From a virus, in IMG/VR virus record IMGVR_UViG_3300029419_000277: a stretch of 64,000 nt of DNA; one strand, written 5' to 3'. This document shows positions 1-64,000 of this stretch, one piece after another. The position numbers and the translations under genes were made by a program. Positions within the stretch are counted from its first letter, which is position 1; the number at the start of each line of letters is the position of its first letter. The notes below the pieces were generated by a model. That model searched no databases. It saw only the letters and a list, made by a program, of their open reading frames with translations, and was not told the DNA's origin.

Positions 1-46
1 CGACCTCAAAGTACATCAGAGCGTAAAATATTCACTTTTTTTCCTT

Positions 47-258
47 ATAAGTGATTAAGCTCACTTATTTCAGTTTGTAATGATTTTCAGTGATTATAAT
101 CACTTATTTTTACCAAATGATAGCATCACCCAAAACTCCGGGTGGCGTAAAAAGCTCACTTTTTCTAAGTGAACAAAATCACTTATTTCCAATAGCCATA
201 AGTGAGCTTAATCACTTATTTTTTACGTTCATAGGTGCAAAAGTGATTTTATTTACTT
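47..258. promoter_or_regulatory. Array of palindromic operator-like sites sharing the half-site TCACTTAT
   Basis: Read directly: ATAAGTGA-ttaagc-TCACTTAT at 47-68 and its exact reverse complement at 198-219; AGTGA-N6-TCACT at 89-104; TCACT-N6-AAGTGA at 156-172; extra half-sites at 179-186 and 241-258; AT-rich context at the window edge. Confidence 0.5.
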
Positions 259-377
259 GTTGAGTAGACTTGTCTGTATAGCTCCTGCCCACCCGGTCAC
301 CTTCCACCTTGCTGCCTTGCAAGCATCCTGGATTCTGACCCGATTGGCTGCCTTTTGCCGACTTCGCCACACACCCC

Positions 378-854
378 TCACAGCGCCCCACTGTCGCGTT
401 TAATTGGCGAGGCCGAGGAACTTTCCGCAGCGGACAATTCTTCGCCACACAGGGGCTTTGTGGGGCTTGGATTTTCGTCCAGAGCTTTCCCGTTTTCCAC
501 CAAAAACGGAATGTCCAGATCGAAACTCACAAGTTGCTGTCTGGGGACGCTTTTCCCCTCCAGACGATATGTATTGTTCCGGTTCCACCGCATGTCCCGG
601 TAGATCATCCGCACCAACGCCACGCACTTGATCTCGCAGCTGTTGCTCACAGTCAGCTTCGGTGTCTTATGAGCTCCTGCATCCTCAGCCGTACAGTTCT
701 GCACAGCTACCTGTTTTGCCTCTCGGTTGTACAGAAAGCGATAGTGGGTTGGCCAGCCTAATGCTTCCAACGTGCTGCGGAAGATTGTGATCCTTCCATC
801 CTCGACATTAAAAGTCAGACCCAGCATCCGCTGGTTCCATATTCTTTCGTTCAC
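378..854 (-). CDS. hypothetical protein (158 aa)
   Basis: Intact ORF; AGGAGG about 8 nt upstream of ATG at 854; no family recognised. Confidence 0.55.
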   Translation of the reverse strand: MNERIWNQRMLGLTFNVEDGRITIFRSTLEALGWPTHYRFLYNREAKQVAVQNCTAEDAGAHKTPKLTVSNSCEIKCVALVRMIYRDMRWNRNNTYRLEGKSVPRQQLVSFDLDIPFLVENGKALDENPSPTKPLCGEELSAAESSSASPIKRDSGAL

Positions 855-910
855 TACTCTCCCCTCCTTAAAAATGGGCGCACTTCCCCCTTGGAATCCT
901 GGTGGCCGTT

Positions 911-1603
911 TTAATCAAGCCCGGTGTCGGGGACGGTCTTACCCGTCAGCATCCCCACTGATACATAGCCATCCATTTGCTTAACTTCAGATTCTTTCAG
1001 ATGTTCTTCTACAGGTACGCCAAAAGTACCTGCAATATCATCTGGGTAAAATCCCTTTCTGGTATTTGCAGGCTTTGTCTCTTGCGCATTTTTCTGGTCT
1101 GTTTCATTTTTTCGCTTCTGGCCTTCATGGAAGATCTCCGGCACAAGCAGGTCAAAAACATACAGAGTTTCCCCTTCAAATGAAATTCTGTATCCAAGCA
1201 TCTTATACCGGCATTCGGTATCCCAGCCCATTTCCTTATACACCAGTTCTGAAAAAGGCTTGCAGGTCATCTTCCGGCTTTTACGTTTATCTGGCTTGGC
1301 GATGCACCAGCGCAGAGCGTCCTTGTCGTTTTCATCACAGCCGCGTACAACAATACGCTTCAAATCACTGTTGAACATGACGTGTACATAAACCACATCT
1401 TCCAGCCCGGTGATGCAGGCCGTGTTAAATGTGATGCTGTCCTTGCGGATCACGATCGCGGGGTCACGGAGATGTGCAAACAGCTCCTTCCGCACGACCT
1501 GGTATCCATCATAGGAAAATGTACTTTCTAATTCTTCCGCTCTTGCGTCTCTATCATTTTCTGCCTGCTCTTCCGGTGGCATGGCGTTCGTATTTTCATT
1601 CAT
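911..1603 (-). CDS. stand-alone paralog of the C-terminal domain of the adjacent large serine recombinase (230 aa)
   Basis: About 170 aa align by eye with the C-terminal region of the 1596..3428 product (GYQVVRKELFAHLRDPAIVI..FNTACI..EDVVYV vs GYEVVRAQYFATLQNPAMTI..FNTACL..EDVEYV; terminal YPDDIAGTFGVPV vs FPPEWAGTFGKPI). Start overlaps the upstream recombinase stop (1596-1603), suggesting one operon. Confidence 0.6.
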   Translation of the reverse strand: MNENTNAMPPEEQAENDRDARAEELESTFSYDGYQVVRKELFAHLRDPAIVIRKDSITFNTACITGLEDVVYVHVMFNSDLKRIVVRGCDENDKDALRWCIAKPDKRKSRKMTCKPFSELVYKEMGWDTECRYKMLGYRISFEGETLYVFDLLVPEIFHEGQKRKNETDQKNAQETKPANTRKGFYPDDIAGTFGVPVEEHLKESEVKQMDGYVSVGMLTGKTVPDTGLD

Positions 1604-3428
1604 CTGTGTCAGTCCATCCTTCCATTATTTTTTCCGCTTCATGGAGCAGAGCATTCAGGCCATCTGCGGTAAAAGTATTCATTTCTTCTATCTCTGCTGC
1701 CGGCCGGAGCACATCCCAGTTTCCTGCATAATGTTCCAGCTGCAAAATGCCAACCTGTGCAATACTTGTGATCGGTTTTCCAAAAGTACCTGCCCATTCT
1801 GGCGGGAAGATATAGATCGTCTGCTTGACGGTTTTTCCCTCTTCATCCTGTTCCTTGGATGGCAGGACAATTTCTTCCACCTTAACCATTTCCGGCTCAT
1901 CCAGTTCAAACAGCATCAGCTTGTCATCGTTCTGTCCCACGAGCTGCCCACGGAAACGGTATTTCAAACCTTCTTCCCATTCCATCATGTCAAAAAGGGC
2001 TTTTGCCAGACCGCGGCATCCGAGTGTACTGGCGCACCAGCGTCCCTCTTTCAGTCTGCCCCAGCGGATTGCGTTCGGATTATCCTTTTCGCATGGGCGA
2101 ATGGCAATGCAGCGGTCAACCGAATTCAGGAGCAGTTCTACATACTCCACATCTTCAAACTTTTTCAGGCAGGCTGTATTAAAACGCAACTTGCCATTGG
2201 AGATCGTCATAGCCGGATTCTGTAAAGTAGCAAAATACTGTGCCCGCACAACTTCATATCCGCTGAGGTCTAAACGGTTCATGACTTCTACCGTATCCTG
2301 CTGTTTTTCCCGCATGACGCTTTCAGATGCTTCCCGGTATTCTTCTGCCGAAAAGCCGGTCCAGTCCTTATCAAAAGGCACATATCCGCGTAAGATTCCA
2401 TCATCCACCACACTCAGGACTGGCAGTGGGCGATTTTTCTTTGTATAACTCCGGGATGCCCGCAGATGATTTGCCGCATTATAGACTTCCCTGGACACGA
2501 TTGCCTCATGATGATCTCTCTGCCGGTACTGCGTCCGGTCGTTATTGTTTTTCTTTGATTTATGCGTCAGGAAATTCGGTGTGAAGGTCTTCCTTGCCAA
2601 TACATCCCCACAATGGCGTTCATTAGCAATGACACCTGCAAGAGTGCCGGGATTCCACTCCGTATTCCCCAGTTTTGTCTTCCGGCCATATTCTGTCAGG
2701 AGTTCTGCAATCTCGGTGAATGAAAATCCATTCAGGTACAGATAGTAAATCACCTTTACCGTCTGTGCTTCGTCCTGATTCACCACAAGGCTGCCATCCT
2801 CGTCCTGGTCATATCCGAGCAGGGCCGGCGTAAGGAACAGTCCACGGCTGAACCTGCGGTCAATGGACCAGTTCATAATGATAGACTTGGAATGAGATTC
2901 TTCCTCTGCCACGGATGCCAAAATCGTCAGGATCATGCGCCCGTTACTGTCCAGTGTGTAGATGTTGTCCGCTTCAAATTTTACACCCACGGGCGGGTCA
3001 AGATTTTTCAGTGTTTCAATGACGGAAAGGCAGTCTACAATGTTTCTGGCGAATCGGGCGATGGACTTTGTGAGGATCAGGTCAATCTTTCCGGCCTTAC
3101 AGTCCTCGATCAGCTGTTGCATTCCTTTACGATGCTCCAATGATGTACCGCTGATGCCTTCATCATCATAGATTCCAACGAATTCCCATCCCGGCTGTGC
3201 CTTGATATAATCCGTGTAATAATTTTTCTGAAGTTCATACGAAGAAGTCTGTTCATCATTATCAGTGGAAACACGGACATATGCGGCAACACGACGGATA
3301 GAGGTGCTTTCTCCAAGCCCCTCCACAGTTTTTGCCGGGATAACTTCCAACTCAGAAGTATCCACGCCTTTATATCTGTCTCTGATTCTCTGCTTGCGGT
3401 CTGCCGCCTCTGCTCCACTGCTTATCAT
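1596..3428 (-). CDS. large serine recombinase (integrase) 1
   Basis: Resolvase/invertase-type N-terminal catalytic domain (RVAAYVRVSTDNDEQ...SYELQ, ...LILTKSIARFARN) followed by a long recombinase and zinc-ribbon-type C-terminal region; 610 aa. Confidence 0.9.
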   Translation of the reverse strand: MISSGAEAADRKQRIRDRYKGVDTSELEVIPAKTVEGLGESTSIRRVAAYVRVSTDNDEQTSSYELQKNYYTDYIKAQPGWEFVGIYDDEGISGTSLEHRKGMQQLIEDCKAGKIDLILTKSIARFARNIVDCLSVIETLKNLDPPVGVKFEADNIYTLDSNGRMILTILASVAEEESHSKSIIMNWSIDRRFSRGLFLTPALLGYDQDEDGSLVVNQDEAQTVKVIYYLYLNGFSFTEIAELLTEYGRKTKLGNTEWNPGTLAGVIANERHCGDVLARKTFTPNFLTHKSKKNNNDRTQYRQRDHHEAIVSREVYNAANHLRASRSYTKKNRPLPVLSVVDDGILRGYVPFDKDWTGFSAEEYREASESVMREKQQDTVEVMNRLDLSGYEVVRAQYFATLQNPAMTISNGKLRFNTACLKKFEDVEYVELLLNSVDRCIAIRPCEKDNPNAIRWGRLKEGRWCASTLGCRGLAKALFDMMEWEEGLKYRFRGQLVGQNDDKLMLFELDEPEMVKVEEIVLPSKEQDEEGKTVKQTIYIFPPEWAGTFGKPITSIAQVGILQLEHYAGNWDVLRPAAEIEEMNTFTADGLNALLHEAEKIMEGWTDTDE

Positions 3429-3438
3429 TTGCTTCCTC

Positions 3439-4419
3439 TCATTCCTCCGGCTTCATGCTCCAGTACCACTGTCGCATCTTCCGATAACTCCGGATGCCGA
3501 GTTCTTTCTTTGTATTTTCTGCTGTCCTGCGGCTGATACCTTCATCGCTCATCCGCATATAGATTTCTCTGGATCTCATGTCACCCCCGGAAAGCAGCTT
3601 CTTGATCAGATACGCCGCCTTCTCAGATTTTGACTCAAAAACTGGTGTTTCCGGCTCCGCTGATGGATCTGGCTTAATTTCACACTCCAGCCATTTGAAG
3701 CCCTGCTCCGCTGTTATCGAGAATTTGATTTCACCATCTGACGGAGCCAGACTGTTTTTTATCTGCCGCACAATGCGGATATCTGACTTTTCCGCATCCC
3801 GTTCTACTTGTAGAACGCTCCGGGCAGCGGCAACAACATCGATGCTGCCAAGGCTCCGGTAAAGACCCTTTGTTCCCTCTTTTTTATTAAGGTGTCCGAT
3901 CAGCACAATGGCACAGTCATACATAGATGCCCACATGCCAAGACGCTGCATCAGCCTTCTGGCTCTTCCTGCAATCTGGAGGTCGGAATCACTTCCAAGA
4001 TATGCCTGGATCGGATCGATAACTACCAGCCGCGGCCGGAATTCTATAATAGCCTGCCGGATGCGCTCATCATCCAGTGTCAAGCCACTGTATGTTTCTT
4101 CATTTATGAAGGCCACATTTCTGCAATCTGCCCCACATTTTTCAAGCCGAGGCTTAATGGTATCTGAAATGCCATCTTCTGAGCACTGGTAAATAGCCCT
4201 TTGCGGCATTCCGATGGTTTTACCATCTGGCAAGGTTCCTCCCTTAGACAGCTCGGCTATCAGGTGCATCATCATTGTGGATTTGCCATCACCGGGGTCA
4301 CCTTGCAGCAATGTGATCTTTCCAACTGCTATGAATGGATACCACAGCCAACGAACAGAAGTCGCCTGTACATCACTGTATAATGTAAGAATTCCTTTTT
4401 CTTCTTTGTTCGTCATCAT
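3439..4419 (-). CDS. RecA-like/AAA family P-loop ATPase with C-terminal HTH-like tail
   Basis: Walker A GDPGDGKST and Walker B-like LVVIDPIQ motifs; 326 aa. Family-level assignment only. Confidence 0.65.
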   Translation of the reverse strand: MMTNKEEKGILTLYSDVQATSVRWLWYPFIAVGKITLLQGDPGDGKSTMMMHLIAELSKGGTLPDGKTIGMPQRAIYQCSEDGISDTIKPRLEKCGADCRNVAFINEETYSGLTLDDERIRQAIIEFRPRLVVIDPIQAYLGSDSDLQIAGRARRLMQRLGMWASMYDCAIVLIGHLNKKEGTKGLYRSLGSIDVVAAARSVLQVERDAEKSDIRIVRQIKNSLAPSDGEIKFSITAEQGFKWLECEIKPDPSAEPETPVFESKSEKAAYLIKKLLSGGDMRSREIYMRMSDEGISRRTAENTKKELGIRSYRKMRQWYWSMKPEE

Positions 4420-4481
4420 CGTCCCTTTCTGTGTGCAGTCTTTTCTACATTTATATTATAGAGTATGTGTGGTGTTTTGAC

Positions 4482-4531
4482 TGCCACCCATCAGGTGGCA
4501 CATCATCGTTTTTGCCACCCAACAGGTGGCA
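4482..4531. promoter_or_regulatory. Two palindromic operators TGCCACC-N5-GGTGGCA in the divergent region between the AAA ATPase and XRE genes
   Basis: tgccacccatcaggtggca at 4482-4500 and tgccacccaacaggtggca at 4513-4531, read directly. Confidence 0.5.
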
Positions 4532-4599
4532 AAACAGCCTTAGACCACATAACAGATAGAGGTGTAGACCTTTGCGGCCTTAGAATTCCTGTAATCAAG

Positions 4600-4628
4600 T
4601 TGCTATGTATTTTTCTCTGCGGGATAAT
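4600..4628 (+). promoter_or_regulatory. sigma70-type promoter for the XRE gene (TTGCTA-17-GATAAT)
   Basis: -35 TTGCTA at 4600-4605, 17-nt spacer, -10 GATAAT at 4623-4628; AAGGAGG RBS then ATG at 4669. Confidence 0.5.
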
Positions 4629-4668
4629 CGTAACAGCCTTATGCGGGTACACATAAGGAGGAACATAC

Positions 4669-5010
4669 ATGGCATTAGATTATACTGCACTTGGAAAGCG
4701 TATCAGCACTTTCCGTAACGCATCCGGATTAACTCAGGAACAATTTTGCGAAAAATTGAATGTATCTCGCAAACACATCAGTCAGATTGAAGCGGCAATC
4801 AGCCGCCCCAGCCTTGAAACTCTGGTCGACATTGCTAATATTCTTAACATCTCAGCAGATGATCTTCTTGTAGACAGTTTGGCGCACTCCGCGTCCACTG
4901 CCGATTCCGAGATCCACCGTCTGCTTTTAGACTGTAATGCAATTGAGCAGGAGATTCTCACCCGGATGGTAAAGGAGATGAAAGCAATTTTATACGGCTT
5001 AGGAGTTTGA
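4669..5010 (+). CDS. XRE-family helix-turn-helix transcriptional regulator
   Basis: HTH_XRE signature LGKRISTFRNASGLTQEQFCEKLNVSRKHISQIE; 113 aa; strong RBS. Confidence 0.85.
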   Translation: MALDYTALGKRISTFRNASGLTQEQFCEKLNVSRKHISQIEAAISRPSLETLVDIANILNISADDLLVDSLAHSASTADSEIHRLLLDCNAIEQEILTRMVKEMKAILYGLGV

Positions 5011-5110
5011 TTTTATAACTTGTTGATCATATAACAAAAAAGCCCGCATAAGCCACAACTGCACTTTGGAACACACCGAAGTGCTGTCTGTGGTTTATGC
5101 GGGTAAGGAC

Positions 5111-5179
5111 AAAAAAAGAAGCCCACCAGCGGACCATGTAGGAATCTACACAGTGCGCCAGTGGGCTGGTATGTTTTAT
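5111..5179. terminator. bidirectional stem-loop between the convergent XRE and DUF4351-like genes
   Basis: GCCCAC...GTGGGC stem (5121-5166) flanked by an A-run on the left (5111-5118, a U-run for minus-strand RNA) and a T-run on the right (5172-5178). A second long imperfect stem lies at 5043-5103. Confidence 0.45.
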
Positions 5180-5373
5180 ACTGCTTCTGCTGGAATTTGG
5201 TTCATCTTCTCTTTAAATTCTTCCACAGTCATGTTCAAGTCCTCAGCAGCTTCTTCAAGGGTAATCTTGCCCTTTTTATAATACTTTACTGTCGTTCTAA
5301 GGTCGCCAATGTCGATGCCCTCAAGAATACTCTCATTTCTTAAATCTTCCATCTGCTTGCACACTTCGCTCAC
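5176..5373 (-). CDS. small protein resembling the C-terminal (DUF4351-like) tail of Rpn-family proteins
   Basis: 65 aa; KITLEEAAEDLNMTVEEFKEKM resembles GKLTYEEIAQATKLTVDEVKEL at the C-terminus of the adjacent 5467..6273 product. Confidence 0.5.
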   Translation of the reverse strand: MSEVCKQMEDLRNESILEGIDIGDLRTTVKYYKKGKITLEEAAEDLNMTVEEFKEKMNQIPAEAV

Positions 5374-5466
5374 TCTTTCAGTTTTTTAGACATCTGGTTT
5401 TCTCTGCCATCAATGGAAAAAGCATATCAATAGTTACACACTGCACCGGTAGGCGATGAGTTTCAA

Positions 5467-6273
5467 TTATGCACTTCTTCTCTCATCTAGTTCTTTTACC
5501 TCATCAACTGTGAGTTTCGTAGCTTGCGCTATTTCCTCATAAGTTAGCTTTCCAATCAACAGCAAGCTACGGGCTGTTTCCAGAGAGTTTTCTCTTGCAG
5601 CTTCATTTCTCATGTCTTCCATAACCTTGCACATAACCGCCACTCCTTTCTCATCTTCTTTGAAGTACTGTACTCGATTAGCTAATACTTCATAATACAT
5701 ATCTTTTGCACTTGTACAAGAAAAGTCATGCATCAGTTTTCCAAGTGCCGTTTCATTTTTGATTTGAGAGTTCACATATATAATATGCGATTCGTCACCA
5801 AATGATTCTCCTGTTTCTTTAATCATACGGTCAATATGATATATCGGAAGTCCTCTTTTAAGAACATCATTCTCTGTGATGAAAATCACATAAGTTTCAT
5901 TCAGGTATTCATACTGCTCGCCTGGTTCAGTAACATTCGCATCGATTATACCGCTGTTATACCTAGCTCGCTTAACACCAGCACCTTTATCATTTCGCTG
6001 AATTTCAATATTGTATACACGGTTTTCCCTATCCACTGCAAGAATATCCAACCGCACAGATTTTCCCTGTAAATTTTTAACGCTATACTGGCTATTGGAT
6101 TTTTTCACTTTCAGATCGTCTCGATTCAGAATAATCTGCAACAAAAATTCTGCACACTTTATATCTTCAAAGACTTTGCTCATGAAATCATCATCCAAAA
6201 GCCTAAAACCTCGCAATCTTTGAAGATCTTCTTCATGCTTTCGCTCGAAATCCAAATCTCTACACTTATTCAT
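5467..6273 (-). CDS. Rpn/YhgA-like (transposase_31 / PD-(D/E)XK) recombination-promoting nuclease family protein
   Basis: 268 aa; overall architecture and C-terminal DUF4351-like segment typical of the Rpn family; recognised by eye, not searched. Confidence 0.65.
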   Translation of the reverse strand: MNKCRDLDFERKHEEDLQRLRGFRLLDDDFMSKVFEDIKCAEFLLQIILNRDDLKVKKSNSQYSVKNLQGKSVRLDILAVDRENRVYNIEIQRNDKGAGVKRARYNSGIIDANVTEPGEQYEYLNETYVIFITENDVLKRGLPIYHIDRMIKETGESFGDESHIIYVNSQIKNETALGKLMHDFSCTSAKDMYYEVLANRVQYFKEDEKGVAVMCKVMEDMRNEAARENSLETARSLLLIGKLTYEEIAQATKLTVDEVKELDERRSA

Positions 6274-6422
6274 CGGATATCACCCTCTTTCAGGTTGTGA
6301 AGAATAAATCTCCCCATCAATATCTTACCATCAAAGCACGCTTATTTCAAGCGGTCATGCTCTTCTAAAAAAATAATCAACCCCATCAACGCCTTGGAAA
6401 TGATCACCTGTAAATTTTTTCA

Positions 6423-6827
6423 TTAATATTCACGCCGATGCAAACTCCTATATACATCCTCGATAAAACTCATGAACTCCACGCTGGCACACTTGATCAG
6501 ACATTTTCCATCCACGGCTTTCAGCTTTTCCATAACCATTTCTGCCAATGCATCCCCACGCCCTCTCATCTTCTGAGCAGCAAACACCACAGACTCATCG
6601 ATGAACGTAGCGTACTTTGCACCATCAATATTGCTTTGTACCGGCACGCCTTCGCCACTGTCAAGCCGGATCACTTTTGGCTCATACACAGACCTCACCT
6701 TTCTCAGTGCCTCTGCCGGCTCCATGCTCTGAAGATATAATTTCATAGCACCGGCCGCCACAATCTCATCAGCTGTTGCACCATATTTCTCTGCCAGCAT
6801 CCCAGCTACATCTTTCATTCCAAACAC
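6423..6827 (-). CDS. hypothetical protein (134 aa)
   Basis: Intact ORF in the accessory islet between recombinases; no family recognised. Confidence 0.55.
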   Translation of the reverse strand: MFGMKDVAGMLAEKYGATADEIVAAGAMKLYLQSMEPAEALRKVRSVYEPKVIRLDSGEGVPVQSNIDGAKYATFIDESVVFAAQKMRGRGDALAEMVMEKLKAVDGKCLIKCASVEFMSFIEDVYRSLHRREY

Positions 6828-6968
6828 TCCTCGCTATGTGTATTTTCTGTCGTATGTGTATTTCTCGCCACCCACAACATATAACAAGATTCTGCACATA
6901 GCAATCCTTACGGGTAAAAAAGGCCAGACAAAAAAAGCAGGCAAAATAGCAGCACAATAAAACCTTAA

Positions 6969-7019
6969 AAAACAAAAAAACCCTGCCAGATGCAGCCACA
7001 AAAGCCACACCCGGCAGGG
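6969..7019 (-). terminator. rho-independent terminator downstream of recombinase 2
   Basis: Minus-strand RNA forms CCCTGCC...GGCAGGG stem (plus 6981-6987 / 7013-7019) followed by UUUUUUUGUUUUUU (plus 6969-6980). Confidence 0.6.
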
Positions 7020-7034
7020 TCCTGTCTCCTTTCA

Positions 7035-9335
7035 TCACACCGCTTCTTCCCTCTCGCGCTTCGCTGCAGTTGTCAGGTATCTGCGGTACTGAATGCTGAA
7101 TCCGTACACCTTATAAGGAGCATCCACATAGACCACATTGCCGTCCATGTCACTCCGCTTATAACCCATGAAGCTGTCGAGCGTTCTGCGGTTGCCTTTT
7201 GAGGTCAGTGTCACACCGAAGTTTGTCTTATAGGTTGCCACATCCCCCTGCAGTACCCCGCTCTCAACAAAAGCACAGTAGATGCCTTTTTCAAAGTGAA
7301 GCATATCTGGTGCTTCTGCGATCCGCTCAGGAGTCAGCTTGAGCTTTCCGCTGGTGATGGCACGTTTCCGGCCTTCGATGGCATTTCCGTCCACATCCCG
7401 AAGCAGGGTTCCCTGTACATCCAGACCGTTGACTCTCAGCGGCATTCCGCCTGCATTGGTATCCGGCAGTTCTTTCAGGCAGGCAAGGAAGTATTCAAAG
7501 TTCTTTTTCATGATCGCCAGCACACCCTGTTCCTCCTCGATCGTCTGCCGTTCCTGTTGGAGTGTTTTCAGCCGTTCCTGCAGGTCGTTCACAAGTTCTG
7601 TATAAATCTGGGCTTCCGAGCCTTCCTCCGTTTCCGTCCCATAGAAGCTCACTCCGATGCTTCCCGGTGTCAGTCCGCTCCGGATGTCCAGGTCGATGTC
7701 GTCAATGGTCACTTCCCCGTTGGAAAGGGCTTCATTCAGTTCCACGTTCTGTTCCAGTGCAGCTTCCCGAAGCGCCGCCACCTGATGGCTGATGGCATCC
7801 TGCAGGCGTTCTTCCATCTCCTTGATCTGATTTTCCACCGTTGCCATCCTCTGCACCGAGATGCTGTTGTTATTCGCCAGCCGGACAGCCTGCTCATAGG
7901 CGTTGTCAAACATCGTCACGATCATGGAGGCATCACCGTGCTGTTCAAAGTCACGCTTCATGCTGTAGAGCAGTTCCATGAAACTCTGCTCCAGCGCACA
8001 CTCATGGTAGCGTTCTGAGGGGCAGCGCTTGTTTGCCGCTTCCTTTTCCTCATCCGACATGCAGCCTTTCTTGCTCCGGCAATACGCCTTCTGGTCGGGA
8101 GAACCGTTCTTCGGCGGCTCACCGTCCCGCTCCCCGACCTTACGCTTGCACCGCCAAACGGGATACGAATAGGTGTATTTTTCCAGATACTCTCCGGTAT
8201 CCTCACCAGTCGCCTTAAGACTCCGCTCATCGCTGTAACCATTTGCCACACCCGTGTAGGTTGTACGGAAGAATCCCTCCCCGCAGGGCTTTCCGGTATC
8301 CGGCCCATTCTCCAGGATCGCACCACAGCGCAGGTTTCCAAACGGAGAACCCTTAATGCTCTTTACCTTTTTCTTGCCGGGGCCTTTCGTCATATCTGCC
8401 CTCGGCTTCTCGAACAGCATGGTCTGCACTTTATCCCAAGTCACGCGGTCGATGATGCCCACATGATGGTTCTTCACATAGTACCGGGGTGCTTCGCCCT
8501 TGTTGATGCTGGAACGGTGGGTAAGGAAGTCTTTGGTAATGGTCTTCTGCATCTCGATGTCGCCCACATACTTCTCATTCCGCAGGACGATCAGGATCGA
8601 GCTGGCACTCCACTTCTTCCCGTTGACCGTAAATTTTTCCATCTGGTTCAGCTCCTGAGCGATCTTATTCGCCGTCTGGCCTTTCACGAAACGGTCAAAA
8701 ATGTAGCGGATGATCTCTGCCTGCTCCGGCACGATGACCCACTGCTTATTTTCCCCAAGCTCATATCCCAGCATCCGTTTCAGATTGATATGCGGGACAC
8801 CAGACTGGAACTTCTTCTGGATGCTCCATCGGATGTTATCGGAAATGGAACGGCTCTCATCCTGTGCCAGTGCAGAAAGGATCGTCAGGATCAGCTCACC
8901 TTTGGCGTCCAGCGTGTCGATGTTTTCTTTCTCGAAATAGATACCCACTGGCGGCTTCAGCTGCCGAAGCTCACGGGTACAGGTCAGGGAGTCAATGGTG
9001 TTTCGTGCGAATCGGGAAATGGACTTTGTAACGATGTAGTCCAGCTTTCCATTCATCGCATCTTTTATCATGCGGTTGAATTCTTCTCGATGTTCCCGGT
9101 TGGTACCAGATTTTGCTTCATCCGCGTAGATGCCGGCAAAGATCCAGCCGGGCTTCCGGGTGATGAGGTCTTTGTAGAATGCTTTCTGTGTCGTGTAGGA
9201 AGTCTGCTGACTCTCATCGCCGGTGGAAACACGGCAGTAAGCCGCCACACGGATGTTGGTCTGGCTTTTCAGCTGCCCGCCGTTCTGTACCGAGCGCACA
9301 CTGGCGGGGATCACATCCACTTTTTGTCTTGTCAT
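7035..9335 (-). CDS. large serine recombinase (integrase) 2
   Basis: 766 aa; N-terminal catalytic domain IRVAAYCRVSTGDESQ...SYTTQ, LDYIVTKSISRFARN; long C-terminal domain with coiled-coil and Cys-rich zinc-ribbon region. Confidence 0.9.
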   Translation of the reverse strand: MTRQKVDVIPASVRSVQNGGQLKSQTNIRVAAYCRVSTGDESQQTSYTTQKAFYKDLITRKPGWIFAGIYADEAKSGTNREHREEFNRMIKDAMNGKLDYIVTKSISRFARNTIDSLTCTRELRQLKPPVGIYFEKENIDTLDAKGELILTILSALAQDESRSISDNIRWSIQKKFQSGVPHINLKRMLGYELGENKQWVIVPEQAEIIRYIFDRFVKGQTANKIAQELNQMEKFTVNGKKWSASSILIVLRNEKYVGDIEMQKTITKDFLTHRSSINKGEAPRYYVKNHHVGIIDRVTWDKVQTMLFEKPRADMTKGPGKKKVKSIKGSPFGNLRCGAILENGPDTGKPCGEGFFRTTYTGVANGYSDERSLKATGEDTGEYLEKYTYSYPVWRCKRKVGERDGEPPKNGSPDQKAYCRSKKGCMSDEEKEAANKRCPSERYHECALEQSFMELLYSMKRDFEQHGDASMIVTMFDNAYEQAVRLANNNSISVQRMATVENQIKEMEERLQDAISHQVAALREAALEQNVELNEALSNGEVTIDDIDLDIRSGLTPGSIGVSFYGTETEEGSEAQIYTELVNDLQERLKTLQQERQTIEEEQGVLAIMKKNFEYFLACLKELPDTNAGGMPLRVNGLDVQGTLLRDVDGNAIEGRKRAITSGKLKLTPERIAEAPDMLHFEKGIYCAFVESGVLQGDVATYKTNFGVTLTSKGNRRTLDSFMGYKRSDMDGNVVYVDAPYKVYGFSIQYRRYLTTAAKREREEAV

Positions 9336-9369
9336 AATCTGCTCCTTTCTTCCAGCCTTGCAACTGGTC

Positions 9370-11730
9370 TTATCTTACATGCCTCTTCCGCTGGCTGCCG
9401 TCGCGCATCGTATGCCCGTCATAATAGCTTGCGGTATTGCGGTAATCTTCGATATTGGAATCCATCTCTACCTCGGTCTTGGTGTCATCGAACCAGTGTA
9501 CCGTAAACTTCAGCGGTGAATGAATCGTGATGGAGAGGAGGAATGCCTTGCAGTGTTCTTCGGTCACTTCATTCAGAAAGGCCACCGTACCATCCCGCCC
9601 CGCCGGGAGGTTCTTCATCCACTCGATTGCCTTTTCCCTTCGTTCATAGTCGTCCTCCAGTTCTTCCCAGTAGTCTTCCATATAGTCGAGCTGTTCGGTC
9701 AGTTTCTGCTCAGTGTCCGTGTCCTTCTGAATATCACACTCCAGTTTCTCAATGAGCTTTTTCTTCTCCTCAATAGAAGCAGGGTCAATCATCTCGTCAC
9801 CGAGAAGTTCCAGACGGGTCTGCATCACATCCACCTGACTTTTCAGGAGCCGGATCTTCTTACTGGTGCTTTCCACACTGGTGTGTGCGGCCGCTATCTG
9901 CTTTTTATAAAAAGCACGGTCGCGTTCCATAAAATCCAGCTTCTGAATGCTCTCCAGCCGTGCAAGCATCTGGCTTACAAAAGAATCTGCTTCCGGGGTG
10001 AAGTTGTCATACTGCTCTTTGAACCGGCCGCTCATGATGTCTGCCACAGCCACGTTGTCATGGATGGGCTTAAGCGTCAGCCGGAACCGCTCCAGAACTG
10101 CTTTACGGAAGGCTCGGACAACCTGTTCCTCGTATACTTTTTCTGCATGGCAGATACGTTTTCCTGTCGTCCGGCTGCTCGTCGGGCACCGCCAGATGGG
10201 ATAGTTCCCATTTCCGTTTGTCACATGGAAAAAGCGGCCGCACTCCCCGCAGATTAGTCTTTGGGAAAACGCTCTCGGCTTCTTGCCGGATCTTGTCCTG
10301 TTATATAAATCGCTGTTTACTTTTACAACTTCCTGTGCCTTTTCAAACAGGTCCTCGTCAACGATTGCCGGATGATGGTTCCGGACAAAATACTGAGGAA
10401 CTTCGCCTTTGTTGTCCCGGACTTCATGTGTCAGGTAATCCGATGTGAACTTCTTCTGGATAAGGACTGCACCCATGTACCGCTCGGCACGGACGATCCG
10501 CGTGATATTCCCGCCTGTCCATCCATCCAACAGATCACTGTTTAACTGCCCTTTCTTGGATTTTTTCTTTCTTACTCTCACTGCGTCGGTGACAGGAGCC
10601 GGAATCTTGTCCATGTTCAGTCCCCTTGCAATCTCCGTATAGGCTTTCCCTTCCACGACTTCATGGAAAATGCGCCGGACGACCCTGGCTTCTTCCTCAA
10701 CGATCTCAATATCTTTATACTCATATCCGCTCTCGGAGGTAACCATCTTCCCATTGTAGCGGTATCCGTACATGATCTTGTTTGGAACATCCCCCTTCGG
10801 AAAGCGCATCTTCTGCCCCAGCCGGATGTTGCTGGAAATGCTGCGGCTTTCTTCCTGTGCAATGGCTGCCAGTGTCGTAAGGATGAAGTCGCTGGTCGGG
10901 TCTGCCGTATCCAGATTTTCTTTCTCGAACAGAATCGTTACCCCGCAGTCATGCAGGACATCCAGTGCACTCATAAAGTCAGCCGTGTTTCGGGCAAATC
11001 GTGATATGGACTTGCACACAATGCGGTCGATCTTCCCGTCCTTACAATGACGCATCAGTCGGCGGAATCCGGTTCTCTTTTCCTTGGAAGTGCCGGAGAT
11101 GCCGTAATCGGAGTACACACCGACTGCATTCCATGCCGGATTATTTTCAATCAGCTGGTTAAAGTATTTTTCCTGCGTTTCATAGGAGTTCTCCTGGTCG
11201 CTCATGTCCGTAGAAACGCGGATGTAAGCTGCCACATTAAGGGTTCCGGCTTTCTTTTTGGTAGCCCGGAAGGTCGCCGTCGAAACGAACTTGTTATCCT
11301 GCGGTTCTTCCGGTGTGAAGAGCTTCGTAAACTCACTCTCCATACTGCTCTGCAGCCGTTCTGCAATGTCAGGCTCTGCCATGACCTTTTTGGCATCCAG
11401 AGCCTTCTGGATAAGAGCTGTGATACCGGCGTCCACGATGTCTTTTGATTTTTGGGGTGTCTGTTTTTTATCTGATGCGTTTTTTGGTTTTTGTTGAGTA
11501 GACTTGCCCTGGTGCGTGTCAGTCGGTGGTAAAAAAGAAGCTGTGACAGCCTCCGCACTTTGACGGACATCTGCCACAGCTTCCACAGGTTTCTTTTTCC
11601 CAAGAGCGGCTTCCAGTAAAGCCGAGACATCCACAGCAGATGCATTTACTCTCTTCTGCTGTTTCTGCTGTACTGTATTCTTCACAGTCTTTTTCTGCAG
11701 ATTTGCAAGGAAATCCGTACCAGTACTCAT
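9370..11730 (-). CDS. large serine recombinase (integrase) 3 with a ~165-aa K/Q/A-rich N-terminal extension
   Basis: 786 aa; catalytic domain LNVAAYIRVSTDMSDQENSYETQ, IDRIVCKSISRFARN starts near residue 170; AAGGAG 7 nt upstream of the ATG at 11730 supports the long form. Confidence 0.85.
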   Translation of the reverse strand: MSTGTDFLANLQKKTVKNTVQQKQQKRVNASAVDVSALLEAALGKKKPVEAVADVRQSAEAVTASFLPPTDTHQGKSTQQKPKNASDKKQTPQKSKDIVDAGITALIQKALDAKKVMAEPDIAERLQSSMESEFTKLFTPEEPQDNKFVSTATFRATKKKAGTLNVAAYIRVSTDMSDQENSYETQEKYFNQLIENNPAWNAVGVYSDYGISGTSKEKRTGFRRLMRHCKDGKIDRIVCKSISRFARNTADFMSALDVLHDCGVTILFEKENLDTADPTSDFILTTLAAIAQEESRSISSNIRLGQKMRFPKGDVPNKIMYGYRYNGKMVTSESGYEYKDIEIVEEEARVVRRIFHEVVEGKAYTEIARGLNMDKIPAPVTDAVRVRKKKSKKGQLNSDLLDGWTGGNITRIVRAERYMGAVLIQKKFTSDYLTHEVRDNKGEVPQYFVRNHHPAIVDEDLFEKAQEVVKVNSDLYNRTRSGKKPRAFSQRLICGECGRFFHVTNGNGNYPIWRCPTSSRTTGKRICHAEKVYEEQVVRAFRKAVLERFRLTLKPIHDNVAVADIMSGRFKEQYDNFTPEADSFVSQMLARLESIQKLDFMERDRAFYKKQIAAAHTSVESTSKKIRLLKSQVDVMQTRLELLGDEMIDPASIEEKKKLIEKLECDIQKDTDTEQKLTEQLDYMEDYWEELEDDYERREKAIEWMKNLPAGRDGTVAFLNEVTEEHCKAFLLSITIHSPLKFTVHWFDDTKTEVEMDSNIEDYRNTASYYDGHTMRDGSQRKRHVR

Positions 11731-11776
11731 AGTTTTCGCTCCTTTCCTGCCCGTTTTCTTCTCTTTGGGCAGTCAC

Positions 11777-11805
11777 ATATTCCCTCTGTTTCGTGATATT
11801 ATCAA
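11777..11805 (-). promoter_or_regulatory. candidate sigma70 promoter for recombinase 3 (TTGATA-17-GAATAT on the minus strand)
   Basis: Reverse complement of 11800-11805 is TTGATA; reverse complement of 11777-11782 is GAATAT; the spacer is 17 nt. Confidence 0.4.
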
Positions 11806-11900
11806 GTAATTTCGGCGCAGAAAGACGGAGAATAATCTGGGAGATTATTGTCTTATCTGCACGATATGTACGCCCCGCCCGGTAAGGACGGGGAGTGTTT

Positions 11901-13370
11901 TTAGATACGGGCCGCAAAGTCAAGTGCGATCCACCCTGCACCGGATTTCAGCTTGCCCCAGCCCTTCGCAGAACCAGCACCGGCAGATTCTGCCACGATA
12001 GTAAACACGCCTTTCCCGGTGTAATAACCGGTCTTACCGTAATTCGTGCCCGGTCCCTTGCGGATGTTGAGGTCTTTAATGGATACACGCACAGTATACG
12101 GGACTGAAGACTCCGGTTCCGGGTAGACGGTCTTACCCGCCGGGTCAAAAACATAATAGCCCGGATTCTTATCTGCACACTGTTTTGCATAGGTGAGGTC
12201 GTGGAACGCACTTTTCTGGGAAGCGGCATTCTGCCAGCTCTTACGGACACGGTACCAGCCGGAAATAGTGGTGCTTTCAGAATCCTTTACCGCATCATAC
12301 TGCGTCAGGTTCCAACGCTCGATGATATTGCAAAGGTTCTGAACATAGGTGTGGCTGGTAGCATAACCACCATCCTTGATGATCTGTGCCGCTTTCTTGT
12401 AATCGGTACAGCCTGCCAGACCCTCATAGCGTTTCCTGCTGCCACTCATCGCTCCGAGCAGATATGCTGCATGGTCGGCAATGGAGTCTTCCACACAGGC
12501 GTACTTGCGGAAGTCAGCAGTGATCGTCACATAGCTGCCATCGGTATTCTGCTCCTGCGTTTTCTTAGGATAGACAGACTTGCCATCCCAACTGCTGCCG
12601 CTCCAGCTGTTCCCGGAAAGCGAGGTCTTCATGCCGAAGCAGTTATTGGCATTTTGTGCCAGCTCAGATTTACCGTAGCCGGATTCCAGAATGAACTGTG
12701 CCATCGACACGCAGGCAAGGATGCCAGTGGTTTTCTGGTTCGCAGTAAACAGCGGGCCAATCTTTGCCACTGCCTCTGCTTCCGAGAGATTTTTCAGCGA
12801 AGAAGCCTGCATGCCAGATGAGGATGAACCGCCCAGTGCTGCAGTTACCCTTGCGGCCAGATCACCCAGGCGGGCATACAGCCAGTTTCCAGGGCAGCTT
12901 TTATTCGCAAACCAGCGGTGAACGGTCAGCACCATTTCATCTGCCGCCGGAGCATAGTTGAGTGTCTTATTTTTATCACCCAGCCACAGGAGCTTCTTCT
13001 TCCCGTTACGCTTGCAGATATCAATGCAGAGCTTGACCAGAGAGTCATATACGGCACTGTTCATGGCATACGGCTCATTCATGTCGCTGGCGCATTCGAT
13101 GGTGACCGCCCTCTGGTCATTGGCATTGCTGGACGAACACCAGCTGCGGTTCTTTTCTTTGACACAAAGCGACACACGGCCGTCTGTGCCGATGCCGTAG
13201 TTGCAGCTTGCCTGACGGCTTGTGCTGGTGAAACAGCCGCAGATGCTTTCCGCAGAAAGCTGACCGACCACACAATGCGGTGTGATGCGGTCGATGCTGT
13301 GTGTCCTCTGCCCGGAATGGTTCGGGGAGAGCTTAGTGTGAACAACGAGTGGACTATTGGTATATCCCAT
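11901..13370 (-). CDS. bifunctional endolysin: N-acetylmuramoyl-L-alanine amidase (Amidase_2/PGRP) + glucosaminidase + C-terminal wall-binding module
   Basis: 489 aa; amidase_2 motifs (HCVVGQ...AVTIE...HRWF..KSCPG), glucosaminidase motif ILESGYGKSELAQNANNCFGMK, C-terminal ~50-aa module GWYRVRKSWQNAASQKSAFHDL. Confidence 0.8.
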   Translation of the reverse strand: MGYTNSPLVVHTKLSPNHSGQRTHSIDRITPHCVVGQLSAESICGCFTSTSRQASCNYGIGTDGRVSLCVKEKNRSWCSSSNANDQRAVTIECASDMNEPYAMNSAVYDSLVKLCIDICKRNGKKKLLWLGDKNKTLNYAPAADEMVLTVHRWFANKSCPGNWLYARLGDLAARVTAALGGSSSSGMQASSLKNLSEAEAVAKIGPLFTANQKTTGILACVSMAQFILESGYGKSELAQNANNCFGMKTSLSGNSWSGSSWDGKSVYPKKTQEQNTDGSYVTITADFRKYACVEDSIADHAAYLLGAMSGSRKRYEGLAGCTDYKKAAQIIKDGGYATSHTYVQNLCNIIERWNLTQYDAVKDSESTTISGWYRVRKSWQNAASQKSAFHDLTYAKQCADKNPGYYVFDPAGKTVYPEPESSVPYTVRVSIKDLNIRKGPGTNYGKTGYYTGKGVFTIVAESAGAGSAKGWGKLKSGAGWIALDFAARI

Positions 13371-13440
13371 AATGATTTCCTCCTGCTAAAAAAATTGAGG
13401 TCCAGATCACTCTGAACCTCGTACTGTGGTTATTCTGTTG

Positions 13441-14145
13441 TTACGGAATCAGCAGTTTCATGCCGACCCGGATGGCATTGGAAGTCAGACCATTCAGCAC
13501 ACGGATATCTGCACAGCGGCTGCCGCTTCCCAGTTCCTTATCTGCGATTTTCCAGAGATTATCACCGGGAACAACGGTATAGATTCTGCCAGCTGTGAAC
13601 GCATAGGTGTCCGCACTGTTCAGGACATATGCGACACCGGCCTCTGCTTCGGCACATTTGATCTTCAGCCAGCCATCACAGAACTGCACGACTTCCACAA
13701 GGGCATTCTTCTTGTAGACCGCTACGACCTCTGCATCCAGACTCGGCTTTTTGCGGATGTTCATGAGGGTCTTGAGCTTGCCGTAGGCAATGGTCGCCGG
13801 AAGCTCCTCCGCAGTCGGGAACTCATTCTCATCCACTTCGTCTTCAGCTTCTTTCTCCGCCGGGATATCTTCCACAGGGGTTGTGGTTTCCGGCTTATCT
13901 TCCGGGATATCGTCCACGACTGCTTTCTCCTCGTTCTCATCTGCACCAGTATCCGGGACAGCCTCTTCCGGATAGATCACGTTGCCGTCATTGTCGAACA
14001 CTCGGCTGCCGGGGTTCTCATCACACTTGGCTTTTGCATTCGCCAGCAGACGGTACGCGCCAAACTGGGATGCCTCATCTTCCCAGACTTCTCGCACACG
14101 GTAATAACCGGTCGTCAGTTTTGCGGGATACTCTTTCTTACTCAT
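13441..14145 (-). CDS. LysM-domain cell-wall-binding protein sharing the endolysin C-terminal module (no catalytic domain)
   Basis: 234 aa; N-terminal YYRVREVWEDEASQFGAYRLL module homologous to the endolysin C-terminus, acidic E-rich linker, C-terminal LysM (YTVVPGDNLWKIADKELGSGSRCADIRVLNGL); AGGAGG 8 nt upstream of the ATG. Confidence 0.7.
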   Translation of the reverse strand: MSKKEYPAKLTTGYYRVREVWEDEASQFGAYRLLANAKAKCDENPGSRVFDNDGNVIYPEEAVPDTGADENEEKAVVDDIPEDKPETTTPVEDIPAEKEAEDEVDENEFPTAEELPATIAYGKLKTLMNIRKKPSLDAEVVAVYKKNALVEVVQFCDGWLKIKCAEAEAGVAYVLNSADTYAFTAGRIYTVVPGDNLWKIADKELGSGSRCADIRVLNGLTSNAIRVGMKLLIP

Positions 14146-14198
14146 GGTTCATTCCTCCTAAAATTTGAGGGAGAGGCTGTTACACCTCTCCCCATTGA

Positions 14199-14642
14199 TC
14201 AATCGTCCTTATTCTCTCTTTCTTCCTTCAGCTGTGCCAGCATCTCCTTGAGCTTCTCCGGCACGGGAAGACCGATAACGGCTGCGTTTTCGAGGCAGCT
14301 CAGGCCTTCATTCGCCAAATAAAAGAACACCACTGCTGTACGGATGGCCGCTCCATTCTGGAGGATCTGTGTGTCGATGATGTTGGCAATACCAACCAGC
14401 ACAAAGATACACACCTTCTTGGCGATGCCCTTAAAGCCAACTTCAGAAGAAAGCTCATGCTTGATCGCTGCCGCCAGCACCCCGGTGAAGTAGTCACAGA
14501 CCACGAACACCACCAGTGCATACAAAAAGCCGTCAAACCCGCCAAAGAACCAGCCCAGGAAACCACCCAGACCTGCGAACATCCATTCAATCTTGTCGAT
14601 CACATTCTGCATAATCTTGTCCTTTCCTGCCCATTTGGGCAT
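14199..14642 (-). CDS. holin (phage_holin_4_1 / TcdE-like family)
   Basis: 147 aa; three TM segments; GIANIIDTQIL...RTAVVFFYLANEGLSCLENAAVIGLPVP typical of this holin family; sits beside the endolysin. Confidence 0.8.
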   Translation of the reverse strand: MPKWAGKDKIMQNVIDKIEWMFAGLGGFLGWFFGGFDGFLYALVVFVVCDYFTGVLAAAIKHELSSEVGFKGIAKKVCIFVLVGIANIIDTQILQNGAAIRTAVVFFYLANEGLSCLENAAVIGLPVPEKLKEMLAQLKEERENKDD

Positions 14643-14740
14643 AAAAATAGACGGTCAATGCCGCCTTGTGTATACTCCTTCTATAATGAACACCGTTTCA
14701 CAGGCATTTGGGAGGTATGTCTGTCAGGGACGGTGGAAAT

Positions 14741-17047
14741 TTAATAGAATTTATTGTCCAATCCAATAAACTCAATCTCACGGAACTCATTCGGATTCTT
14801 CTTCATGATCCAATCAATATAGGTAGAAATAATCATGGCACAGATAAAGTACCCGACTGCATTGTAATGACCGCCACGTTTCTGCTGATAGAGAAAGCCA
14901 GAATTATACAAAGCTGTTCCATAGGTATACAGATCAACCAGATAGACGCTCTTAAATATTCCTGCAATCTCCCGAACTGCCGAATTGTAGCCAGCATTTT
15001 CTACAGATTTTAATGGATCAGTCAGAATAAAAATTTTAGCTTTCGGCTGCATTTCCTGAATCTTCTGAATGATCTTTCCGTAATTGCCATAATAGGTGTC
15101 TGGATTCTGTGTGTAGTCGCCGAGATTGATATCTTCCACCGTACCAATCTTGTACTTTCGATTGTTTTCATTTTGTCCAAGACCGATAATATAAGCCTCG
15201 CACTTATGATTTCCATCAAAGCACTCCGTTGCAAGCGAACTGGAAAGGAACGTATCACAACGCAGTCCACCCTTAGACCAGTTGTAATAGGTATTCCCGG
15301 TCATTCTAGCAAGATACTGTCCCCAGGAATATTCAAACAAATCCTTCCCTCCTGTGGTGCCATCGGCTTTTTTGTATACTGCTTCTCCGCTTGCAAGGCT
15401 GTCACCAATGCAGCCCACATGACGAAATACGGTCATTAAACCAGCATCATTTCGAATCCGTTCCAGAGGATTATCTGAGAGATTCAAGCCTAACAGATCA
15501 TTGATTCCTGCTGTCAGTCTTTTTTGGATATCTTTTTCCAATTTGTCTTTTGTGATTGCTTCATCAGCAATTTTCTGCGTAGTAATTGCAGCATCTTGTA
15601 CCTTTCCGGTAGATACGACCGTATCCATAAACCAAATCTTGGCAAAATCTTTTAAATTTTCTTTATACATGGTCAGGCGGATATACGCAGTACCCTTGGG
15701 GCAGATAAAATCCGTGTAGCTTAAAATACCACCCTTTTCCTGATTGTACTTCAATCCTGAAATATACTTTTTGTCCTGATCATAAAAAGCAAGACCTGAA
15801 ACATCAGTGGAAGCTGTACTCATACTTGCGCGTAAAAGGCATTTACTTCCACCATACGGGAACGGCAGATAGTCCTCTGTTGCAAAATAGGTGTTTGTTC
15901 CCGGTGTATAAGTCCGCAAATCACCCTTCGCACGTGCAATATACAAATCCGGTGTCAAAACAATCTCCAGCGGGATTTCCAAAAAGGCAGCATTTTTCAC
16001 CTGCACAGCGTTGTCACACAGTTTCTCTGATGTTATCGCTTCATCCGCGAGATTATCCGTTTCAACACTTTTTTCTGCCAATTTTTCATGTGTTACCGCA
16101 CGATCCACCAGATGCCCCACTGAGATTCTATAATCATCCAACCAGATACCCACGCCATTGAGATTGTCCTGCCCCATACAGCTCATGCGTATATAAGCAG
16201 TTCCATCTGGGCAGAAAATTCTGCGAAATGCCAGTTTCTTAGTTTCCCGATTGTAATCGCTTCCGCTGATAAATTTCTTATTTGCATCATAAAATGCAAT
16301 ACCTGATTTATCGCTTTCAACTGTGGACATGGCAGAATATACTTGAAGCCAGCAGCCTCCATATGGAAACGGAATATAATCCAACGTGGCAAAATAAACA
16401 TTTGAGCCCTGAGAGAAATTATCTAGCCCACCATATTTTCTCGAAATATACTTATCTGCAGTCCAAACCAGTTCTGGAGTAATGTCCAAGAACGACAGGC
16501 GGCTTCCATTTACTGCACCTTTCAAAATACCCTTGCCACTTCCAATTGCTCGAATATGGGAACCGACAGAACCGTATTTCGTTCCCTCTTCATCTACTCT
16601 TGCATCCACAACCTCTGCTGCATAGTCCTTATCCTTGTCAGTCGAAGCAGACACATTAGCATCCAGTCGCTTGTCCAACGTATCCATACGGCTGTTCAGC
16701 TCTGCCTTGTTGCTATTAGTAAGGCTTTCAGCAGAATTCACCCGACTGTTCATGTTGGATTCTGCGGTATCCACATACTGGATGAGACGTGCTTCTGTAT
16801 CTTCCATTTCCTTGACAGCCTCTGCGATCTGCGCACTATAAAGACTGTATTGCATCCAGTAAATTTCATCCGAGATTGCAGTACCGACCGGCACAGGTCT
16901 TCTGCTGATATAGCTCTCACCGGACGCCTTATCCAGAACGATACTGAGTTCTTCGTATTCCTTATTGATATCCCATACACCATCGTGTTTCGGAACAATT
17001 CTTCTTCCAATAAATTTAGACATAGGATTCTCCCTTCTGCCGGACAA
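14741..17047 (-). CDS. tail fibre / receptor-binding protein with tandem ~110-aa repeat domains and a C-terminal SGNH/GDSL hydrolase domain
   Basis: 768 aa; N-terminal anchor (GRRIVPKHDGVWDINKEYE) paralogous to the next gene; two internal repeats (..YFATLDYIPFPYGG.. / ..YFATEDYLPFPYGG..); GDSL block VGCIGDSLASGE. Confidence 0.7.
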   Translation of the reverse strand: MSGRRENPMSKFIGRRIVPKHDGVWDINKEYEELSIVLDKASGESYISRRPVPVGTAISDEIYWMQYSLYSAQIAEAVKEMEDTEARLIQYVDTAESNMNSRVNSAESLTNSNKAELNSRMDTLDKRLDANVSASTDKDKDYAAEVVDARVDEEGTKYGSVGSHIRAIGSGKGILKGAVNGSRLSFLDITPELVWTADKYISRKYGGLDNFSQGSNVYFATLDYIPFPYGGCWLQVYSAMSTVESDKSGIAFYDANKKFISGSDYNRETKKLAFRRIFCPDGTAYIRMSCMGQDNLNGVGIWLDDYRISVGHLVDRAVTHEKLAEKSVETDNLADEAITSEKLCDNAVQVKNAAFLEIPLEIVLTPDLYIARAKGDLRTYTPGTNTYFATEDYLPFPYGGSKCLLRASMSTASTDVSGLAFYDQDKKYISGLKYNQEKGGILSYTDFICPKGTAYIRLTMYKENLKDFAKIWFMDTVVSTGKVQDAAITTQKIADEAITKDKLEKDIQKRLTAGINDLLGLNLSDNPLERIRNDAGLMTVFRHVGCIGDSLASGEAVYKKADGTTGGKDLFEYSWGQYLARMTGNTYYNWSKGGLRCDTFLSSSLATECFDGNHKCEAYIIGLGQNENNRKYKIGTVEDINLGDYTQNPDTYYGNYGKIIQKIQEMQPKAKIFILTDPLKSVENAGYNSAVREIAGIFKSVYLVDLYTYGTALYNSGFLYQQKRGGHYNAVGYFICAMIISTYIDWIMKKNPNEFREIEFIGLDNKFY

Positions 17048-17183
17048 TTCCGGCTACAACTACTATCGGTTCATCCAGCAGATTGGGAGGCCCTGTCTTG
17101 GGAAAATCAAGGGTTACATAGTACCCCCCCCCGAATTTTCTGACGATTCATCATATTGTTTCCTTTCCCGGCATAATGCCGTT

Positions 17184-20100
17184 TTATTTGCTGTCTTCCG
17201 TCAGCCATGCACGGATCTGGCAGTAATAGCCGTCTGCCCATGCCTGATAGCCTCTTCCGGACGGGTGGATGCTGTTGGTCAGCGTCCGGCTGGTTTCCGT
17301 GAATCGGTTCGTCACCGGCTTATCCGAATACGGAAATGCCAGACGGCGGTCCGTGCGAAGACCGTGGGCAAAACAGGTCACGTTTTTGCGATACTTGCCA
17401 GCATCAAATGCCTTGATCAGTGCAAGGTTCAGCGTGTTGATGCTCATATGGAAGATACCCATGCTGGAACCGCACTGATAAGAATAATCCGAGCCGGGAC
17501 CACAAAGACCGATACCGATCTTGCAGTTCGGGAAGCCCGTTTCCTTATCCAGCAGCGCATCGATGAACTGCTTCGCCTGATCCACGAACTTCTGCACCTC
17601 TGCTTCCGTGCGGTACAGTGTAGTGCCCTGTGACACATCATTGGTGCCAAGTGCGATCAGAAAGTAATCGATGCCCTCATAGCCGTTGGTCTCGCAGTAT
17701 TTCTGGAAATCCAGACGGCCTTTGATCTTGTCCCAGAACGCATTCGTTTTGCCGGCGTAATCCGTATCTGCCAGATACCGGGCAAAGGTCCAGCTGCCGC
17801 GTCCTTCGTGCTTGCCGCCAGACGGTCCTCTCGTTCCCAGCTGGTGGATCACGCAGTCATTATCCTCTGCCAGCAGACGGTACACTTCCGTTGCCACAGA
17901 ACCATTGTCCACGAGAGAGTCTCCACAGATGCAGATATTCTTCGTGAGCTTGTCCTTCAGCTTATGGTGAACCCTGACCTGGACAGGTTTGGACGATACC
18001 GTATGGCAGTCATCTTCATCCAGACGGCAGACGGTCAGTGCAAAATCCGTACTGTCCTTCGTCGGCGTGTAGTTCATGCAGTACTCGTTCCGGGTCAGGC
18101 TCGGTGCATTCGTGCCTCTGGCGAGCACATACAGATTTTCCTTGCCATCGTGGCGGGAAAGACAGTCAAAGAAGATGGAAAGCTGGCGTCCCTCCATGCA
18201 GTCCCAGTGGGACGGGGTCACGATGTCATCCTCTACAGCCGGAGTAATGGCTTTCTGCACATAATCCGTGATACGCTTCGGGATGAAAGATGCCGCGTTA
18301 TCTGCGAAGAGATCACCCGCTTTGTATTCCTTACCGCCCACAATGAACTTCACATCCGGGTGAATGTGCGGATTATACAGCTTGCTCTGATACCAGGATG
18401 CAATATAGAAACCATTCGTGCCCAGCTTGCGGAACAGGCTGGTATCGTACAGGTTGATGGTTCTCGTGCCAGCATCATAAGCAAGGATGCGCATCGGCAT
18501 ACCAAATGTCGAGCTGGGTGTGTTAAATGCCATCTCTACCGGATCGCCTGCCATGATCCACTCATAGTGGAACGTATCCGGAACACCCAGACACTTGGTA
18601 CTGACCTGGATCGTACCGGCATCCTGGTCAATGGTAATACCGCCGCTTGCCAGATACATATGGCGGGAATCCTTACCGGCAAGATCCGTGCGGAGCTGCT
18701 GAAAGCGGTCCTCATACTTCTTTTCGATATAGGAATCACGCCGTTCTTCATCGAAAAGCTCACCAGCCTTATAAGTCGTGCCATCCAGCACAATGCTGAA
18801 AGAGGAACCCATGTGCGGATACCAGAAATGGTTTTCATACCATGCAGCGATATAGTAGCCGTTTACTCCCAATGCCCGGAACTGTGCAGTGTTGTAAAGA
18901 TTGATCTGATCTATGGACGAGTCATAGGCAAGGATCAGCATGTGATGCTTTTCTGCTTCCGTACTATCCAACATCGGTACCGGCTCCTCACTAGCACTGA
19001 TCCAGTAGTAAGCACCGTTATCGACAACCGCCAGGATACGTTTCGTGACCTGAATGGTGCGGTTGACCGTATCGATCGCAAACTGGCCTGTAGCGAGGAA
19101 CATCTTTGCTGAACGGTACTTGTGCCAGGTCATCGCAGTATTCGCAATCTTGGCTGGATTGCCATAATCAATCCCGTTGATGACTGTACCGCTGCTCGAA
19201 GGAGCTGCGTACACCACATTCCAGTCAAAAAAGACCGCAAACACAAAGCGGCCCTTTGTGAATAGATCGCCCCAGCTATCGCCGCTTGTATTTTCCACCT
19301 TAATGACAGGGACTTCTGTCTTTTCTCCCGTCTCGTTTGCGGATGCTTCCGCACCATCATAGTAGATCGCCCACCATTTTCCCACTACTGCAAAGTCAAA
19401 CGAGGTACTGTTTTCCGCCACCAGTTTCGTCTGCTCGTACTGTATACCATTTGTACGGCGGCAGACATACACACTCTTTCCCTCCGGGAATGTGACTGTC
19501 ACCTTGCTGCCCGTGAACCTGATATCCACGCTGCCGTTCATCCACTGCCAGCCTGTTGCGTAATTTGACAGCAATCTCATCGGGAGCATATTGTCATAGA
19601 GGTACACCGAGAGCTTCGAGAACAGCTTTTCATTGGTGGTGACAGAGATGAAACGGGTATTCGGAAGCAGTGTGATCACATAGTTGTCATAGACCTTGCC
19701 GCTCTCTGCCCGGAAACAGCCACCGAGGAACTTACGGTCCATGTCATAGCAGACCACGTTGTTATAGTCATCCCGGCCGCTCATATAGCCGAACTGACCG
19801 TCCACCAGAATCGCATCACCGCTGACCGGGACCATGTGCGCCACGCGCCAGCTTTCCGAAGCTACAAGGTTGCCGTTCTGGTTTGCGTAACCATTTTTGA
19901 TCACCCAGTTCTTCATGATATTCTGCATGGAACGCACCCTGCCGACCGCACGGATATTGTCACCGGCTGTGGGATAAGTCTTTCCCTCATCATCCACACG
20001 GGCATCTACAAGCTCCTGTGCATAGTTGGCATTTTTATCTGTAGATGCCTTGACGTTGGCATTGATCTGGGCTTTCAGCGTTTCTGCAGTCTTATCCATC

Positions 20101-20489
20101 TCGGACTTACTGGCCGCAACCGCACTGTTTGCGGCATCGACCTTCTGGGTGATATCCGCTACATCCTGTGCGGTCATCTTGCGCAAGGCTGCCACATCTG
20201 ATGCAGTATCTGTACGAAGCTGCTCTACATCTGCCGCAGTATCCTTGCGGAACTGCTCCACTTCTTCTGCCGTATTCTGACGGTACAGAGCCATCTGTTC
20301 CGAGAACCGGGAACACATCGCCCAGTATTCCTCCTGTGACAGAAGCGTTCCGGCCGGTACAGGTTTCCGGCTCATATAGCTGTCGCCTGTGGATTCCTCA
20401 TACACAATGGTAAGAGGCTCATATTCTTTTGCTTTGTCCCAGACACCATCATGGCGAGGGACGATTCGGTTTCCGATATATTCCGACAT
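17184..20489 (-). CDS. tail fibre / receptor-binding protein 2 with tandem repeat domains and SGNH/GDSL hydrolase domain
   Basis: 1101 aa; N-terminus GNRIVPRHDGVWDKAKEYE shared with the 14741..17047 product; two ~115-aa internal repeats (..ILAYDSSIDQINLYNTAQFRALGVNGYYIAAWY.. / ..ILAYDAGTRTINLYDTSLFRKLGTNGFYIASWY..); GDSL block ICICGDSLVDNG...ALGTND. Confidence 0.7.
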   Translation of the reverse strand: MSEYIGNRIVPRHDGVWDKAKEYEPLTIVYEESTGDSYMSRKPVPAGTLLSQEEYWAMCSRFSEQMALYRQNTAEEVEQFRKDTAADVEQLRTDTASDVAALRKMTAQDVADITQKVDAANSAVAASKSEMDKTAETLKAQINANVKASTDKNANYAQELVDARVDDEGKTYPTAGDNIRAVGRVRSMQNIMKNWVIKNGYANQNGNLVASESWRVAHMVPVSGDAILVDGQFGYMSGRDDYNNVVCYDMDRKFLGGCFRAESGKVYDNYVITLLPNTRFISVTTNEKLFSKLSVYLYDNMLPMRLLSNYATGWQWMNGSVDIRFTGSKVTVTFPEGKSVYVCRRTNGIQYEQTKLVAENSTSFDFAVVGKWWAIYYDGAEASANETGEKTEVPVIKVENTSGDSWGDLFTKGRFVFAVFFDWNVVYAAPSSSGTVINGIDYGNPAKIANTAMTWHKYRSAKMFLATGQFAIDTVNRTIQVTKRILAVVDNGAYYWISASEEPVPMLDSTEAEKHHMLILAYDSSIDQINLYNTAQFRALGVNGYYIAAWYENHFWYPHMGSSFSIVLDGTTYKAGELFDEERRDSYIEKKYEDRFQQLRTDLAGKDSRHMYLASGGITIDQDAGTIQVSTKCLGVPDTFHYEWIMAGDPVEMAFNTPSSTFGMPMRILAYDAGTRTINLYDTSLFRKLGTNGFYIASWYQSKLYNPHIHPDVKFIVGGKEYKAGDLFADNAASFIPKRITDYVQKAITPAVEDDIVTPSHWDCMEGRQLSIFFDCLSRHDGKENLYVLARGTNAPSLTRNEYCMNYTPTKDSTDFALTVCRLDEDDCHTVSSKPVQVRVHHKLKDKLTKNICICGDSLVDNGSVATEVYRLLAEDNDCVIHQLGTRGPSGGKHEGRGSWTFARYLADTDYAGKTNAFWDKIKGRLDFQKYCETNGYEGIDYFLIALGTNDVSQGTTLYRTEAEVQKFVDQAKQFIDALLDKETGFPNCKIGIGLCGPGSDYSYQCGSSMGIFHMSINTLNLALIKAFDAGKYRKNVTCFAHGLRTDRRLAFPYSDKPVTNRFTETSRTLTNSIHPSGRGYQAWADGYYCQIRAWLTEDSK

Positions 20490-20511
20490 ATTTTCCCCTT
20501 TCCCGGCTCTA

Positions 20512-21180
20512 TCAGCCGTTTGTAAACTCTACGATCAGCCGTCCGTCACCGCCCATTGAGAAGATGAGCTTCAGACCGTCTTCAGTGGTGAAAGCAAGAT
20601 AGCCGTCATCCGTAACCGTACAGTTCAAAAGATTTTCAATGAATTTCTGGATGGTGCTGGATTCCGACTTGTCACTGAAACCGAGTCCATCCTCCGACAC
20701 AACAGCAAAATAGCCAGCATCCGTGATATACACTTCCAGCAGTCCCTGACGGATGGCTTCCACAACACCGGCGTAGGTATAAGTGGCGATCTTGCCGTTG
20801 TTGATGGCTGCCCGCTCCACCTTCAATGTGAGGGAAAACGAACCAAGAACATCCCCCGCTGTGCTGAGCATAACAACATCCAGCGGAAACCGCCCGGCCT
20901 GCGCCGTCATGAAGGTCGTGATTGTAAAGACGACCGCCCCATTTTCAACAAACACAAGGTCGGATGCCGTCTCGCTGGTGTAATGAAAGATCGTGCCGTC
21001 CGGTCTGGTACCGGAACAGGCAACGATACAGTCCTGCGGTACAGAATACTGTACCGAGTTGTTATACAGGACACATCTGACTTTCCGTGCCCTGTTATCA
21101 TACTGTTTGACCGGGACTGTCACCGGGATCAGATTCTCCGTCAGTGACAGCTCCACTTCCTGATAAATGCTTGTGATCAT
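20512..21180 (-). CDS. tail or baseplate component, family not recognised
   Basis: 222 aa; placed between Tal and tail fibres; start overlaps the Tal stop. Confidence 0.45.
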   Translation of the reverse strand: MITSIYQEVELSLTENLIPVTVPVKQYDNRARKVRCVLYNNSVQYSVPQDCIVACSGTRPDGTIFHYTSETASDLVFVENGAVVFTITTFMTAQAGRFPLDVVMLSTAGDVLGSFSLTLKVERAAINNGKIATYTYAGVVEAIRQGLLEVYITDAGYFAVVSEDGLGFSDKSESSTIQKFIENLLNCTVTDDGYLAFTTEDGLKLIFSMGGDGRLIVEFTNG

Positions 21181-23144
21181 TACGCACTCCCTCCTTCCTG
21201 ATCCGTCTTCTTGTCATCTGTTTCTTCTTTGTTTTCCGTATCCTTATCTTCACCACCCGGCTTTTCGATATCTGGTGTTTCTGGCTCGGTCGGTGTGGTC
21301 GGCTCGGTCGGTTCCGTCGGCTCATAGCCAATGGTCTGCCACCGTTCTCCATCCCAGAGCTTTAACCGAAGGTTCTTCTTATCGACCCAGAGCGTATCTG
21401 CTGCCGGGGCCTCCGGTGCGGTTTCCGATACCGGGATACTCGGCTGGTACTTTTCATCCAGTTCTTTTTCAACCTCTTCCGACAGCTTCTTCGCCACACT
21501 GTATCTCTCGTCCAACTCCTTTTGCAGATCTTCTGAGATTTCCGTAAGGGTGCCATACCGCTGATCCAGTTCCTCATACAGCTCTTTGGACAGCTTTTTG
21601 GCAGTTTCGTACCGCTGATCGAGTGTTTTCTGAAGCTCGGCAGAGATAGAGGTCGCTGTTTTGTACCGCTCATCCAGTTCCTTCAGCAGCTCCTCGGAAA
21701 GCTCCGTGGCTTTCTTGTAGCGGTCATCCAGTTCCTTGAGGGTTTGTTCCAGCAGGATCGCCGTCCTGACTGCCGTGTCATCCGACTCCCAGCCATAGCC
21801 CCACGTTTTACCGCCATCCGTGGATACAAACAGCCCGGCAGAGCTGTTCTTCCATGCGACCGTGGACTGTTTCAAAGTCGCCGCATTGAATGCATAACGG
21901 GTCGTGTTTCCCTTGCTGTCCGTCTCATTTTTATAATGTAGTCCAAACAGCGCAGCAAAAAGCGTACCGTCATAAATGATGGATGCCGTGATTCCACCGA
22001 CCTGCTCTCCCACTGCTGTCTCCGCACGGACTGCCGTATCGTAGGCAATCGTTGCTGTATTCCGGATGCTGTTGAGCGAACCAGTCAGAGAAGAATTCCG
22101 GCTGCTGACCGTGGAGTTCGACAGCGTAATGCTGTTATAGCGTTCCAGCAGCGCATCATACTCGGTTTCGGTGACTTTGGAACTGACCTCAATGCCCAGC
22201 TTTGAGATATACACATGGACCGTATCACAAAGGGAGACACGCTCTGCTTCCACGATGTCCTCATACCCCGGCGTATTCCAGAGCTGTAAAAAGTCGATCT
22301 TGATGTCGATCTCCGGCTCCGTTAAGTCCGTGGTGTCGATATAGTTCTGTGCGTATTCCCGGAGTGCCGCTTCACTCGGCTTTTCCTGAAAATTGCTGGT
22401 ACAGTCCAGCACGGTAACCTTCTGGTAAGGAATTGACCGTTTGCTTTGCAGCACCACCTTCTCCGGCAGTTCCATAACCGCCTGGGTTTCATTGTCCACC
22501 CAGTACGGATGCACACCAGTGATCGTGTTCTCGATGGATTTCTCCATCTTGAAGTCTGTCAGGTTCTTCCCGTAGATGATGTGGACATTGTGATCCGCAC
22601 CTCTGGTTTTATGAAACTTGACCGTGTAGCGATCCCACTCAAATTCACCGCCGAAGGTATCCAGCACGGAAGCATCCATGCCACCCAGACAGTTACGGAA
22701 GGACGATGGAACGCCCAGCGTAAAAGTTGCACTGGAGTCCACATCCGTCCAGACATCGAAAGGGCAGTCAGAAGCAGCGTGGCTTTTCAGCCCCTGCATT
22801 GCTCCCGCACACCCAGTCACTGAGAACGGGGAAACTGTGATGAAGTTCAGCTGGTAGGAAATGTGCCGAGCCTGAACTTCCAGCTTTCCATCTATCGGGG
22901 TCGTGATCTTGTAGATGCGGAACGGCTGAGACTGCATGGTATCGGATGGCTTGGCAAGGATGATATTCCCCTCCTCCAGCATCTCTGCATGGATGCCATC
23001 TGCCGGACAGACCAGCTTCAGTTCATAGCTTCCGTTTCTCTTTTCCGTTACGGTACAAGACTGTGCATCTGCCAGCTTTCCAATACCGTTATGATTGAAC
23101 TTCATCTCTGTTGATGCATATAAACATGGGATCACTGGCTGCAC
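21180..23144 (-). CDS. tail-associated (Tal-like) minor structural protein / tail endopeptidase-family protein with C-terminal coiled-coil repeats
   Basis: 654 aa; N-terminal region typical of siphovirus Tal / phage minor structural protein; six near-tandem ~21-aa repeats LKELDERYKTAT..; P/T/E-rich tail. Confidence 0.7.
   Translation of the reverse strand: MQPVIPCLYASTEMKFNHNGIGKLADAQSCTVTEKRNGSYELKLVCPADGIHAEMLEEGNIILAKPSDTMQSQPFRIYKITTPIDGKLEVQARHISYQLNFITVSPFSVTGCAGAMQGLKSHAASDCPFDVWTDVDSSATFTLGVPSSFRNCLGGMDASVLDTFGGEFEWDRYTVKFHKTRGADHNVHIIYGKNLTDFKMEKSIENTITGVHPYWVDNETQAVMELPEKVVLQSKRSIPYQKVTVLDCTSNFQEKPSEAALREYAQNYIDTTDLTEPEIDIKIDFLQLWNTPGYEDIVEAERVSLCDTVHVYISKLGIEVSSKVTETEYDALLERYNSITLSNSTVSSRNSSLTGSLNSIRNTATIAYDTAVRAETAVGEQVGGITASIIYDGTLFAALFGLHYKNETDSKGNTTRYAFNAATLKQSTVAWKNSSAGLFVSTDGGKTWGYGWESDDTAVRTAILLEQTLKELDDRYKKATELSEELLKELDERYKTATSISAELQKTLDQRYETAKKLSKELYEELDQRYGTLTEISEDLQKELDERYSVAKKLSEEVEKELDEKYQPSIPVSETAPEAPAADTLWVDKKNLRLKLWDGERWQTIGYEPTEPTEPTTPTEPETPDIEKPGGEDKDTENKEETDDKKTDQEGGSA
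21440..21750 (-). repeat. tandem ~63-bp coding repeats (coiled-coil repeats of Tal)
   Basis: Repeated ctcatccagttcct / gtaccgctgatc units visible in the DNA; encodes (K/E)ELD(E/Q)RY(K/E)TA(T/K).LS(E/K)EL six times. Confidence 0.6.
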
Positions 23145-23151
23145 CTCCCTC

Positions 23152-23934
23152 TTACAGCGTCCACCAGCGTGGAGTCACCTCCACCGCCGTGATGCCGCCT
23201 GTCCATGCGATTTGTGTCTTTCCCTCCGGCAGTTCCGGGAAATCATCCGAAAGGATGGTCTCATTGCAGAAGCCGGAAGCGTTGTAAGCGTTGTGCGTTT
23301 CACAGTTGAGCAGCACGTAGTCCTTGATGCTGTGGATGGTGATCTTCTCCTCACCCACATACAGTTCGCCGCCAGAATCCCCGTAGATCTTGAAGATAGG
23401 CTGTGCCGGAAAAGCGAAGGGGTTCTTTAAGGTCGACCTGCCATCCAGCCGGATCACCCTCTGCCCATCCACGCTCCAACGCTGGGGCTTACAGTTGAAT
23501 GTCAGCTCCATCTCAGCGGCTTTCTGGGCTGTCACATCAAATTCCAGGGCGTCCTTGCAGACTGCCATCCGGAAGAAATCCGGGTCGTAGGTGTCCTGCA
23601 ATTTCTGATACCCGATCGGAGATAACAGCCATGCCTTGACCGCTGCGGTCTTGGCAGGCAGACCGTTGAAGAAAAATGCCTTATACTTGATATCCACGTT
23701 CTGATACCTACGCCTGCCTGTCCTTGCATTCTCGGTGATGATGTCCCCGTTCCTGCCGGGTACGGAGGTGCTCTCCACATCCGCAGCCGGGGAATCATAC
23801 ACACCGGGACCAGACAAATATAAAAGGTAGTCCTTGCTGGACTTCCCGGCAAAGGACAGATACTGTCTGGCATATCTGCCTTTGAGCTGAAACTGTGATA
23901 CTGTCTGCTTTGGGGTGTTATAGCCCATACGCAT
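23152..23934 (-). CDS. distal tail protein (Dit), siphovirus tail family
   Basis: 260 aa; position immediately downstream of the tape measure and upstream of Tal; Sipho_tail-like. Confidence 0.65.
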   Translation of the reverse strand: MRMGYNTPKQTVSQFQLKGRYARQYLSFAGKSSKDYLLYLSGPGVYDSPAADVESTSVPGRNGDIITENARTGRRRYQNVDIKYKAFFFNGLPAKTAAVKAWLLSPIGYQKLQDTYDPDFFRMAVCKDALEFDVTAQKAAEMELTFNCKPQRWSVDGQRVIRLDGRSTLKNPFAFPAQPIFKIYGDSGGELYVGEEKITIHSIKDYVLLNCETHNAYNASGFCNETILSDDFPELPEGKTQIAWTGGITAVEVTPRWWTL

Positions 23935-23942
23935 CTCCTCCT

Positions 23943-26900
23943 TTACTTGAAGACCGAATCATCCTCGTGGATCATGCCGTTGATCTTATCGGCAACGGTC
24001 TGTGCGAGTTCATCATCGTTCCGGGCATTGTAGCCGTTGACCGTGATATATACGCCACCAAGGTTGGTCGTCCGGGTGGTACCGCCTCCGGCCAGAGCCG
24101 CCTGCGGGAAGTTCCAGCCAGAGCCATCGAAGTGCGGCAGGGTCAGTTCCGGCAGACTGAAGGAACTGATGCCCTCCATACCCTGCTGCACCTTTGCTGC
24201 CATCGACCTGATCTGGCTGATTAGTCCGCCCTCGCCTTTCTTGATGCCGCCGGAAAGCAGCTTCATAAAGTCTGGCATATAGGTGTCCGCATCTGCCAGA
24301 GGTCCTTCATCCGGCACAGAGAAGTGCAGGAACGAACGGATACCGCTTGCCACACTCTTGACCGCACTGCCGACCCAGCTCACACCCTTTTTGATGCCTC
24401 CTGCAATACCGCCAACGATATCCTTGCCCCAGCTGACTGCCGAGGAAGCCACGTTCTTGATACCGCCCCAGATGGACGATGCCACGTTGCCGATGGCAGA
24501 AGCCGCATTGGAGATACCGTTCTTGATGGCATTTACTCCATTCGAGAATACCGAAGTGACCTTGTTCCAGATATTCGTGACTCCTTCCCGGAAGCCATCG
24601 CAGTTTTTCCAGAGAGCGGTCAGTCCAAGACCGATGCCGCCAACGGCTGCCACTGCGATACCTGCAGGACCCGCCAGGCCAGCAAGTGCTGTGCCTGCGG
24701 ATGCGAGGAAACCACCTGCGGAGCTTGCTACGCCTGCAAGAGCCGTACCCGCACCTGCCGCCAGACCAGATACGGCCGTGCCAACCGAGCCGAACAGTCC
24801 TGCGATTGCGGAGCCGGCAGAACCAGCAATTCCGCCCAATGTGGAACCCACACCAGACAGAAGCCCAGAAAGACTGCCGCCTAAGCCACCGATCTTCGTC
24901 ACTACACCGGAAAGCAGCCCGCCCAGATTCGACAGGATTCCCCCACCGCTGGAGCTAAGGCTTCCCAGCTTCGAGATAATGCCAGTGATGCCTTCTCCGA
25001 GGCCGCCCATCTTGGAAGTCAACCCGGAGATCAGGTTGCCAAAGTTCGACACGATCTGACCGCCATCTGCACTGCCGATTTTCGACAGGAAACTGCCGAT
25101 GTTGGACAGCAGGCCGCCGCCGTTCTCTGTGCCGAGAACATTGCCGAGGTTCTGCATCGTACTTCCAAGGTTTCCGATGGTGTTCTTCATGGAACCGAGC
25201 TTGTCCACAAGCCCCGTGACCGTATTGACCGTGTCACCGACCTTGCTGATGCCGTTGCCGAGGCTCTTTAAGAAATCCGAGTTGAAGGTATCGCCAAGGC
25301 TGCGGATCGCATTCCCAAGGGAACTGGTCTGAGAACTCAGCTCTCCGATGGATGTTTTCATATCCGCAAAGCCCTGCTTCACCTCATCGCTCATATTTCC
25401 GACAGCGGCTTTTGTAATCCCCTGCAGGTCCGTCCAGAGCTGCTGGAACTGGGTCTTCACCCCGGAAAGCCCGGACATCAGCTGAGACTGGATACCGCTT
25501 CCCACATCCCTTGCAGCACTACCGATACCGCTCTGACTTTTCTTGATCGTAGTAGCAAAACTGCCGACCACGGAATCCATCCAGTCGCCCAGAGAATCTA
25601 CCGGGGTCGTAAGGTTGTTGCTCATAGACCCGGCAAGTCCCTGCACGGCTTTCACCACCGACTTGACATTTTTTTTAATGCCGGTCGCCAGCAGCTTCAT
25701 GAAGTCGGGCATATAGGTATCTGCATCAGACAGAGGTCCTTCATCTGGTACAGAGAAATGCAGCAGACTTCTGACCCTGCTTGCGACATTTTCCGCCGCT
25801 GCGATCACGGAACCGGCCGCTGCCCGGACACCTGCCGCCATCTGGGAACAGATATCTGCGCCCCAGCGGTATGCAGAAGAAGCAATCGAACCGAGCGAGT
25901 TAAAACTGCTCCTGATACTTGCAACACCGGAAGAAACCGTGCTGCGCAGGCTGGACATTGCCGAAGACACCGTGGACTTGATGCTGTTGAAGGCAGAGGT
26001 CGTGGTGGATTTCAGTGTGTTCCAGCCGCTTGTGGCCGTACTGCGAACTGCGGATACAGAGGAAGTTGTAAGACTCTTGATGCTGTTCCATGCAGTCGTG
26101 ATGACCGTCTTGATACCATTCCAGCTGGTGTTCGTCAGAGTTTTCACTGCGTTCCATGCGCTTGTCATGGAAGATTTGACAGAAGCAGTTGCCGAAGTAG
26201 TCAGAGACTTGATTCCATTCCATGCTGTGGTGATAACACTCTTGATACCGTTCCAGCTGGTCGTTGTCAGCGACTTTACCGCACTCCATGCACTGGTCAT
26301 GGAAGATTTGACAGCTGCTGTCGCAGAGGTCACATTGGATTTCACCGCCGCAAAGCTGGTCTGGATGGTGGTCTTGATGCTGTTCCATGTGCTCGTGGTA
26401 CTGGTTGTAATGGAACTCCATGCGGATCTCATCGCGGCACTCACACCTGCCGTTCCGGTCTTCACCGTCTGGCTGATGGCCGCCCAGCTCTTACTGTATG
26501 CCTGCTCCACTCCCCTCATGGAGTTGGTGATGGAAGTAGACAGCGTGGTGGACAGATTCTCTGCCGCCGCAGTTACAAGGCTGGTGTTGGTCGTGATGCC
26601 GTTTGCCAGTCCCTGCATGAAGTCCGGCATCCAGCTTTCCATATCTGCCAGAGGCCCCTCATCCGGCACAGAGAAGTGCAGGAAAGAGCGGATACGGTCC
26701 GCCACTCCCGATACGGCGCTTGCCACATCCTGAATCCTCGACTGGATACCGGACACAATGTTGCCGATCATGTCCGAGCCCCACGAGAATGCCTGTCCAG
26801 CCAGACCCTTGATAAAGGAAACTGCACTGTTAAAGCCGTTCGTGATGGTGGACTTAATACCGGAAATGGTAGAGGAAATCCCGGATTTCATCGAGTTAAA

Positions 26901-29852
26901 AGCTGTGGTCGCCGCGCTCTTGATGCTGTTACTGAGGGACGAAACCGTAGACTTCATGGCATTCCAGCCGGAAGAAACCACCGATTTGATACCATTTACC
27001 ACACCGGAGATTTTGCTGCTGATGGCGCTCCAGATGGAAGAAACCGTGGACTGGATTGCTGAAAGGACAGTCGAAATGACCGTCTTGATTGCATTCCATG
27101 CCGTACTCATCCGGGTCTGAATGCCAGTCAGCAGCGGAGACAGGAACGATACAATAGCGTTCCATACAGTTGTCACCGCGGTCTGGATTGCAGTTAGCAC
27201 CGTAGATATGGCTGTCTGGATCGCGGACCAAACCGTAGAGAAAGTCGTCTGCAATCCAGTCAGGATCGGAGTCACAAAGGCGACGATGGCGTTCCAGATG
27301 GAAGTGATCTTCGTCTGGATCGCAGTCAGTGCTGCACCGATCAGGATCTGAATTGCCTGCCAGATGGTTTCAAACAGATATTTGAACGCATCCAACAGAG
27401 GTTTCATGGTGTTGTAGATGCCATTCCACACCGAAGTGATCGTCGTGCTGATGGTGTTCATGACCGTAGAAATCGCAGTCGAGATCGCCGTCCACACAGT
27501 TGTCACCGTGGTATGGATCGTATTCAACACAGAAGAAACGGCTGTGGAAATGGCAGTCCAGATGGTGCTGAAGGTCGTCTGGATACTCGTAAGGACAGTC
27601 GTAAAGAAGCTCGAAACTGCAGTGAACACAGTCGTTGCCACACTCTGGATAGCAGAAACTGTGTTTGAAAAGAAGCTGCTGATTCCGCTCCACACGGTCT
27701 CAAAGAAGCTCTTGATACTGTCCCAGACCGTCTGCCAGTCTGTCCCAAACAGACCGAGGAACACATCCAGTGCGCTCTTTAGTGCGGTAAGCGTCGTGGA
27801 GAATACAGACTTCACACCTTCCCAGATGCTGGCGAAGATTTCCTTTACCGCTTTCCATGCACCGCTCCAATTGCCGGAGAACACATTGGAAAAGACATCG
27901 AACAGACCGAGCAGCGTATCCAGAACCGTACTCAATACCGTAGCCATAATCTGGAATGCTCCCTCGAACAGCGGTGCAAGCACCTGACAGAAGCCATCCC
28001 AGACGGCTTTCAGTACCTCAGTGACATCCTTAAAATCAAAGCCCAGCCCGTTGATCCGCTGTGTCAGCTGGTCGCAGAAGCCTTTCACCTTGGAAACAAT
28101 GTCGTTCCAGATGCCGGTAATGGCAGTGCGGAACTCCTCGTTGGTGTTCCAGAGGTTCATGAACGCCGCCACCAGCGTACCGATGACCGCCACCACTGCT
28201 ACGACCGGCCCGGACAGACCACCCAGAACCACACCCAGCTTGCTGAACACACCGCTGGCACTGCCCACATGGGTGATGAGAAGCCGGACACCCTTTGCAA
28301 GAGAACTGAATCCCCGCATCGCTGTGCCGACGGTCGATATGGTCTTGCCCAGCACAATAAGCAACGGACCAATGGATGCCGCCAGAAGTCCGATCTTGAT
28401 GATCGTTTCCCTGGTGCTTTCATCCATGCTGTTCAGCTTGTCCACGAACTGCTGCACGGCAGATACGATCTTGCGGATGGTGGGCATCAGGATATCGCCA
28501 AAAGAAATAGCCAGCTCCTCCAGCTGAGATTTCAGGATGGTAAGCTGACCATTTAAATTGTCCTGCATGGTTTCTGCCATGCTCTCGGATGCGCCGTCAC
28601 AATTTTCAATGGCACCACGCAGTTTGTTGATGTCCGTCTCGCTGGAATTCATCAGGGCAAGGAAACCGGACATCGCATTCTTGCCGACCAGTGCCTCTGC
28701 ATTGGATGCTTTTTCAGATTCGGTCAAGCCGGAGAATGCTACACGGCAGTCTGCGAGGATATCGTTCAGGCTCCTCATACTGCCATCTGCATTGCTGGTG
28801 GCAATCGTAACCTCACCGATGTTCTTGCCTGCAAAGGTCACTTCACCGGAAAGGTTGTTCATGATGGTACGAAGGGACGTACCAGCCTGCGAAGCCTTGA
28901 TACCACTATTTGCCATAAGTCCGATGGCTTCTGCGGTATCCTCTGCCGAGAACCCCAGCGCACCGGCAATAGGCGCACAGTACTTGAACGTCTCGCCCAT
29001 CATGGAGACGTTGGTGTTCGCATTGGAGGAAGCGGCTGCGAGGATATCGGCAAAATGCCCAGAATCCGCAGCGGATAAGCCGAACGCGGTAAGGGCATCG
29101 GTAACAATATCTGAAGTCGTAGCGAGGTCTTCACCCGAAGCGGCCGCGAGGTTCATGACGCCCTCGATGCCGTTCAGCATGTCAGAAGTCTTCCATCCGG
29201 CCATGGCCATGTATTCCATCGCCGAAGCTGCCTCGGATGCAGAGAACTTGGTCTTTGCACCCATCTCACGGGCTTTCGCACGGAGCTGGTCAAAGTCATC
29301 CCCGGTCGCACCGGAAATGGCAGAGACCTTACTCATCTCGGAATCAAAATCGGCTGCGGTCTTCACTGCGGCAGTGCCAAGACCCGTCACAGCGGCAGTC
29401 ACCGGAAGGAACTTCTTGCCTACATTCTCCACAGAAGATCCGATGTTCTGGAGCTTTTCTCCAGCTTCATCGATCTTGGCAAGCGTCGCATTGGTAGTAG
29501 CCGCCTGATCCTGTAAGGATCGCAGATTCTGTTCGGTCTCCACGATCTCACGCTGAAGAGCATCGTACTGCTGCTGGGTGATCTCACCGTTGGCAAGCTG
29601 CTCATTAGCCTGCTGTGCGGCAGTTTTCAAAGTTGCCAGCTTTTCCTTAGTGGCTTCAATGGCATCCTTCAGCATCTTCTGCTTCTGGACGACCAGTTCT
29701 GTATTGGAAGGGTCCAGTTTCAGGAGTTTGTTGACATCCTTCAGTCCGGACTGCGTCCCCTTGATTGATTTGTTTACACTTTCCAGTGCTTTGGAGAGCT
29801 TTGTGGTATCGCCGCCGATCTCAACGGTGATGCCCTGGATTCTGGATGCCAT
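23943..29852 (-). CDS. tail tape measure protein (TP901 family), 1969 aa
   Basis: TP901-type tape-measure core (FDSEMSKVSAISGATGDDFDQLRAKAREMGAKTKFSASEAASAMEYMAMAGW); start assigned to MASRIQGITVEIGGDTTKL at 29852 because GAGGAGGTG lies 9 nt upstream (the ORF track begins at a GTG at 29897); huge low-complexity T/S/A-rich repeat region; three copies of an HFSVPDEGPL..D..YMPDFM motif. Confidence 0.85.
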   Translation of the reverse strand: MASRIQGITVEIGGDTTKLSKALESVNKSIKGTQSGLKDVNKLLKLDPSNTELVVQKQKMLKDAIEATKEKLATLKTAAQQANEQLANGEITQQQYDALQREIVETEQNLRSLQDQAATTNATLAKIDEAGEKLQNIGSSVENVGKKFLPVTAAVTGLGTAAVKTAADFDSEMSKVSAISGATGDDFDQLRAKAREMGAKTKFSASEAASAMEYMAMAGWKTSDMLNGIEGVMNLAAASGEDLATTSDIVTDALTAFGLSAADSGHFADILAAASSNANTNVSMMGETFKYCAPIAGALGFSAEDTAEAIGLMANSGIKASQAGTSLRTIMNNLSGEVTFAGKNIGEVTIATSNADGSMRSLNDILADCRVAFSGLTESEKASNAEALVGKNAMSGFLALMNSSETDINKLRGAIENCDGASESMAETMQDNLNGQLTILKSQLEELAISFGDILMPTIRKIVSAVQQFVDKLNSMDESTRETIIKIGLLAASIGPLLIVLGKTISTVGTAMRGFSSLAKGVRLLITHVGSASGVFSKLGVVLGGLSGPVVAVVAVIGTLVAAFMNLWNTNEEFRTAITGIWNDIVSKVKGFCDQLTQRINGLGFDFKDVTEVLKAVWDGFCQVLAPLFEGAFQIMATVLSTVLDTLLGLFDVFSNVFSGNWSGAWKAVKEIFASIWEGVKSVFSTTLTALKSALDVFLGLFGTDWQTVWDSIKSFFETVWSGISSFFSNTVSAIQSVATTVFTAVSSFFTTVLTSIQTTFSTIWTAISTAVSSVLNTIHTTVTTVWTAISTAISTVMNTISTTITSVWNGIYNTMKPLLDAFKYLFETIWQAIQILIGAALTAIQTKITSIWNAIVAFVTPILTGLQTTFSTVWSAIQTAISTVLTAIQTAVTTVWNAIVSFLSPLLTGIQTRMSTAWNAIKTVISTVLSAIQSTVSSIWSAISSKISGVVNGIKSVVSSGWNAMKSTVSSLSNSIKSAATTAFNSMKSGISSTISGIKSTITNGFNSAVSFIKGLAGQAFSWGSDMIGNIVSGIQSRIQDVASAVSGVADRIRSFLHFSVPDEGPLADMESWMPDFMQGLANGITTNTSLVTAAAENLSTTLSTSITNSMRGVEQAYSKSWAAISQTVKTGTAGVSAAMRSAWSSITTSTTSTWNSIKTTIQTSFAAVKSNVTSATAAVKSSMTSAWSAVKSLTTTSWNGIKSVITTAWNGIKSLTTSATASVKSSMTSAWNAVKTLTNTSWNGIKTVITTAWNSIKSLTTSSVSAVRSTATSGWNTLKSTTTSAFNSIKSTVSSAMSSLRSTVSSGVASIRSSFNSLGSIASSAYRWGADICSQMAAGVRAAAGSVIAAAENVASRVRSLLHFSVPDEGPLSDADTYMPDFMKLLATGIKKNVKSVVKAVQGLAGSMSNNLTTPVDSLGDWMDSVVGSFATTIKKSQSGIGSAARDVGSGIQSQLMSGLSGVKTQFQQLWTDLQGITKAAVGNMSDEVKQGFADMKTSIGELSSQTSSLGNAIRSLGDTFNSDFLKSLGNGISKVGDTVNTVTGLVDKLGSMKNTIGNLGSTMQNLGNVLGTENGGGLLSNIGSFLSKIGSADGGQIVSNFGNLISGLTSKMGGLGEGITGIISKLGSLSSSGGGILSNLGGLLSGVVTKIGGLGGSLSGLLSGVGSTLGGIAGSAGSAIAGLFGSVGTAVSGLAAGAGTALAGVASSAGGFLASAGTALAGLAGPAGIAVAAVGGIGLGLTALWKNCDGFREGVTNIWNKVTSVFSNGVNAIKNGISNAASAIGNVASSIWGGIKNVASSAVSWGKDIVGGIAGGIKKGVSWVGSAVKSVASGIRSFLHFSVPDEGPLADADTYMPDFMKLLSGGIKKGEGGLISQIRSMAAKVQQGMEGISSFSLPELTLPHFDGSGWNFPQAALAGGGTTRTTNLGGVYITVNGYNARNDDELAQTVADKINGMIHEDDSVFK

Positions 29853-29995
29853 TTGCGTAACCACCTCCTCGCAGGCATGAAAAAAGCCCATCTGCACGAA
29901 GCAGACAGGCTAAAGGAAAAAATGCTATTAGCTGTGTATCAAAGTCATCCTTTCAGCATACAATATATTTATCAGTAAATTTATCGACTAACCGG

Positions 29996-30024
29996 TTGAT
30001 ATTTTTGCAAACGTGTGCTATAAT
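29996..30024 (+). promoter_or_regulatory. consensus-like sigma70 promoter (TTGATA-17-TATAAT) for the toxin-antitoxin operon
   Basis: -35 TTGATA at 29996-30001, 17-nt spacer, -10 TATAAT at 30019-30024; AGGAG at 30037-30041; ATG at 30051. Confidence 0.6.
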
Positions 30025-30050
30025 GCAATCAAAGAAAGGAGTTGACGATT

Positions 30051-30374
30051 ATGGCTTCTGTTATGAGTGCTATTACCAACACTGTTCCAATCACCCAATT
30101 CAACCGTGGTCTTGCCGGAAAAATATTTGAAGATGTCAAGCAGTGCGGTGCCAAGGTTGTTATGAAAAACAATGCTGCCGAATGCGTTCTCATCTCCCCG
30201 GACGAATATGTCCGTTTAATGGATGAATTAAATGATGCTCGTCTGCTGGCTGTTGCTTCTGAACGTATGGCACACTTTGATCCCACCTCTTTGATTTCTG
30301 AGGAAGAAATGAACCGCCGTCTCGGTGTTACAGAAGACGATCTCGCCGGTTTTGACGAGGTAGAAATCGAATGA
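30051..30374 (+). CDS. type II antitoxin, Phd/YefM family
   Basis: 107 aa from ATG 30051 (the TTG at 30042 in the ORF track is too close to the RBS); Phd/YefM-like fold signature; 4-nt ATGA overlap with the downstream toxin. Confidence 0.8.
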   Translation: MASVMSAITNTVPITQFNRGLAGKIFEDVKQCGAKVVMKNNAAECVLISPDEYVRLMDELNDARLLAVASERMAHFDPTSLISEEEMNRRLGVTEDDLAGFDEVEIE

Positions 30375-30706
30375 GCTGGAAAGTTGAATACCTCCCTGAA
30401 GCAGAAAAAGACCTCAAAGGTTTAGATGGTAGCCAGCGCAATCTTGTTCTGAAAGCCATCAAAAAAGTTCAGCAAAATCCACTGCCTGTTGATGAACAGG
30501 GCTACGGCAAACCGCTCGGCAATCACAACAGCACTAACCTTGCAGGACTTCTGAAAATCAAACTCCGCTCTGCGGGTCTGCGCATTGTCTATCAGCTTCG
30601 ACGTACTGAGACATCTATGATGATTATTGTCATTGGAGTCCGTGCTGATGAAGAAGTGTACGAACTTGCCCAGAAGAGAGTTCTGAAGCACGAAAAGTCC
30701 GATTGA
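30371..30706 (+). CDS. type II toxin, RelE/ParE family
   Basis: 111 aa; RelE/ParE-like motifs (..LLKIKLRSAGLRIVYQL...MMIIVIGVRADEEVY); translationally coupled to the antitoxin. Confidence 0.8.
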   Translation: MSWKVEYLPEAEKDLKGLDGSQRNLVLKAIKKVQQNPLPVDEQGYGKPLGNHNSTNLAGLLKIKLRSAGLRIVYQLRRTETSMMIIVIGVRADEEVYELAQKRVLKHEKSD

Positions 30707-30805
30707 CTTTTTCTGCCTAATCGACTATACTTTGATGATGATCAGGTTTCGGTAACCTTGCGAGGTCCGAGACCGGGAAGATGACCTTCGGGCCACCTTC
30801 TTTCT

Positions 30806-30836
30806 CCCCCAGTTGTGCACGGCTGGGGGATTTTTT
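30806..30836 (+). terminator. rho-independent terminator after the TA operon
   Basis: CCCCCAG (30806-30812) / CTGGGGG (30823-30829) stem followed by TTTTTT (30831-30836). Confidence 0.6.
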
Positions 30837-30903
30837 ATACCCATTGCCAGACGATTGTGCTTATTTCATTCACAATATAAGCACGTTCGTCTGTTTTTTC
30901 GCC

Positions 30904-31445
30904 TTAGAACCGGTCAAAGTCCTCCTGCGATGCCAGTTCCTTATACGGATACTCGTCGTTCTGCCGCTCCGTAAACATATCATTGACCAACCCGATGGTC
31001 AGCAGGTCGAGGTCGGCGATGCTGATACCGAGCTGTACACAGCGCAGCAGAAAGAGCGGGGTGGTCATTTCCCGCTCACTTTTTCGAGGTTTTTTCTGGA
31101 TTCCACCTCCGTCTGCACGTTCAGACCCCACAGTTCGATCAGCTGGGGCAGGATCTGGTAGATGGAGAAGGTGTTGAACTGGTCCAGAAACTCCTCCGGG
31201 CTGTCCGGCACCTTTGCCGGGTCCGCATGACGAGCCATCAGCCATGCCAGGTCCTCGAACATCTCCAGACTGAACAGGTCGAGGTTGGAATTGTCCTCAT
31301 CGTTCTCCCCCACGCTCTTTTCCAGCTGGCGCAGGTCTTTATAAATGTCACGGCCAAACTTGATGCGGTACAGGCGCGGCACGGCGGCACTTGCCTTAAA
31401 AGTGACTTCCTTGCCATCGATCTCGATTTTCTTCGTAACTGCCAT
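30904..31445 (-). CDS. tail assembly chaperone GT fusion produced by programmed -1 frameshift
   Basis: The -1 frame ORF 30904..31245 overlaps the 3' end of G; slippery heptamers A_AAA_AAC (plus 31089-31095) and G_AAA_AAG (plus 31079-31085) lie just before the G stop. The -1 frame reads ..QKKPRKSEREMTTPLFLL.., continuing the ORF. Confidence 0.5.
31065..31445 (-). CDS. tail assembly chaperone (gpG-like)
   Basis: 126 aa from ATG 31445 (GGAGG 8 nt upstream; the ORF-track Met at 31469 lacks an RBS); acidic protein immediately upstream of the tape-measure region. Confidence 0.7.
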   Translation of the reverse strand: MAVTKKIEIDGKEVTFKASAAVPRLYRIKFGRDIYKDLRQLEKSVGENDEDNSNLDLFSLEMFEDLAWLMARHADPAKVPDSPEEFLDQFNTFSIYQILPQLIELWGLNVQTEVESRKNLEKVSGK

Positions 31446-31477
31446 AATCGTAATCCTCCAAAATTTCATGTAAAATT

Positions 31478-31497
31478 GGCAGAGCCGAAGCCCTGCC
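31478..31497 (-). promoter_or_regulatory. UUCG-tetraloop hairpin (copy 1) between the SPFH gene and the chaperone gene
   Basis: ggcagagccgaagccctgcc; minus-strand RNA forms GGCAGGGC-UUCG-GCUCUGCC. The same 18-nt core recurs at 32368-32385. Confidence 0.55.
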
Positions 31498-31511
31498 GTA
31501 TATCGTGTTTC

Positions 31512-32342
31512 TTACTCTGCCGGGTCAATGCTCACCAGTGCATTACCGCCGCTCACAGTAGGCAGCTTACCATCCCACTTCTGGATCTTCTGGTACTCGA
31601 TCAGCGTATCGGACAGGCTTTCTGCCAGTTTGCGGTTTGCCTCTGCCTGTGCTTCTGCGGCAATGGAAGTCTTCTGGGCTTCCGCCTCTGCATTGGTGAT
31701 TGCCACCTGCTTATCCGCTTCTGCCTTGGCAATGGCGGCTTCATTCTCGATCTTCTGCTTATCTGCATTCTGCTGTGCAATGGACTTCTGCTGGATGGCT
31801 TCGTTATAAGCATCCTCGAAATTCATGTCGTTGATGACGACCTTGTTCACAAACACAACGTCCTCACCATATTTCTGCACAAGGGATTCTGCCAGCTTCT
31901 GTTGTGCCAGAGGCTCAATCTTGGTGCGGTTTGTCACCTCATTGGGGCCAAGTTCAGCCATCGCAGACTTGATGGCAGATGCCACCAGCTCATCACCAAC
32001 CAGATTCTTGATGTCGGACACATTCGCATACAGCCATGCACTCTTCTCAGGAAGCACCTGATAGGTCACGATCACATCAGCGGCATACACAGGGGTCTTG
32101 TCGGAGGCTTCGCCCCAGACCTGCGCTTCGATGTGCTTATCCTGCTGCTTGTTGTTGACCTTGTGGATGCTCTGCACAAAGGGAATGCAGAAGTTGAGCT
32201 TGCCGCTCTGAATGGTGGTTTTCTGGATCTGACCGAAGCTGGTCTTCACGCCCGTGTAACCGGTGGGGATGATGTGGAACGAGCAGACAGCCAGCACCAG
32301 AACGATGATCACTGCGAACAAAGGAAAAAACTTCTTCATAAT
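31512..32342 (-). CDS. SPFH/band-7 (stomatin/prohibitin/HflK-C-like) membrane protein
   Basis: 276 aa from ATG 32342 (AAGAGG RBS); N-terminal TM helix (MKKFFPLFAVIIVLVLAV) then IIPTGYTGVKTSFGQI... SPFH core and Ala/Glu/Gln-rich coiled-coil tail; the upstream ORF-track extension lacks an RBS. Confidence 0.8.
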   Translation of the reverse strand: MMKKFFPLFAVIIVLVLAVCSFHIIPTGYTGVKTSFGQIQKTTIQSGKLNFCIPFVQSIHKVNNKQQDKHIEAQVWGEASDKTPVYAADVIVTYQVLPEKSAWLYANVSDIKNLVGDELVASAIKSAMAELGPNEVTNRTKIEPLAQQKLAESLVQKYGEDVVFVNKVVINDMNFEDAYNEAIQQKSIAQQNADKQKIENEAAIAKAEADKQVAITNAEAEAQKTSIAAEAQAEANRKLAESLSDTLIEYQKIQKWDGKLPTVSGGNALVSIDPAE

Positions 32343-32367
32343 CGTATACCTCTTTATAATAATGTAA

Positions 32368-32385
32368 GCAGAGCCGAAGCCCTGC
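32368..32385 (-). promoter_or_regulatory. UUCG-tetraloop hairpin (copy 2) between the major tail gene and the SPFH gene
   Basis: gcagagccgaagccctgc, identical core to 31478-31497; lies 17 nt after the major tail protein stop. Confidence 0.55.
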
Positions 32386-32401
32386 AGTGTGTGTCGGTCA
32401 C

Positions 32402-33016
32402 TTAGCCCTGCGGCTCCTCGGTGTGACTGGTGTCTTCGGTGTCCACAGCTTCTGCCTGCGGCTCGTAGACCGCATCGTACCATTTGTTATAGACATCATC
32501 GGTGGTGTTAGTACCGGTCTTTGCCTTGACATAACCGTTTGCCAGAGGGGTTGCCTGCAGGTTCAGAGTGTCCGTCTTGACTTCCTTACTGTCCTCATTG
32601 GTCTCACCCTCGATGGACGGACGGCTTGCCACACAGTTGTACAGCACATGACGGATGTGGCGCTGGTCGCCATCGAACTCAAACAGGAAGGCGAAATGCT
32701 CCAGTTCCACATTGGCGTTCTCAGCAAGCACGCCGTTGCCATCCAGCTCCTCGTGCATGATGTCCGTGAGGAAGCTCTCCGGGATCAGTGCGATTTCCAG
32801 ATCACCCTCGTAGCCGGAGTTGTTATTCACGACATAGTAGGCGATATTGTCCGCATAAAACGGCTCGATCTCGCCATTGGCATCCATCGAAAGACTGACT
32901 GCACCGGGGATGCGGACCGGCTTCGCATAGGTGACACTGCCATCTTCGTCAAAGGTCGCCTTTGCATAATGGCAGTTTTTCAGGCCAAATTTGACCTTAT
33001 TGCTTTTCTTCGACAT
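32402..33016 (-). CDS. major tail protein (TP901-1/phi13-like family)
   Basis: 204 aa; MSKKSNKVKFGLKNCHYAKATFDEDG... typical N-terminus of this major tail family; position between tail completion genes and chaperones. Confidence 0.75.
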   Translation of the reverse strand: MSKKSNKVKFGLKNCHYAKATFDEDGSVTYAKPVRIPGAVSLSMDANGEIEPFYADNIAYYVVNNNSGYEGDLEIALIPESFLTDIMHEELDGNGVLAENANVELEHFAFLFEFDGDQRHIRHVLYNCVASRPSIEGETNEDSKEVKTDTLNLQATPLANGYVKAKTGTNTTDDVYNKWYDAVYEPQAEAVDTEDTSHTEEPQG

Positions 33017-33050
33017 AGTGTTCCTCCCATAAAAATATCCTGCATGAGCA

Positions 33051-33368
33051 TCACACAGTCAGCTCATACAGGACTTCATACATTTTTTCGGTTTCGATCC
33101 AGACCTCGCTTTTCTCATAGTAGAGTTCGTGTGCGGTCAGGACTTCTTCAATAGTTGCTTCCATATCCGGGTCTTTGTAATCGGTGTACACCTCGATGTC
33201 CAGCCGGTTGAAATGGTGGTACACAAGGTTATCTGCGCCGAAATTCTCGGCTTTCGGATACAGGAAGCAGATAAACGGTGGATCAGGACTCTCCCCTTCT
33301 GCGAAATGGTCATACGCATAAGGAAGCCCCATTTCCTCCACCAGAGCTTTTACTTCTTCGTGGGTCAT
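33051..33368 (-). CDS. tail completion / tail terminator-like protein (hypothetical)
   Basis: 105 aa; acidic; conserved position just upstream of the major tail gene. Confidence 0.45.
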   Translation of the reverse strand: MTHEEVKALVEEMGLPYAYDHFAEGESPDPPFICFLYPKAENFGADNLVYHHFNRLDIEVYTDYKDPDMEATIEEVLTAHELYYEKSEVWIETEKMYEVLYELTV

Positions 33369-33378
33369 TGGTTTCTCC

Positions 33379-33756
33379 TCACTTCAGTGCCTTTTCGATA
33401 AGGGACTGGAGCTGCTCGATACCGGCCTGTTCTGCCGGAGCAATATGGGGTCTTCCTGCCACACGACCGCCGCCGCGCTTGGCATGACCCTTTTCCAGCA
33501 GATGTGCCAGCTGGTAGCGGTTCTTGGAATGCACCACCATCTGAAGGCTCTGGCTGGATTCCGACTGTTTGGTCGCTACCCAGCTTTCCTTGTACCGCCC
33601 GGTTCTGGACGGTGCGCCGGACTGAATCTGCTCCTTGACGGTCTTGGCAGATTTACGGACAGCTTTCTTGACCTCGGTGGAGGCAAGGGTCGCATACTCT
33701 TTCAAGCCCTCATTGATGGCATCTGCCATTTCATCGATGTTGACAGTTCTGCTCAT
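33379..33756 (-). CDS. HK97 gp10-family tail-component protein
   Basis: 125 aa; HK97_gp10-like sequence features and position. Confidence 0.6.
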   Translation of the reverse strand: MSRTVNIDEMADAINEGLKEYATLASTEVKKAVRKSAKTVKEQIQSGAPSRTGRYKESWVATKQSESSQSLQMVVHSKNRYQLAHLLEKGHAKRGGGRVAGRPHIAPAEQAGIEQLQSLIEKALK

Positions 33757-34087
33757 CCGGCTGCCTCCTTTCCAAACGGCAATGAATCTTCAGCGTTTTC
33801 TTCTGGAAATTCATCGGGTCAACGGATTCGATATTGTAGAGCTGCTCCCGGAAACGGATGCGGTAGCCAGTGGAAGTCAGGCCTCTCGTCTCACTGCACC
33901 AGCGGACCGTGAACACCACACTCTTCTGCTCGGCTATGACCTCACCCTCTTCTTCCTGCGCCTGATAGGTCGAAGCGTAGGCAAAGCAGGTGAAATATTT
34001 CTCCCATGTGTTCCGATGGTTTCCGACCTTATCGGTCACGACCGTGCTTTTCTCGATCGTGATCCGCTCATTCAGCTTCTCGATCAT
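33731..34087 (-). CDS. head-tail adaptor / head closure protein (SPP1 gp16-like)
   Basis: 118 aa; family-typical size and position. Confidence 0.55.
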   Translation of the reverse strand: MIEKLNERITIEKSTVVTDKVGNHRNTWEKYFTCFAYASTYQAQEEEGEVIAEQKSVVFTVRWCSETRGLTSTGYRIRFREQLYNIESVDPMNFQKKTLKIHCRLERRQPDEQNCQHR

Positions 34088-34425
34088 CAGAACACCCCCT
34101 CCCTCACAGCAAACAGAATGGAACGAAGCGTCAGCATCAGCTGGTGATGGTCGGCTTCGTCCCGGTGCTCATAGAGATACCCCAGTGCATACAGAATCGC
34201 CACACGGCAGGTGCTGCGCAGGGCTTCCAGTTCCCTTGTGGGCTGTACTCCGTTCTCGGCATCCCGATCAGCGGCATTGACTGCCTCCCACTGGTCTTCC
34301 GAAAGACGGCCCACGTCCTTGCACATCTGCTCCGCAGAAGATAAAAGGATGCCGATCAGGGCATCCTCATCACTGCTGTCCACGCGGAGATAGGTCTTCG
34401 CTTCGTAAAGCGGGATCAGTGCCAT
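34087..34425 (-). CDS. head-tail connector protein (gp6-like / phage_connect_1)
   Basis: 112 aa; ALIPLYEAKTYLRVDSSDEDALIGILLSSAEQ.. typical of QLRG-family connectors; directly downstream of the capsid gene. Confidence 0.6.
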   Translation of the reverse strand: MALIPLYEAKTYLRVDSSDEDALIGILLSSAEQMCKDVGRLSEDQWEAVNAADRDAENGVQPTRELEALRSTCRVAILYALGYLYEHRDEADHHQLMLTLRSILFAVREGVF

Positions 34426-34451
34426 AACCGGCTCCTCCTTTCCTGGCTTTC

Positions 34452-35657
34452 TTAGCCCTGCGGTGCCATCTGCAGAAGCTGTACGGCTTCCGGCAGGATC
34501 AGCTTGCCATCCACACGCTGGGTGGTCAGGAAGCCGACCTGATCAGTACGGGCATACAGCTCGTTCAGACGGCGGAAGGTGCGGTTCTGGCGGTCAGCCA
34601 CCCAGTAGTAGCTGTAATCGCCAAAGGCCATGACTTTGCTGCCACCCTTGATCTCCGGCATGAAGGCGGAAGTCTTCAGCGGACGATTCAGCAGGGTATC
34701 CGGCTTGCCGATCTCCAGACCCGGCTTCCAGATATAGTTGCCGTTGTTGTCCTTGATGGTCATCAGCTGCAGCACCAGGGCTTCGTTGCAGAGGAACTGT
34801 GCCTTCTTGCGGTACGGAGCCTTCAGTGCGTAGTAGAGCTTGAAGATCTCATCAAAAGAGACAGCATCCTTCTGCGCAGCGGTCACACCGACCTTGGCAC
34901 CGCCAGTCTCAGCCAGCAGACCCAGAGGCTTGCCCACACCGTCACCGGTGATAAAGGCGCGCTCCTCTGCGTTGCCCATACGCACACCGAAACGGCGGGC
35001 GATATAGGTGGCGAGGTCGAATGCGGAATCGTTCAGAAGCTCATTGGAGATCTTAATCATAGTGCCCAGCTTGTACGCAGACAGCATGGTCTGACCGAAG
35101 GTGGTATCGCTCTCCGGGATCTCCTCACCCTCATCGATCCAGCTTGCCTCGCCGGTATCTTCCGCGATGGGGATCTTACGAGTGCCAGAGCTGGTACGGA
35201 TGACGGTCGCCATACCACGGAAGATGTTGTTCTCTTCCAGTGCCTCTACCAGCTTCTTCTCGAACTCGTCGGGAACGGTAAAGCCGCCCTCGGTGTCCTC
35301 ACCCACAGACAGGGCATTGCGGACTTCTCCGTAATGGCCGCGGTTGCGGATCATGTTCCAGAAGTTCTCGGCATACTCGGCAGTGGCGGTCGGCTTGACA
35401 TCCTTCTTGGCACCGTTCTTCGGGTCCGCGTGGACAGGACTGGAAGTCGGTGCGGACAGCTGTGCCTCGATCTGTGCCTGCTGCTCCAGACGCTCGATCT
35501 CTGCACCCAGGTCCTTGACCTCCTGTGCCATCTTGTTGTACTGCTCCACGGCCTCAGCATTTACCAGACCGTTCTCGCCGCGGTTCTTCTCCAGAAAGTC
35601 CTTGGTCTGCTCCCAGAGAGTGTTGCGCTTGGTGCGCAGTTCCAGAATCTTACTCAT
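34452..35657 (-). CDS. major capsid protein, HK97 family
   Basis: 401 aa; N-terminal coiled-coil delta-domain-like region (ILELRTKRNTLWEQTKDFLEK...) and HK97-fold body; placed after the protease. Confidence 0.85.
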   Translation of the reverse strand: MSKILELRTKRNTLWEQTKDFLEKNRGENGLVNAEAVEQYNKMAQEVKDLGAEIERLEQQAQIEAQLSAPTSSPVHADPKNGAKKDVKPTATAEYAENFWNMIRNRGHYGEVRNALSVGEDTEGGFTVPDEFEKKLVEALEENNIFRGMATVIRTSSGTRKIPIAEDTGEASWIDEGEEIPESDTTFGQTMLSAYKLGTMIKISNELLNDSAFDLATYIARRFGVRMGNAEERAFITGDGVGKPLGLLAETGGAKVGVTAAQKDAVSFDEIFKLYYALKAPYRKKAQFLCNEALVLQLMTIKDNNGNYIWKPGLEIGKPDTLLNRPLKTSAFMPEIKGGSKVMAFGDYSYYWVADRQNRTFRRLNELYARTDQVGFLTTQRVDGKLILPEAVQLLQMAPQG

Positions 35658-35714
35658 AGTGTTTGTCCTCCATAGATTGATTTGTGGTGATATGAAAAAC
35701 AGCCTGAATGCACA

Positions 35715-36614
35715 TCACTTCATGCACTCAAGCTGTCTCATCAGGATATTGTAGGGGATGCTGCCATCCTCGGTCTTGCCGTCCATGTCAAGGACAGGGC
35801 CGGAATTAGCAGGCGGTTCTGCCGGAGGGGTCGGCTCTGCGGACAGTTTCGGGTCAGCAGGCGGCTCCTTCGGCTCAGTGTGTTTCTGACCCACATCTTC
35901 CGGTTTCACACCCAGACGGTTCAGGACGATTAAATCCATCTGACGGCTGGAGAAAAGGTGCCCTGCCGTATCCTTCTGGAACGGCTTCTTTTCTTCGCTC
36001 TCGCCCGATTCACTGTCGGGGTCTTCTTCCGGATTCTCCGGGTCTGCCGGGTCACTGTCCGGCTCCTCCTCTTTCTTTGCAAAGAGGATCTCGTCTGCAA
36101 AGCCCAGCTCCACCGCCTTCTTCGCATTCATCCAGGTCTCATTGCTCATGAGGTTGGCGATACGGGCGTGGCTGAGGCCGCTCTTCGCTGCGTAGGCATT
36201 GATGATACTTTCCTTGACTTCGGTCAGCACCTCGATGGCCTTTTCCATGTCCTTGGTGTTGCCCATTGCAACAGTGCTGGGGTCATGGATCATCAGCATG
36301 GCAACAGGACTCATCTGGACAGTATCACCAGCCATTGCCACAACGGATGCAGCAGATGCCGCAATCGCATCGATCTTGACCGTGATGCTGCCCTTGTAAT
36401 CCTTAAGCATGGTATAGATCTCGGCAGCGGCGAACACATTGCCGCCCGGAGAGTTGATCCAGACGGTCACATCCCCCTCGCCGGATTCCAGCTCATCCCG
36501 GAACATCTCCGGCGTGATCTCATCACCCCAGAATGATTCCTCATCAATGGGACCTTCCAGCCGGAGGATTCTGGTATCATCACTGTTTTTGATCCAGTTC
36601 CAGAATTTCTTCAT
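35715..36614 (-). CDS. ClpP-like prohead maturation protease (S14 family) with acidic C-terminal scaffold-like region
   Basis: 299 aa; ClpP motifs (VWINSPGGNVFAAAEIY...IDAIAASAASVVAMAG...MIHDP). Confidence 0.85.
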   Translation of the reverse strand: MKKFWNWIKNSDDTRILRLEGPIDEESFWGDEITPEMFRDELESGEGDVTVWINSPGGNVFAAAEIYTMLKDYKGSITVKIDAIAASAASVVAMAGDTVQMSPVAMLMIHDPSTVAMGNTKDMEKAIEVLTEVKESIINAYAAKSGLSHARIANLMSNETWMNAKKAVELGFADEILFAKKEEEPDSDPADPENPEEDPDSESGESEEKKPFQKDTAGHLFSSRQMDLIVLNRLGVKPEDVGQKHTEPKEPPADPKLSAEPTPPAEPPANSGPVLDMDGKTEDGSIPYNILMRQLECMK

Positions 36615-38008
36615 CGGGTTCTCCTTCCATTTTTTCGTGGCTTACTCTCACTCAGCCGATTATCGCTGTCAGGTTCTTCTTCCGGGTCGAGCTGTGTTTC
36701 TTTCGGCTGGTTCTGCTGGCCTGCGGCAGCTTTATTCTGCTGTGCCACTCCTGCATCTTTCAGCTTCACATAGCCGCCGTTCAGGTAGTAGTCGTCACCG
36801 CCCTCCTCTGCCGGGATGAGGTCCATGTTCTCCAGACGATGCACATCATTCGGAGAGAGGAAGCCGTTGCTGATGCCGGTCGCATAACCGTTCATCCGGC
36901 TCTGGTAATCGCCACGGAGCAGACCATCCACATTGAATTTCGGGAAGTAGGTATCCTGCTCCTCTTCCAGTAGCAGATCTTTGATGATGCCCTGCTCGAT
37001 GCGGACAAGCCACGGGGTCAGGGAATGCATCACGAAGTTCAGCGACTGGTATTCAATGTTGGAGAAGGTCGCCCTGGACAAATCGGCTACCAGATGCGGA
37101 GGCACACGGAAGATACGGCAGATCTCCGTCACGGAAAACTGCTTCGTTTCCAAAAACTGGCTGTCCTCCGGTGGCAGGGAGATTGGTTTGTAGGCCATGC
37201 CCTCTTCCAGCACAGCCACACGATGGGCATTGGCTGCACCGCCATATGCTGCCTCCCAGCTATCCCGGATACGGTTCGGGTCTTTCACAACGCCGGGATG
37301 TTCCAGCACACCGCTTGGCTGTGCGCCGTTCTTGAAGAAGGACGAGCCATACTTGTCCACCGCAATGGATGTGCCGAGGCTGTTCTTCATCATGGCGATC
37401 GGTGAGAAACCGATCAGACCATTGAAGCCCAGTCCCGGCACATGGAAGATCTCGTCCCGGCGGAAGTAGAGGTCTTTGTTCTGTTCACCCGGAACTTCAT
37501 CCGTGTATGCGTGGTAGATATAGTAGAGCTCGCCACTCTCATCTCGGTCGACTTCAACATTTTCCGGTAAAAGCGGATACAGACCCAGTACCGTGTTCTT
37601 GCCATCCCGGACGATCTGTGCATAGGCATTGCCCCAGAGGAGCAGATGGGTCATCAGAGTTTCCCAGAAGACAAAGGATGTCATTTCCGGGTTAGGCTGG
37701 CGATACAGAATCTTATACAGCGGATGATCCCGTGCCTTTTCCTTATTGCCGTTATCGTCTGTTACCCGGTAGAGATGCAGCGGCAGTGCCGCAATGGACT
37801 CTGCCAGCAGACGGACACAGGCATACACAGTCGGGATCTGCATGGCGGCTTTCTCATCCACCTGCTCCCCGGCATTGGAACGGCCAAACACAAAGGTCTG
37901 CCCGGAATCACGGACGTTATCCGTGACCTTCGGCAGACCTTCTTTTGGCTGTTCTGTTTTAGGAGAATCCCTTGGGTTCTCAAACCCCATCCATTCCCAG
38001 AATCCCAT
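36611..38008 (-). CDS. portal protein, HK97 family
   Basis: 465 aa; portal-family length and motifs; 4-nt overlap with the protease gene. Confidence 0.85.
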   Translation of the reverse strand: MGFWEWMGFENPRDSPKTEQPKEGLPKVTDNVRDSGQTFVFGRSNAGEQVDEKAAMQIPTVYACVRLLAESIAALPLHLYRVTDDNGNKEKARDHPLYKILYRQPNPEMTSFVFWETLMTHLLLWGNAYAQIVRDGKNTVLGLYPLLPENVEVDRDESGELYYIYHAYTDEVPGEQNKDLYFRRDEIFHVPGLGFNGLIGFSPIAMMKNSLGTSIAVDKYGSSFFKNGAQPSGVLEHPGVVKDPNRIRDSWEAAYGGAANAHRVAVLEEGMAYKPISLPPEDSQFLETKQFSVTEICRIFRVPPHLVADLSRATFSNIEYQSLNFVMHSLTPWLVRIEQGIIKDLLLEEEQDTYFPKFNVDGLLRGDYQSRMNGYATGISNGFLSPNDVHRLENMDLIPAEEGGDDYYLNGGYVKLKDAGVAQQNKAAAGQQNQPKETQLDPEEEPDSDNRLSESKPRKNGRRTR

Positions 38009-38238
38009 TAAGCCTTATCTCCTTTCTCCAGTTCCGGCAGGCCGGCAAGGCTGGTACCAAAGGACGCAACACCTGCCACAATAGCCGCGCTGCCAACTGC
38101 AACCCAGTCCACAGTGCCGCCGGGCATCTGTGTCACGACCAGAGCCGCACCAGTCTGGAACATCGTCTTTGCAGCACGGATGCCGGCTGCCTTCCACCAT
38201 TCTGCACTCATCAGATACTTCATTGTGTTTTCCTCCAA
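38008..38238 (-). CDS. small membrane protein (two predicted TM helices), possible holin-like protein
   Basis: 76 aa; hydrophobic segments AAGIRAAKTMFQTGAALVVTQ and WVAVGSAAIVAGVASFGTSLAGL; between terminase and portal. Confidence 0.45.
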   Translation of the reverse strand: MEENTMKYLMSAEWWKAAGIRAAKTMFQTGAALVVTQMPGGTVDWVAVGSAAIVAGVASFGTSLAGLPELEKGDKA

Positions 38239-38247
38239 ATCTTCATA

Positions 38248-39873
38248 TCAAAAAACGATCATGTCACGTTCGTCGTAGACGCTTCCCTGCTGCTGTCCTT
38301 CGTTTCGGATGCAGCGGTCCAGTGCCATGATTGCAGCGACGATACCATCGATCTTCTCCGGCGACTTCGCCTTGGTCGGCTTGATGTTGCCAGCCGGGTC
38401 GGTATCCACGACCACATTCCCTGCCATCCATGCCATAACAGGATTGCCGCCGTGGATGATCCTGCCTTCCATCAGGAGCTTGTAGAACTCCTTGGTAGGC
38501 GGGCTCATATCTTTGAAGCCCTGACCGAAAGGCACAACTGTGAATCCCATCCCCTCAAGGTTCTGGGTCATCTGCACGGCTCCCCATCGGTCAAAGGCAA
38601 TCTCCCGAATGTGATAGGTCTTACCCAGCTCCTCAATGACCTTCTCAATGAACCCGTAGTGAATCACATTTCCCTCGGTCGCCATCAAGTAGCCCTGCTG
38701 ATACCAGACATCATACGGAACGGATGCCCTGCGCACACGCTGGGGGATCGTATCCTCCGGTATCCAGAAAAATGGAAGCATGATGTATTTCTCTTCCGGG
38801 ATTCTAGGCGGGAACATCAGCACAAAAGCCGTGATGTCTCCGGTGCTGGACAAGTCCAGCCCTCCATAACAGTCACGGCCCTTGAGGGCTTCCATATCAA
38901 TAGGCTGGTTGCCGAGGTTGTAGATGTGTTCCGGGATGAACCGGGTCAGCGAGGACACCCACATATTCAGACGAAGCTGCTTGAATACATTCTCCTCCGC
39001 CGGGTTGTCCAGTGCTTCCTGATACGCATCCCGGACACGCTGGATCTGAATGGTCTGCCCCAATGAGGGATTTGCCTTATACCAGTTGGCTTCATCATGC
39101 CAGTCATCCTCATCTGTCAGTCCATAGACCACAGGATAAAAGGTGTGGTCGATCTTACGTCCAGCCAGCAGGTCAAGGGCTTTCATGTGGAGCTCGTAGC
39201 AGATGCTCTCCTTGTCCGTGCCGGCCGTGGTGATCAGGAAGAACAGCGGCTGCTCACGGGCATCACCGGAACCTTTGGTAAGGACATCGTAGAGTTTTCG
39301 GTTTGGCTGGGCATGAACCTCATCCAGCACCAGACCTGACACGTTCAGACCGTGCTTCGTACCAACTTCGGCAGACAGAACCTGATAAAATCCTGCGTTC
39401 CCGTAGTTCACGATGCGCTTGGTGGCTGCCATGATCTTGCACCGTTTCAAAAGTGCCGGGGTCATCTGCACCATCTGGTGGGCAACATCAAAAACAATGG
39501 ATGCCTGCTGGCGGTCAGCGGCAGCGCCATAGACTTCGGCAGACGGCTCGTTATCGGCAAAAAGCAGATACAAAGCCACCGCAGCGGCAAGCTCGGACTT
39601 GCCGTTCTTCTTGCCGATTTCGACATAAGCCGTGCGAAACTGACGGTTTCCTCTCTCGTCCACGATACCGAACACATCCCGGATGATCTGCTCCTGCCAA
39701 GGAAGCAGCCAGAACCGCTTGCCCGCCCACTTGCCTTTGGTATGACGCAGGTTTTCGATAAAAGTCACTGCCCGGTCTGCTTTTGCGGCATCGTAATGGC
39801 AGGTCGGAAGCATGAACCGGCTGGGTTTGTAGTCCTTCAGTTTCGGATAGTTTTTCGGTCTGCACTCTGCCAT
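38248..39873 (-). CDS. terL: terminase large subunit (Terminase_1 family)
   Basis: 541 aa; ATPase Walker motifs and C-terminal nuclease region typical of TerL; immediately downstream of the small subunit. Confidence 0.9.
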   Translation of the reverse strand: MAECRPKNYPKLKDYKPSRFMLPTCHYDAAKADRAVTFIENLRHTKGKWAGKRFWLLPWQEQIIRDVFGIVDERGNRQFRTAYVEIGKKNGKSELAAAVALYLLFADNEPSAEVYGAAADRQQASIVFDVAHQMVQMTPALLKRCKIMAATKRIVNYGNAGFYQVLSAEVGTKHGLNVSGLVLDEVHAQPNRKLYDVLTKGSGDAREQPLFFLITTAGTDKESICYELHMKALDLLAGRKIDHTFYPVVYGLTDEDDWHDEANWYKANPSLGQTIQIQRVRDAYQEALDNPAEENVFKQLRLNMWVSSLTRFIPEHIYNLGNQPIDMEALKGRDCYGGLDLSSTGDITAFVLMFPPRIPEEKYIMLPFFWIPEDTIPQRVRRASVPYDVWYQQGYLMATEGNVIHYGFIEKVIEELGKTYHIREIAFDRWGAVQMTQNLEGMGFTVVPFGQGFKDMSPPTKEFYKLLMEGRIIHGGNPVMAWMAGNVVVDTDPAGNIKPTKAKSPEKIDGIVAAIMALDRCIRNEGQQQGSVYDERDMIVF

Positions 39874-40367
39874 CAGCTTCCACCTCCTCCCAGCAGATTC
39901 TCCATCTCATCAGCTGCATCCGCAGGACCGCCGTCCGCAGGACCGCCGTCCGAAGCAATGATCCGGCTTCGGGAGGACGGGGTCAGACCGAACTGCTCTG
40001 CAAACTTGTTCATGATCTTCAGATAGGTCTGGGCGATGGACACCTGCGGCACCTGCTGCCAGTACCCGGACGGGGTCTTGACGATAGTGCCGTGCTGGGT
40101 GATGAACTCCTCTGCCTCCTTCCATCGGGCATACGCCTGACAGTAACCGGCAAAGGCCGCCATGTCCACTTCGGTCAGGATGCCGATGGCTTCCATCTGT
40201 TTGGCAAGTCTACGCCACTCTTTCTTTGCTTCCGGCTCCAGCCACTTCGGACAGGCCGGTGCTTTCTTATTGGGCTTCGGTTCGCTGGTGTTCAGCGGAT
40301 GCTTGCCCGGATTACCTTCCAGTTCCTTCATGGCGGTCGGCTTTGGTTTTCTGCCTCTGGTAGCCAT
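39873..40367 (-). CDS. terS: terminase small subunit, P27 family
   Basis: Start at MATRGRKPKPTAMKELEGNPGKHPLN (ATG 40367, AAAGGAGGAG upstream); P27-family signature; the ORF-track N-terminal extension is read-through of upstream non-coding DNA. Confidence 0.75.
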   Translation of the reverse strand: MATRGRKPKPTAMKELEGNPGKHPLNTSEPKPNKKAPACPKWLEPEAKKEWRRLAKQMEAIGILTEVDMAAFAGYCQAYARWKEAEEFITQHGTIVKTPSGYWQQVPQVSIAQTYLKIMNKFAEQFGLTPSSRSRIIASDGGPADGGPADAADEMENLLGGGGS

Positions 40368-40558
40368 TGGCATCTCCTCCTTTCTGCAAAAATGGGTAAA
40401 GAAAAAGGACCTCCAAAGAAGTCCTCGAAATATCATTTTCCTAAACAGGAAACTTTTCTGTATAATTAACAAATAGTTTCCCATTTCGGCAACTTTATAT
40501 AAAACACATCGGATACGAGGCACAGCCCCTTTTCGGGGCGTGTACCTTTTGGGTGCTG

Positions 40559-40936
40559 TTAGGCGTTGGGGTTGGCTTCCTTCCAAGCCTCGTATTCATC
40601 GACCAGCTCCGCTTCCTCGATGACCTGCCAGACGCTGCAGAAGCGGCTTCTCTGCTGCTCGATCTCCGCTTCCGTCCAGTCTTCCGGCTTGCGGCTCATG
40701 TCGTGGTAGGCGTCCATCTCCGCTTTCGTCCGGAAGAAAAGGATCTGCTTCAGCTTCAGCGTTTCCTCATTGTTACGCAGGCTGTACCGCCTGCCTTCTG
40801 CCGCCCTGCAAAGGCTTCCGAGGTCGCTGCAGCTGAGGGTCATGTCCTGCTTGAAGGCGATCTCGATGCCAATCAGCTTCTTCTCGGTGTCGGCTCCCTG
40901 AATGTTCTTAAGGTAGGTTTTTGCTTTGTTCGTCAT
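40559..40936 (-). CDS. hypothetical early protein (125 aa)
   Basis: Start at MTNKAKTYLKN with GGAGGA 8 nt upstream; preceded by promoter-leader cassette A. Confidence 0.55.
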   Translation of the reverse strand: MTNKAKTYLKNIQGADTEKKLIGIEIAFKQDMTLSCSDLGSLCRAAEGRRYSLRNNEETLKLKQILFFRTKAEMDAYHDMSRKPEDWTEAEIEQQRSRFCSVWQVIEEAELVDEYEAWKEANPNA

Positions 40937-40994
40937 GGTCTGTATCCTCCGTGTGTTTTGTTTTCCGTAGGGCTTTCCCCTTCGTTGTGACTGT

Positions 40995-41023
40995 ATATTA
41001 CCGTCACTGCCCGGACATAGCAA
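40995..41023 (-). promoter_or_regulatory. early promoter-leader cassette copy A (TTGCTA-17-TAATAT on the minus strand)
   Basis: Reverse complement of 41018-41023 is TTGCTA and of 40995-41000 is TAATAT, 17-nt spacer; conserved leader acagtcacaacgaaggggaaagccc..acggaggatacagaccATG. Confidence 0.6.
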
Positions 41024-41135
41024 GCGGCTATGCTGCACGATCATACACACCTCTTTTTGTCGGATTTATGTGTATTTCCACACTGGAAGAATCCACCACT
41101 ACGAGCAAAAGCCCCCGAAAGAGCTCTGCCCTTTT

Positions 41136-41420
41136 TCAGTGTGCGTTCCTGATGCACCACTCGATTGCGTGACCGGCATCCGTATAGGTCTCATCGGAAA
41201 TCTTCAGAAGTTCCAGCCGGCATTCAATCGGTGACCAGCCTTCCTCCGGGTCTTCCACAAAGCCGTATACCGCTCCCTCCAGCATGCCATTCCAGTTCAT
41301 CTGGGCAACCAGAACCCGGTCACTGAACTGCATGATGCTATCGTAGCAAGGTCTGAGCCGGTCGTAGAAGCTCTCGATGCTGATGTTGTCCTCCGGGAAG
41401 TCGATCAAATGCTTTTTCAT
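41136..41420 (-). CDS. hypothetical early protein (94 aa)
   Basis: Intact ORF downstream of cassette B with an AGGA-type RBS. Confidence 0.5.
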   Translation of the reverse strand: MKKHLIDFPEDNISIESFYDRLRPCYDSIMQFSDRVLVAQMNWNGMLEGAVYGFVEDPEEGWSPIECRLELLKISDETYTDAGHAIEWCIRNAH

Positions 41421-41477
41421 GGTGAATTCCTCCGTGTTTTCGTTTTTTCCTTGGGGCTTTTCCCTTTCGGTATGTGC

Positions 41478-41506
41478 ATATTACCGTCAGGTGCAGCAGA
41501 TAGCAA
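41478..41506 (-). promoter_or_regulatory. early promoter-leader cassette copy B
   Basis: atatta at 41478-41483 and tagcaa at 41501-41506 (minus strand TTGCTA-17-TAATAT); conserved core GTATGTGCATATTACCGTCAGGTGC..ATAGCAAGCGGCTAAAGTACACGATC. Confidence 0.6.
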
Positions 41507-41555
41507 GCGGCTAAAGTACACGATCTTCTGCCCGGAATACCAAGCAGAATGTACA

Positions 41556-41762
41556 TCACTCTGCATCCTGTTCCATGAGTTCCACAATGGTATCGTAGAA
41601 GAACTGCGGGTCATATGCCAGCGGTTCCCGTCCGGCTTCCTTATCCATCCTGATCTGGTCTTCCACCATATCCTCGGCATCCTCCAGCGTAAAGGCATCC
41701 TTATCGCTGTCATCCATGTGGTTGTAGATTTCCACGATGACATCCATCATCCGCTCTTCCAT
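41556..41762 (-). CDS. small acidic early protein (68 aa)
   Basis: Start at MEERMMDVIVEIYNHMDDSDKD (AAGGAG 6 nt upstream); D/E-rich. Confidence 0.5.
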   Translation of the reverse strand: MEERMMDVIVEIYNHMDDSDKDAFTLEDAEDMVEDQIRMDKEAGREPLAYDPQFFYDTIVELMEQDAE

Positions 41763-41890
41763 GTGCTTCTCCTTTCTGGCGCATCCACGCCGCCACATCT
41801 GCCCCTGTGTTGGACGTTGTCGGTTCATTCGGATCGTTTTGCCACCCGTGGCACAAGCCCCTGTGTGGGGCTGTGTCGGGGGCTGTCGGT

Positions 41891-42082
41891 TTATCTGGTC
41901 ATCCGTCCCAGCAGGTAGGCTTCTTCCATTGCTTTCTGGATGCCCCAGACCGGAACCTCAATGAAGTCCTCGCTGTCATTGTCGTGGGCTTCGAGGTCGC
42001 CCCGGCTGTCTACCGCTGCCATCAGGCGCTTGGCGATCTCCAGCAGGGCTTTTTCCTCTTCCTTGGTGATGTTCTTCTTCAT
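41891..42082 (-). CDS. small early protein (63 aa)
   Basis: Intact ORF preceded by cassette C. Confidence 0.5.
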   Translation of the reverse strand: MKKNITKEEEKALLEIAKRLMAAVDSRGDLEAHDNDSEDFIEVPVWGIQKAMEEAYLLGRMTR

Positions 42083-42126
42083 GGTGGTTTCCTCCGTTTT
42101 TCTTGGTTTTCCGTTTCGGTATGTGC

Positions 42127-42155
42127 ATATTACCGTCTATGTCACACACTATCAA
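42127..42155 (-). promoter_or_regulatory. early promoter-leader cassette copy C (TTGATA-17-TAATAT)
   Basis: atatta 42127-42132; tatcaa 42150-42155; 17-nt spacer. Confidence 0.6.
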
Positions 42156-42252
42156 GCGGCTATACTACACAAATATGTTCCCCCGGAACTGTGCGTATTA
42201 CGGCAGAAGAAAAGGGCCGCCGTTTCCGGCAAGCCCCATGTGTTTCTCTGGC

Positions 42253-42702
42253 TTAGTAGTCTTCATCGTCCTCGTAATCTTCCTCTTCGTCCCAGTCATC
42301 TTCCTCTTCATCCCAGCTGTCATCCTGGTCTTCTTCCTCATCTTTGAAGTCCCACATATCTTCAGTCGGCTGGTTTCTAAGGTCTGGGTTCTGCTCGACA
42401 TAGTCAGCAACCGCTCCGCAAAGGATGTCCAGAACCTTTTCGTAGGCTTCCTCGCTGTAGACTGCCCAGGCATCTGCAGTCAGCTTTGCGATTTTGTCGT
42501 TGCCCTTGACTCCAAGGAACCGCCCTGCAGGGTTGCAGGTTTCCTTGCCGTAGCCGATGCCCAGCTGGTCGCCATCGTTGTAAAAGCGGTATCCGATGCG
42601 GCTCATTGCCCTTACCAGCTCCCCTGCGAGGCTGTCTGCCTTGCCCGTCTCCGGTACCAGTTCCTTGAAAAGTTTATTGATGCGTTCTTCGTTCTTCGTC
42701 AT
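42253..42702 (-). CDS. early protein with a poly-acidic C-terminal tail (150 aa)
   Basis: Start at MTKNEERINKLFKELV (GGAGGA upstream); C-terminus DEEEDQDDSWDEEEDDWDEEEDYEDDEDY. The ORF-track prefix MTVIYSHRKGK is a translation of the promoter cassette. Confidence 0.55.
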   Translation of the reverse strand: MTKNEERINKLFKELVPETGKADSLAGELVRAMSRIGYRFYNDGDQLGIGYGKETCNPAGRFLGVKGNDKIAKLTADAWAVYSEEAYEKVLDILCGAVADYVEQNPDLRNQPTEDMWDFKDEEEDQDDSWDEEEDDWDEEEDYEDDEDY

Positions 42703-42746
42703 TGTCGTATCCTCCGTTTTTGTTGTTTTCCCCTTTCGGTGACTGT

Positions 42747-42775
42747 ATATTACCGTCACCTCGGAGCACTATCAA
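42747..42775 (-). promoter_or_regulatory. early promoter-leader cassette copy D
   Basis: atatta 42747-42752; tatcaa 42770-42775; 17-nt spacer; conserved leader. Confidence 0.6.
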
Positions 42776-42904
42776 GCGGCTAAACTACACGATCATTTGA
42801 CCCTGTAATTGTCATATTTATGTGCTTCTCATGCCAGCTTTCGGAAGACAGACACGAGCAAAAGGCTGGTCATTTCCAGCCCCTTGCGCCTGTCGGTCTT
42901 GCCT

Positions 42905-43165
42905 TTAGCGGATGATTTCAAGGTAGCTTACGTTGCCCCAGCAGTCCGTCCCCTTGAAGCGGATGCGCTTGTCGTTCTCCCTGTCGAGGGTGAATTTCCG
43001 CAGGAGCTTCATCTTCTGGATGCGGTTCAGAAGGTCCTTGCCGTTCTTCGCATCCTCAACGGCATCCCTGATCTCGACCACCGCGCTGTCGCTTCCGTAC
43101 CAGAGGTTGCTGAGTGCCTCTGGAATTCCGTTTGCAAGGTAAAGGCTGATTTTTGTGTAGGTCAT
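42905..43165 (-). CDS. hypothetical early protein (86 aa)
   Basis: Intact ORF. Confidence 0.45.
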   Translation of the reverse strand: MTYTKISLYLANGIPEALSNLWYGSDSAVVEIRDAVEDAKNGKDLLNRIQKMKLLRKFTLDRENDKRIRFKGTDCWGNVSYLEIIR

Positions 43166-43176
43166 GTTTTTTCTCC

Positions 43177-43383
43177 TCAGAATGTCATCGTTTCCAGAAT
43201 CTCATCCATGCCTGTCTCCCAGTCATGGCAGCTAAGTTCGATTTTGCTGTACATCTCTGCGCTGTCCGGCTCATCGAAAAGCCGGAAGCATTCTCTTGCC
43301 AGCTCCTCGCTGGTGTGCTGCTGGATTTCATCCGGCTGTCCATCCAGCCGTGTAAAGATAATCTCGTAAGTGTAGCGTTCCAT
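43177..43383 (-). CDS. small acidic early protein (68 aa)
   Basis: Intact ORF immediately downstream of cassette E. Confidence 0.5.
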   Translation of the reverse strand: MERYTYEIIFTRLDGQPDEIQQHTSEELARECFRLFDEPDSAEMYSKIELSCHDWETGMDEILETMTF

Positions 43384-43413
43384 GTTCTTTGCCCCTTTCG
43401 TTTTGGTAGCTGT

Positions 43414-43442
43414 ATATTACCGTCACTGCCGGACACTATCAA
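43414..43442 (-). promoter_or_regulatory. early promoter-leader cassette copy E
   Basis: atatta 43414-43419; tatcaa 43437-43442; 17-nt spacer. Confidence 0.6.
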
Positions 43443-43523
43443 GCGGCTAAAGTACACGATCATCTGCGCCCTGAACTGGTGGATTTATGTGTTTATCCGG
43501 GGAAGTTTCCCTCCCCGTTTTTC

Positions 43524-43700
43524 TTAGCTGAACATCTCTGCCGTGTCATCGTCGATCCAGAGGTGCATGCCGTCTGCTTCCATGATTGCGTGGTCTTCAT
43601 GAACCTCGGTGATGATTCCTTCCCGGCTTCCGCTACCATCGAATTCGTTCCAGTGCCATGTTGTCTTTCTTCCTTTTTTCCATGTTCTCCAATCATCCAT
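43524..43700 (-). CDS. small acidic early protein (58 aa)
   Basis: Start MDDWRTWKKGRK with AGGAGG 8 nt upstream; the ORF-track prefix derives from cassette F. Confidence 0.45.
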   Translation of the reverse strand: MDDWRTWKKGRKTTWHWNEFDGSGSREGIITEVHEDHAIMEADGMHLWIDDDTAEMFS

Positions 43701-43731
43701 TCTGCTGTCCTCCTTTGCTTTTTGTAGCTGT

Positions 43732-43760
43732 ATATTACCGTCACTGCCCTGTGATAGCAA
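43732..43760 (-). promoter_or_regulatory. early promoter-leader cassette copy F (diverged upstream half)
   Basis: atatta 43732-43737; tagcaa 43755-43760; 17-nt spacer; upstream part reads ATAGCAAGGCCAT as in copy H. Confidence 0.55.
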
Positions 43761-43830
43761 GGCCATAAAACCTCATATTATCAACGATCTTCGTCCCTCA
43801 TGTTTGGTACATATATGACCCCTGATTGAC

Positions 43831-43859
43831 TTGCTATATATGTGTTTCTGCGGCATTAT
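43831..43859 (+). promoter_or_regulatory. plus-strand promoter (TTGCTA-17-CATTAT) with a cassette-like leader, divergent from copy F
   Basis: TTGCTA 43831-43836; CATTAT 43854-43859; leader acacacaacgaaagcaaag...aaacggaggacaaaaaccATG resembles the minus-strand leaders. Confidence 0.5.
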
Positions 43860-43908
43860 ACACACAACGAAAGCAAAGAAAACCAAACCAAAAACGGAGG
43901 ACAAAAAC

Positions 43909-44161
43909 CATGAAAAAGACCATTACAGAAGTTGAAAACGCAATCGAAAACCGCATCGCAGAACTTGAAGAAGAATACGAGCTGGACATTTACGACCGCA
44001 ACGACATTCGGGAAGAAGAATACCAGAAAGCCGGATGGCGGCACGACCCTTTCCCAGAGGAGCTTGAGGAAGAGGACGAAGAAGAGGAAGAGGATTGGCA
44101 CTACCACAGCATGGAGGAACGACTGAACGAGGTCGGCATGAGCATGAGGGATTTCTTCTAA
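43909..44161 (+). CDS. small highly acidic protein (84 aa)
   Basis: Start MKKTITEVEN (GGAGGA RBS); ELEEEDEEEEEDWHY stretch; one of very few plus-strand genes. Confidence 0.55.
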
Positions 44162-44279
44162 GGAATCCCAAGAGGCTCCCCAGCAGAGGCTGGGGCTCTG
44201 CCTCGTATCCCCCGTTTTGGTTTGGTATGATACACAAAACCGCTGCCAGATGTTTGTGTACATTATGGCGGCGGTTTTC

Positions 44280-44308
44280 CTTGCTATCGTTGCTTTCCAG
44301 AGGTAATA
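44280..44308 (+). promoter_or_regulatory. plus-strand copy of the early promoter (TTGCTA-17-TAATAT) pointing antisense to the 44360..44551 gene
   Basis: TTGCTA 44280-44285, spacer tcgttgctttccagagg, TAATAT 44303-44308, then leader acagtaaac...; a GC-rich hairpin lies at 44320-44346. Confidence 0.45.
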
Positions 44309-44359
44309 TACAGTAAACTGGAAGGGGGTTCTCATTCTTTTGAGGCCCCCATTTTCCGT

Positions 44360-44551
44360 CTAATCGGCTTCGCCCTGTATTGCCTGATGCATCACCCTGC
44401 GGTTATGCGCTCTGGCTTTCTTTTTCAGATCCCTTTTCCATCTGCGGATGGTCACCGCCTTGCAGTGGTTTCTCGACCATTCGTATTCATCCAGAACGTA
44501 TCTGCCGCCGTGTTCCCTCTCGCCATAAGCCGGCATCTTTCTGTGTCCCAT
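44360..44551 (-). CDS. small basic protein (63 aa)
   Basis: AGGAGGAG RBS 4-6 nt upstream of the ATG at 44551; K/R-rich. Confidence 0.5.
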   Translation of the reverse strand: MGHRKMPAYGEREHGGRYVLDEYEWSRNHCKAVTIRRWKRDLKKKARAHNRRVMHQAIQGEAD

Positions 44552-44573
44552 AGGCTCCTCCTGTTAAACTAAG

Positions 44574-44608
44574 CCCTCCCGGTCTTTTCTGGCCGAGAGG
44601 GTATTTTT
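44574..44608 (+). terminator. rho-independent terminator on the plus strand
   Basis: ccctcccggtc (44574-44584) / ggccgagaggg (44591-44601) stem, ttttct loop, then TATTTTT (44602-44608). Confidence 0.55.
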
Positions 44609-44622
44609 CTGATTGTGGTATC

Positions 44623-44994
44623 TTATTCCGGCTTCGTTCCGTCATCCATCTGGATGACTGCCATATGCCCGAACATGCTGACGAATACCTCCGGCACCCA
44701 GAAGCGTTGCCTGAATTTCTGGATGAGGTCCTGGGGCAGCTCTGCGAAATCTTCCTCTCCCAATCCGCAGATGAAGAAGTTTCCCTTGATGGGCTGCTCC
44801 AGCTCCGGAATGTACCGGCTGAACGGCTTCTCAGTGAACATCCCATTGTCGTCCGTTACCAGTGCCACGGCATCCGCTTCCCACGGGTACGTGGCTGTGA
44901 TGCGGTCGCAGTCGAGGATGCGGTAGAACTCTTTCAGGGAGTTTTCAATGTCAACCACCTGCGGATGCTCCATCGGTTTGATCAGAAGAACTTT
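44623..44994 (-). CDS. DUF3846 domain protein
   Basis: 123 aa from MKVLLIKPMEHPQVVDIENSLKEFYRIL...; pattern typical of DUF3846 proteins of ICE/phage anti-restriction regions (recalled, not searched); ATGA overlap with the upstream gene. Confidence 0.55.
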   Translation of the reverse strand, partial: KVLLIKPMEHPQVVDIENSLKEFYRILDCDRITATYPWEADAVALVTDDNGMFTEKPFSRYIPELEQPIKGNFFICGLGEEDFAELPQDLIQKFRQRFWVPEVFVSMFGHMAVIQMDDGTKPE

Positions 44995-45461
44995 CATTCG
45001 ACCCAGCCCCCTTTCACGATTGCCCAGTCTGCAAGCTGCATCTTCTGCTGTCCGCCCCATGCAATATCCTCTAACGCTTCCTCCGTTCCGCAGCGGTTGC
45101 AGATCTGGATGTCCGCCCTTCGGCTGAGTGCCTGCTGCTGATGGTCGTAACAGTCCGGCTTTGCTCCGCACCTGGGGCAATGTGGGCCGGTCTGTCGCGT
45201 TTTACCAAGACGGTCAAGCGACACCTTGACCTCGGCTTCCAAAGCCACACGGTGGCAACTGTCCGCGCCGTAGGCAACGTTCAGATGGCTTCCGGTGTCC
45301 CAGCTCACCAAGATGTTTCCGGCATCATCGACCCCGTTGCAGGTTCCCTGCGTTCCGATGGGCGGTGCCTGCCTGTCATCCATCTCATCGAGGACGATCC
45401 GACATCCGACCGGGAACTCTTTTCTCAGCTTCTCGACCGTTTTCTTATCTGCGAAATTCAT
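44994..45461 (-). CDS. DUF4314-like domain protein with C-terminal zinc ribbon
   Basis: 155 aa; MNFADKKTVEKLRKEFPVGCRIVLDEMDDRQAPPIGTQGTCNGVDDAGNILVSWDTGS; CPRCG..CNRCG. Confidence 0.5.
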   Translation of the reverse strand: MNFADKKTVEKLRKEFPVGCRIVLDEMDDRQAPPIGTQGTCNGVDDAGNILVSWDTGSHLNVAYGADSCHRVALEAEVKVSLDRLGKTRQTGPHCPRCGAKPDCYDHQQQALSRRADIQICNRCGTEEALEDIAWGGQQKMQLADWAIVKGGWVE

Positions 45462-45937
45462 GCCTGCACCTCCTCGATCATCCGCTGGGCGGCATCCTTA
45501 TCCATGCATTCCTTCAGCGCACTTTCGAGGATGTGCATCGGGAAGTGGAATGCCTTGTAGCCGTCATGCAGAACTTTGTAGTAATACCGGCTCGGTGCGC
45601 GGTGCCCGAAGTCGTTCTCCATGATGTAGACCATTGCGGTCACCATCTCCGGCTCTGCCCTTTCCCGGAGCAGTTCGATGTTCAGATCTTCCTTGCGGTA
45701 GTAGTTCGGGTAGCCCTCATAGAGGTCGAGGTTTCCTTCGTCTCTTTCCGAGATCTCCCACACCAGAACCGGCGTGTTCTTCTTCGGGTTCGGTGCGATG
45801 GTGGCGCAGCCGCGGAACAAAAGCTCCCAGCCGGCCAGCACCGCCTGCCCTGCAATTTTTGCATCCGGGCATCGGTCTGCCATCTGCTCCACCGACAGGT
45901 TGCTGCCGTAGGCGATGTAATATTTCTTGTTCTTCAT
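45458..45937 (-). CDS. gamma-glutamyl cyclotransferase-like (GGCT/AIG2 fold) protein 1
   Basis: 159 aa from MKNKKYYIAYGSNLSVEQMADRCP; YxAYGSNL motif and downstream LYEGYP with candidate catalytic Glu. Confidence 0.7.
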   Translation of the reverse strand: MKNKKYYIAYGSNLSVEQMADRCPDAKIAGQAVLAGWELLFRGCATIAPNPKKNTPVLVWEISERDEGNLDLYEGYPNYYRKEDLNIELLRERAEPEMVTAMVYIMENDFGHRAPSRYYYKVLHDGYKAFHFPMHILESALKECMDKDAAQRMIEEVQA

Positions 45938-46067
45938 TTGAATCTCTCCCTTCGGTTTTCTCCGCTCTTGTCTGGCGGTATGGTATATATCACTCTTCTG
46001 CCCTGATTTATCAAGGCCGATGAGCATCATATACTGCACAATGTTTTTTGCTTTTGATCGTGTACTC

Positions 46068-46589
46068 TTACATCATCTGCCGCTTCTTCAGATACCGGAT
46101 GGCTTCCGCCCTTCCGATACTGGCTGCCAGTCCACGCTTCAGTGTGTCCTGCGGAAACTCCCAGTCGCTGTATCCGCCCTGCAGCAGTTCAAAATACTCG
46201 GCATCCGGGCATCCAAGCCGCCGGTCCTCGTGCATCACATAAGCGATGCAGGGCTTTGCCTTTTTCATGCGGTTCCCGTTCAGGTTCCAGACCGGAAGCT
46301 GGAACTGCTTCTTGTAGTAGTATCGTGGGCAGCCCTCGTACCGGTCCAGCAGGAGTTCATCGTATTCCGAGAGTTTCCAGACCACCGCAGGTACGCTTTC
46401 ATTGGCATCCTGCTCGATGGTGGCATAGCAGCCGGTCTTGCTCTTTTTGAACAGAAGCCGGTAGCCCTTGATCTCGGTCGTGCCGACCACCACAGCGTAG
46501 GGGCATCTCTTTCCCATCCGCTCCATGTCGAGGTTGCTTCCGTAGGCAAGATAATATCTGGATGGGACTCGGCTGATCAACTCAAACAT
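46068..46589 (-). CDS. gamma-glutamyl cyclotransferase-like (GGCT/AIG2 fold) protein 2
   Basis: 173 aa from MFELISRVPSRYYLAYGSNLDMERMGKRCP; LDRYEGCPRYY; paralog of the previous gene. Confidence 0.7.
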   Translation of the reverse strand: MFELISRVPSRYYLAYGSNLDMERMGKRCPYAVVVGTTEIKGYRLLFKKSKTGCYATIEQDANESVPAVVWKLSEYDELLLDRYEGCPRYYYKKQFQLPVWNLNGNRMKKAKPCIAYVMHEDRRLGCPDAEYFELLQGGYSDWEFPQDTLKRGLAASIGRAEAIRYLKKRQMM

Positions 46590-46818
46590 CTGCCTCACCG
46601 TCCTCCCTGCCAGTGAATTCCACGCCCTGGAAATCCTCTGTCCCAAGCTCGATCTGGCTGTCCTGCCACCAGTCCTCTGCCACACGCTGTGCTTCCTCCA
46701 CGGTCGGCTCTTTCATCTCGGATTCATAAATGGTCACCGTTCTCTGGTAGGTCTCGGTGATGGTCACCTTAAAGGTTCTGCCACCCGGTGTGTTTTCATT
46801 TTTTAACGTGCTTTTCAT
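46582..46818 (-). CDS. small hypothetical protein (78 aa)
   Basis: Intact ORF between the amidoligase-like and GGCT-like genes. Confidence 0.45.
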   Translation of the reverse strand: MKSTLKNENTPGGRTFKVTITETYQRTVTIYESEMKEPTVEEAQRVAEDWWQDSQIELGTEDFQGVEFTGREDGEADV

Positions 46819-46885
46819 AGACCTGCACCTCCTTCTACCACCTCAAGGGCGGTTGCCCGCCCAAAAGGTGCCCGTGCATCCCGGC

Positions 46886-47824
46886 TTATTTGTTCCGCCA
46901 GGATGCGTTGCCCTCCATGTTCCGCAGAAGGATTTCCCTTGCCGTTGCAAATTCATCCCCGATGAATCCCAGCCTCAGCATCCAGCACCGCATCGCATAC
47001 TTTTCATTGTCGGTCTGCTGGGGCTTTGGGCTTGCCGTCCTGACCATCTTGGCAAGCTGGCTCATTGCGAGGCAAAGCTGGATATAGGCTTTCATCTCAC
47101 CGGCGTGCAGTCCGTTGCGCTTTCCGTCCGCTGGGTCTGCGAATTGGAAAAGGCGGAATTCAATGGTCCCTTTTGTAAAGGTGGCATGGAGGTTCAGCAT
47201 ATGGTACCGGCTTGAATTGTAGTGGGCATTCCGGTTTTCCCAGCTGGAACCGTTGCCTTCGTACCAAATGTCTTCCAGCTTGCGCATGGTGGTCGGCTTC
47301 TCGCGGTTCAGCCGGTCGAGGAAGCGATGGTTGACCACCTGGCAATATTGTCCGGTGCGCCCTGCATCGATTCGGATGGCTCTGCCGATCTGCTGTTCGT
47401 GCGCCGCCATGATATTCACAAGGTTGCGGATGGTCTTTGCGGTGTGGTCGCCTTTGCCGATGTGGATGTGAACCCCGCATCCGCGGCTTGGGCCGCTCTT
47501 TGCGCCTGCCTTTCGGAGCAGCCGGATAATCTCCTGCAAGGTTTCGATGTCGTCGTAGGTGAGGATCGGGGTGACCAGTTCGCATTTTTCTGCGTCCGGT
47601 CCGTAGATGCTCACATCCCTCTGGAATTTCCAAACCCTGCCCTGCTGGTCCTTGCAAGCCCAGCTGTAATATCCGTACTCGCCGGCGGCGTTCCATGCTC
47701 TGGTTCCGAAGTACTCGGCGACCTTTCTTGCCGCTTTTTCTCTGGTGATGTTGTTCATCTCGATCTCAACTCCGATGGTCTGGTTCTTCATGGCTTCAAT
47801 CTGCTCTCTTGTTTTATCGTTCAT
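46886..47824 (-). CDS. putative amidoligase-like (Amidoligase_2-type) protein
   Basis: 312 aa from MNDKTREQIEAMKNQ (AAAGGAGAA RBS); GCGVHIHIG His-rich motif; C-terminal NEKYAMRCWMLRLGF shared with the 48057..49244 product; family assignment from memory. Confidence 0.45.
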   Translation of the reverse strand: MNDKTREQIEAMKNQTIGVEIEMNNITREKAARKVAEYFGTRAWNAAGEYGYYSWACKDQQGRVWKFQRDVSIYGPDAEKCELVTPILTYDDIETLQEIIRLLRKAGAKSGPSRGCGVHIHIGKGDHTAKTIRNLVNIMAAHEQQIGRAIRIDAGRTGQYCQVVNHRFLDRLNREKPTTMRKLEDIWYEGNGSSWENRNAHYNSSRYHMLNLHATFTKGTIEFRLFQFADPADGKRNGLHAGEMKAYIQLCLAMSQLAKMVRTASPKPQQTDNEKYAMRCWMLRLGFIGDEFATAREILLRNMEGNASWRNK

Positions 47825-47871
47825 GGTATGTTCTCCTTTGTTTTTTCCTTGTTTTCCCTTTCGGTATGTGC

Positions 47872-47900
47872 ATATTACCGTCAGGTGCGGATAATAGCAA
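47872..47900 (-). promoter_or_regulatory. early promoter-leader cassette copy G
   Basis: atatta 47872-47877; tagcaa 47895-47900; 17-nt spacer; leader as in copy B. Confidence 0.6.
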
Positions 47901-48056
47901 GGATATAAAAGAACATATATTCGACAAATATAAGGCAGAATGATCGTGTACATTTCTGCAGTTTATCCGCTTGATAATGTACATTTTCAGAGCTAATATC
48001 GGTATAATGGAAGAGGGTCTCGCATATTTTCCGGCCCCCATTGGGGGCTTGGGAGC

Positions 48057-49244
48057 TTACGCTCCCGCCTCCAGCATCTGCGCCGTGTCCGCCCCACAGT
48101 CGGGCTGTGTCGGCTGGTTTTCTTCCTGTTCGACCGTTTCCCCTGTGGCAGGATTGCCGTTCTGTGCGGCTTGTTTCGCGGCTTTCAGGGCATCCCGCTT
48201 TGCCTTTTCCCTTGCAAGGAACTTCTGTGCTTCCTCATCCGTGCGGAAAGCCGCATGGCCAGAAAGGTTCTCCATGAGGATCTTGCGTGTTTCCTTGAAA
48301 TCCGGACCGTTCATGCCCAGCCGCAGGAGCCATGTGCGGAGTGCGTATTTCTCATTCTCATCGTTGACATCCTTTGCTTGGATGCGCTTCTGGCTGATAG
48401 CCTGCTGGTTCATCAGCACCGCCAGCTGTGCGAAAGCCGTCAGGTGTTCGTGGTCCGGTGCAGTCGGGAAACCGGTGAAGATGATCTTCTCGGTGGTGAT
48501 CTTCAAGCCTTCCAGTGCAGCACCATGTTCAGTCTCATAGTCGCTGACCGCGTTGATGAAGTTCATGATGGCAAAGGTGCAGCTATCGTCCTTCAGCTTC
48601 TCGACCAGCCCCTCTTCCACATGGAAGTGTCCGCCAGTCGCCTTGCCGATGAGCTTGCCGCGGCTGTAAAGAAGGTTGACCAGGTTGCGGAGAGTCACAC
48701 CATTGTGCTGGCTGACCGGGAATGCAAGTTCCAAGTCCAGCGGCACTTCTTCCGGCTGGTCTTCTGTCTCCTGCCATTCCTCAACTTCTTGCACTTCTGT
48801 TTCCGGCTCATCCTCTGTGGCATCATCCTCAGCCGTATTGTCCGGCTCCGATGCGTCCTCGGCCTCTGCTTCCGCAGGTTCATCTTCTGCGGTATCTGCA
48901 TCTTCGAGTTCCTGCTCGTCCATAACCTCCGGCTCTGCTTCGGTATCTTCGGTCACAGAATCCTCTTCCAAATGGTCGGTCGGCTCCGTGTTTTCCATCT
49001 GGTCATCCGTGCTCTCAATGCTCTCGCCACCGCGGATCAGACCCTCATTCAGCAGGGTCGTCAGCAGCTCGGCATCTGCATTCTCCGGCTCGACCAGAAG
49101 GTTGCCATCCCGGTCGATGGTGTAGCTCCCGATGTCGTAAGAATACAGAGGTGCTTTGGTATAGTAAGGGTGGATGCCGGTCAGCTCCTCAATGCGTTTT
49201 GCGAGGGTCTTGCGCTCGGCTACGTTCAGTTCAAATTTCAACAT
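48057..49244 (-). CDS. amidoligase-like paralog with a ~100-aa poly-acidic insertion
   Basis: 395 aa; GGHFHVEEG and NEKYALRTWLLRLGMNGPDFKETRKILMENLSGHAAFR match the 46886..47824 product; central D/E/T-rich region. Confidence 0.45.
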   Translation of the reverse strand: MLKFELNVAERKTLAKRIEELTGIHPYYTKAPLYSYDIGSYTIDRDGNLLVEPENADAELLTTLLNEGLIRGGESIESTDDQMENTEPTDHLEEDSVTEDTEAEPEVMDEQELEDADTAEDEPAEAEAEDASEPDNTAEDDATEDEPETEVQEVEEWQETEDQPEEVPLDLELAFPVSQHNGVTLRNLVNLLYSRGKLIGKATGGHFHVEEGLVEKLKDDSCTFAIMNFINAVSDYETEHGAALEGLKITTEKIIFTGFPTAPDHEHLTAFAQLAVLMNQQAISQKRIQAKDVNDENEKYALRTWLLRLGMNGPDFKETRKILMENLSGHAAFRTDEEAQKFLAREKAKRDALKAAKQAAQNGNPATGETVEQEENQPTQPDCGADTAQMLEAGA

Positions 49245-49305
49245 AATTCATCGCTCCTTCTCGTTCATTTGTTTTTGTGCATCCCGATGTTCTTTTCGGT
49301 AGCAC

Positions 49306-49335
49306 ATATATCGCTCTAAACCGGATGAATAGCAA
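49306..49335 (-). promoter_or_regulatory. early promoter-leader cassette copy H (degenerate, 18-nt spacer)
   Basis: tagcaa 49330-49335; atatat 49306-49311; upstream ATAGCAAGGCCAT as in copy F; leader accgaaaagaacatcgggatgcac..gagaaggagcgatgaattATG. Confidence 0.45.
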
Positions 49336-49467
49336 GGCCATTTCCCGATATTCTTCATGTTCGACCATTTACACAAGGGACTGCGAAATCTGTTGTGTAA
49401 ATAGGACCAATATGTAAGCCCACCATATCACCAGGTCGATTTCTACCTAGTAATATAGCGGGCCAGT

Positions 49468-51726
49468 TTATTCTTCCGGACCTGCGCACCAAGCGATGCC
49501 AGCCAGAACAAAAAATGCGTTGGCTAAACAAATGCCGTTGCCCCAGATACGGTACTCTGCCGAATCCGTATACGGGTCAGCCAGCCATTTCCGGATCTGC
49601 TTCTCCGTTTTCGGCTTCTTGGCATGGGTCACGATCTTGCGATGCGTTTCAAACACATCCGCCCAGAACGCCAGATCTTCTTCGGTCGGATCTTCCGTTC
49701 CAAGATCTCTGCACCACCAGTCCGGAAAGCCCTGCAGTCTGGCGCACTCGGTCGGTGTCAGACGGCGTACAGTGTAAGTCACAGGTGCGGGCTGTGCTTC
49801 CGGATTGTCGATGACCAGACGGTCATTGAAAGCATCCTGCCCGTTGAAGCCGCTGGGATGCGCCCCGGTTGCCACCGTTCCCATGACACCCTCGTTCAGA
49901 TGCGGCACCGGTGCGATGGTGGTCGGGTCTTTGTAATCCCGCGCCATCAGGGTCGGTGCGACTTCTTTTGCCACCTGCATATAGGAGCCGGTGGTCATGG
50001 CATACACATCCTCCGGTGCACAGACCGCATGGCGGTCAGTGGCATCCAGTGTAAAGCAGACATCCTCATTGACGCCATCCCCCTGCGGACCGTTCTCATC
50101 CTTGCGGCCGATCATGTTGCCCTGCAGAACGAAGGTCTGCATCTGATCACTCCGGGTCGCCATCAAAGCGCCGGACTTGCCATGCAGGTCGATCAGCTCA
50201 TTGCGCTGGTTCACATGGAAGGCAGTCACCTCTTCCGGCTGTGCCACAAAGGTCTGCTGCTTCATCCCCGGCTCTGCTGCCAGTGCCGCTGACTTCTCTC
50301 CTAGATCCCGGACTTCATCCCTCTGATTCTGGGTAAAGGCGACCGGCTCTACCACACAGATACCACCCTGATTACAGGTCGGGTCGCCACCACTGCGGTC
50401 CAGTGTCCGGGATGTCTCCGCTTCATAGAAACCGCTGTGCGGATTGTCGGACATCATGGAATGACTGGCTTTAGAGCAGACACCATAACATTTCGGAACG
50501 AACAGTGTCTGATCATTGTTGCAGCCGAGGGTAGCTGACTTTTCTTCCTGCCAGATGGCTCCCTTGCCGCCGCCTTCACACCCGGAACGGATCTTCAGTG
50601 TGACTGCCGGGGAGTTTTCAACTTCTTTCACCGGACTTTCCACTGGATTTTCAACAGCGTCCATGACCATCGGGACATTACCGCCGCCTGTACCGCACCG
50701 GCTTGTCAGTGTCTGTACCTTACCATCCTCGGAAATCTTCACCCGACTGTCAGCAGGATGATTCTCCAGTGCGATGGCAGCAGGCACGACACCAGCCCGG
50801 AGGGTCGGTGACCGCTCTTCCTCGTATCCAATGCTTCTGGCATCTGCGGAATGCTCGGTACAGAAACCGGCGGCTTCCAGAACACAGGGCTGATGCCCAT
50901 GCTCCTCTGCCCGGAGGGTTCCGGTCACATCCTGGGAAACATCCATCTGCTTACCGCCCTGGTCGTTCAGACAGATTCGTCCTCCTGCTCCGCTGAAGCC
51001 TGCCTCTCCAGTGCCGCTTTCAGCACCGGCGGCAGCTCTTTGCCACGCACGGAAGCCCTCCGCAGAATACCGAGACACGCCTTCGGACTCAAATAATATC
51101 TTTGGGGCACTCTGGTCTGCAAAATCTGCGACAAGGTAGATGCGTTTTCTTCTTTGGGGAACGCCCCACCATTGTGCATCAAGAACTCGATATGCGACGC
51201 TCCATCCGTCTCCCACATAGTAGTCGGCGTCTGGCCATCCTTTCTTCTCAGGCGCAGGCACCGTGGCGGCCGGTTCTTTAACACCGATGACGGCTTCGAG
51301 GACTGCTTTGAAGTCCTGTCCTTTGTTTGAGGAAAAGGCCCCTGGCACATTCTCCCACACGATAAATCTTGGTTTTTCTCCATTGGTCTTACACCTCATT
51401 TCCTTCACGATTCGGATTGCTTCGTAAAACAGACTGGACCGTGAACCATCCAGACCGTCCCGCTTACCGGCGATGGACATATCCTGACAGGGACTGCCAA
51501 AGGTGATGATGTCCACTGGCGGCAGGTCCGCACCGCTGATGGCAGATACATCTCCGTAATGCTTCACCTGCGGCAGACGCTTCGTCGTGACCCGGATGGC
51601 AAACGGCTCGATCTCACTGCTCCACACAGGAGTGATCTGCCCGGTTAAAAGACCGCCCAATGGAAAACCCCCGGAGCCATCGAAGAGGCTGCCGAGGGTC
51701 AAAGTCTTATTCTGTTCTGTGCTCAT
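49468..51726 (-). CDS. DNA (cytosine-5)-methyltransferase with an extended variable region (possibly multispecific)
   Basis: 752 aa; motifs I (LFDGSGG), IV (GSPCQDMS), VI (ENVPG), VIII (QRRKR), then ~380 aa of variable region before RRLTPTECARLQGFPDWW (IX/X). Confidence 0.85.
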   Translation of the reverse strand: MSTEQNKTLTLGSLFDGSGGFPLGGLLTGQITPVWSSEIEPFAIRVTTKRLPQVKHYGDVSAISGADLPPVDIITFGSPCQDMSIAGKRDGLDGSRSSLFYEAIRIVKEMRCKTNGEKPRFIVWENVPGAFSSNKGQDFKAVLEAVIGVKEPAATVPAPEKKGWPDADYYVGDGWSVAYRVLDAQWWGVPQRRKRIYLVADFADQSAPKILFESEGVSRYSAEGFRAWQRAAAGAESGTGEAGFSGAGGRICLNDQGGKQMDVSQDVTGTLRAEEHGHQPCVLEAAGFCTEHSADARSIGYEEERSPTLRAGVVPAAIALENHPADSRVKISEDGKVQTLTSRCGTGGGNVPMVMDAVENPVESPVKEVENSPAVTLKIRSGCEGGGKGAIWQEEKSATLGCNNDQTLFVPKCYGVCSKASHSMMSDNPHSGFYEAETSRTLDRSGGDPTCNQGGICVVEPVAFTQNQRDEVRDLGEKSAALAAEPGMKQQTFVAQPEEVTAFHVNQRNELIDLHGKSGALMATRSDQMQTFVLQGNMIGRKDENGPQGDGVNEDVCFTLDATDRHAVCAPEDVYAMTTGSYMQVAKEVAPTLMARDYKDPTTIAPVPHLNEGVMGTVATGAHPSGFNGQDAFNDRLVIDNPEAQPAPVTYTVRRLTPTECARLQGFPDWWCRDLGTEDPTEEDLAFWADVFETHRKIVTHAKKPKTEKQIRKWLADPYTDSAEYRIWGNGICLANAFFVLAGIAWCAGPEE

Positions 51727-52496
51727 GCGGAAGCCTCCTCTCCGAGCATCTGCTCATTTGCTTTCCGGTAAAAATCTCTGGACACTTCAAATCCATAGCT
51801 GTTGCGCCCCAGTTCTCTTGCTGCTCTCAGCGTGGAGCCGCTGCCGGCGCAGGGGTCAATGACCACATCGCCCTCATCTGTAAAGGTCTCGATCAGTCGT
51901 TTCAGCACAGAGATCGGCTTCTGGGAGGGATGGATCTTCGGATATTCCTTGCCATCCCGCTTCCAGTCAAACCAGTTGAAGATCATGTGGGGCTTTCCGT
52001 CCTCACCGAGATTGCGGAACTTCGGGAGCTTGCCCCGATACAGAACCAGCGCATACTCCGTTGCACCTACGATCTTCATGTTGGCCTTTAAGACCTGCGG
52101 ACTGTAGTTCTTGCAGAACACCAGCGGGATATAATTCTTGAAGCCGTATTTTTCCGCTTCGGTGATCACCTTCGGGATCTGCTGGAACGCACAGAACACG
52201 ATCATGCACGGCGCATCCTTCTCTCCTGTGCCGGGTTCTTTCTTCAGCAGGCGGTTGCAGAAGTGGAAATACTCTGCAATGTTGAACGTGAAGTCGGTAT
52301 TGAACGCCGCCTTCCTCGCCTTTCTGCTCTCCCCGTTTTTGTTGTCGCCATCCACATACCAGTCCGGCCGGCTGGCGTAGAAGTCCGTACCGATGTTGTA
52401 CGGAATATCTGCGATCACCAGCTGTGCCTTGGGGATGTTATAGGACTTGAAGTTCTGGAAGTTGTCGTGGATGAGGACGCATTTCACATCAGGCAT
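51723..52496 (-). CDS. N6-adenine/N4-cytosine DNA methyltransferase (beta-class)
   Basis: 257 aa; DIPY (DPPY-type) motif then HPSQKP and VIDPCAGSGST. Confidence 0.8.
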   Translation of the reverse strand: MPDVKCVLIHDNFQNFKSYNIPKAQLVIADIPYNIGTDFYASRPDWYVDGDNKNGESRKARKAAFNTDFTFNIAEYFHFCNRLLKKEPGTGEKDAPCMIVFCAFQQIPKVITEAEKYGFKNYIPLVFCKNYSPQVLKANMKIVGATEYALVLYRGKLPKFRNLGEDGKPHMIFNWFDWKRDGKEYPKIHPSQKPISVLKRLIETFTDEGDVVIDPCAGSGSTLRAARELGRNSYGFEVSRDFYRKANEQMLGEEASA

Positions 52497-53757
52497 CGGT
52501 ATCCTCGCTTTCCGGCTCGAAGGTCGCTACTTCCTCGAACTTCAGTTTCTGGCCGTCACGGATGACATACACATCATCGAAGTGACCATCATTGTGTTCG
52601 ATGTACCGCTTCACGATTACATCCACAAACTTCGGGTCCAGCTCGATACCCCGGCACACACGGTCGGTCTCTTCACAGGCGATCAGGGTCGAGCCGCTTC
52701 CAAGGAACGGATCAAGGACGATGCCGTTGGTCATGGTTGAATTGCGGATCGGATAGCTCATCAGACCGATGGGCTTCATGGTCGGATGGTCCTTGTTGGA
52801 CTTCGGCCGGTCATACTCCCAGATGGTCGTCTGCTTGCGGTCGGAATACCACTGGTGCTTCCCCTTCTGCTTCCAGCCGTAGAGACACGGTTCGTGCTGC
52901 CACTGGTAAGGACTGCGGCCCAGCACCAGCGCATTCTTCTTCCAGATACAGCACCCGGACAGGTAGAACCCGGCATCCTTGAATGCCTTTCTAAAGTTCA
53001 GCCCTTCCGTATCTGCATGGAAGATGTAGATGGAACCGTCGTCTGAAAGATGGTCGTGCATCTGCTGGAACGCTGCCAGCAGGAACTGGTAGAATTCCGA
53101 ATCGCCCATATTGTCATTCATGATCTTACCGGCAGTCTCTTCCACATCCACGTTATAAGGGGGATCGGAAAGGACCAGATTTGCCTTGGTTCCGTCCATC
53201 AGGGTGTCGTAGCATTCTGCTTTGGTGGAATCACCGCACAGAACGATGTGCTTTCCCAGATGCCAGAGGTCACCATCTTTGGAAAAGCATGGCTGCTTCA
53301 GCTCGGATTCCACATCGAAGTCATCTTCCTTGACCTCTTTGCTGTGGACTTTGTTGAACAGCGTCTCAATCTCCGGCGGCTCAAAGCCGGTCTTACCAAG
53401 GTCGAAGTTGGAATCCTCGATGTCCTTCAAAAGATCAGCCAGCAGAGAATCATCCCATGCACCCGTAATCTTATTGAGCGCAATGTTCAGGGCTTTCTCC
53501 CTGGTCTTGTCGATGTCCACCACCGCACAAGGCACTTCGGTGTAGCCCAGCTCCATCGCTACGGTCAATCTCTGGTGGCCGCCGATGATTGTCATATCGG
53601 CATTGACCACCAAAGGATCTGCGAACCCGAACTCCGTGATGGAGTTCTTGATCTTCTCGTACTCTTTATCCCCCGGCTTCAGCTTCTTCCGGGGATTGTA
53701 TGCGGCCGGCTTGAGTACGGACACCGGCAGCATCTTCAGTTCAGCAGTCGCTTTCAT
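52489..53757 (-). CDS. ParB-like nuclease domain fused to an N6/N4 DNA methyltransferase
   Basis: 422 aa from MKATAELKMLPVSVLKPAAYNPR (AGGAGGAG RBS); ParB/Srx N-domain; SDPPYNV, HPTMKP, VLDPFLGSGST. Confidence 0.8.
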   Translation of the reverse strand: MKATAELKMLPVSVLKPAAYNPRKKLKPGDKEYEKIKNSITEFGFADPLVVNADMTIIGGHQRLTVAMELGYTEVPCAVVDIDKTREKALNIALNKITGAWDDSLLADLLKDIEDSNFDLGKTGFEPPEIETLFNKVHSKEVKEDDFDVESELKQPCFSKDGDLWHLGKHIVLCGDSTKAECYDTLMDGTKANLVLSDPPYNVDVEETAGKIMNDNMGDSEFYQFLLAAFQQMHDHLSDDGSIYIFHADTEGLNFRKAFKDAGFYLSGCCIWKKNALVLGRSPYQWQHEPCLYGWKQKGKHQWYSDRKQTTIWEYDRPKSNKDHPTMKPIGLMSYPIRNSTMTNGIVLDPFLGSGSTLIACEETDRVCRGIELDPKFVDVIVKRYIEHNDGHFDDVYVIRDGQKLKFEEVATFEPESEDTDA

Positions 53758-53779
53758 GTAGGCTCCTCCTAATTCAGAT

Positions 53780-53998
53780 TCACATGCGCATGACCCCGGA
53801 GAAGGGCACGAAAAAGGAGCCGAACAAAAAGCCCGACTCCATTTCATCTCCATCTTCCTGCGGCTGTTCAGCCATCTCGCACCATTCCGGTTTTTCCCCG
53901 TTCACAGATGCCAGCACCTTATCTTCCGCATCGTCAATCGCATGTACACAGATACCCCCGGTGTTGAACATCGGAAACATACCGATAATCTTACTCAT
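53780..53998 (-). CDS. small hypothetical protein (72 aa)
   Basis: Start MSKIIGMF with GAAGGGAG 9 nt upstream. Confidence 0.45.
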   Translation of the reverse strand: MSKIIGMFPMFNTGGICVHAIDDAEDKVLASVNGEKPEWCEMAEQPQEDGDEMESGFLFGSFFVPFSGVMRM

Positions 53999-54485
53999 CC
54001 TCATCCACTCCCTTCATCCCGTATCGATAATCCCAGTAACAATTCAGACTGCAAAACTTCCGCTGCCGTTTTCCTTCATCTACGGCATGGAACTCCCTTC
54101 CACAGTTTTTACAGACCGCGATCCGAAAAGACTTATGCTGCCTGTAATATTCCTCCCGGCAAGCTGGAGAACAGAACCGTCTCCGACCACTGTTCCCTCT
54201 CTGCACGAGAATCCGTCCGCACACTGGACAGCGCCGTTCCCCCGACCCATCCGGTGGCTGTAACTGGCAGCTCCCCGTTTCCGGCAGGCCCAGTTCCCGG
54301 CAGTAATCCGTGACCTGTTCCAAAGAAAGCCCGGTGTTTTCTGCGATCTCCACACATCCAAACCCGGCAAGCCGCTGGCTTCGGACTTCTTCTCTCTCCG
54401 GGCGGTACTCATAGCCCTCAAACACACAGTCCAGCCGGACACCGTTCTTTACCACATCACGCTCTATGTTCAGCGGTCCTTCCAT
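53991..54485 (-). CDS. sigma-70 region-4-like HTH protein with two C-terminal zinc ribbons
   Basis: 164 aa; HTH RLAGFGCVEIAENTGLSLEQVTDYCRELGL; zinc ribbons CPVCGR..RRRFCSPAC and CKNCGREF..RKFCSLNC. Confidence 0.5.
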   Translation of the reverse strand: MEGPLNIERDVVKNGVRLDCVFEGYEYRPEREEVRSQRLAGFGCVEIAENTGLSLEQVTDYCRELGLPETGSCQLQPPDGSGERRCPVCGRILVQRGNSGRRRFCSPACREEYYRQHKSFRIAVCKNCGREFHAVDEGKRQRKFCSLNCYWDYRYGMKGVDEDE

Positions 54486-54777
54486 TTGCATCGCCCTCCT
54501 TCCAGCGTCCTTTGTTTGCACAGGCACGGCTGCAATATTTCCGTTCCAGACCATACTGGTGCCGGTAGGAAAACTCCCTGCCGCACACCGGACAGATCTT
54601 TGACCGCACGGTCTTCCAGTTCTCTGGTTTCGGGTGGGTGTTGTTCCACCGTGACCGGCATTCCGGTGAGCAGAACTTCCGTGGTCTGCCTTTATGGTTT
54701 GGTACGATTGCCGTACCGCACTGAGGGCAGAAGGAAAAAGCCATGTCCCTGATCATCTCAGCCGTGTAATCTTCCAT
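54457..54777 (-). CDS. tandem zinc-ribbon protein (same CxxCG...RKFCSxxC motif)
   Basis: 106 aa; CPQCG..RPRKFCSPECR and CPVCGREF..RKYCSRAC. Confidence 0.5.
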   Translation of the reverse strand: MEDYTAEMIRDMAFSFCPQCGTAIVPNHKGRPRKFCSPECRSRWNNTHPKPENWKTVRSKICPVCGREFSYRHQYGLERKYCSRACANKGRWKEGDANGRTAEHRA

Positions 54778-55177
54778 CTGCCCTCACCTCACTCTCATTT
54801 TTCGCCGTTTCTTCGGCGGTTTCTTAGAAAAATCTCATAATTCATGCGAAAAGCGGCGAAGTGGAAATCGGCACTGCCCCGCCAAGTTGGATCGTTGTTG
54901 CGGCGGCCGATTCCCGCTCGCCCCTGCTCCTCCCGGAACAAGCTAAAATGTGCGAAAGCTCCCTGTTTACGAGAGGTTTCACACACTTTGGTTCATTTCG
55001 GGGAAAAAGAATGGCACCGGAACGAAAGCTCCGATGCCTGTACATTTTCCTGTTTCATTTTGCGCCGTTATTCCTCTGACCCCCGGCCTATGAATTTTGC
55101 GGTTTTTCACGCAAAAGGGGCCACCGGTCTCCGTGTGACTTCACTGTAGAGAAGTGACCCCGGCCCCGGTGGGGGTG

Positions 55178-55537
55178 TCAGTAGGTGTAGGTCGGGTTGA
55201 TGTCCTCGGTCAGCGTCTTCTTATCGTGGCAGCTCTTACAGAGCGACTGCCAGTTGTTCTGGTCCCAGAAAAGTTTCTGGTCACCACGGTGCGGAATGAT
55301 GTGATCCACCACCGTTGCCCGGACGTACTTGCCTTGCTTGGCACACTGCACACAGAGCGGATGTGCTTCCAGATACGACTTTCTGGCTTTCTGCCACCGT
55401 CTGTTGTATCCACGCTTCGCTGCCGGACGGGTGACTTCCGGGTGGAGAGGCAGGTGCTTCTCACAGTAGAGCCGGCCGGCTTCCACCAGCTCCGGGCAGC
55501 CGGGATGACGGCACGGTGTCTTTGGTCTGTACGGCAT
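55178..55537 (-). CDS. HNH endonuclease
   Basis: 119 aa; CVQC..DHIIPHRGD..LFWDQNNWQSLCKSCHDKKT. Confidence 0.8.
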   Translation of the reverse strand: MPYRPKTPCRHPGCPELVEAGRLYCEKHLPLHPEVTRPAAKRGYNRRWQKARKSYLEAHPLCVQCAKQGKYVRATVVDHIIPHRGDQKLFWDQNNWQSLCKSCHDKKTLTEDINPTYTY

Positions 55538-55540
55538 GGG

Positions 55541-56608
55541 TCAGTCCTCCCACGGAAGACCAGCCTTGCCGAAGTGACCGTAAGCACAGACCTTGTTGTA
55601 ATCTACATCCAGCAGTCCCAGCCGCTTGATGATACCCTGCGGGGTCAGGTCGTAGCTGTCATGGACGTAGGCTTCGATGAAGTCAAGGGACTGGTGATCC
55701 GTACCGAAGCACTCCACCAACACACCCACCGGCTGTACCACACCAATGGCGTAGGCCAGCTGGACTTCACACTTGTCAGCGTAGCCCGCCTGCACGATGT
55801 CCTTTGCAATCTTCCGTGCCATGTAAGCTGCGGAGCGATCTACCTTGGTGGGGTCTTTCCCACTCAGCGCACCACCGCCCATGCGACCGATGCCACCGTA
55901 GGTATCGCACGCCAGCTTCCGGCCAGTCACACCACAGTCGGCATAGCTGCCGCCCAGCACGAAACGACCGGTCGGATTAACCAGCTTCGTGAAGTCACCA
56001 TCCAGACCGTACTCGCAGGCGGCCAGCACCATCATGGATTCGATGATATGCCGGAAGTCGCTGACCTCCACATCCGGGCTGTGCTGCACGGAGCAGAGGA
56101 AGGTGGTGATTCGGCCGGTGTCGTAATCGTAGCTGACCTGCGCCTTGGCATCTGCTCGGAACATCTTGGACGGATGGTTCTTCAGCAGCTGCAGGAACTT
56201 GGTGGCAACCATGTACGGGATTGGCATCTGCTCTGCTGTCTCGTTGGTGGCGTAGCCATACATGATGCCCTGGTCACCGGCACCGCCCTTGTCCACACCC
56301 AGTGCAATGTCCGGGGACTGCTTGTCCACCAGAATGCCGATGCGAAGAAGCTCGGTCAGGTTCCACCCCAGCTTTTCGGCGCCGATGCGATTGAACACAT
56401 CATGGACGATCTGGTTGTAGTTTGGCCGGTAGTCGGTGGTGACCTCGCCGGCAATAAAGAGCTGGCTCTTTTTCAGCAGACACTCGATCGCCACACGGGC
56501 GTGCCCGTCATGCTGAAGAATGTCGGTCACAATAGCATCTGCGATCTGGTCACAGATCTTATCAGGATGGCCATTGCTGACCTGTTCACAGGTGATAATC
56601 TTACTCAT
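55541..56608 (-). CDS. metK: S-adenosylmethionine synthetase (methionine adenosyltransferase)
   Basis: 355 aa; GHPDKICDQIADAI, GAGDQGIMYGYA, DTYGGIGRMGGGALSGKDPTKVDRSAAYMARKIAKD motifs. Confidence 0.85.
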   Translation of the reverse strand: MSKIITCEQVSNGHPDKICDQIADAIVTDILQHDGHARVAIECLLKKSQLFIAGEVTTDYRPNYNQIVHDVFNRIGAEKLGWNLTELLRIGILVDKQSPDIALGVDKGGAGDQGIMYGYATNETAEQMPIPYMVATKFLQLLKNHPSKMFRADAKAQVSYDYDTGRITTFLCSVQHSPDVEVSDFRHIIESMMVLAACEYGLDGDFTKLVNPTGRFVLGGSYADCGVTGRKLACDTYGGIGRMGGGALSGKDPTKVDRSAAYMARKIAKDIVQAGYADKCEVQLAYAIGVVQPVGVLVECFGTDHQSLDFIEAYVHDSYDLTPQGIIKRLGLLDVDYNKVCAYGHFGKAGLPWED

Positions 56609-56728
56609 GTTCTGTCCTCTCTTTCATGTATCACAAAGCAGGCCGCCTTTGCCCTTGCCCACAAATAGGCTCCCACAAAAGCGGCCTGCGATGTTCCATT
56701 GTGTAGTTCCAATGTGTCCTCTGAATCT

Positions 56729-57085
56729 GTTGCTGGTGTGTTGCTGGCGCTTTCCTCACAAAGCGAGGTGTCCAGTCCCCAAAAATATTGATTTTACGCA
56801 CTTTTCAGGGGTGTTAAGATCTATATTTTTTCTTTTGTTGCTATTGTTGCTAGTAAAAAGTAAATAGTATATAAAAGAAAATAATATAAATAAAATAGGG
56901 TTTTCACTCGCAACACTCGCAACAGCACCGAAAGCCCTTGATTTTCCTACGTTTTTCTGTTGCTGGGGCGTTGCTGCTGTTGCTGGTAACGTGACTCCGA
57001 AGCCGTGTGTTGCTGGAATTTTGGCAGGAACTTATGAAAATCAAAAACAATAGATTTCACTGTGTTCTTCCAGCAACAGCCGCAA
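56729..57085. repeat. iteron array (GTTGCTGG and variants, direct and inverted) with an AT-rich tract: putative replication origin
   Basis: GTTGCTGG at 56729, 56740, 56959, 56979, 57009; GTTGCTGC at 56970; TTGCTA x2 at 56838-56853; inverted CCAGCAAC / CGCAAC at 56909-56930 and 57070-57088; 80-bp AT-rich stretch 56820-56900; lies between metK and the primase gene. Confidence 0.5.
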
Positions 57086-57114
57086 CAAATCCGTCCGTAC
57101 CTTGAATTTCAAGC

Positions 57115-59526
57115 TCATGATGTCAATGGTGCAAAGTCCTCTTTTGATTCTTCACTTGCCGTGAACGCCACATCCAGGACCATCGGAGTCGTACTGCTGG
57201 AGGCACCGTCATTCGGACGCTTTCTTGCAGTCTTGTACCGCTTTTCAATCTCCTGGTTTAGATTCTTGGCTACCTCTGCCCGGTAGCCATTCTCTCCACA
57301 CCACTCTTTGTAGCGTGTGTAAACTGCACCGCGCCGAAGCTCACACCCTTCCTTTTCTTCAATGCATTCATCAAAAAACTGACCCATCTTATCTGAGAAT
57401 ATCTGATAGTCCGTTGTTGCCTGAACGACAGAATCCGGCATGGCAAGTCCCTGACTGCGGAACAGCTTATAGCCTTCGAGCATCCAGTTCAGAATGCCGG
57501 ACATATTTTCCGGTTTAGCAAAAGTGGACTTTAGATCCTTATCCTGTTCATTTTCTTCAAAATGCCGGTCAAACGGAATGATTTTGATTCGGCCAGACTC
57601 AAACAGCGTAAGGTCTGTGATATTCGGACGATGGTTCGTGTTGATGAAAATTTTGAAGTTCGGTCGGAACTCAAAACTGTTCTCATGCAGATACCGGGCT
57701 GTGATCGTATCGTTACCGGTCAGTCGTTTGGTAAGAGCTGCATCCAGAGTGATCTTTTTCTCCGGCTCGGAGATGTTTACAAAACGAGAGCCGGCAAGCC
57801 GGGCGATTTCCTCAGACGGTCCTCCGCTCTGGCTGTTAAACTTCGCCTGCAGCATGGTCGGATCTGCATTTTTACCGTACTCGCCCATAATACGCAGAAT
57901 ACTCTCCATTGTGGTACCCTTACCGTTTCTGGATGTCGGACCGTACAGAATAAACAAGCACTCCATGCGGGTGTCACCAGTCAACGAGTATCCGATAGCC
58001 TTCTGAAGATAGTCTGCTCTGGCCTTATCCCCCTGCATGATCTCCGTGATGAACGTCCGCCAGCGAGGGCAGTCGGCATCCGGGGCATATATCACAGGGG
58101 ACACTTTTGTGAGAAAATCCTCCGGGCGGTGTTCCCGGAATTCCATCGTCCGCAGATCCAGTGTTCCATTTTTGCAGTTGAACAGATAGATATCCTGATC
58201 GTACTGCTTCATGGACAGTGGGAATACGGACTTCGCGTCTTTCAGCATCGTGTCACGGTGCTTGCGTTGCTGGAGTTTCCGGACGCGGTCGATGAACCGC
58301 TTTCTGACATCCTCTTCTGTAATCTTCAATGCAAACAGATACAGCTTATCTGCCAGATATTTCGCAAGCTCTGCCACCTTAAGGTTCTCCATATCTGGCT
58401 GCCAGACAACTCCATCATAGACAAACCAGATGCCGCGTTCACTGTTGTACCGTGCGATAGGCTTGAAAAAATCGGCGAACATGTTGCCCAAACCGATCTC
58501 ATCCCTGCCGTAGCGCGGATTCGTGTGCGGAGCCATTTCTTCCAGCGACAGCGTGAGCTTGCTGATGTCCGGTGGCCGCTCCGCCTCTTTATCATCAGAG
58601 TCAAGATTTGCAAACTCCTCATCCACAATGTCCTGCGCGTTGACAGGAATGTAAACGGAAGCGCAGGTATTGACCGTGTTACGGATAGAGATTGCACCGT
58701 AGGTCGAACCAGCCTGTTTGCGATCCCACTTCGGGCGCATCAAGCCCGATGTACGGAAGATGCGGTCCATCTGCTCCTCATCACAGCCGCACCAGAATGC
58801 CAGGATAGACAAGAGTGCCATATCTGCATCCGACTGGCTGCCGTAGAGGTCTTCCCACTCACCGGCAAAGAGCTTTTTGAACTTTTCAGAGTTACTGGCC
58901 TCGTTAGCGTGTGTGATGACAGCCTCATCCTCCAGATACGAATGGTGCTGAAAATGAGTCTGCTGTACCTGTTTGTTCCGCTTCATGAGCGTATCGAGCA
59001 GTGTGGTCATCGCCGTTTCATCGTTGGGAATTTCACCTGTGCGGTAAACATCTCCCGTTACGGTGACGAAGCGGTTTGTCGCACCGGGCATATACACTTC
59101 CAGACCTTTGCCACGGTTGTTGATGTAGTAGACCGTCTTGTCGTAGACGTAGTCTTCTGGCACATGGAAGAATCCACGCAGACCTTTGCCGGACGGTGAC
59201 TTCTCTACATACGCTGTAGGAAAGATTGAAAGTACAGTGTCTGCTGTGTCATTCAGCGTCCCGTCCTCACGGATACAGTGGTCGATGTCAAAAGCTCCGA
59301 TACCACTGCCCACAGCAATGCCGATGCCGTCATAGCCGCCCATTGCATAAGTGACAAGCGTAGTCTTGAAATCTGCAAAGGTGCGGAGATCATTGATCCT
59401 GGCTCTATCACCATTCGCCGGGTTATACGGCATCTTGGTCTTCTGACCGTTTCGCTTTTCAAATTTCCAGACACAAAACCGGCAGGAGGTCTTCAGCTCC
59501 GCCGGGATATTTTTGATATCCACCAT
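57115..59526 (-). CDS. primase-helicase: N-terminal prim-pol domain fused to a P4/D5-type SF3 helicase
   Basis: 803 aa; prim-pol DxD (IGAFDIDHC); Walker A GPTSRNGKGTT; P4-family C-terminal region. Confidence 0.85.
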   Translation of the reverse strand: MVDIKNIPAELKTSCRFCVWKFEKRNGQKTKMPYNPANGDRARINDLRTFADFKTTLVTYAMGGYDGIGIAVGSGIGAFDIDHCIREDGTLNDTADTVLSIFPTAYVEKSPSGKGLRGFFHVPEDYVYDKTVYYINNRGKGLEVYMPGATNRFVTVTGDVYRTGEIPNDETAMTTLLDTLMKRNKQVQQTHFQHHSYLEDEAVITHANEASNSEKFKKLFAGEWEDLYGSQSDADMALLSILAFWCGCDEEQMDRIFRTSGLMRPKWDRKQAGSTYGAISIRNTVNTCASVYIPVNAQDIVDEEFANLDSDDKEAERPPDISKLTLSLEEMAPHTNPRYGRDEIGLGNMFADFFKPIARYNSERGIWFVYDGVVWQPDMENLKVAELAKYLADKLYLFALKITEEDVRKRFIDRVRKLQQRKHRDTMLKDAKSVFPLSMKQYDQDIYLFNCKNGTLDLRTMEFREHRPEDFLTKVSPVIYAPDADCPRWRTFITEIMQGDKARADYLQKAIGYSLTGDTRMECLFILYGPTSRNGKGTTMESILRIMGEYGKNADPTMLQAKFNSQSGGPSEEIARLAGSRFVNISEPEKKITLDAALTKRLTGNDTITARYLHENSFEFRPNFKIFINTNHRPNITDLTLFESGRIKIIPFDRHFEENEQDKDLKSTFAKPENMSGILNWMLEGYKLFRSQGLAMPDSVVQATTDYQIFSDKMGQFFDECIEEKEGCELRRGAVYTRYKEWCGENGYRAEVAKNLNQEIEKRYKTARKRPNDGASSSTTPMVLDVAFTASEESKEDFAPLTS

Positions 59527-59531
59527 AGCGG

Positions 59532-60182
59532 TTAGACCTCCTTCCTGCCGTGTACAGCGTTGCTGCCGTAATTGGCATTGCTGCCGCGCACAGCATTTTC
59601 GTCTGTATTTTGTTTGTTTTTCTTAGTACTGTGCATATCAAACTGCCTTGCCACAGCCTGTTCAATCTCCTGCTTTTTCTCAGCAGAGATCACCCTGCAA
59701 AGGCGTCCAAACAGTGCCGACTGGTCGATCGTTGTGATCTGCTCGACCAGCAAAATGGAATCCTCCAGTCGTTCCGCTCTGAGCATCTCACAATGTGCTT
59801 CTGTCAGCACGATATGTGTTGGCAGGTCGAGCTTTTTCATCTTGCTCGTAAGCGGAATAACTGTGAAGGTCTGCGAATAACGGTTCGCAATATCGTTTGT
59901 CAGGATCAGCACCGGACGGTTCCCACTCTGCACACAGGTGCCATAATGGTTACCAAGTTCTGCAAACCAGATCTCATACTGCTTCGGGATTCTGGTCGTC
60001 GGCCAGTTGTAAGCGGGGAAGCTGTCATAAGTTGTGTGGCTGCTTTCCTGCTGCTTTTCGGTGCTGTGGTTATGCGTGGCGGCGCTTTTATGCTTGGTGC
60101 AGCCACGCTTGTTGATGTACTTGTTCACATGGATCTTCCTGCCGCGCGGCAGAATCCGTGCGTTGCTTTTCTTTCTCCCCAT
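59532..60182 (-). CDS. MazF/PemK/EndoA-family endoribonuclease-like protein with a basic N-terminal extension
   Basis: 216 aa from MGRKKSN (GAGGTGA RBS); core EIWFAELGNHYGTCVQSGNRPVLILTNDIANRYSQTFTVIPLTSKMKKLDLPTHIVL..SILLVEQITTIDQSAL closely parallels Bacillus EndoA/NdoA. Confidence 0.65.
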   Translation of the reverse strand: MGRKKSNARILPRGRKIHVNKYINKRGCTKHKSAATHNHSTEKQQESSHTTYDSFPAYNWPTTRIPKQYEIWFAELGNHYGTCVQSGNRPVLILTNDIANRYSQTFTVIPLTSKMKKLDLPTHIVLTEAHCEMLRAERLEDSILLVEQITTIDQSALFGRLCRVISAEKKQEIEQAVARQFDMHSTKKNKQNTDENAVRGSNANYGSNAVHGRKEV

Positions 60183-60382
60183 TCTGGGTTTCACCTCTTC
60201 TCTCCTGATACAAAAACAGCCGTCCGGAATCCGAATCCGTGACGGCACAACATGTAAAAAGCGGATAAAAATTCTGGGCAGCTTTCGCTCCCAGCACTCT
60301 TATCCACTCCCGGTTTTATCTTATTTTCCTAGTATAAAGTATAGCAAAAAGCCGATGTACGCATAAGAATCAATTTTCCTAA

Positions 60383-60853
60383 TTAACTGCTGTTTTTCCT
60401 AAAAAAGCCCTCTTTTTCCAGATTTACTACAAATTCTTTGAAGCCTTTTCCCTTGTAATAATCTGCCCTGCTTTTTCCAAAAGAACAGCCGTTGGAATCC
60501 TTCATCGACTTCAATGGAATACGCTCAAAATAGAACTGTCTGACTGCTACCCTCGCATCAGAATCAGACACCCGGCTCAGAGCCAGTTCCATAATACGAA
60601 GCTGTGTGCTCTGCTTGTCGTATTCCCTTTTGCACTCCGTATACATCTCTTTCTTGATGCCGCGCTCCAAATCGGAGATGGCCGCTGCCTGTTCCTGTTT
60701 GATCTCGGCCAGCATCTTCTCCTTTTCCGCAATGTCTGCCTTGAGTTTTTCATAACCGCTACAGGCATCTTTTGCTATGGCTTCATGCCGTTTATCCGGC
60801 TGAAAACTCCACTTAATCGGTCTTCCCACATTCTCCCCTCCTGTGTCTGTCAT
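60383..60853 (-). CDS. hypothetical protein, possible ArpU/RinA-like regulator
   Basis: 156 aa; C-terminal region with HTH-like character; low confidence. Confidence 0.35.
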   Translation of the reverse strand: MTDTGGENVGRPIKWSFQPDKRHEAIAKDACSGYEKLKADIAEKEKMLAEIKQEQAAAISDLERGIKKEMYTECKREYDKQSTQLRIMELALSRVSDSDARVAVRQFYFERIPLKSMKDSNGCSFGKSRADYYKGKGFKEFVVNLEKEGFFRKNSS

Positions 60854-61355
60854 GCAAGCGGATCACATCCGCAATCCCCTGCAATGCAGTTTCTTTCTCT
60901 CGCTCCACCACCCGGCGGCTTAAAGTTCTCCCATCCATACCAGTGATCTCCGACTGCTTTCTGCCGTCCACAAAGAGCTGCTCTGCCACAATCCGTGTAC
61001 ACCCCCGAAGACTGCGCAGTCCAACCTCGAACAGCTCGATATCTTCACAGACCTTGTAATAGGGTTCCAGAAACTGCTCAGTGCGCTGGGTCTGAACTTC
61101 CCGGTTCATGGATGCCAGCACCTTGTCACAGTTCAGCACGGTGCGCTCCACCGGATTCGATGTACCGCTGGTCTGCACGCGCTCGGATTCCTCATGTGCG
61201 CCCTGCGACAGCTTGTAGATGATCTCGTCCTTAGTGTAAAACCAGGACCGGGAATCCTCGTACTGCTGCCGGAGCATATCCCGCCTGTGTACCAGCAGCC
61301 TGTAGGAATCAGCCAGTTCCTTTGCCTGTTCCATATACTCCATCTCGTCTGCCAT
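60813..61355 (-). CDS. sigma-70-like (region 4) transcription regulator
   Basis: 180 aa; C-terminal RIVAEQLFVDGRKQSEITGMDGRTLSRRVVEREKETAL resembles sigma region 4. Confidence 0.45.
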   Translation of the reverse strand: MADEMEYMEQAKELADSYRLLVHRRDMLRQQYEDSRSWFYTKDEIIYKLSQGAHEESERVQTSGTSNPVERTVLNCDKVLASMNREVQTQRTEQFLEPYYKVCEDIELFEVGLRSLRGCTRIVAEQLFVDGRKQSEITGMDGRTLSRRVVEREKETALQGIADVIRLHDRHRRGECGKTD

Positions 61356-61388
61356 ACTGCACCTCCTGTTCTGGTCTGCTTATTTTTA

Positions 61389-61769
61389 TCACGTAATGTC
61401 ACCTAACGCCCGGATGTGCTCCGGAGTCAGAGCAGCACCGGCTTCCGTGAGCAGCTTCACGAGCTTTTTCATCTCTCGCTCCGCTTTCCGGCGCAGGTTT
61501 TCTGCCCTCCTCTTTCTACGCTCCACGGCTTCAACCTTCACTCTTGCCTGCACACCTGAAATGAGTGTGCAGGCATCCAGATCCGTCAGCGTGTTGTACC
61601 AGTTGGAGTGAAAGAAACCTTCCAGCCTCTTTTTCTCAAACTGCGCATCCCGGTTGTTCGGATGGTCCTCCAGACGGAACAGTACAGTTTTATAATCCTT
61701 GACAGCCTGCATGATGATTGCATTCGCCAGATTCTCGTAGCATTCCAGATTGTCTGCTGCCATTCCCAT
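61389..61769 (-). CDS. hypothetical protein (126 aa)
   Basis: Intact ORF; basic, coiled-coil-like C-terminus. Confidence 0.45.
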   Translation of the reverse strand: MGMAADNLECYENLANAIIMQAVKDYKTVLFRLEDHPNNRDAQFEKKRLEGFFHSNWYNTLTDLDACTLISGVQARVKVEAVERRKRRAENLRRKAEREMKKLVKLLTEAGAALTPEHIRALGDIT

Positions 61770-62530
61770 CAGTCGTTCACCCTGCCCTTTCCTGAATCAT
61801 TCTCTTTTGTGTCGTACCACGGTGCCGGCACCTTCTGTCCATCCAATCCATACTTAAACATATAGATGGAATACCATGCTACCTCATACATGCAGTCGAT
61901 CAGTTTGCGGTTCGGCTCCGGCATCAGAGCTGCATTCCGCACAAACAGGTCAACAAAGTTTTCTTCCCTGTCTGTCACCAGACGGTGCTCCTTCGCATCG
62001 ATCAGGATTTCAGCAAAGCGATAGCACTTTCTCTTGTTCTGCTGAATCCAATCGAAACGCCAGGTAACCGCATCCAGAATCGTCTGTTTGGTATCCTCCG
62101 CCGTCAGCTTCGGTGCATCCGGGTGTTTGCCTGCCGCCACTGCTTTCGCATAGCATTCCTCCGCACGGTCTTCCGCACAGAAACGCTTGTGAAACTGAAG
62201 CTCGTAGGCTTTTGCCTGACACATGAGCAGTTCGATCTCATGCTCATAGGCTTCCTTCGCCAGCATATCCTGTGTAACTCGCAGGTCAGAGGTCTTACGG
62301 GCGGGTGTTTCCCCGAAGATCGCACAGAGCAGGCCGGTGCCACTGTACGGACGGAACATCGCATACGGTGTGAAAAATCCGTCACTGTCGCGCTTCCGCT
62401 TGCCGGTCTGCACATGCGGTGCAGTCTTGTAGTGATATCGGTCCGTGTCCATAACACTGGAGCTGCGCTTTCTCTCTGCGGCGCGGTCCTTTGCATTCAG
62501 AAATTTGTAATTGCTCGTATTCTTTTCCAT
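61769..62530 (-). CDS. hypothetical protein (253 aa)
   Basis: Intact ORF directly downstream of the SNF2 gene. Confidence 0.45.
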   Translation of the reverse strand: MEKNTSNYKFLNAKDRAAERKRSSSVMDTDRYHYKTAPHVQTGKRKRDSDGFFTPYAMFRPYSGTGLLCAIFGETPARKTSDLRVTQDMLAKEAYEHEIELLMCQAKAYELQFHKRFCAEDRAEECYAKAVAAGKHPDAPKLTAEDTKQTILDAVTWRFDWIQQNKRKCYRFAEILIDAKEHRLVTDREENFVDLFVRNAALMPEPNRKLIDCMYEVAWYSIYMFKYGLDGQKVPAPWYDTKENDSGKGRVND

Positions 62531-62539
62531 AATCTTCTC

Positions 62540-63922
62540 CTACTCCTCCAGCCGTGCTCTGACGGCAGATATCAGCTTTTCCTGTGTCATGTCCTTCTGC
62601 TCCAGCGCAGCCATGACATCCTCGTCTACTGTGTTTTTCGTGATGATGTGGTGAATGGTCACCACATGGGTCTGTCCCTGCCGCCAAAGCCGGGCATTGG
62701 TCTGCTGATACAACTCCAAAGACCAGGTCAGCCCAAACCAGATCAGGATGTGTCCGCCCTGCTGGATGTTCAGACCATGTCCGGCCGATGCAGGGTGGAT
62801 CAGTGCGACCGGGATGTTCCCGGCATTCCAGTCCTTGATGTCAGTGCTGCTCTTGATGTCCCGAACTTTGATTTTCAGCTTCGACAGATGGCTGATGATA
62901 CGCTCCCTGTCATGCTTAAACCAATAAGCTACCAGCACCGGCTGTCCGTTGGCGGCTTCGATCAGGTCTTCGAGAGCTTCCAGCTTGTGGTCGTGAATGA
63001 CTCTCGCCTTGCCATTCTCGTCATATACCGCGCCATTGCTCATCTGCAACAGCTTCCCTGTCAGTGATGCAGCATTGGCAGCGTCTATGTCACCGTCTTT
63101 CAGCGGAATCAAAAGATCCTGCCGGAGCATATCGTAGAGTTCCCTTTCCTGCGTGTTCATCTCAACTTCATACCTTGTAGGTACACAATCCGGCATATTG
63201 AGATAATCCAGAGCCTTCATAGAAATCGTGATGTCAGAGATCCGCTGGTAGATCATCTCCTCTGCTCCCTGTCTGGGTACATACTGGAACACGATTCCTG
63301 TTGCCGGGTTCATCGACCCAGCCTTAAAGTAGGCTTCCCGGTAGCGGCCGATAAACTTTCCAAGGCGCTCCCCGCCATCCAGAATCCCAATCTCTGCCCA
63401 CAAATCCATAAGGCCGTTGGAAGAAGGTGTGCCGGTCAGACCAACCCACCGCTTCACAAACGGGCGGACTTTTCGCAGGAACTTAAAACGCTGGGACTGA
63501 TAGTTTTTGAACGATGACAGCTCATCGATCACAACCATGCCAAAATCCCAGCGCATGCCATTTTTCTCGTAATACTCCACCAACCACTTGATGTTCTCCC
63601 GATTGACAATGTAGATCATCGCCGGGTGGTGGACTGCCGCAATCCGGGTCTTAACATCTCCAACAATAACGGAAATGTCCAGACCTTTCAGATGGTCCCA
63701 TTTCTCGATTTCTGCCGGCCATGTGTCACGGGCAACTCGCAGCGGTGCGATGATGAGGACCTTGTTGACCTCAAAAGTCTCAAGCATAAGGTCTTTGATG
63801 GCAGAAAGTGTAATAACGGTCTTTCCTTAACCCAAGCCCATATCCAAGAAAAGTGCTGCAATCGGGTGCGTTTTAATATACTCGGTGCAGTAACTCTGAT
63901 AATCGTGTGGAATGAACTTCAT
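62540..63922 (-). pseudogene. SNF2-family helicase interrupted by an in-frame TAA inside the Walker A motif (DMGLG-stop-GKT)
   Basis: Hand translation: ATG at 63922 (GGAGGAGGTGA RBS) gives MKFIPHDYQSYCTEYIKTHPIAALFLDMGLG, then TAA at 63827-63829, then in the same frame GKTVITLSAIKDLMLETF... continuing into the 415-aa ORF with motifs II (VIDELSS), III (LTGTPSSN), V and VI. Removing the 6 nt TAAGGA would restore canonical GLGKT. Confidence 0.55.
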
Positions 63923-64000
63923 AGCGGCATCACCTCCTCCCGGCATCCTGTGCCCGTGTTTCCGGCTCATCGCTTTGTGTATCTCCCTGCGGCAGCGTAA

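Follow-up and report, generated by a model that had tools for sequence, protein, structure and literature searches.

The window, i.e., the whole stretch of 64,000 nucleotides that was analyzed, comes from a temperate phage of gut Clostridia. The nearest deposited relatives of this phage are Ca. Heliusvirales phages (65-71% nucleotide identity), and its nearest isolate match is a Blautia prophage. The temperate lifestyle is supported by a serine recombinase gene (1596..3428) and by copies integrated into the genomes of Blautia, Faecalibacterium, and Brotaphodocola. An antitoxin-toxin (TA) operon, oriented opposite to the tail genes, was found in a slot between the tail assembly chaperone genes G/T and the tape measure gene. 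The features of the locus are as follows:

23943..29852, minus strand: gene of the tape measure protein (1969 aa, ATG at 29852), the slot's left anchor
29885..29911, minus strand: terminator-like hairpin and U-run directly before the ribosome-binding site of the tape measure gene, left slot boundary
29996..30024, plus strand: predicted promoter of the TA operon, TTGATA-17-TATAAT, TG-extended (TGcTATAAT)
30051..30374, plus strand: antitoxin gene, ATG 30051 to TGA 30374 (107 aa), with the ribosome-binding site AAAGGAG at 30037-30043
30371..30706, plus strand: toxin gene, ATG 30371 to TGA 30706 (111 aa)
30703..30731, plus strand: predicted small RNA promoter, TTGACT-17-TATACT, overlapping the toxin stop codon
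about 30739..30836, plus strand: candidate small RNA of ~95-100 nt with three hairpins (folding, covariation)
30848..30899, plus strand: second terminator, a long hairpin and U6 abutting the T stop codon, right slot boundary
30904..31245, minus strand: ORF of T, the -1 frame extension of G, right anchor of the slot
31095..31089, minus strand: slippery heptamer A_AAA_AAC for the -1 frame T, read from the sequence
31065..31469, minus strand: ORF of tail assembly chaperone G, right anchor of the slot

The N-terminal 617 aa of the tape measure protein match PHROG tape measure families (E=1e-174), and its N-terminal 150 aa are 95-100% identical among relatives with differing cargo. The G/T genes have the tail tube gene (Pfam PF06488) on one side and the tape measure gene on the other; their PHROG matches are PHROG_709 and PHROG_3033, both of unknown function. 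The slot between these anchors is bracketed by predicted terminators pointing away from the structural genes. The left hairpin (29885..29911), detected by the terminator scan, had a folding energy of -18.4 kcal/mol (z=-4.9) and was found in nearly all cargo classes as well as in the empty allele L055, so that it was assigned to the phage backbone. The right terminator (30848..30899), with the arms CAGACGA..GTGCTTAT-N12-ATAAGCAC..TCGTCTG followed by U6, had a folding energy of -22.1 kcal/mol (z=-7.4); most filled alleles keep it beside the T gene, and the empty one lacks it.

The initial annotation had placed an oppositely oriented RelE/ParE-type TA operon between the G/GT and tape measure genes, with a TTGATA-17-TATAAT promoter and ATGA coupling, and all of these features were recovered at the positions it gave. 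A single promoter precedes the antitoxin gene, matching the consensus at 11 of 12 positions in addition to the TG extension. The antitoxin gene lies immediately upstream of the co-directional toxin gene, whose start overlaps the antitoxin stop as ATGA (30371-30374), which is the translationally coupled arrangement of type II TA systems. The -35 element, TGnTATAAT, and the AGAAAGGAG ribosome-binding site are kept across divergent alleles, both phage and chromosomal, while the spacers vary. Only trivial 6-nt palindromes were detected by the operator search near the TA promoter.

The toxin is of the RelE type rather than ParE, as judged by its sequence and structural model, and is a predicted ribosome-dependent mRNA endonuclease. 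It scored 23.1 bits against Pfam PF05016 (cut-off 23) and matched PHROG_1213 'RelE-like toxin' (E=1.1e-8); its sole NCBIfam match was RelE_StbE, and its homologues are named RelE/StbE in the JGI annotation. The best PDB match, by sequence and by fold, was E. coli RelE, whose five catalytic residues K52/K54/R61/R81/Y87 all align to K62/K64/R71/R91/Y97 of the toxin. Among 14 toxin homologues, K62, R91, and Y97 are invariant, R71 is at least 90% conserved, and K64 is the majority residue without being invariant. The AF2 model (pLDDT 83.8) superposed on ribosome-bound RelE 4v7j with TM 0.70/0.81, and its top nine Foldseek matches were all RelE toxins (E=4e-5 to 8e-4). A ParE-type gyrase poison instead of a RelE-type RNase would find its argument in the name of the best Pfam model, ParE_toxin, which was reached with a score only at the cut-off; however, PF05016 spans the whole RelE/ParE superfamily, and ParE structures appeared lower in the Foldseek list (6xrw was 19th, E=0.033). 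With RelE proteins first by sequence and fold and the RNase residues in place, assignment to the ParE subfamily failed, and this reading is highly improbable. The RelE-type toxin resembles E. coli RelBE (PDB 4V7J/4V7K, 4FXE) in its fold and catalytic residues, and the operon does so in its antitoxin-first order and translational coupling. It differs from that system in an overall identity of only ~25% to E. coli RelE, in 16 extra residues, in a partner that is weakly Phd/YefM-like rather than RelB-like, and in its prophage moron setting instead of a chromosomal one.

The antitoxin is probably Phd/YefM-like, a label that its sequence supports weakly. The HMM searches, which had been named as the check on both assignments, upheld the RelE/ParE half, whereas for Phd/YefM they gave only a sub-threshold Pfam score (PF02604, 22.1 bits, below the cut-off of 29.8) and a match to PHROG_2268 (antitoxin, E=6.7e-8). 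Altogether 2413 homologues were retrieved; precomputed PF02604 matches and an NCBI Phd/YefM name occur among those with 85-91% identity, the one called a Phd/YefM antitoxin being 87% identical. Residues 10-66 at the N-terminus align to the PF02604 profile, and the predicted strand-helix-strand-strand-helix order also fits the YefM-YoeB/Phd-Doc antitoxins. Unlike these, the antitoxin of the window stays below the Pfam threshold and has no significant PDB sequence match: the PDB search with the single sequence gave no match, and that with a profile gave only YefM at E=0.46. The AF2 model, for which 13 sequences were aligned, was of low quality (pLDDT 55.8), and nothing meaningful was retrieved from the PDB by Foldseek. 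Phd/YefM antitoxins are known to be combined, in mix-and-match fashion, with toxins of the RelE superfamily.

Purifying selection was estimated for both genes, with dN/dS of about 0.02-0.12 for the antitoxin and about 0.03-0.06 for the toxin at near-saturated synonymous sites, and TA function appears to have been retained. The homologues number in the thousands, which also speaks for retained function. Decayed hotspot remnants do occur in some contigs (L199, L057, and L006) and could suggest that the cassette is an inert passenger or itself a decaying remnant. This is extremely improbable, since both ORFs are intact and under the selection given above, the promoter and ribosome-binding site are conserved, and dozens of contigs hold a copy with 100% identical proteins. 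The TA proteins of Blautia sp. BIOML-A1 (NZ_WWVR01000001) are likewise 100% identical.

The T stop and the tape measure start are 1054 bp apart in the window, whereas this distance is 79 bp for L055 and 17 bp for NatCom_42228 (L001). The view that the G/GT and tape measure genes are normally adjacent and that ~1 kb has been inserted between them was thus borne out by the comparison with phages lacking the insert, L055 and L001, which show a true insertion. The G+C content of the insert is 40-48% versus 51-57% in the flanks. Extra DNA between genes that are adjacent in related phages, a base composition deviating from that of the neighboring genes, and a predicted transcription unit with its own conserved promoter and two plus-strand terminators together correspond to a moron in the sense of Hendrix and Juhala. 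RelE-like toxins already constitute a PHROG 'moron' family. Site-specific insertion was considered and rejected, because the comparison of empty and filled alleles showed no target-site duplication and no flanking direct repeats; homologous recombination via the conserved flanks is the simpler model. In sublineages with ~80% identical flanks, the TA genes have diverged about as far as the flanks. As the nucleotide divergence of the TA (81-88%) is close to or above that of the flanks, a recent horizontal transfer from one sublineage to another is unsupported, and the co-divergence is compatible with both long residence and frequent exchange. A homologue with 87% aa identity is located beside tuf in an ordinary chromosomal context, and the TA pair is therefore not phage-specific.

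The location had been described as striking, a judgment that does not hold: HK97 gene 15, the first-named "moron", occupies the same position (PMC3594210, reviewing Juhala et al. 2000; Cumby et al. 2012), and the slot is a general cargo site in this lineage. HK97 gene 15 forms a separate transcription unit equipped with a promoter and a terminator, deviates in composition, is expressed from the prophage, and benefits the host (PMC3594210). The cassette shares with it the place, the predicted promoter and terminator of its own, and the deviating G+C content. It differs in that gp15 of HK97, a lambdoid E. coli phage, is one small superinfection-exclusion protein of the inner membrane, whereas a two-gene RelE-type TA and a small RNA are found here on the opposite strand of a Clostridia phage, at a site documented as multi-allelic with at least a dozen cargo types.

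The slot contents were compared in 80 phages with G proteins at least 96% identical. DUF3990 cassettes were the most frequent (19), followed by AbiD (12), RelE (12), AbiE (8), and ATPase/DUF234 (7), while DUF6036 (3), ParE (2), YoeB (1), and Fic (1) were rarer, and one relative had an empty slot (79 bp). At least 10 unrelated cargo classes were found in intervals of 79-3447 bp between phages whose G proteins are 96-100% identical, and paired cargo included RelE/Phd, DUF3791/DUF3990, ParE/Phd, and YoeB/RelB. The same turnover of cargo was seen in the more distant NatCom phages, and hundreds of relatives tolerate 0.8-4.1 kb of cargo in either orientation. The cargo is enriched in defense systems: PADLOC recognized AbiD, AbiEi/AbiEii, SoFic, PDC-S27, and PDC-M13 in alternative cargo, and Pfam recognized YoeB/RelB, ParE/Phd, Fic, and Abi_2. 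Given such varied cargo at a small locus between conserved genes of near-identical phages, the T/tape measure interval is, on comparative sequence grounds, a hotspot for prophage cargo like those of P2/P4. A description of it was found neither in the Heliusvirales paper nor in the other literature searched. Hotspots of antiviral systems in P2/P4 prophages and satellites (Rousset et al. 2022, PMC9122126) are likewise small high-turnover loci (about 1-5 kb) between two conserved phage genes, with abortive-infection and TA-type cargo that is unrelated between near-identical backbones. They adjoin cos or the lysogeny end, in contrast to a slot inside the tail morphogenesis operon; flanking outward terminators or a companion small RNA are not described for them; and the anti-phage activity of their cargo was shown experimentally, while that of the slot cargo is putative. 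The cassette of the window is very probably a RelE-type TA moron in this multi-allelic hotspot.

Downstream of the toxin gene, the terminator formerly credited to the TA operon (30806-30836) exists as a hairpin at 30805..30830 with a T-run, but it is the last of the three hairpins of a separate small RNA gene; the TA transcript probably shares it. The small RNA appears to be a gene with its own conserved promoter and is a candidate new family. Its promoter hexamers are kept while the 17-nt spacer is variable (26 variants behind three unrelated cassettes). The predicted fold has an MFE of -43.9 kcal/mol (z=-3.8); among 28 distinct variants, 99.1% of the alignment cells were paired and five pairs were changed on both sides, and the covariation score was reached by none of 500 shuffles. 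No Rfam 15 family was found at gathering thresholds over the whole window, and a permissive search of 29800-31000 gave only weak, sub-threshold terminator-like matches. A coding reading of the region was rejected, as neither the plus-strand ORF 30781..31161 nor a 41-aa minus-strand ORF is conserved: C-run indels change the reading frame, and the start codon is absent in variants. The small RNA was seen at the T/tape measure slot only, behind RelE, DUF3990, or Fic cassettes, and is missing from many slot alleles.

Both the TA mRNA and the small RNA show perfect complementarity to the late transcript, which has to cross the slot, and the ribosome-binding site of the tape measure gene has a terminator-like hairpin before it; the cassette might thus regulate the phage's own tail genes, with convergent transcription or the antisense small RNA modulating read-through from G/T to the tape measure gene. 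An effect on read-through had also been suggested in the initial annotation, and nothing was found in its support. The hairpin exists without any insert and with cargo of either orientation, the inserts tolerated by relatives include genes co-oriented with the tail genes, and many alleles lack the small RNA. A duplex scan of the small RNA against the 56 gene starts in the window was diffuse and non-specific and picked out no target, the tape measure start ranking ninth. A 9-bp pairing between CCACCUUCU and the tape measure ribosome-binding site, seen by eye, was discarded as evidence because the complementarity is generic anti-Shine-Dalgarno. Regulation of the tail genes is accordingly quite improbable.

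A bolder proposal is that, in this cosmopolitan lineage of gut phages, the T/tape measure interval is a purpose-built, terminator-insulated docking bay for lysogen-expressed toxin cargo, with the small RNA as a functional regulator; we regard this as speculative and unlikely. The small RNA is perfectly antisense to the late tail transcript and accompanies three unrelated toxin cassettes (RelE, DUF3990, and Fic). If it were regulatory, it might suppress leaky expression of tail genes or the tape measure gene in lysogens, set off late mRNA processing upon induction, or be a common RNA-level controller of the neighboring toxins.

The reading that we favor, with some reserve, is that of a moron cassette in a cargo hotspot whose TA would be a lysogen-expressed abortive-infection or addiction module. 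The cassette would consist of two transcription units opposite the tail genes, a type II TA operon and a ~95-nt small RNA. The two tandem plus-strand terminators would keep its transcription from running antisense into G/T, and the minus-strand hairpin before the tape measure gene would provide the same insulation for relatives with oppositely pointing cargo. In a lysogen, the late tail operon would be silent, and the consensus promoter would yield antitoxin and toxin; the antitoxin would neutralize RelE and probably repress the TA promoter. Should the supply of antitoxin fail, possibly through shut-off of host transcription by a superinfecting phage or through prophage loss, free RelE would cleave mRNA in the ribosomal A site and stop translation, so that the infection would be aborted or the cured cells would die.

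Type II TAs of mobile elements, e.g., P1 phd-doc, classically serve addiction, and the cassette could be purely an addiction module that kills cells losing or deleting the prophage, with no role against other phages. It is in keeping with this that the RelE/Phd pair itself matches no PADLOC defense model and that TA divergence tracks flank divergence in some sublineages, which suggests stable co-inheritance. However, the slot of near-identical phages mostly holds recognized abortive-infection systems (AbiD, AbiE, and SoFic), and unrelated cassettes often replace the TA, which argues that it does not lock itself in place. Addiction alone is therefore a possible but rather doubtful explanation. 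A specific anti-phage role, deduced by guilt by association because other slot alleles are defense systems, has about an even chance. The addiction and anti-phage roles do not exclude each other.

As a TA module, the pair is ordinary, and its insertion site is the textbook one. The order Ca. Heliusvirales has been reported from about 95% of human gut metagenomes. The useful part is the context, in which one short slot rotates at least a dozen Abi/TA-type cassettes between strongly conserved anchors, and its cargo includes the poorly characterized DUF3791/DUF3990 (PDC-M13), ATPase_2/DUF234 (PDC-S27), and DUF6036, as well as several unknowns. In addition to a candidate new small RNA family, the analysis yields in the anchor genes a cheap handle that also works on short metagenomic contigs, both for mining the defense systems of gut Clostridia that are hard to culture and for studies of phage-phage competition among them.

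Nearly all long ORFs in the ORF listing of the window lie on the minus strand; all plus-strand genes of the region fall within the 1054 bp between the T stop codon and the tape measure start (the slot). G and T are the tail assembly chaperone genes, and TA denotes the toxin-antitoxin pair. The relevant features are as follows.

1596..3428, minus strand: large serine recombinase, close to the window's left end
4669..5010, plus strand: Cro/CI-type HTH gene, close to the window's left end
29852 (ATG) down to 23943, minus strand: tape measure gene, an ORF matching PHROG tape measure families (E=1e-174)
29911..29885, minus strand: hairpin with U6, immediately preceding the ribosome-binding site of the tape measure gene (-18.4 kcal/mol, z=-4.9)
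29996..30024, plus strand: TA promoter TTGATA-17-TATAAT with TG extension, found by promoter scan
30051..30374, plus strand: antitoxin ORF, 107 aa, with ribosome-binding site AAAGGAG
30371..30706, plus strand: toxin ORF, 111 aa, with an ATGA overlap with the antitoxin ORF
30703..30731, plus strand: second promoter-like site TTGACT-17-TATACT, overlapping the toxin stop
about 30739..30836, plus strand: candidate small RNA of roughly 95-100 nt with three hairpins, of which the third is the terminator
30805..30830, plus strand: hairpin with T-run, found by scan; first T-side terminator
30848..30899, plus strand: second T-side terminator, a long hairpin with U6 abutting the T stop (-22.1 kcal/mol, z=-7.4)
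30904..31245, minus strand: T gene, in the -1 frame relative to G via the heptamer A_AAA_AAC at 31095..31089
31065..31469, minus strand: G gene (ORF)
31512..32369, minus strand: gene for an SPFH/Band_7 membrane protein (PHROG_200 'lipoprotein'), separating G from the tail tube gene
32402..33016, minus strand: tail tube gene (PF06488)

The initial annotation, which had described a TA operon oriented against the chaperone and tape measure genes, was correct in its observation, since the ORFs with their ATGA overlap, the promoter and the hairpin with its T-run were all recovered, and its reading of them as a TA operon is supported. The distance from the T stop to the tape measure start is 79 bp in the closely related locus L055 and 17 bp in the Ca. 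Heliusvirales phage NatCom_42228, and the G+C content is 40-48% in the insert and 51-57% in its flanks. The comparison with relatives devoid of the operon establishes an insertion, and all three traits that define a moron, an extra gene unit between otherwise adjacent phage genes, are present. Its location, formerly called striking, is archetypal, because the interval between T and the tape measure gene is the classical moron site. Among 80 close relatives this interval is a multi-allelic hotspot. The module is ordinary in being a type II TA system, a moron and prophage hotspot cargo, all known kinds. The phage is temperate, as indicated by the serine recombinase and by integrated copies in isolate genomes; the recombinase and the HTH gene fit what a lysogeny module in an integrated prophage would contain.

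Two further observations were made in the tail operon. The SPFH/Band_7 gene is present in 80/80 close relatives and missing from the NatCom phages (more distant deposited Heliusvirales), in which G directly adjoins the tail tube gene; the SPFH/Band_7 gene resembles a second moron that has become fixed. The tape measure protein (1969 aa) carries three copies of the motif R-S-(F/L)-LHFSVPDEGPL(A/S)D...MPDFM, with long Ser/Thr/Ala-rich repeats between the copies, which indicates internal duplications.

The toxin, annotated initially as RelE/ParE, is firmly predicted to be a RelE-type mRNA interferase on the basis of family matches, the alignment of catalytic residues and the fold ranking. It matched Pfam ParE_toxin (PF05016, the RelE/ParE superfamily model) with 23.1 bits (cut-off 23), NCBIfam RelE_StbE weakly, and PHROG_1213 'RelE-like toxin' with E=1.1e-8. 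Among all PDB sequences, E. coli RelE was the best match, including the ribosome-bound structures 4V7J/4V7K (E=1.6e-5 with the single sequence, 1e-6 with a profile). RelE residues K52, K54, R61, R81, and Y87 align to K62, K64, R71, R91, and Y97 of the toxin; K62, R91, and Y97 are invariant in 14 homologues and R71 nearly so, and the active site is intact. The AlphaFold model (pLDDT 83.8) placed RelE structures on top (2kc8, 4fxh, 2khe, Mtb RelE1/2, and 4v7j, the last with TM 0.70/0.81). A ParE gyrase poison was rejected, with RelE ranking first by PDB sequence and fold and the ParE and HigB structures lower in the fold ranking.

The antitoxin assignment is less secure, and the sequence points only weakly to Phd/YefM: the Pfam Phd/YefM score of 22.1 bits is under the 29.8 cut-off, PHROG_2268 'antitoxin' was matched with E=6.7e-8, and homologues at 85-91% identity have precomputed PF02604 matches and the NCBI name 'Phd/YefM family antitoxin'. 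No significant sequence match was found in PDB, and the structure model was too poor for a fold search.

Both TA genes are under strong purifying selection (dN/dS ~0.02-0.12; non-synonymous differences of 0.02-0.12 and near-saturated synonymous differences of 0.45-0.8 per site). The -35 element, TGnTATAAT and the ribosome-binding site are kept in divergent alleles, while spacers drift. The module is alive. The pair would be expressed from the lysogen, with the antitoxin neutralising RelE and autoregulating; upon superinfection or prophage loss, the antitoxin supply would fail, and free RelE could cut ribosome-bound mRNA, so that infection is aborted or cured cells are killed. Defence and addiction cannot be separated on sequence grounds, and no PADLOC model exists for the RelE/Phd pair. 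A pair whose antitoxin is 87% and whose toxin is 78-80% identical shares the promoter layout and occurs at L007-L014 6001..6656 in a Ruminococcaceae MAG, in a plain chromosomal neighbourhood of housekeeping type (pyrB/pyrI, cupin, a GyrI-like gene, then tuf). The TA family moves between chromosomes and phages.

The hairpin described earlier as the strong terminator of the TA operon is present; it belongs to a separate candidate small RNA gene, whose terminator the TA transcript probably shares, as the toxin gene has no other terminator after it. The small RNA stretch (-43.9 kcal/mol, z=-3.8) is found again, 82-100% identical, after three cassettes that are unrelated to one another (RelE/Phd, a DUF3990 subset, and Fic), and its -35/-10 hexamers and 17-nt spacing are kept behind every cassette with differing spacer sequences. 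Standard pairs occupy 99.1% of the pair cells across 28 distinct variants, and five pairs changed on both sides; the covariation score was reached by 0/500 shuffles, and slid controls pair at 35-65%. No ORF is conserved through the region among the variants, and no Rfam match was found. Pattern scans of viral contigs, species-representative genomes and metagenome contigs detected the element in 42 viral contigs, more than 113 metagenome contigs and four representative genomes (two Blautia, Faecalibacterium prausnitzii, and Brotaphodocola catenula); among the matches listed, it lies in this slot or its decayed remnants wherever flanks are readable. We consider it rather likely that the element is a small RNA. 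Its entire length is antisense to the late tail transcript; a target scan was uninformative.

Plus-strand cassettes have both tandem plus-strand terminators at their T-side end, and on the minus strand no U-run follows either of them. At the other end, the minus-strand hairpin at 29911..29885 accompanies nearly all cargo types and persists in the empty allele, and therefore belongs to the backbone and not to the TA cassette. The slot thus appears insulated: lysogenic transcription should stop before the structural genes, whichever the cargo orientation. Late transcription would have to cross the hairpin, through antitermination or because the hairpin is leaky. Its conservation even in the empty allele implies that transcription between the chaperone genes and the tape measure gene is either antiterminated or deliberately attenuated. 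No support was found for the proposed influence of the module itself on read-through into the tape measure gene, as the empty allele also has the hairpin and relatives tolerate inserts of 0.8-4.1 kb.

The close relatives comprised 80 IMG/VR loci with G proteins 96-100% identical to that of the window; their tape measure N-termini are 95-100% identical, but the interval measures anything between 79 and 3447 bp. Slot contents were sorted by clustering and annotation, including PADLOC.

Slot contents in 80 close relatives
DUF3791/DUF3990 cassettes (PADLOC candidate PDC-M13): 19/80
AbiD/Abi_2: 12/80
RelE/Phd pair: 12/80
AbiEi/AbiEii: 8/80
ATPase_2+DUF234 (PDC-S27): 7/80
DUF6036 nucleotidyltransferase + HTH + AbiEi-like: 3/80
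ParE/Phd + AbiEi-like: 2/80, one also with a group II intron
RelB/YoeB: 1/80
Fic (SoFic): 1/80
AbiEi-like only: 1/80
No cargo detected: 14/80, one demonstrably empty, the others being contigs that end early or are rearranged

The alternative contents are mostly abortive-infection systems. Cargo differs even where G and the tape measure N-terminus are both 100% identical (L015, ParE with intron; L016, AbiD; L017, DUF3990; L018, RelE). The slot is likewise variable in the NatCom phages (65-71% nucleotide identity), where annotated slots are empty or encode an oppositely oriented HNH_2 protein, a GNAT acetyltransferase, or unknowns. Span arithmetic over the matches gives roughly 6/17 empty and 11/17 filled slots. 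Prophage 'hotspots of antiviral systems' are small high-turnover loci between two conserved genes (PMC9122126), a definition which the slot fits. No mention of it was found in the Heliusvirales description (PMC11283538) or in two 2026 preprints on these phages.

Several loci show signs of rearrangement. The slot of L123 (4096 bp from tape measure start to T stop) combines AbiD, a RelE/Phd TA, a duplicate fragment of the G 3'-end and T, and Fic, which suggests that cassettes accumulate via recombination through the T-side flank. In L015 (3447 bp), a group II intron reverse transcriptase (429 aa) lies beside the ParE/Phd + AbiEi-like cassette. The last ORF of the long DUF3990 cassette ends in the C-terminal 29 aa of the Phd-like antitoxin in L025 (1203..1559) and in the C-terminal tail of the YoeB-cassette RelB antitoxin in L081 (1285..1620; both in hotspot-interval coordinates in window orientation). 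Homology ends exactly at the stop codon, no toxin gene follows, and these tails represent scars of recombination or else orphaned toxin-binding segments. Decayed remnants were found on two long bacterial contigs, with a tape measure 5' fragment fused to a cassette end and the small RNA (L199, 9578..10025) and with truncated tape measure pieces, an intact TA, then host genes (L006, 4740..6605). Hotspot cargo can outlive the prophage.

The follow-up analysis adds to the initial annotation a terminator-bracketed slot architecture, a candidate new small RNA formerly mistaken for the terminator of the TA operon, and a multi-allelic hotspot of defence-type cargo, located in the tail operon of a gut phage group that is very widespread.

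Follow-up and report, generated by a model that had tools for sequence, protein, structure and literature searches.

Genes for SPFH (stomatin/prohibitin/flotillin/HflK-C) proteins are already widely annotated in phages, where they are grouped in PHROG 200, and have been since at least 2006. Carriers include FP_Toutatis and Lelie (Faecalibacterium), phiFN37 (Fusobacterium), Skarpretter (Escherichia), CSP3 (orf75; Burkholderia), the T4-like phages 44RR, Aeh1 and RB43 (PMC1524935), and Vi01-like phages (PMC3220722). SPFH genes are also present in 130-150 kb Mammaliicoccus and Acinetobacter phages. The PHROG 200 phage proteins are Band-7 proteins of about 230-300 aa, each encoded by a single gene and anchored in the membrane. 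In the three phages that we inspected, the gene maps to early or replication regions. The SPFH gene of CSP3 has likewise been called a moron and speculatively linked to HflC (PMC10269572). In the literature, we found no experimentally established function for any phage SPFH protein; searches combining SPFH with phage defence or exclusion gave genome-annotation mentions only, and we found nothing specific on hairpins after major tail genes. The Heliusvirales paper makes no mention of SPFH, prohibitin, or stomatin.

The SPFH protein described here has its best PDB sequence matches in HflC, which in E. coli forms the FtsH-modulating SPFH cage with HflK, and in QmcA, the latter over nearly the full length. 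At the level of gene order, the closest concept is the moron of lambdoid and HK97-like phages (Hendrix and Juhala), an extra gene between conserved late genes. At the level of RNA, the counterparts are the read-through terminators and RNase III-type processing hairpins found between late genes of phages, for example the T7 R sites and the terminators that follow major structural genes.

Gene order at the tail junction

The window, a stretch of 64,000 nt of viral DNA (IMG/VR record IMGVR_UViG_3300029419_000277), belongs to a temperate Heliusvirales-like siphophage of gut Clostridia. The phage encodes two large serine recombinases, and prophage copies are found in the genomes of Blautia, Clostridium fessum, Lawsonibacter, and Faecalibacterium. 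As the initial annotation proposed, the SPFH gene lies between the genes for the major tail protein (MTP) and the tail assembly chaperone (TAC) (Table 1). The placement of the TAC gene between the MTP gene and the tape measure gene agrees with related phages. The SPFH coding sequence measures 828 bp including the stop codon (275 aa; ATG at 32339-32337). The length of 831 bp given initially counts one extra upstream ATT codon.

Table 1 Features of the MTP-TAC junction and its surroundings in the window
Feature	Position	Strand	Details
MTP gene	32402-33016	minus	PHROG 88 major tail protein, E=7e-59; Pfam PF06488 phage tail tube protein, E=1.7e-7
IG1, duplicated copy of the post-MTP module	32340-32401	minus	62 nt; hairpin 1, TTACAT 32362-32367, ribosome-binding site AAAGAGG 32349-32355
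Hairpin 1, GCAGGGC-UUCG-GCUCUGC	32368-32385	minus	7 bp, one G-U pair; exact match
SPFH/Band-7 protein gene	31512-32339	minus	Pfam PF01145, E=1.5e-16; PHROG 200, E=5e-41
IG2, ancestral-type MTP-TAC junction	31446-31511	minus	66 nt; hairpin 2, TTACAT 31468-31473, ribosome-binding site GGAGG 31455-31459
Hairpin 2, GGCAGGGC-UUCG-GCUCUGCC	31478-31497	minus	8 bp, then AAUUUUACAU; terminator-like in scan
TAC gene, G-like	31065-31445	minus	PHROG 709, E=9e-40
TAC -1 frameshift extension ORF	30904-31245	minus	PHROG 3033, E=4e-23
Third terminator-like hairpin, UUCG loop	29885-29911	minus	11 bp stem, then UUUUUCAUG (TTTTT); just upstream of the tape measure gene

No NfeD-family gene adjoins the SPFH gene, as it would in an SPFH-NfeD operon. 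The sole nearby ClpP-fold protein is the prohead protease encoded 3.4 kb upstream, which we rejected as an NfeD partner (NfeD1b_N 21.9 bits, cutoff 40). A toxin-antitoxin pair, a lysogeny-type cassette with an 11/12 promoter and its own terminator, lies 0.7 kb from the SPFH gene.

The SPFH protein

The gene product belongs to the stomatin/prohibitin/flotillin/HflK-C family. HMM support, the lack of which was initially named as evidence against this assignment, is present: residues 24-210 match positions 2-175 of the 176 positions of the Pfam Band_7 profile at 61.4 bits, above the cutoff of 23.6. The PDB sequence matches include HflC (1.7e-6), QmcA (3.6e-6), and prohibitins (about 1e-5). The AF2 model, which is of modest quality (mean pLDDT 62; residues 21-64 below 50), consists of a TM helix (residues 5-20), a beta/alpha core (strands 67-96 and 163-174, helices 98-158; pLDDT 70-87), and a long helix (residues 175-254). 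Its best Foldseek matches are prohibitin, HflK/C-FtsH, erlin, stomatin, and flotillin, with a probability of 1.00 for matches including prohibitin, HflK/C, erlin, and stomatin. When isolated stomatin SPFH domains are superposed on the model, the rmsd is 3.3-3.5 Å and the target-normalised TM-score is 0.6-0.7. The SPFH fold is thus borne out by Pfam, PDB sequence matches, and Foldseek.

The protein starts with MKK (MKKFFPLFAVIIVLVLAVCSF), followed by a hydrophobic anchor (about residues 4-21), the SPFH domain, and the long C-terminal helix; the C-terminal tail is conserved (...KWDGKLP...). Orthologues retain the basic start (MKKK or MKKR) and the hydrophobic stretch. The sequence start, the first AF2 helix, and the orthologue N-termini agree with the N-terminal anchoring proposed initially. 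According to the positive-inside rule, the protein would adopt an N-in/C-out orientation. An annotation on PHROG 200 suggests a lipoprotein, which we rejected. The sequence L-A-V-C has V at position -1 and fails the lipobox [LVI][ASTVI][GAS]C, the cysteine is absent from the anchors of the orthologues in L163 (MKKRILIIPALVILLILGILSVH) and L196, and it is not among the invariant or nearly invariant columns of the orthologue alignment.

The N-terminal basic residues, the single TM anchor, and the long C-terminal helix are common to HflC and the SPFH protein of the window. However, the latter is not an orthologue of HflC, as it scores far below the cutoffs of the equivalog models (NF008259, 33.9 vs 427 bits; TIGR01932, 25.1 vs 134.4 bits). 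In addition, the window has a single SPFH gene with MTP and TAC neighbours instead of an hflK-hflC pair, and the host is a monoderm Clostridium-type bacterium, unlike E. coli. The SPFH protein may be an HflC/prohibitin-like scaffold on the outward side of the membrane and not part of the virion.

Even the closest homologue of the protein among deposited phages is only 44.5% identical, and all of its nearest relatives come from metagenomes or prophages; identities to the PHROG 200 phage proteins are 23-45%. The SPFH protein clusters represent thousands of metagenomic sequences, and the phage lineage is abundant. In contrast to the PHROG 200 genes in early or replication regions, the gene of the window resides in the late tail operon, between the MTP and TAC genes and surrounded by a duplicated hairpin module. 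A homologue in a Clostridia MAG from water-deer colon (L168) is 46% identical over the full length and has the same Band_7 domain, but it is surrounded by ordinary chromosomal genes (glycosyltransferase, kinases, Na+/H+ exchanger, AraC regulator) and is not flanked by hairpin-YTACAT modules. The phage gene could plausibly derive from a chromosomal SPFH gene of Clostridia.

The dN/dS ratio is 0.04-0.11 for the SPFH gene and 0.04-0.17 for the MTP gene, demonstrating that purifying selection on the SPFH gene is as strong as on its structural neighbours.

A duplicated hairpin module flanks the SPFH gene

An identical 18-nt hairpin was initially described on both sides of the SPFH gene, and there are exactly two copies in the window. 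Exact matches to GCAGGGCTTCGGCTCTGC lie at 32368-32385 and 31479-31496, and no other site in the window matches, even when 3 mismatches are allowed. The chance expectation is 0.08 matches, and at least 2 matches occur in 0 of 100 shuffles. Both hairpins have stems of 7-8 bp and a UUCG loop, hairpin 2 (31478-31497) exceeding hairpin 1 by one G-C pair; the centroid energies are -12.1 kcal/mol for hairpin 1 and -16.5 kcal/mol for hairpin 2. The similarity extends beyond the stems. The alignment of IG1 with IG2 runs from the stop codon through to the ATG and contains 49 identical columns, and a repeat search returns direct repeats of 21 nt (95% identity) and 31 nt (71% identity) across them, about 890 nt apart. 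A REP- or MITE-like genome-wide element was rejected, as both the hairpin and the module of hairpin, YTACAT, and ribosome-binding site are found at these two sites only in the window. No Rfam family matches IG1 or IG2; the only hits are weak and fall by chance on the terminator that belongs to the toxin-antitoxin cassette.

Just two of the hairpins, hairpin 2 and the one ahead of the tape measure gene, score as terminator-like in the scan. The latter is conserved in all the relatives checked, regardless of the preceding cargo (20 sequence variants in 102 fetched loci, several of which share contigs), and directly follows the chaperone frameshift ORF in the cargo-less L030. The tails after the MTP-TAC stems range from UUUUCUACAU to CAAUCUACAU; the IG1 tail is UUACAUUAUUAU, and many relatives have tails such as CAAUCUACAU. 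The U-tracts are thus poor, and the hairpins probably do not qualify as canonical intrinsic terminators. The hairpins resemble the late-gene terminators and processing hairpins of other phages in the GC-rich stem-loop with a stable tetraloop, in the position after a highly expressed structural gene, and in the covariation described below. They differ in the U-tract, which is weak or absent in many variants, in the YTACAT(GAA) after the stem, and in having no Rfam match. The conserved YTACAT(GAA) motif is left unexplained by a terminator model.

Since loop lengths differ, a MAFFT alignment put the stem arms out of register, and we therefore folded 78 unique flanks one by one. All 43 distinct hairpin sequences fold (6-11 bp, -9 to -23 kcal/mol, mean z -3.9). 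Compensatory changes are apparent between GGCAGGGA/TCCCTGCC and GGCGGGGA/TCCCCGCC and between GCAGGGC/GCTCTGC and GCGGGGC/GCTCCGC, the latter stem (GCGGGGC/GCUCCGC) being the hairpin 1 variant of L072 and L160. In L163 and L269, the hairpin is a different one at both sites, GGGG(U/C)GGGG-AAAC-CCCG(C/U)CCC in IG1 and the closely similar GGGG(G)CGGGG-AAAC-CUGCCCC in IG2, yet the two copies match each other, and from hairpin end to ATG they are identical bar one position. The two copies of the module are kept alike in each lineage, indicating concerted evolution.

Comparison with relatives

We define close relatives as those with an MTP at least 88% identical to that of the window. Each of the 74 distinct close relatives has the SPFH gene (69 intact; 5 broken, by frameshift or internal deletion), indicating that it is a fixed trait of the lineage at that depth and not a variable island. 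Every one of the 74 has two hairpins.

The MTP and TAC genes are adjacent in 29 distinct junctions without SPFH and in deposited Heliusvirales genomes. As the initial annotation anticipated for relatives without the insert, 23 of 24 distinct SPFH-less junctions have a single hairpin followed by CTACATGAA...GGAG...ATG, and the hairpin is found at the same spot in SPFH-less phages with an MTP only 63-75% identical to that of the window. The layout, with YTACAT within 0-5 nt of the hairpin followed by a ribosome-binding site and the TAC ATG, is that of IG2, which also has the sequence ...TACATGAAAT..GGAGG... in common with these junctions. In accordance, the blastn alignment of the window with SPFH-less L194 resumes at 31473. 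The occurrence of a single hairpin in nearly all SPFH-less junctions indicates that the module was resident and was then duplicated, and together with the end-to-end alignment of IG1 and IG2 it supports the proposal that the hairpin was duplicated on insertion.

The pair L196 and L197 provides a direct comparison. L196 has the SPFH gene and L197 lacks it, while the two are 94.6% identical in nucleotide sequence through the MTP gene; the same resident hairpin precedes SPFH in L196 and TAC in L197. SPFH-less phages also fall within the same MTP and tail-terminator clades as carriers, in line with the initial view that SPFH is not an obligatory tail part. Its absence from sister lineages and its occasional breakage indicate that it is not needed for building virions.

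Recombination at the hairpin junction, the other route proposed initially, is seen in L163 and L269, in which the breakpoint maps to the upstream junction (IG1): MTP and the tail terminator have a dS of at least 1.4, compared with 0.6-0.9 for SPFH and TAC. The TACs of SPFH-carrying phages cluster together, and this cluster includes the TACs of SPFH-less L192 and L194. Precise excision between the repeats is a possible origin of L192 and L194; none was seen in the 74 distinct close junctions. In L072, L146, and L160, an HNH/AP2 endonuclease-like ORF is located right after hairpin 2, and the ribosome-binding site is again duplicated. In the degraded prophages L158, L159, and L161, SPFH is kept beside large deletions, and in L172 half of it is lost.

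Transcription and moron status

A simple consensus scan, which weak or non-sigma-70 promoters could escape, finds no sigma-70-like promoter upstream of SPFH on the coding strand. By eye, both intergenic regions contain YTTACA-16-TACGAT, but the -10 hexamer reaches to within 1 nt of the ATG, so that no translatable leader is possible, and we rejected it as the SPFH promoter. Downstream of SPFH, the terminator-like hairpin 2 is a duplicated resident element with a weak U-tract. As for the term moron, applied initially, SPFH is an extra gene between genes that are adjacent in relatives, but the consensus scan found no promoter of its own. Late transcription together with the tail genes is therefore more probable than expression in the manner of a classical moron. 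It shares with classical morons the position, the terminator-like hairpin after the gene, the patchy distribution, and the apparent host origin. It differs from them in that no promoter is detected, in its fixation in a sub-lineage under strong purifying selection, and in its flanks, which are a duplicated regulatory module evolving in concert.

Discussion

We consider it fairly probable that SPFH is an accessory gene inserted at the MTP-TAC junction with duplication of the junction module, and that it encodes a late protein that modulates the host membrane. The gene would have been captured from a host chromosome, and the duplication of the module would have let the insertion spare both the 3' end of the MTP gene and the TAC leader. 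SPFH would be transcribed with the late tail operon without a promoter of its own. The hairpins would work as leaky terminators or stabilise 3' ends, so that expression steps down between MTP and the downstream genes. The protein would enter the host membrane N-in/C-out, with the MKK start as in HflC, and its long C-terminal helix would drive oligomerisation into a ring or cage of SPFH subunits on the outward side of the membrane. Late in infection, it may modulate an FtsH-type host membrane protease, or membrane integrity and lysis timing, in favour of phage production. The link to FtsH is suggested by distant homology only, and numerous SPFH proteins have no part in regulating proteases.

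Alternatively, SPFH could be made by the lysogen as a defence or superinfection-exclusion protein that blocks DNA injection by other phages or triggers abortive infection, which we regard as unlikely. The phage is temperate and resides as a prophage in Blautia, Clostridium fessum, and Faecalibacterium; a lysogeny-type cassette is located nearby; with its predicted extracytoplasmic orientation, the protein would sit at the site of action of incoming phages; and survival of the gene in three degraded prophages would also fit a host-beneficial role with expression in lysogeny. However, a fourth degraded prophage has lost half of the gene, the toxin-antitoxin cassette has a near-consensus promoter whereas SPFH has no promoter-like site upstream, and the protein matches 0 families of the PADLOC-DB v2 defence models at E up to 0.01. 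SPFH is also annotated in phages reported as virulent or with large, lytic-type genomes, which points to a role in the lytic cycle. That SPFH is a lineage-specific factor for tail assembly or associated with the virion, for example a membrane platform for tape-measure or tail-tube assembly, is highly improbable. Its location within the tail operon, its presence in all 74 close relatives, and purifying selection equal to that on MTP are as expected of such a factor, and the clustering of carrier TACs could reflect co-adaptation. Yet L192 and L194 have TACs of this cluster and no SPFH, L197 lacks SPFH despite an MTP almost identical to that of L196, five close relatives have a broken gene, and the SPFH genes of the three other phages inspected are located in early or replication regions. 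Moreover, we know of no membrane-anchored SPFH fold described among siphophage tail components.

For the hairpins, a role at the RNA level is not the only reading. They could lack any RNA-level function and be nothing more than the scar left by a recombination event, illegitimate or homologous, or a recombination joint at the DNA level, with copies identical owing to recent duplication. In agreement with this, the duplicated tract spans the whole intergenic region, the breakpoint in L163 and L269 maps to IG1, and the HNH/AP2 ORF in three relatives comes with a duplicated ribosome-binding site. We find such a scar very unlikely, as the single hairpin is conserved in SPFH-less phages with distant MTPs and compensatory substitutions maintain the stems while loops differ. 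In addition, the SPFH dS between lineages is 0.5-1.0, yet the module copies in each phage are identical or nearly so, which argues for selection or gene conversion and not recency alone.

Taken as an accessory insertion, the locus shows at base-pair resolution how a gene can enter a packed late operon through duplication of a junction module while leaving its neighbours undisturbed, and the duplicated modules are shown to evolve in concert. It constitutes a clean natural experiment, with close relatives with and without SPFH, natural knock-outs, cultured lysogens, and a clear insertion signature. If SPFH modulates FtsH or lysis timing, the classical lambda-Hfl connection would extend to phage-encoded SPFH proteins in Gram-positive gut bacteria.

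A bolder combination seems quite unlikely to us, namely that the hairpin-YTACAT module goes beyond passive attenuation and is an active site of RNA processing or of DNA recombination and gene conversion, setting the places at which promoter-less cassettes can enter the tail operon in this very widespread group of gut phages, resembling the logic of integron cassettes, and that SPFH forms a late, outward-facing membrane cage with a real phenotype (FtsH control, lysis timing, or phage exclusion). An active module would explain why the copies are identical in each lineage yet different between lineages, and how SPFH entered or was exchanged into at least three MTP backgrounds at the exact point. 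It would also explain the HNH/AP2 gene right after the second copy, and the other cargo beside the analogous hairpin before the tape measure gene.

SPFH gene within the tail operon

The ORF between the genes of the major tail protein (MTP) and the tail assembly chaperone (TAC) matches Pfam Band_7 (E=1.5e-16, 61.4 bits; cutoff 23.6) and PHROG 200 (E=5e-41), a family dedicated to phage SPFH/prohibitin genes. An 18-mer, GCAGGGCTTCGGCTCTGC, is located on each side of the ORF, at 32368-32385 and 31479-31496, and both copies fold as stems capped by UUCG. The window contains no other copy even at three mismatches; the chance expectation is 0.08 matches, and none of 100 shuffles gave two. These matches confirm the initial annotation, which had placed an SPFH gene between MTP and TAC with the same hairpin on each side. 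The similarity extends beyond the stem. The MTP-SPFH intergenic region (IG1) and the SPFH-TAC intergenic region (IG2) are alignable from stop codon to start codon and have in common TAAG, the hairpin, TTACAT, a ribosome-binding site, and TACGATTATG.

The window encodes an endolysin and two large serine recombinases, indicating that the phage is temperate. Among deposited sequences, gut phages of Lachnospiraceae/Oscillospiraceae assigned to 'Ca. Heliusvirales' match the region at 65-70% nucleotide identity. Near-identical copies are very common in IMG/VR and are also found as prophages in genomes of Blautia, Clostridium fessum, Lawsonibacter, Wujia, and Faecalibacterium. The cultured lysogens C. 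fessum SNUG30386 and Blautia sp. HCP28S3_G10 have, in the same prophage module, an SPFH gene that is 97-98% identical.

Coordinates of the SPFH gene and other features of the window
Feature	Position	Strand	Remarks
Two adjacent large ORFs, ~770-790 aa	7035-9335 and 9370-11730	minus	Second is a large serine recombinase (Resolvase, Recombinase, and Zn-ribbon domains; domain search of the second)
Two large distal tail proteins	14741-17047 and 17184-20489	minus	C-terminal GDSL/SGNH esterase domains
Tape measure ORF	23943-29897	minus	1984 aa
Toxin-antitoxin cassette	29996-30830	plus	Promoter 29996-30024; ORFs 30042-30374 and 30371-30706; terminator 30805-30830
TAC	31065-31445	minus	Frameshift extension 30904-31245
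SPFH gene	31512-32339	minus	ATG at 32339; 275 aa
MTP	32402-33016	minus	
Tail terminator	33051-33368	minus	
Prohead protease	35715-36614	minus	ClpP-family, E=1.6e-33
Structural module		minus	Order: terminase, portal, ClpP-type prohead protease, major capsid protein, connector proteins, tail terminator, MTP, SPFH ORF, TAC, tape measure

Presence and absence of the SPFH gene among relatives

Loci centred on MTP were collected with three different query MTPs, and each distinct MTP-to-TAC interval was typed. SPFH is present in 74 of the 74 distinct intervals with an MTP at least 88% identical to that of the window (69 intact copies and 5 with frameshifts or internal deletions). Natural variants with an internally deleted copy are represented by the IMG/VR contigs of L099, L103, L108, and L127. 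Nothing lies between MTP and TAC in 29 distinct intervals with an MTP 63-75% identical to that of the window, and TAC directly follows MTP in the deposited Heliusvirales genomes. Three further backgrounds carry SPFH, represented by the related loci L163/L195/L269, L165, and L196/L274. Phages with and without SPFH are interleaved on the MTP tree and on the tail-terminator tree; the sharpest pair, L196 with SPFH and L197 without, shows 94.6% nucleotide identity through MTP. Therefore, the SPFH gene is accessory across the wider group, yet fixed in the sub-lineage of the window.

Degraded prophages are represented by L158, L159, L161 (Faecalibacterium prausnitzii strain 2 chromosome), and L172 (Blautia sp. 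BIOML-A1). The deletions in the first three extend from midway in the capsid gene as far as the MTP end or the SPFH start and leave SPFH in place, with CCGAGGAG microhomology at the junction in L159, while the deletion in L172 runs from the tail terminator to the middle of SPFH. Prophage deletions may also have given rise to some of the metagenomic 'ClpP+Band_7' fusion proteins, P0099 for example.

Duplication of the junction module

A single MTP-TAC hairpin had been expected in phages lacking the insert, and 23 of 24 distinct SPFH-less junctions bear this out, the sole exception being locus L001. After the stop codon and ~10-20 nt, they have a GC-rich hairpin (8-9 bp); 0-5 nt further on comes (C)TACATGAA, and a U-rich stretch and GGAG then lead to the ATG. 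The sequence 3' of the stem, TACATGAAAT(TTT)GGAGGA, is the same as in IG2 of the window. When the window is compared with the SPFH-less locus L194 by blastn, the alignment stops near the end of MTP and restarts exactly at 31473, the TTACAT of IG2. Because IG2 matches the SPFH-less junctions and the alignment restarts at this position, IG2 is the ancestral junction and IG1 its duplicate, as anticipated by the proposal that the resident hairpin was duplicated with the insertion. The hairpin that stands before SPFH in L196 is the one resident in the clade of L196, GGCAGGGATGAAACACTCCCTGCC, and L197 has it in identical form.

The 78 unique flanks contain 43 hairpins of different sequence. Each of these folds, with 6-11 bp and -9 to -23 kcal/mol (mean z -3.9 versus shuffles), and ends 0-5 nt 5' of YTACAT. 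Several variants are distinguished by compensatory pair changes, which together with the folding show that the structure is under selection. The YTACAT motif, at 32362-32367 and 31468-31473 in the window, occupies the same position in all related loci; in SPFH-less phages it is usually CTACATGAA, and it is conserved even where MTP is only 63-75% identical to that of the window. The hairpin-YTACAT module has no further copy elsewhere in the 64-kb window and matches no family in an Rfam search. A third terminator-like hairpin, with a UUCG loop followed by UUUUUCAUG, is located at 29885-29911, just 5' of the tape measure gene, and is kept in relatives whatever cargo precedes it. After it comes a U-run plus (A/U)CAUG that resembles the YTACAT arrangement.

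The most economical reading is that the hairpins would act as leaky terminators or 3'-end stabilisers that step expression down along the tail operon. Such graded expression would fit the need for hundreds of copies of MTP and few of the chaperone and tape measure. We do not call the hairpins canonical terminators, because the U-tracts are weak and the terminator model leaves the conserved YTACAT unexplained. Nor does YTACAT form a usable promoter. That the module actively serves in cassette insertion or processing, jointly with a real membrane phenotype of SPFH, seems quite unlikely.

Concerted evolution and recombination

In the clade of the window, the two stems are identical. In the ~88%-identity clade, the UUCG loop is kept in IG1, and IG2 reads GGGCAGGGC-GGAG-GCUCUGCCC. 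Both copies in L163/L269 carry a quite different hairpin, GGGG(U/C)GGGG-AAAC-CCCG(C/U)CCC, with hardly any difference between the two up to the ATG, though the SPFH coding sequence between the copies is substantially diverged among lineages (dS 0.5-1.0). It follows from this pattern that either gene conversion homogenises the copies or the entire block moves as a unit.

Between L163/L269 and the window, dS is 0.8-0.9 for SPFH, 0.6-0.8 for TAC, and 1.4-1.6 for MTP, and is saturated or very high for the tail terminator (2.8 in L269). In addition, the TACs of SPFH-carrying phages form a cluster. The dS contrast and the clustering indicate recombination with a breakpoint in IG1 or close to it and suggest that SPFH spreads along with its downstream chaperone. 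Two loci without SPFH, L192 and L194, nevertheless have TACs that fall among those of SPFH-carrying phages; recombination between the repeats may have removed their SPFH.

SPFH protein

In sequence, the solved structures closest to SPFH are those of HflC (1.7e-6), QmcA (3.6e-6, over almost its full length), and prohibitins. An AF2 model from a shallow alignment, of only moderate confidence (mean pLDDT 62, core 70-87), comprises a TM helix (residues 5-20), a beta/alpha SPFH core, and a helix (175-254), and Foldseek matches it to prohibitin, HflK/C-FtsH, erlin, stomatin, and flotillin. The SPFH fold assigned in the initial annotation therefore holds on Pfam Band_7, PDB sequence matches, and Foldseek. 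Identification as an HflC orthologue or, following the PHROG label, as a lipoprotein was rejected. The N-terminus is MKK (MKKK/MKKR in orthologues), followed by a hydrophobic anchor, from which, by the positive-inside rule, we infer an HflC-like N-in/C-out orientation with the SPFH domain on the membrane's outer face. The dN/dS of SPFH versus seven to nine orthologues is 0.04-0.11, a range shared by MTP. In a Clostridia MAG, a homologue with 46% identity lies amid ordinary chromosomal genes, which suggests that the SPFH gene was captured from a host.

NfeD1b-type proteins are the usual operon partners of prokaryotic SPFH proteins, and this one lacks an NfeD partner. The prohead protease gives a sub-threshold match to the NfeD1b N-terminal domain (21.9 bits; cutoff 40), a likeness that probably reflects just shared ClpP ancestry.

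Expression and possible function

A consensus scan finds no sigma-70-like promoter before SPFH, and SPFH genes are annotated also in phages reported virulent or with large, lytic-type genomes. On this basis we favour a late lytic-cycle role, in which an SPFH ring or cage would act at the membrane, where it may modulate a protease of the FtsH type or govern the integrity of the membrane and the timing of lysis. An exclusion or defence function expressed in lysogeny ranks below this role. Such a function would fit the retention of SPFH beside deletions in three degraded prophages, and the promoter result that weighs against it comes from a consensus scan only. However, no PADLOC model matches SPFH, and in the same scan the toxin-antitoxin pair, encoded on the opposite strand at a distance of 0.7 kb, shows a near-consensus promoter (11/12 plus the TG of an extended -10) and a terminator of its own. 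The existence of SPFH-less sister phages and natural knock-outs makes a structural or assembly role unlikely.

Mentions of phage SPFH/prohibitin genes go back to 2006 or earlier (PMC1524935), and one such gene has been termed a moron with a speculative HflC-like role (PMC10269572). The Heliusvirales description makes no mention of an SPFH gene. In the phages inspected, known SPFH genes are located in early or replication regions, whereas that of the window is inside the tail operon. Specific here are this position, the duplicated, covarying junction module that evolves in concert, and the availability of natural pairs with and without SPFH and of cultured lysogens.

Cargo at neighbouring sites and other tail genes

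The toxin-antitoxin pair, a classical autonomous moron, has the chaperone frameshift ORF on one side and the tape measure gene on the other. Its Phd/YefM-like antitoxin and ParE/RelE-like toxin give weak Pfam matches, Phd_YefM below the cutoff and ParE barely reaching it. The gap between TAC and tape measure ranges from ~0.2 to 3.6 kb among close relatives, and the pair is present in a subset only, which makes the gap another hot spot for cargo, and a truly variable one. In three related loci (L072, L146, and L160), the stretch from hairpin 2 to the start of TAC (for example, 5454-6235 in L160) contains an ORF of ~710 bp, directly after the hairpin-TACAT-RBS of IG2. The inserted ORF uses the ribosome-binding site of TAC and supplies a second one for TAC. 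Going by its translation, which ends ...GFKGVSLHRSGKYRADIGVNGRTIYLGLFVTREEAAHAYDEAARKYHREFARTNF, we read its product as homing-endonuclease-like of the HNH/AP2 type.

The listed GTG start of the tape measure ORF overlaps the upstream hairpin; the true start is probably the ATG near 29852 (MASRIQG...), preceded by GAAGAGG. A conserved motif, R(I/V)RS(F/L)LHFSVPDEGPL(A/S)D..(S/T)(W/Y)MPDFM, occurs three times in the translation of this ORF, dispersed over its length. The two distal tail proteins with esterase domains may be receptor-modifying or depolymerising tail enzymes.

Follow-up and report, generated by a model that had tools for sequence, protein, structure and literature searches.

Many of the small accessory genes that separate the DNA methylases from the terminase in this prophage are preceded by copies of a promoter-leader cassette of ca. 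80–110 bases, which we interpret, with moderate confidence, as a lineage-specific family of sigma-A-type promoters, similar to the PeSL cassettes of T4-type phages and equipped with an extra recognition block. The island, regarded as an early region in the original prediction, lies at the distal end of the replication/DNA-modification genes, with the terminase directly downstream.

In the window (the whole 64-kb stretch of DNA analysed), a search with the pattern TTGMTA-N12-GACGGTAATAT retrieved seven matches, all on the minus strand (class I; c1 to c7 in Table 1), vs. none expected and none found in 100 dinucleotide-preserving shuffles; by itself, the 11-mer GACGGTAATAT identified the same seven sites, with 0.47 expected. 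A profile HMM made from 121 unique cassette copies of related phages matched these sites with E-values of 1e-15 to 1e-21 and, across the whole window, otherwise retrieved only three weak matches on the plus strand (43812–43880, 44249–44320, and 47947–47979; E = 0.007–0.025). Class I copies are confined to positions 40.9–47.9 kb, and the HMM did not find the cassette in the structural, lysis, replication, or early regions of the window, including the true early region by the Cro-like gene. The repeat reported in the original prediction is therefore real, with seven minus-strand copies at the positions given there; of the roughly ten near-identical copies proposed, however, only these seven are near-identical, while five other promoter-like sites are looser relatives. 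These comprise two class II sites (49308 and 45987; TTGMTA-N12-AGAG(T/C)GATATAT) and three plus-strand sites (43831, 44280, and 47971). The predicted copy at 49306–49335 is indeed promoter-like, but belongs to class II. The sites at 45987–46014 and 47971–47999 were not in the predicted list.

Table 1. Cassettes, related promoters, and terminator-like hairpins of the accessory island (window coordinates).
Feature	Coordinates	Strand	Elements	Genes downstream and context
Class I cassette c1	40940–41051	-	-35 TTGCTA 41018–41023; -10 TAATAT 40995–41000; upstream motif ATGATCGTGCAG; TGACGG block; 58-nt leader with GGGGAAAGCCC hairpin; GGAGG; ATG 40939	125-aa gene 40559–40939, final gene ahead of terS
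Class I cassette c2	41421–41533	-	promoter 41478–41506	Nmad4-domain gene 41136–41420
Class I cassette c3	42083–42180	-	promoter 42127–42155; upstream motif variant TTTGTGTAGTATAG	DUF6900 gene 41891–42082; small gene 41556–41762
Class I cassette c4	42703–42802	-	promoter 42747–42775	149-aa protein 42253–42702 (helical bundle, poly-acidic tail)
Class I cassette c5	43384–43469	-	promoter 43414–43442; short 33-nt leader	68-aa gene 43177–43383; 86-aa gene 42905–43165
Class I cassette c6	43701–43787	-	promoter 43732–43760; short 31-nt leader	58-aa gene 43524–43700
Class I cassette c7	47825–47927	-	promoter 47872–47900; upstream motif TTTGTCGAATATATG	amidoligase 46886–47824; DpnD/PcfM gene 46582–46818; GGACT gene 46068–46589
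Class II promoter c8	49308–49335	-	TTGCTA-N12-AGAGCGATAT	395-aa amidoligase-associated protein 48057–49244
Class II promoter c9	45987–46014	-	TTGATA-N12-AGAGTGATAT	GGACT 45458–45937; DUF4314 44994–45461; DUF3846 44623–44997; 63-aa gene 44360–44551
Diverged cassette p1	43831–43859	+	TTGCTA-N17-CATTAT; leader present	43911–44161 (83 aa, acidic), sole island gene on the plus strand; p1 and c6 stand back to back
Promoter p2	44280–44308	+	TTGCTA-N17-TAATAT; CAGAGG block	aims into 3′ end of minus-strand gene 44360–44551; then hairpin and AUUUU at 44319–44358
Promoter p3	47971–47999	+	TTGATA-N17-TAATAT; CAGAGC block; ATGATCGTGTAC at 47940–47951	aims into 3′ end of gene 48057–49244; back to back with c7
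Terminator-like hairpin	42856–42883	-	GGGGCTGG-AAATGA-CCAGCC-TTTTGCT	closes c5 unit, upstream of c4
Terminator-like hairpin	42207–42240	-	hairpin and T run	closes c4 unit, upstream of c3
Terminator-like hairpin	41102–41129	-	GAGCTC-TTTCG-GGGGCT-TTTTGCT	closes c2 unit, upstream of c1

From 5′ to 3′, the cassette comprises ATGATCGTGTAS, or a variant of this upstream motif, placed 9–25 nt ahead of a -35-like hexamer, T(T/G)G(A/C)TA, which begins with TTG in most copies and is followed by 11 free bases. There is then an invariant block at -18 to -13 (class I, TGACGG; class II, AGAG(T/C)G), a -10-like hexamer (class I, TAATAT; class II, GATATA(T)), a pyrimidine-A start position that is conserved ca. 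7 nt downstream of it, and a leader ending in a GGAGG Shine-Dalgarno sequence and the start codon of a gene that is always co-oriented; for the seven class I copies, these last signals occur 31–60 nt downstream of the repeated pattern. Often, the terminator hairpin of the preceding unit stands at the 5′ side of the cassette; a canonical hairpin with a U run closes only 3–4 of the nine units, the others showing hairpins without a U run.

The proposed promoter geometry, with both hexamers 17 bp apart and followed by a start position, a leader, GGAGG and ATG, was confirmed. The spacing is the same in 7/7 class I copies, as expected for a perfectly spaced sigma-70 promoter, but the hexamers match the consensus only in part (4–5 of 6 positions for the -35 and 4 of 6 for the -10), which is why a generic promoter scan flags only the copies with TTGATA. 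Among 121 unique copies, the information content is close to 2 bits per position in the -35, in TGACGGTAATAT and in the start region, vs. ca. 0–0.6 bits in the 11 spacer bases. The -10 variants (TAATAT, TAACAT, and TAAGAT) change only at the fourth base and keep A2 and T6, which fits a -10 hexamer. Conversely, TTGACA was not found as the -35 in any of 279 unique copies, and the class I block does not correspond to the TG of an extended -10. The partial consensus match of the hexamers, together with the lack of TTGACA and of an extended -10, leaves room for a reader besides plain sigma-A.

It is possible, albeit rather unlikely, that these are middle- or late-type promoters for which host sigma-A alone is insufficient, and where a phage factor reading the -18 to -13 block, T(T/G)G(A/C)TA, or both would recruit or re-target RNA polymerase, similarly to MotA/AsiA at T4 middle promoters or to the late activators Xpf of PBSX and RinA/ArpU. 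The -35 never reaches the sigma-A consensus in the 279 unique copies, even if TTGATA is one transition off, the TGACGG and AGAGTG blocks are invariant across phages of different host families, and the first-expressed region lacks the cassette. Additionally, the phage encodes, ca. 25 kb upstream, a candidate reader: an early protein of 250 aa whose only recognizable part is a sigma-70 region 4 domain, with a weak, sub-threshold match to 'positive control sigma-like factor'. In the distant phage NatCom_3870, the corresponding position is occupied by an analogue with a similar helix-turn-helix at its C-terminus, and there is a separate annotated transcriptional regulator (7297–7707), whose sequence looks RinA/DUF1492-like. 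Against this, the spacing of 17 bp, A2 and T6 of the -10, and the start 7 nt downstream are exactly the geometry of a primary sigma factor; besides, the N-terminal 160 residues of the region 4 protein contain no sigma region 2, and this protein has no detectable sequence homolog in NatCom_3870 (best E = 0.99).

The shared regulatory input that had been postulated, either a repressor or an RNA structure, is plausible at the DNA level, because the -18 to -13 block and the upstream motif are conserved far beyond the needs of a plain promoter, whereas the data do not support a conserved RNA structure in the leaders. An operator for a repressor over the -10 was not apparent either, since there is no single palindrome and the centers of the inverted repeats differ between copies. 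The leaders (20–61 nt) are A-rich, U-poor (48% A, 8% U) and unstructured, with a mean folding energy of -3.7 kcal/mol and a mean z-score of -0.5 for 176 unique leaders. The GGG/CCC stem, predicted as conserved, is an optional feature: it occurs in two of the seven window leaders (c1 and c2), and the GGG..CCC hairpin is found in only 53 of the 176 unique leaders.

As had been anticipated, the cassette generates spurious open reading frame extensions (MTVIYS.., LTVICTYRKGK..), and these are also found in public gene calls. Automatic annotation thus implies that the conserved stretch is an N-terminal peptide shared by the downstream proteins, since open frames traverse some copies and public proteins begin with MTVIYSHRKG.. 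or MIVYFSRLI..DGNMHIPKG.., but we find this hardly credible. The distances from the core to the ATG are evenly distributed among the three frames (73/95/77), and therefore the element is non-coding. Likewise, 196 of 245 unique copies contain a stop within the cassette in the frame of the gene, the upstream motifs of c3 and c4 contain a TAG, and every copy has GGAGG 6–10 nt ahead of the internal ATG.

Comparison with related phages showed directly, through hybrid cassettes, that genes are gained and lost as modules by recombination at the cassette, as had been suggested. In L092, L051, and L089, a single hybrid cassette contains the upstream half of c6 and the downstream half of c5, with a crossover inside GGCAGTGACGGTAATATACAGCTAC, which both share; the c6 gene has been lost. 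In L004, L005, and L033, an additional cassette plus a gene separate the two genes of the c5 unit, and in L053 the -35 and spacer are identical in c1 and c5, indicating gene conversion. These comparisons showed that relatives lose genes by crossover inside the shared cassette core, that the 25–35 nt common to all copies double as a substrate for homologous recombination, and that modules are deleted, inserted, re-promotered to the other class, or gene-converted between related phages.

The coming and going of genes between the repeats, and the position of the cluster immediately upstream of terS, could also suggest DNA sites without a role in transcription, such as terminase small-subunit repeats (cos/pac) or attC-like recombination sites. 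This is very unlikely, because the copies show promoter geometry and are distributed along 7 kb, with one for each gene and a constant distance to the Shine-Dalgarno sequence and the start codon. Also, crossovers occur anywhere in a 25-nt identical stretch, like in homologous recombination, and the island has no dedicated recombinase gene; the general recombination module of the phage (a PDDEXK nuclease and an ssDNA-binding protein) lies upstream of it. Similarly improbable, if slightly less so, are neutral remnants left by tandem duplication in recent times, or pieces of a small mobile element (MITE or IS end), either copied or fragmentary, with a coincidental resemblance to promoters. Copies within a genome are indeed very alike and trade sequence, and contigs from public assemblies often end around the island. 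However, the spacer varies between fixed flanks, contrary to the expectation for recent copies, and the core is kept where proteins are only 45–65% identical. Moreover, neither terminal inverted repeats nor target duplications are present, orientation and distance to the start codon are fixed, and no match to the cassette was found in 72,556 plasmids or in phage records outside this phage type.

The window derives from a prophage whose lineage is very common in the human gut and which resembles Ca. Heliusvirales, a group of temperate phages of gut Clostridia. All 37 matches in a collection of species genomes were in the same phage context, in hosts including Blautia, C. fessum, Wujia, Acetatifactor, Ruminococcus, Lawsonibacter, Acutalibacteraceae, and Monoglobus, and the island and the element also occur in relatives with a TerL identity of only ca. 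62–65%. Cassettes precede ca. 31 protein families. In a protein-anchored sample of amidoligase orthologs (61–100% aa identity), chosen without regard to the motif, 30 of 33 distinct upstream regions contained class I or class II, and the promoter class departed from the protein tree.

Among the closest known systems are the PeSL cassettes (promoter-early stem-loops) found in T4-type myoviruses (Arbiol et al., 2010, PMC2839356; Comeau et al., 2014, PMC4122927), whose defining features are an integral stem-loop rich in G/C, located within or beside the promoter, and AT-rich sequence upstream. Both consist of short, repeated regulatory cassettes with a sigma-70-like promoter core, terminate in a Shine-Dalgarno sequence and a start codon, and cluster in a hyperplastic region, where they precede small ORFan genes; in both, the junctions of insertions, deletions, and replacements between relatives fall inside the cassette. 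Nevertheless, their sequences are unrelated, and PeSLs belong to lytic T4-type phages of Gram-negative hosts, whereas here we deal with a temperate, siphovirus-like prophage of gut Clostridia. Additionally, terminators here are separate and present in some units only, the -10 has short inverted repeats that are not conserved, and the cassette contains an invariant non-palindromic -18 to -13 block and occurs in two classes.

Other systems share some of these features. The units resemble the morons reportedly described in lambdoid and other temperate phages by Juhala, Hendrix, and their coworkers in 2000, as autonomous accessory units inserted between conserved phage modules and equipped with a promoter, and frequently a terminator, of their own. 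Classical morons, however, each come with a promoter unrelated to the others, and their base composition is often deviant, while here up to a dozen units use one promoter family and their GC is near that of their neighbors. The L5 stoperators and the conserved inverted repeats of phiC31, with near-identical early promoters, are repressor-site arrays of temperate actinophages that let one protein control many units, the same site being present at the promoters of the immunity region. These arrays also consist of a short conserved site that recurs in numerous intergenic regions, always oriented the same way with respect to transcription; in contrast, the early region here has a different repeat, TTAGACCGG, and no cassette. 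PBSX Xpf and the RinA/ArpU/LtrC late activators exemplify phage-factor-dependent promoter classes. T4 middle promoters, in turn, combine a MotA box with a sigma-70 -10 (PMC2988021). As in these classes, the cassette has a normal -10 and a phage-specific element that replaces or flanks the consensus -35, with the sigma-region-4-like protein as candidate reader, although the -35-like hexamer keeps TTG in most copies. Lastly, anti-defence genes are found in the leading regions of conjugative plasmids and in early-injected phage regions (Samuel et al., 2024, PMC11541004; PMC12455610). Here too, small accessory genes adjoin DNA methylases, with strong-looking expression signals for each gene. The Pfam families of the island include DpnD/PcfM, DUF3846, DUF4314, and Amidoligase_2, which are typical of conjugative elements. 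However, plasmids use single-strand hairpin promoters (Frpo) instead of the ordinary duplex promoters seen here.

Under the PeSL-like interpretation, each cassette would create its own transcription unit of one accessory gene or of 2–4 genes. RNA polymerase with the host primary sigma factor would read both hexamers at their 17-bp spacing, and the unstructured leader and strong Shine-Dalgarno sequence would favor efficient translation. The invariant block, and probably also the upstream motif, might be the handle for a candidate phage-encoded regulator that could switch the whole island together. We infer the use of sigma-A, the strength of the promoters, and the existence of this regulator from the sequence features described; we found no regulator tied to the cassette, and the operator-like repeat in the promoter region of the Cro-like gene does not occur in the cassettes. 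Recombination at the shared core makes the methylase-terminase island hyperplastic, as occurs with the PeSL cassettes in T4-type phages. The theme has been already described in those phages, and the cassette is a variation on it; still, it is useful to know that small accessory genes are found under one repeated element and swapped between phages.

We examined the region at 40.9–49.4 kb for repeats and then counted the motif across the 64-kb window. The extended motif TTGMTA-N12-GACGGTAATAT occurs in it seven times, always on the minus strand, and in none of 100 dinucleotide-preserving shuffles of the window; the positions given for these seven copies (class I cassettes, c1–c7) in the original prediction were exact. 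A profile of 121 unique copies from related phages matched c1–c7 at E values of 1e-15 to 1e-21 and gave three weak plus-strand matches (p1–p3), the window being otherwise free of matches. The site at 49306, listed previously as a further copy, is promoter-like but of another type, and groups with a site at 45987, which had been missed, as class II (c8 and c9; TTGMTA-N12-AGAG(T/C)GATATAT). The repeat is therefore real and specific, but what had been described as about ten near-identical copies stands as seven near-identical and five looser ones, with the cassettes confined to 40.9–49.3 kb of the window.

Coordinates of the cassettes and of neighboring features in the window
Feature	Position (nt)	Strand	Remarks
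Class I promoter cores c1–c7	40995, 41478, 42127, 42747, 43414, 43732, 47872	minus	Extended-motif search
Class II promoters c8, c9	49308–49335; 45987–46014	minus	
Looser relative p1	43831	plus	Drives the gene at 43911–44161
Looser relative p2	44280–44358	plus	Just past the stop of the gene at 44360–44551 (minus), pointing into it
Looser relative p3	47971–48075	plus	Just past the stop of the 395-aa protein gene, pointing into it
Non-coding stretch, 190 nt	40370–40559	minus	Between the last cassette-driven gene and terS
Terminator-like GAGGACTTCTTTGGAGGTCCTTTTTCTTT	40405–40426		Conserved in relatives
125-aa pre-terS protein gene	40559–40939	minus	Driven by c1
149-aa acidic protein gene	42253–42702	minus	Long D/E runs
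Second D/E-rich protein gene	43911–44161	plus	Long D/E runs
Amidoligase_2 protein gene	46886–47824	minus	
395-aa protein gene	48057–49244	minus	
Hairpin-forming repeat GCCCCTGTGTGGGGCTGTGTCGG	41801–41823; 41857–41879; 48091–48113		First two between c3-unit genes, third near the 3′ end of the 395-aa protein gene
Counter-restriction-looking block	49468–56608		Directly upstream of the island
PemK/MazF toxin-domain protein, 238 aa	59532–60248		Replication block
Two large serine recombinases	1596–3428; 7035–9335		Other end of the prophage
PDDEXK_2 transposase-like protein	5467–6273		Same end as the serine recombinases

The copies in the window were aligned to about 280 unique ones drawn from 240 loci. 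From 5′ to 3′, the alignment shows an upstream motif, the −35 hexamer, 11 bases almost without conservation, TGACGG, the −10 hexamer, RCA, xxYAC, the leader, GGAGG and the ATG. The promoter geometry originally proposed, two hexamers with 17-bp spacing, was confirmed: the spacer is 17 bp in all seven class I copies, and also in p1–p3; the −35 of c1–c7 is TTGATA or TTGCTA (five or four of six consensus positions), and their −10 is TAATAT (four of six), with A2 and T6 kept in 7/7. Across relatives only the fourth base of the −10 varies, TAATAT being usual and TAACAT or TAAGAT rare. The −35 was TTGCTA in 108, TTGATA in 77 and TGGATA in 47 of the about 280 unique copies, and TTGACA was absent from all of them. 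The block at −18 to −13, TGACGG, is invariant in class I, and a pyrimidine-A dinucleotide is conserved 6–7 nt downstream of the −10. The upstream motif lies 9–25 nt before the −35, in the versions ATGATCGTGTAS, TTTGTGTAGTATAG, TTTGTCGAATATATG and ATCGTTGATAATATGA, and is also found with the plus-strand promoters p2 and p3. In the 121 unique copies, the information content per position was about 2 bits for hexamers, block and start region, versus about 0–0.6 bits for the spacer; conserved flanks around a free spacer are predicted by selection, and not by mere recency.

Compared by eye with consensuses of other promoter types, the −18 to −13 block showed no convincing fit to the Firmicute TRTG/TGn extended −10 or to the sporulation-sigma, SigD, ECF, Spo0A, cre or LexA sequences; in the by-eye comparison with known boxes, TGTCGAA appeared within the upstream motif of c7 only. 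Inverted repeats occur at the −10 (GTGAC-N11-GTCAC in c1 and c4, CGGTA-N9-TACCG in c2, c3 and c7). They are 4–6 bp long, have shifting centers and do not covary, their apparent G/C covariation tracking lineage and not pairing, and a single palindromic operator over the −10 was rejected.

The leader is 20–61 nt long and composed of 48% A, 25% G, 20% C and 8% T. The suggestion that it contains a conserved RNA structure did not hold: there was no energy signal in 176 unique leaders (mean MFE −3.7 kcal/mol, mean z-score −0.5), and the GGG..CCC hairpin, present in 53 of them and in two of the seven window copies, is optional. An Rfam scan of positions 39500–50000 at E ≤ 1 returned only a chance snRNA match and nothing relevant. 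The distance from core to ATG is evenly spread across the three reading frames, which rules out the cassette as coding sequence. The anticipated misannotation was indeed found in public protein calls, as cassette-derived N-terminal extensions or spurious opposite-strand ORFs: P0039, P0047, P0011, P0005 and P0091 start inside the cassette (MTVIYSHRKG.., MIVWFSRLI..DGNMCIPKG..), and in GenBank PV036417 a 39-aa opposite-strand ORF is annotated across the promoter (L242:4955–5074). The defined cassette provides a rule for start-codon correction.

The window is a prophage with all genes on the minus strand save the island gene driven by p1. Downstream of the repeats are terS (Terminase_4), TerL, portal, a ClpP-type protease and an HK97-type capsid; upstream are a C5 methylase, two N6/N4 methylases (one ParB-fused), an HNH endonuclease and a SAM synthetase and, further upstream, a D5-type primase, a MazF-domain protein and an SNF2 helicase. 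Together with two zinc-finger proteins (one with HTH), the methylases, among them the C5 methylase of 752 aa, the HNH endonuclease and the phage-encoded SAM synthetase form the counter-restriction-looking block next to the island. Contigs sharing the helicase continue beyond the window with DUF932, PolA, an ssDNA-binding protein, a PDDEXK nuclease, a protein with sigma-70 region 4 (region-4 protein) and an XRE/Cro-like gene. Given this gene order, with early genes beyond the window and the cassettes before the terminase, the cassettes do not occupy the immediate-early region but an accessory island that separates the terminase from the DNA-modification genes. Nine markers have been described for Ca. 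Heliusvirales, namely TerL, portal, major capsid, head protease, DNA polymerase I, helicase, nuclease and two unknowns (PMC11283538). Pfam domains in the window include TerL, portal, capsid and ClpP protease, with PolA, SNF2 helicase and PDDEXK nuclease just upstream, and the cassette-bearing NatCom_3870, a Ruminococcus phage from a cultured metagenome, is filed under Ca. Heliusvirales. Judged by these domains and this relative, the gene set of the window phage resembles that of Ca. Heliusvirales.

Besides the terminator-like element, the 190-nt non-coding stretch before terS includes two hairpins, one of them GCCCC-GAAAA-GGGGC, and between them a weak promoter-like TTGCCG-N17-TTAATT; the stretch looks like a late-operon leader under antitermination and/or a cos region. 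At p2, the −35 and A2/T6 of the −10 are kept in relatives at 81–99% identity, and the predicted transcript would fold into an approximately 45-nt hairpin with AUUUU after it (−22.8 kcal/mol, z −3.2); an antisense or small RNA is one possibility, a bidirectional terminator beside a promoter the other.

The search of related prophages suggested along with the original prediction showed that they carry the same cassette. In a species-level genome collection the core was found in 37 loci, 37/37 in the same phage context, from Blautia, C. fessum, Wujia, Acetatifactor, Ruminococcus, Lawsonibacter, Acutalibacteraceae, Oscillospiraceae and Monoglobus hosts, with TerL identity going down to about 62%. 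Strains with this prophage type include C. fessum SNUG30386 and Blautia sp. BIOML-A1 and HCP28S3_G10. To remove the bias of searching by motif, further loci were fetched by protein, anchored on the amidoligase. Among 33 distinct upstream regions of amidoligase orthologs (61–100% identical), 14 contained class I, 16 class II or a close variant and three neither, and the class did not follow protein similarity. Class II has a T-rich spacer and is widely conserved (e.g., L216, L219, L222, L227–L229, L231, L234 and L243:12535), taking the place of class I before orthologous amidoligase genes in more distant phages. One cassette of each class lie side by side in the island of NatCom_3870, and none was found outside it in 50 kb. 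Several contigs of the amidoligase-anchored set break off within a few kb of the anchoring gene, and the cassette repeats are a plausible reason for metagenomic assembly breaks in this region. No cassette match was found in a collection of 72,556 plasmids, a literature search for the core sequence returned unrelated papers only, and promoters or intergenic elements are not mentioned in the Heliusvirales lineage paper (PMC11283538).

Comparison of relatives bore out the idea of modular gene gain and loss by recombination at the cassette. Loci L092, L051 and the more distant L089 lack the c6 gene of the window and retain one hybrid cassette, c6 upstream and c5 downstream, whose switch falls inside 25 nt common to both copies, GGCAGTGACGGTAATATACAGCTAC. 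Conversely, the c5 unit of L004, L005 and L033 is longer: its second gene is preceded by a cassette of its own, and an additional gene lies between it and the first. Additionally, the c1 and c5 copies of L053 are identical in −35 and spacer, unlike those of the window, which indicates gene conversion. Around 31 protein families follow cassettes across the sampled relatives.

This kind of element is already known from PeSLs and morons. As with PeSLs, the cassettes are repeated sigma-70-like promoters in a hyperplastic region, end in a Shine-Dalgarno sequence and start codon, and lie mostly upstream of ORFans, most of the driven genes here having no Pfam or PHROG function; likewise, indels and replacements between related phages have junctions inside the motif (the c6/c5 hybrid, the extra module and the swaps between classes I and II). 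PeSLs include an integral stable stem-loop (terminator or attenuator); here, terminator-like hairpins with a U run lie upstream of c1, c3 and c4, and other units have hairpins without it. PeSLs belong to T4-type myoviruses, whereas the phage of the window is temperate and HK97-like, has serine recombinases and resides in Clostridia. A moron is an accessory gene lying between conserved phage genes, with its own promoter and terminator and with expression from the repressed prophage; here, every unit has a promoter-like element, and only 3–4 of nine have a canonical terminator. The new details are the occurrence in a ubiquitous gut phage lineage, the two classes and the extra recognition block. 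An origin as fragments of a mobile element (MITE/IS-derived repeat) was discarded from the lack of terminal repeats, the fixed orientation and distance to start codons, and the lack of plasmid matches. A Frpo-type single-strand promoter, as in plasmid leading regions, where a long imperfect hairpin restores −35 and −10 in single-stranded DNA, was also rejected, the −35 and −10 being in normal duplex arrangement and the inverted repeats only 4–6 bp long.

The domains of the island, which we take to be typical of conjugative elements, are Amidoligase_2, two GGACT, DpnD/PcfM, DUF4314, DUF3846, DUF6900 and Nmad4. Small class I-driven genes are mostly ORFans, and Pfam, PHROGs and NCBIfam give only DUFs for most genes. 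The 395-aa protein matches phrog_2443 "amidoligase enzyme" (E 9e-40), and its C-terminal segment (..NEKYALRTWLLRLG..) is alike by eye to that of the Amidoligase_2 protein (..NEKYAMRCWMLRLG..); two GGACT paralogs follow, and members of the phage family retain this amidoligase/cyclotransferase set. The D/E runs of the two acidic cassette-driven proteins are terminal or internal, and both proteins are possible candidates for DNA mimics. AlphaFold predicted helical bundles, at high confidence, for both the 149-aa acidic protein (pLDDT 88.7), in which a disordered poly-acidic tail follows, and the 125-aa pre-terS protein (pLDDT 87.8). A PDB sequence search with two cargo proteins found nothing, and Foldseek gave no match in the PDB with either model (best E 2.2 and 1.3, respectively). 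Without structural relatives for these two proteins, the case for the island having an anti-defence role is therefore one of analogy only, drawn from the methylases and SAM synthetase nearby, the association of these domains with conjugative elements and the position beside terS.

The parsimonious reading is that the cassettes would be duplex promoters of primary-sigma type (17-bp spacing, A2/T6 in the −10, start 7 nt downstream). A purine-rich leader lacking structure and a strong Shine-Dalgarno sequence would follow the promoter, so that each accessory gene or small gene group would be expressed on its own, partly insulated by terminators. Three features go beyond what a plain promoter would account for: the −18 to −13 block, invariant within each of two classes, the never-consensus −35 and the upstream motif; together they point to a putative lineage-specific trans factor. 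The main rival explanation, that these promoters require a phage factor, like T4 middle or PBSX/RinA-type late promoters, is one we consider rather unlikely. Candidate regulators are the zinc-finger/HTH proteins (53991–54554 and 54457–54777) and the region-4 protein (L159:1106–1855, 250 aa), the latter encoded beyond the window in the early operon, some 25 kb upstream of the cassettes; sigma-70 region 4 is its only recognizable part, with a weak sub-threshold match to "positive control sigma-like factor". NatCom_3870 has a positional analog (1407–2024) with a similar C-terminal helix-turn-helix, and no sequence homolog of the region-4 protein was detectable in this phage. No link was obtained between the occurrence of these candidates and that of the cassette in the available loci, which are too short. 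The pre-terS protein model found no structural match, and the idea of a RinA/ArpU-like activator therefore lacks support. A CI/Cro-type operator and a stoperator/CIR-type array were likewise rejected: there was no cassette match in the 21 kb including the XRE/Cro-like gene, where the early-region repeat is a different one, TTAGACCGG, absent from the cassettes and not enriched in the window.

We can also conceive, as a quite improbable scenario, that dedicated heliusvirus factors recognizing the −18 to −13 block (TGACGG/AGAGTG) would be needed to read both classes. The island, immediately upstream of terS, would then be packaged last and injected first. It would be the equivalent in phages of the leading region of plasmids, a recombination-shuffled set of genes for establishment or anti-defence, each switched on from an insulated promoter of its own once the DNA tip enters the cell.

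According to published reports, Ca. Heliusvirales-like prophages rank among the most widespread human gut phages (PMC9226167, PMC11283538). The cassette marks a hyperplastic accessory island, from which new accessory, possibly counter-defence, genes can thus be harvested, and the cassettes themselves could serve as portable expression signals in Lachnospiraceae and Oscillospiraceae. The idea of promoter cassettes as recombination substrates, known from the PeSLs of lytic T4-type phages, is extended to temperate phages of Gram-positive anaerobes, and the two conserved recognition blocks offer a concrete entry point to the regulation of these phages.
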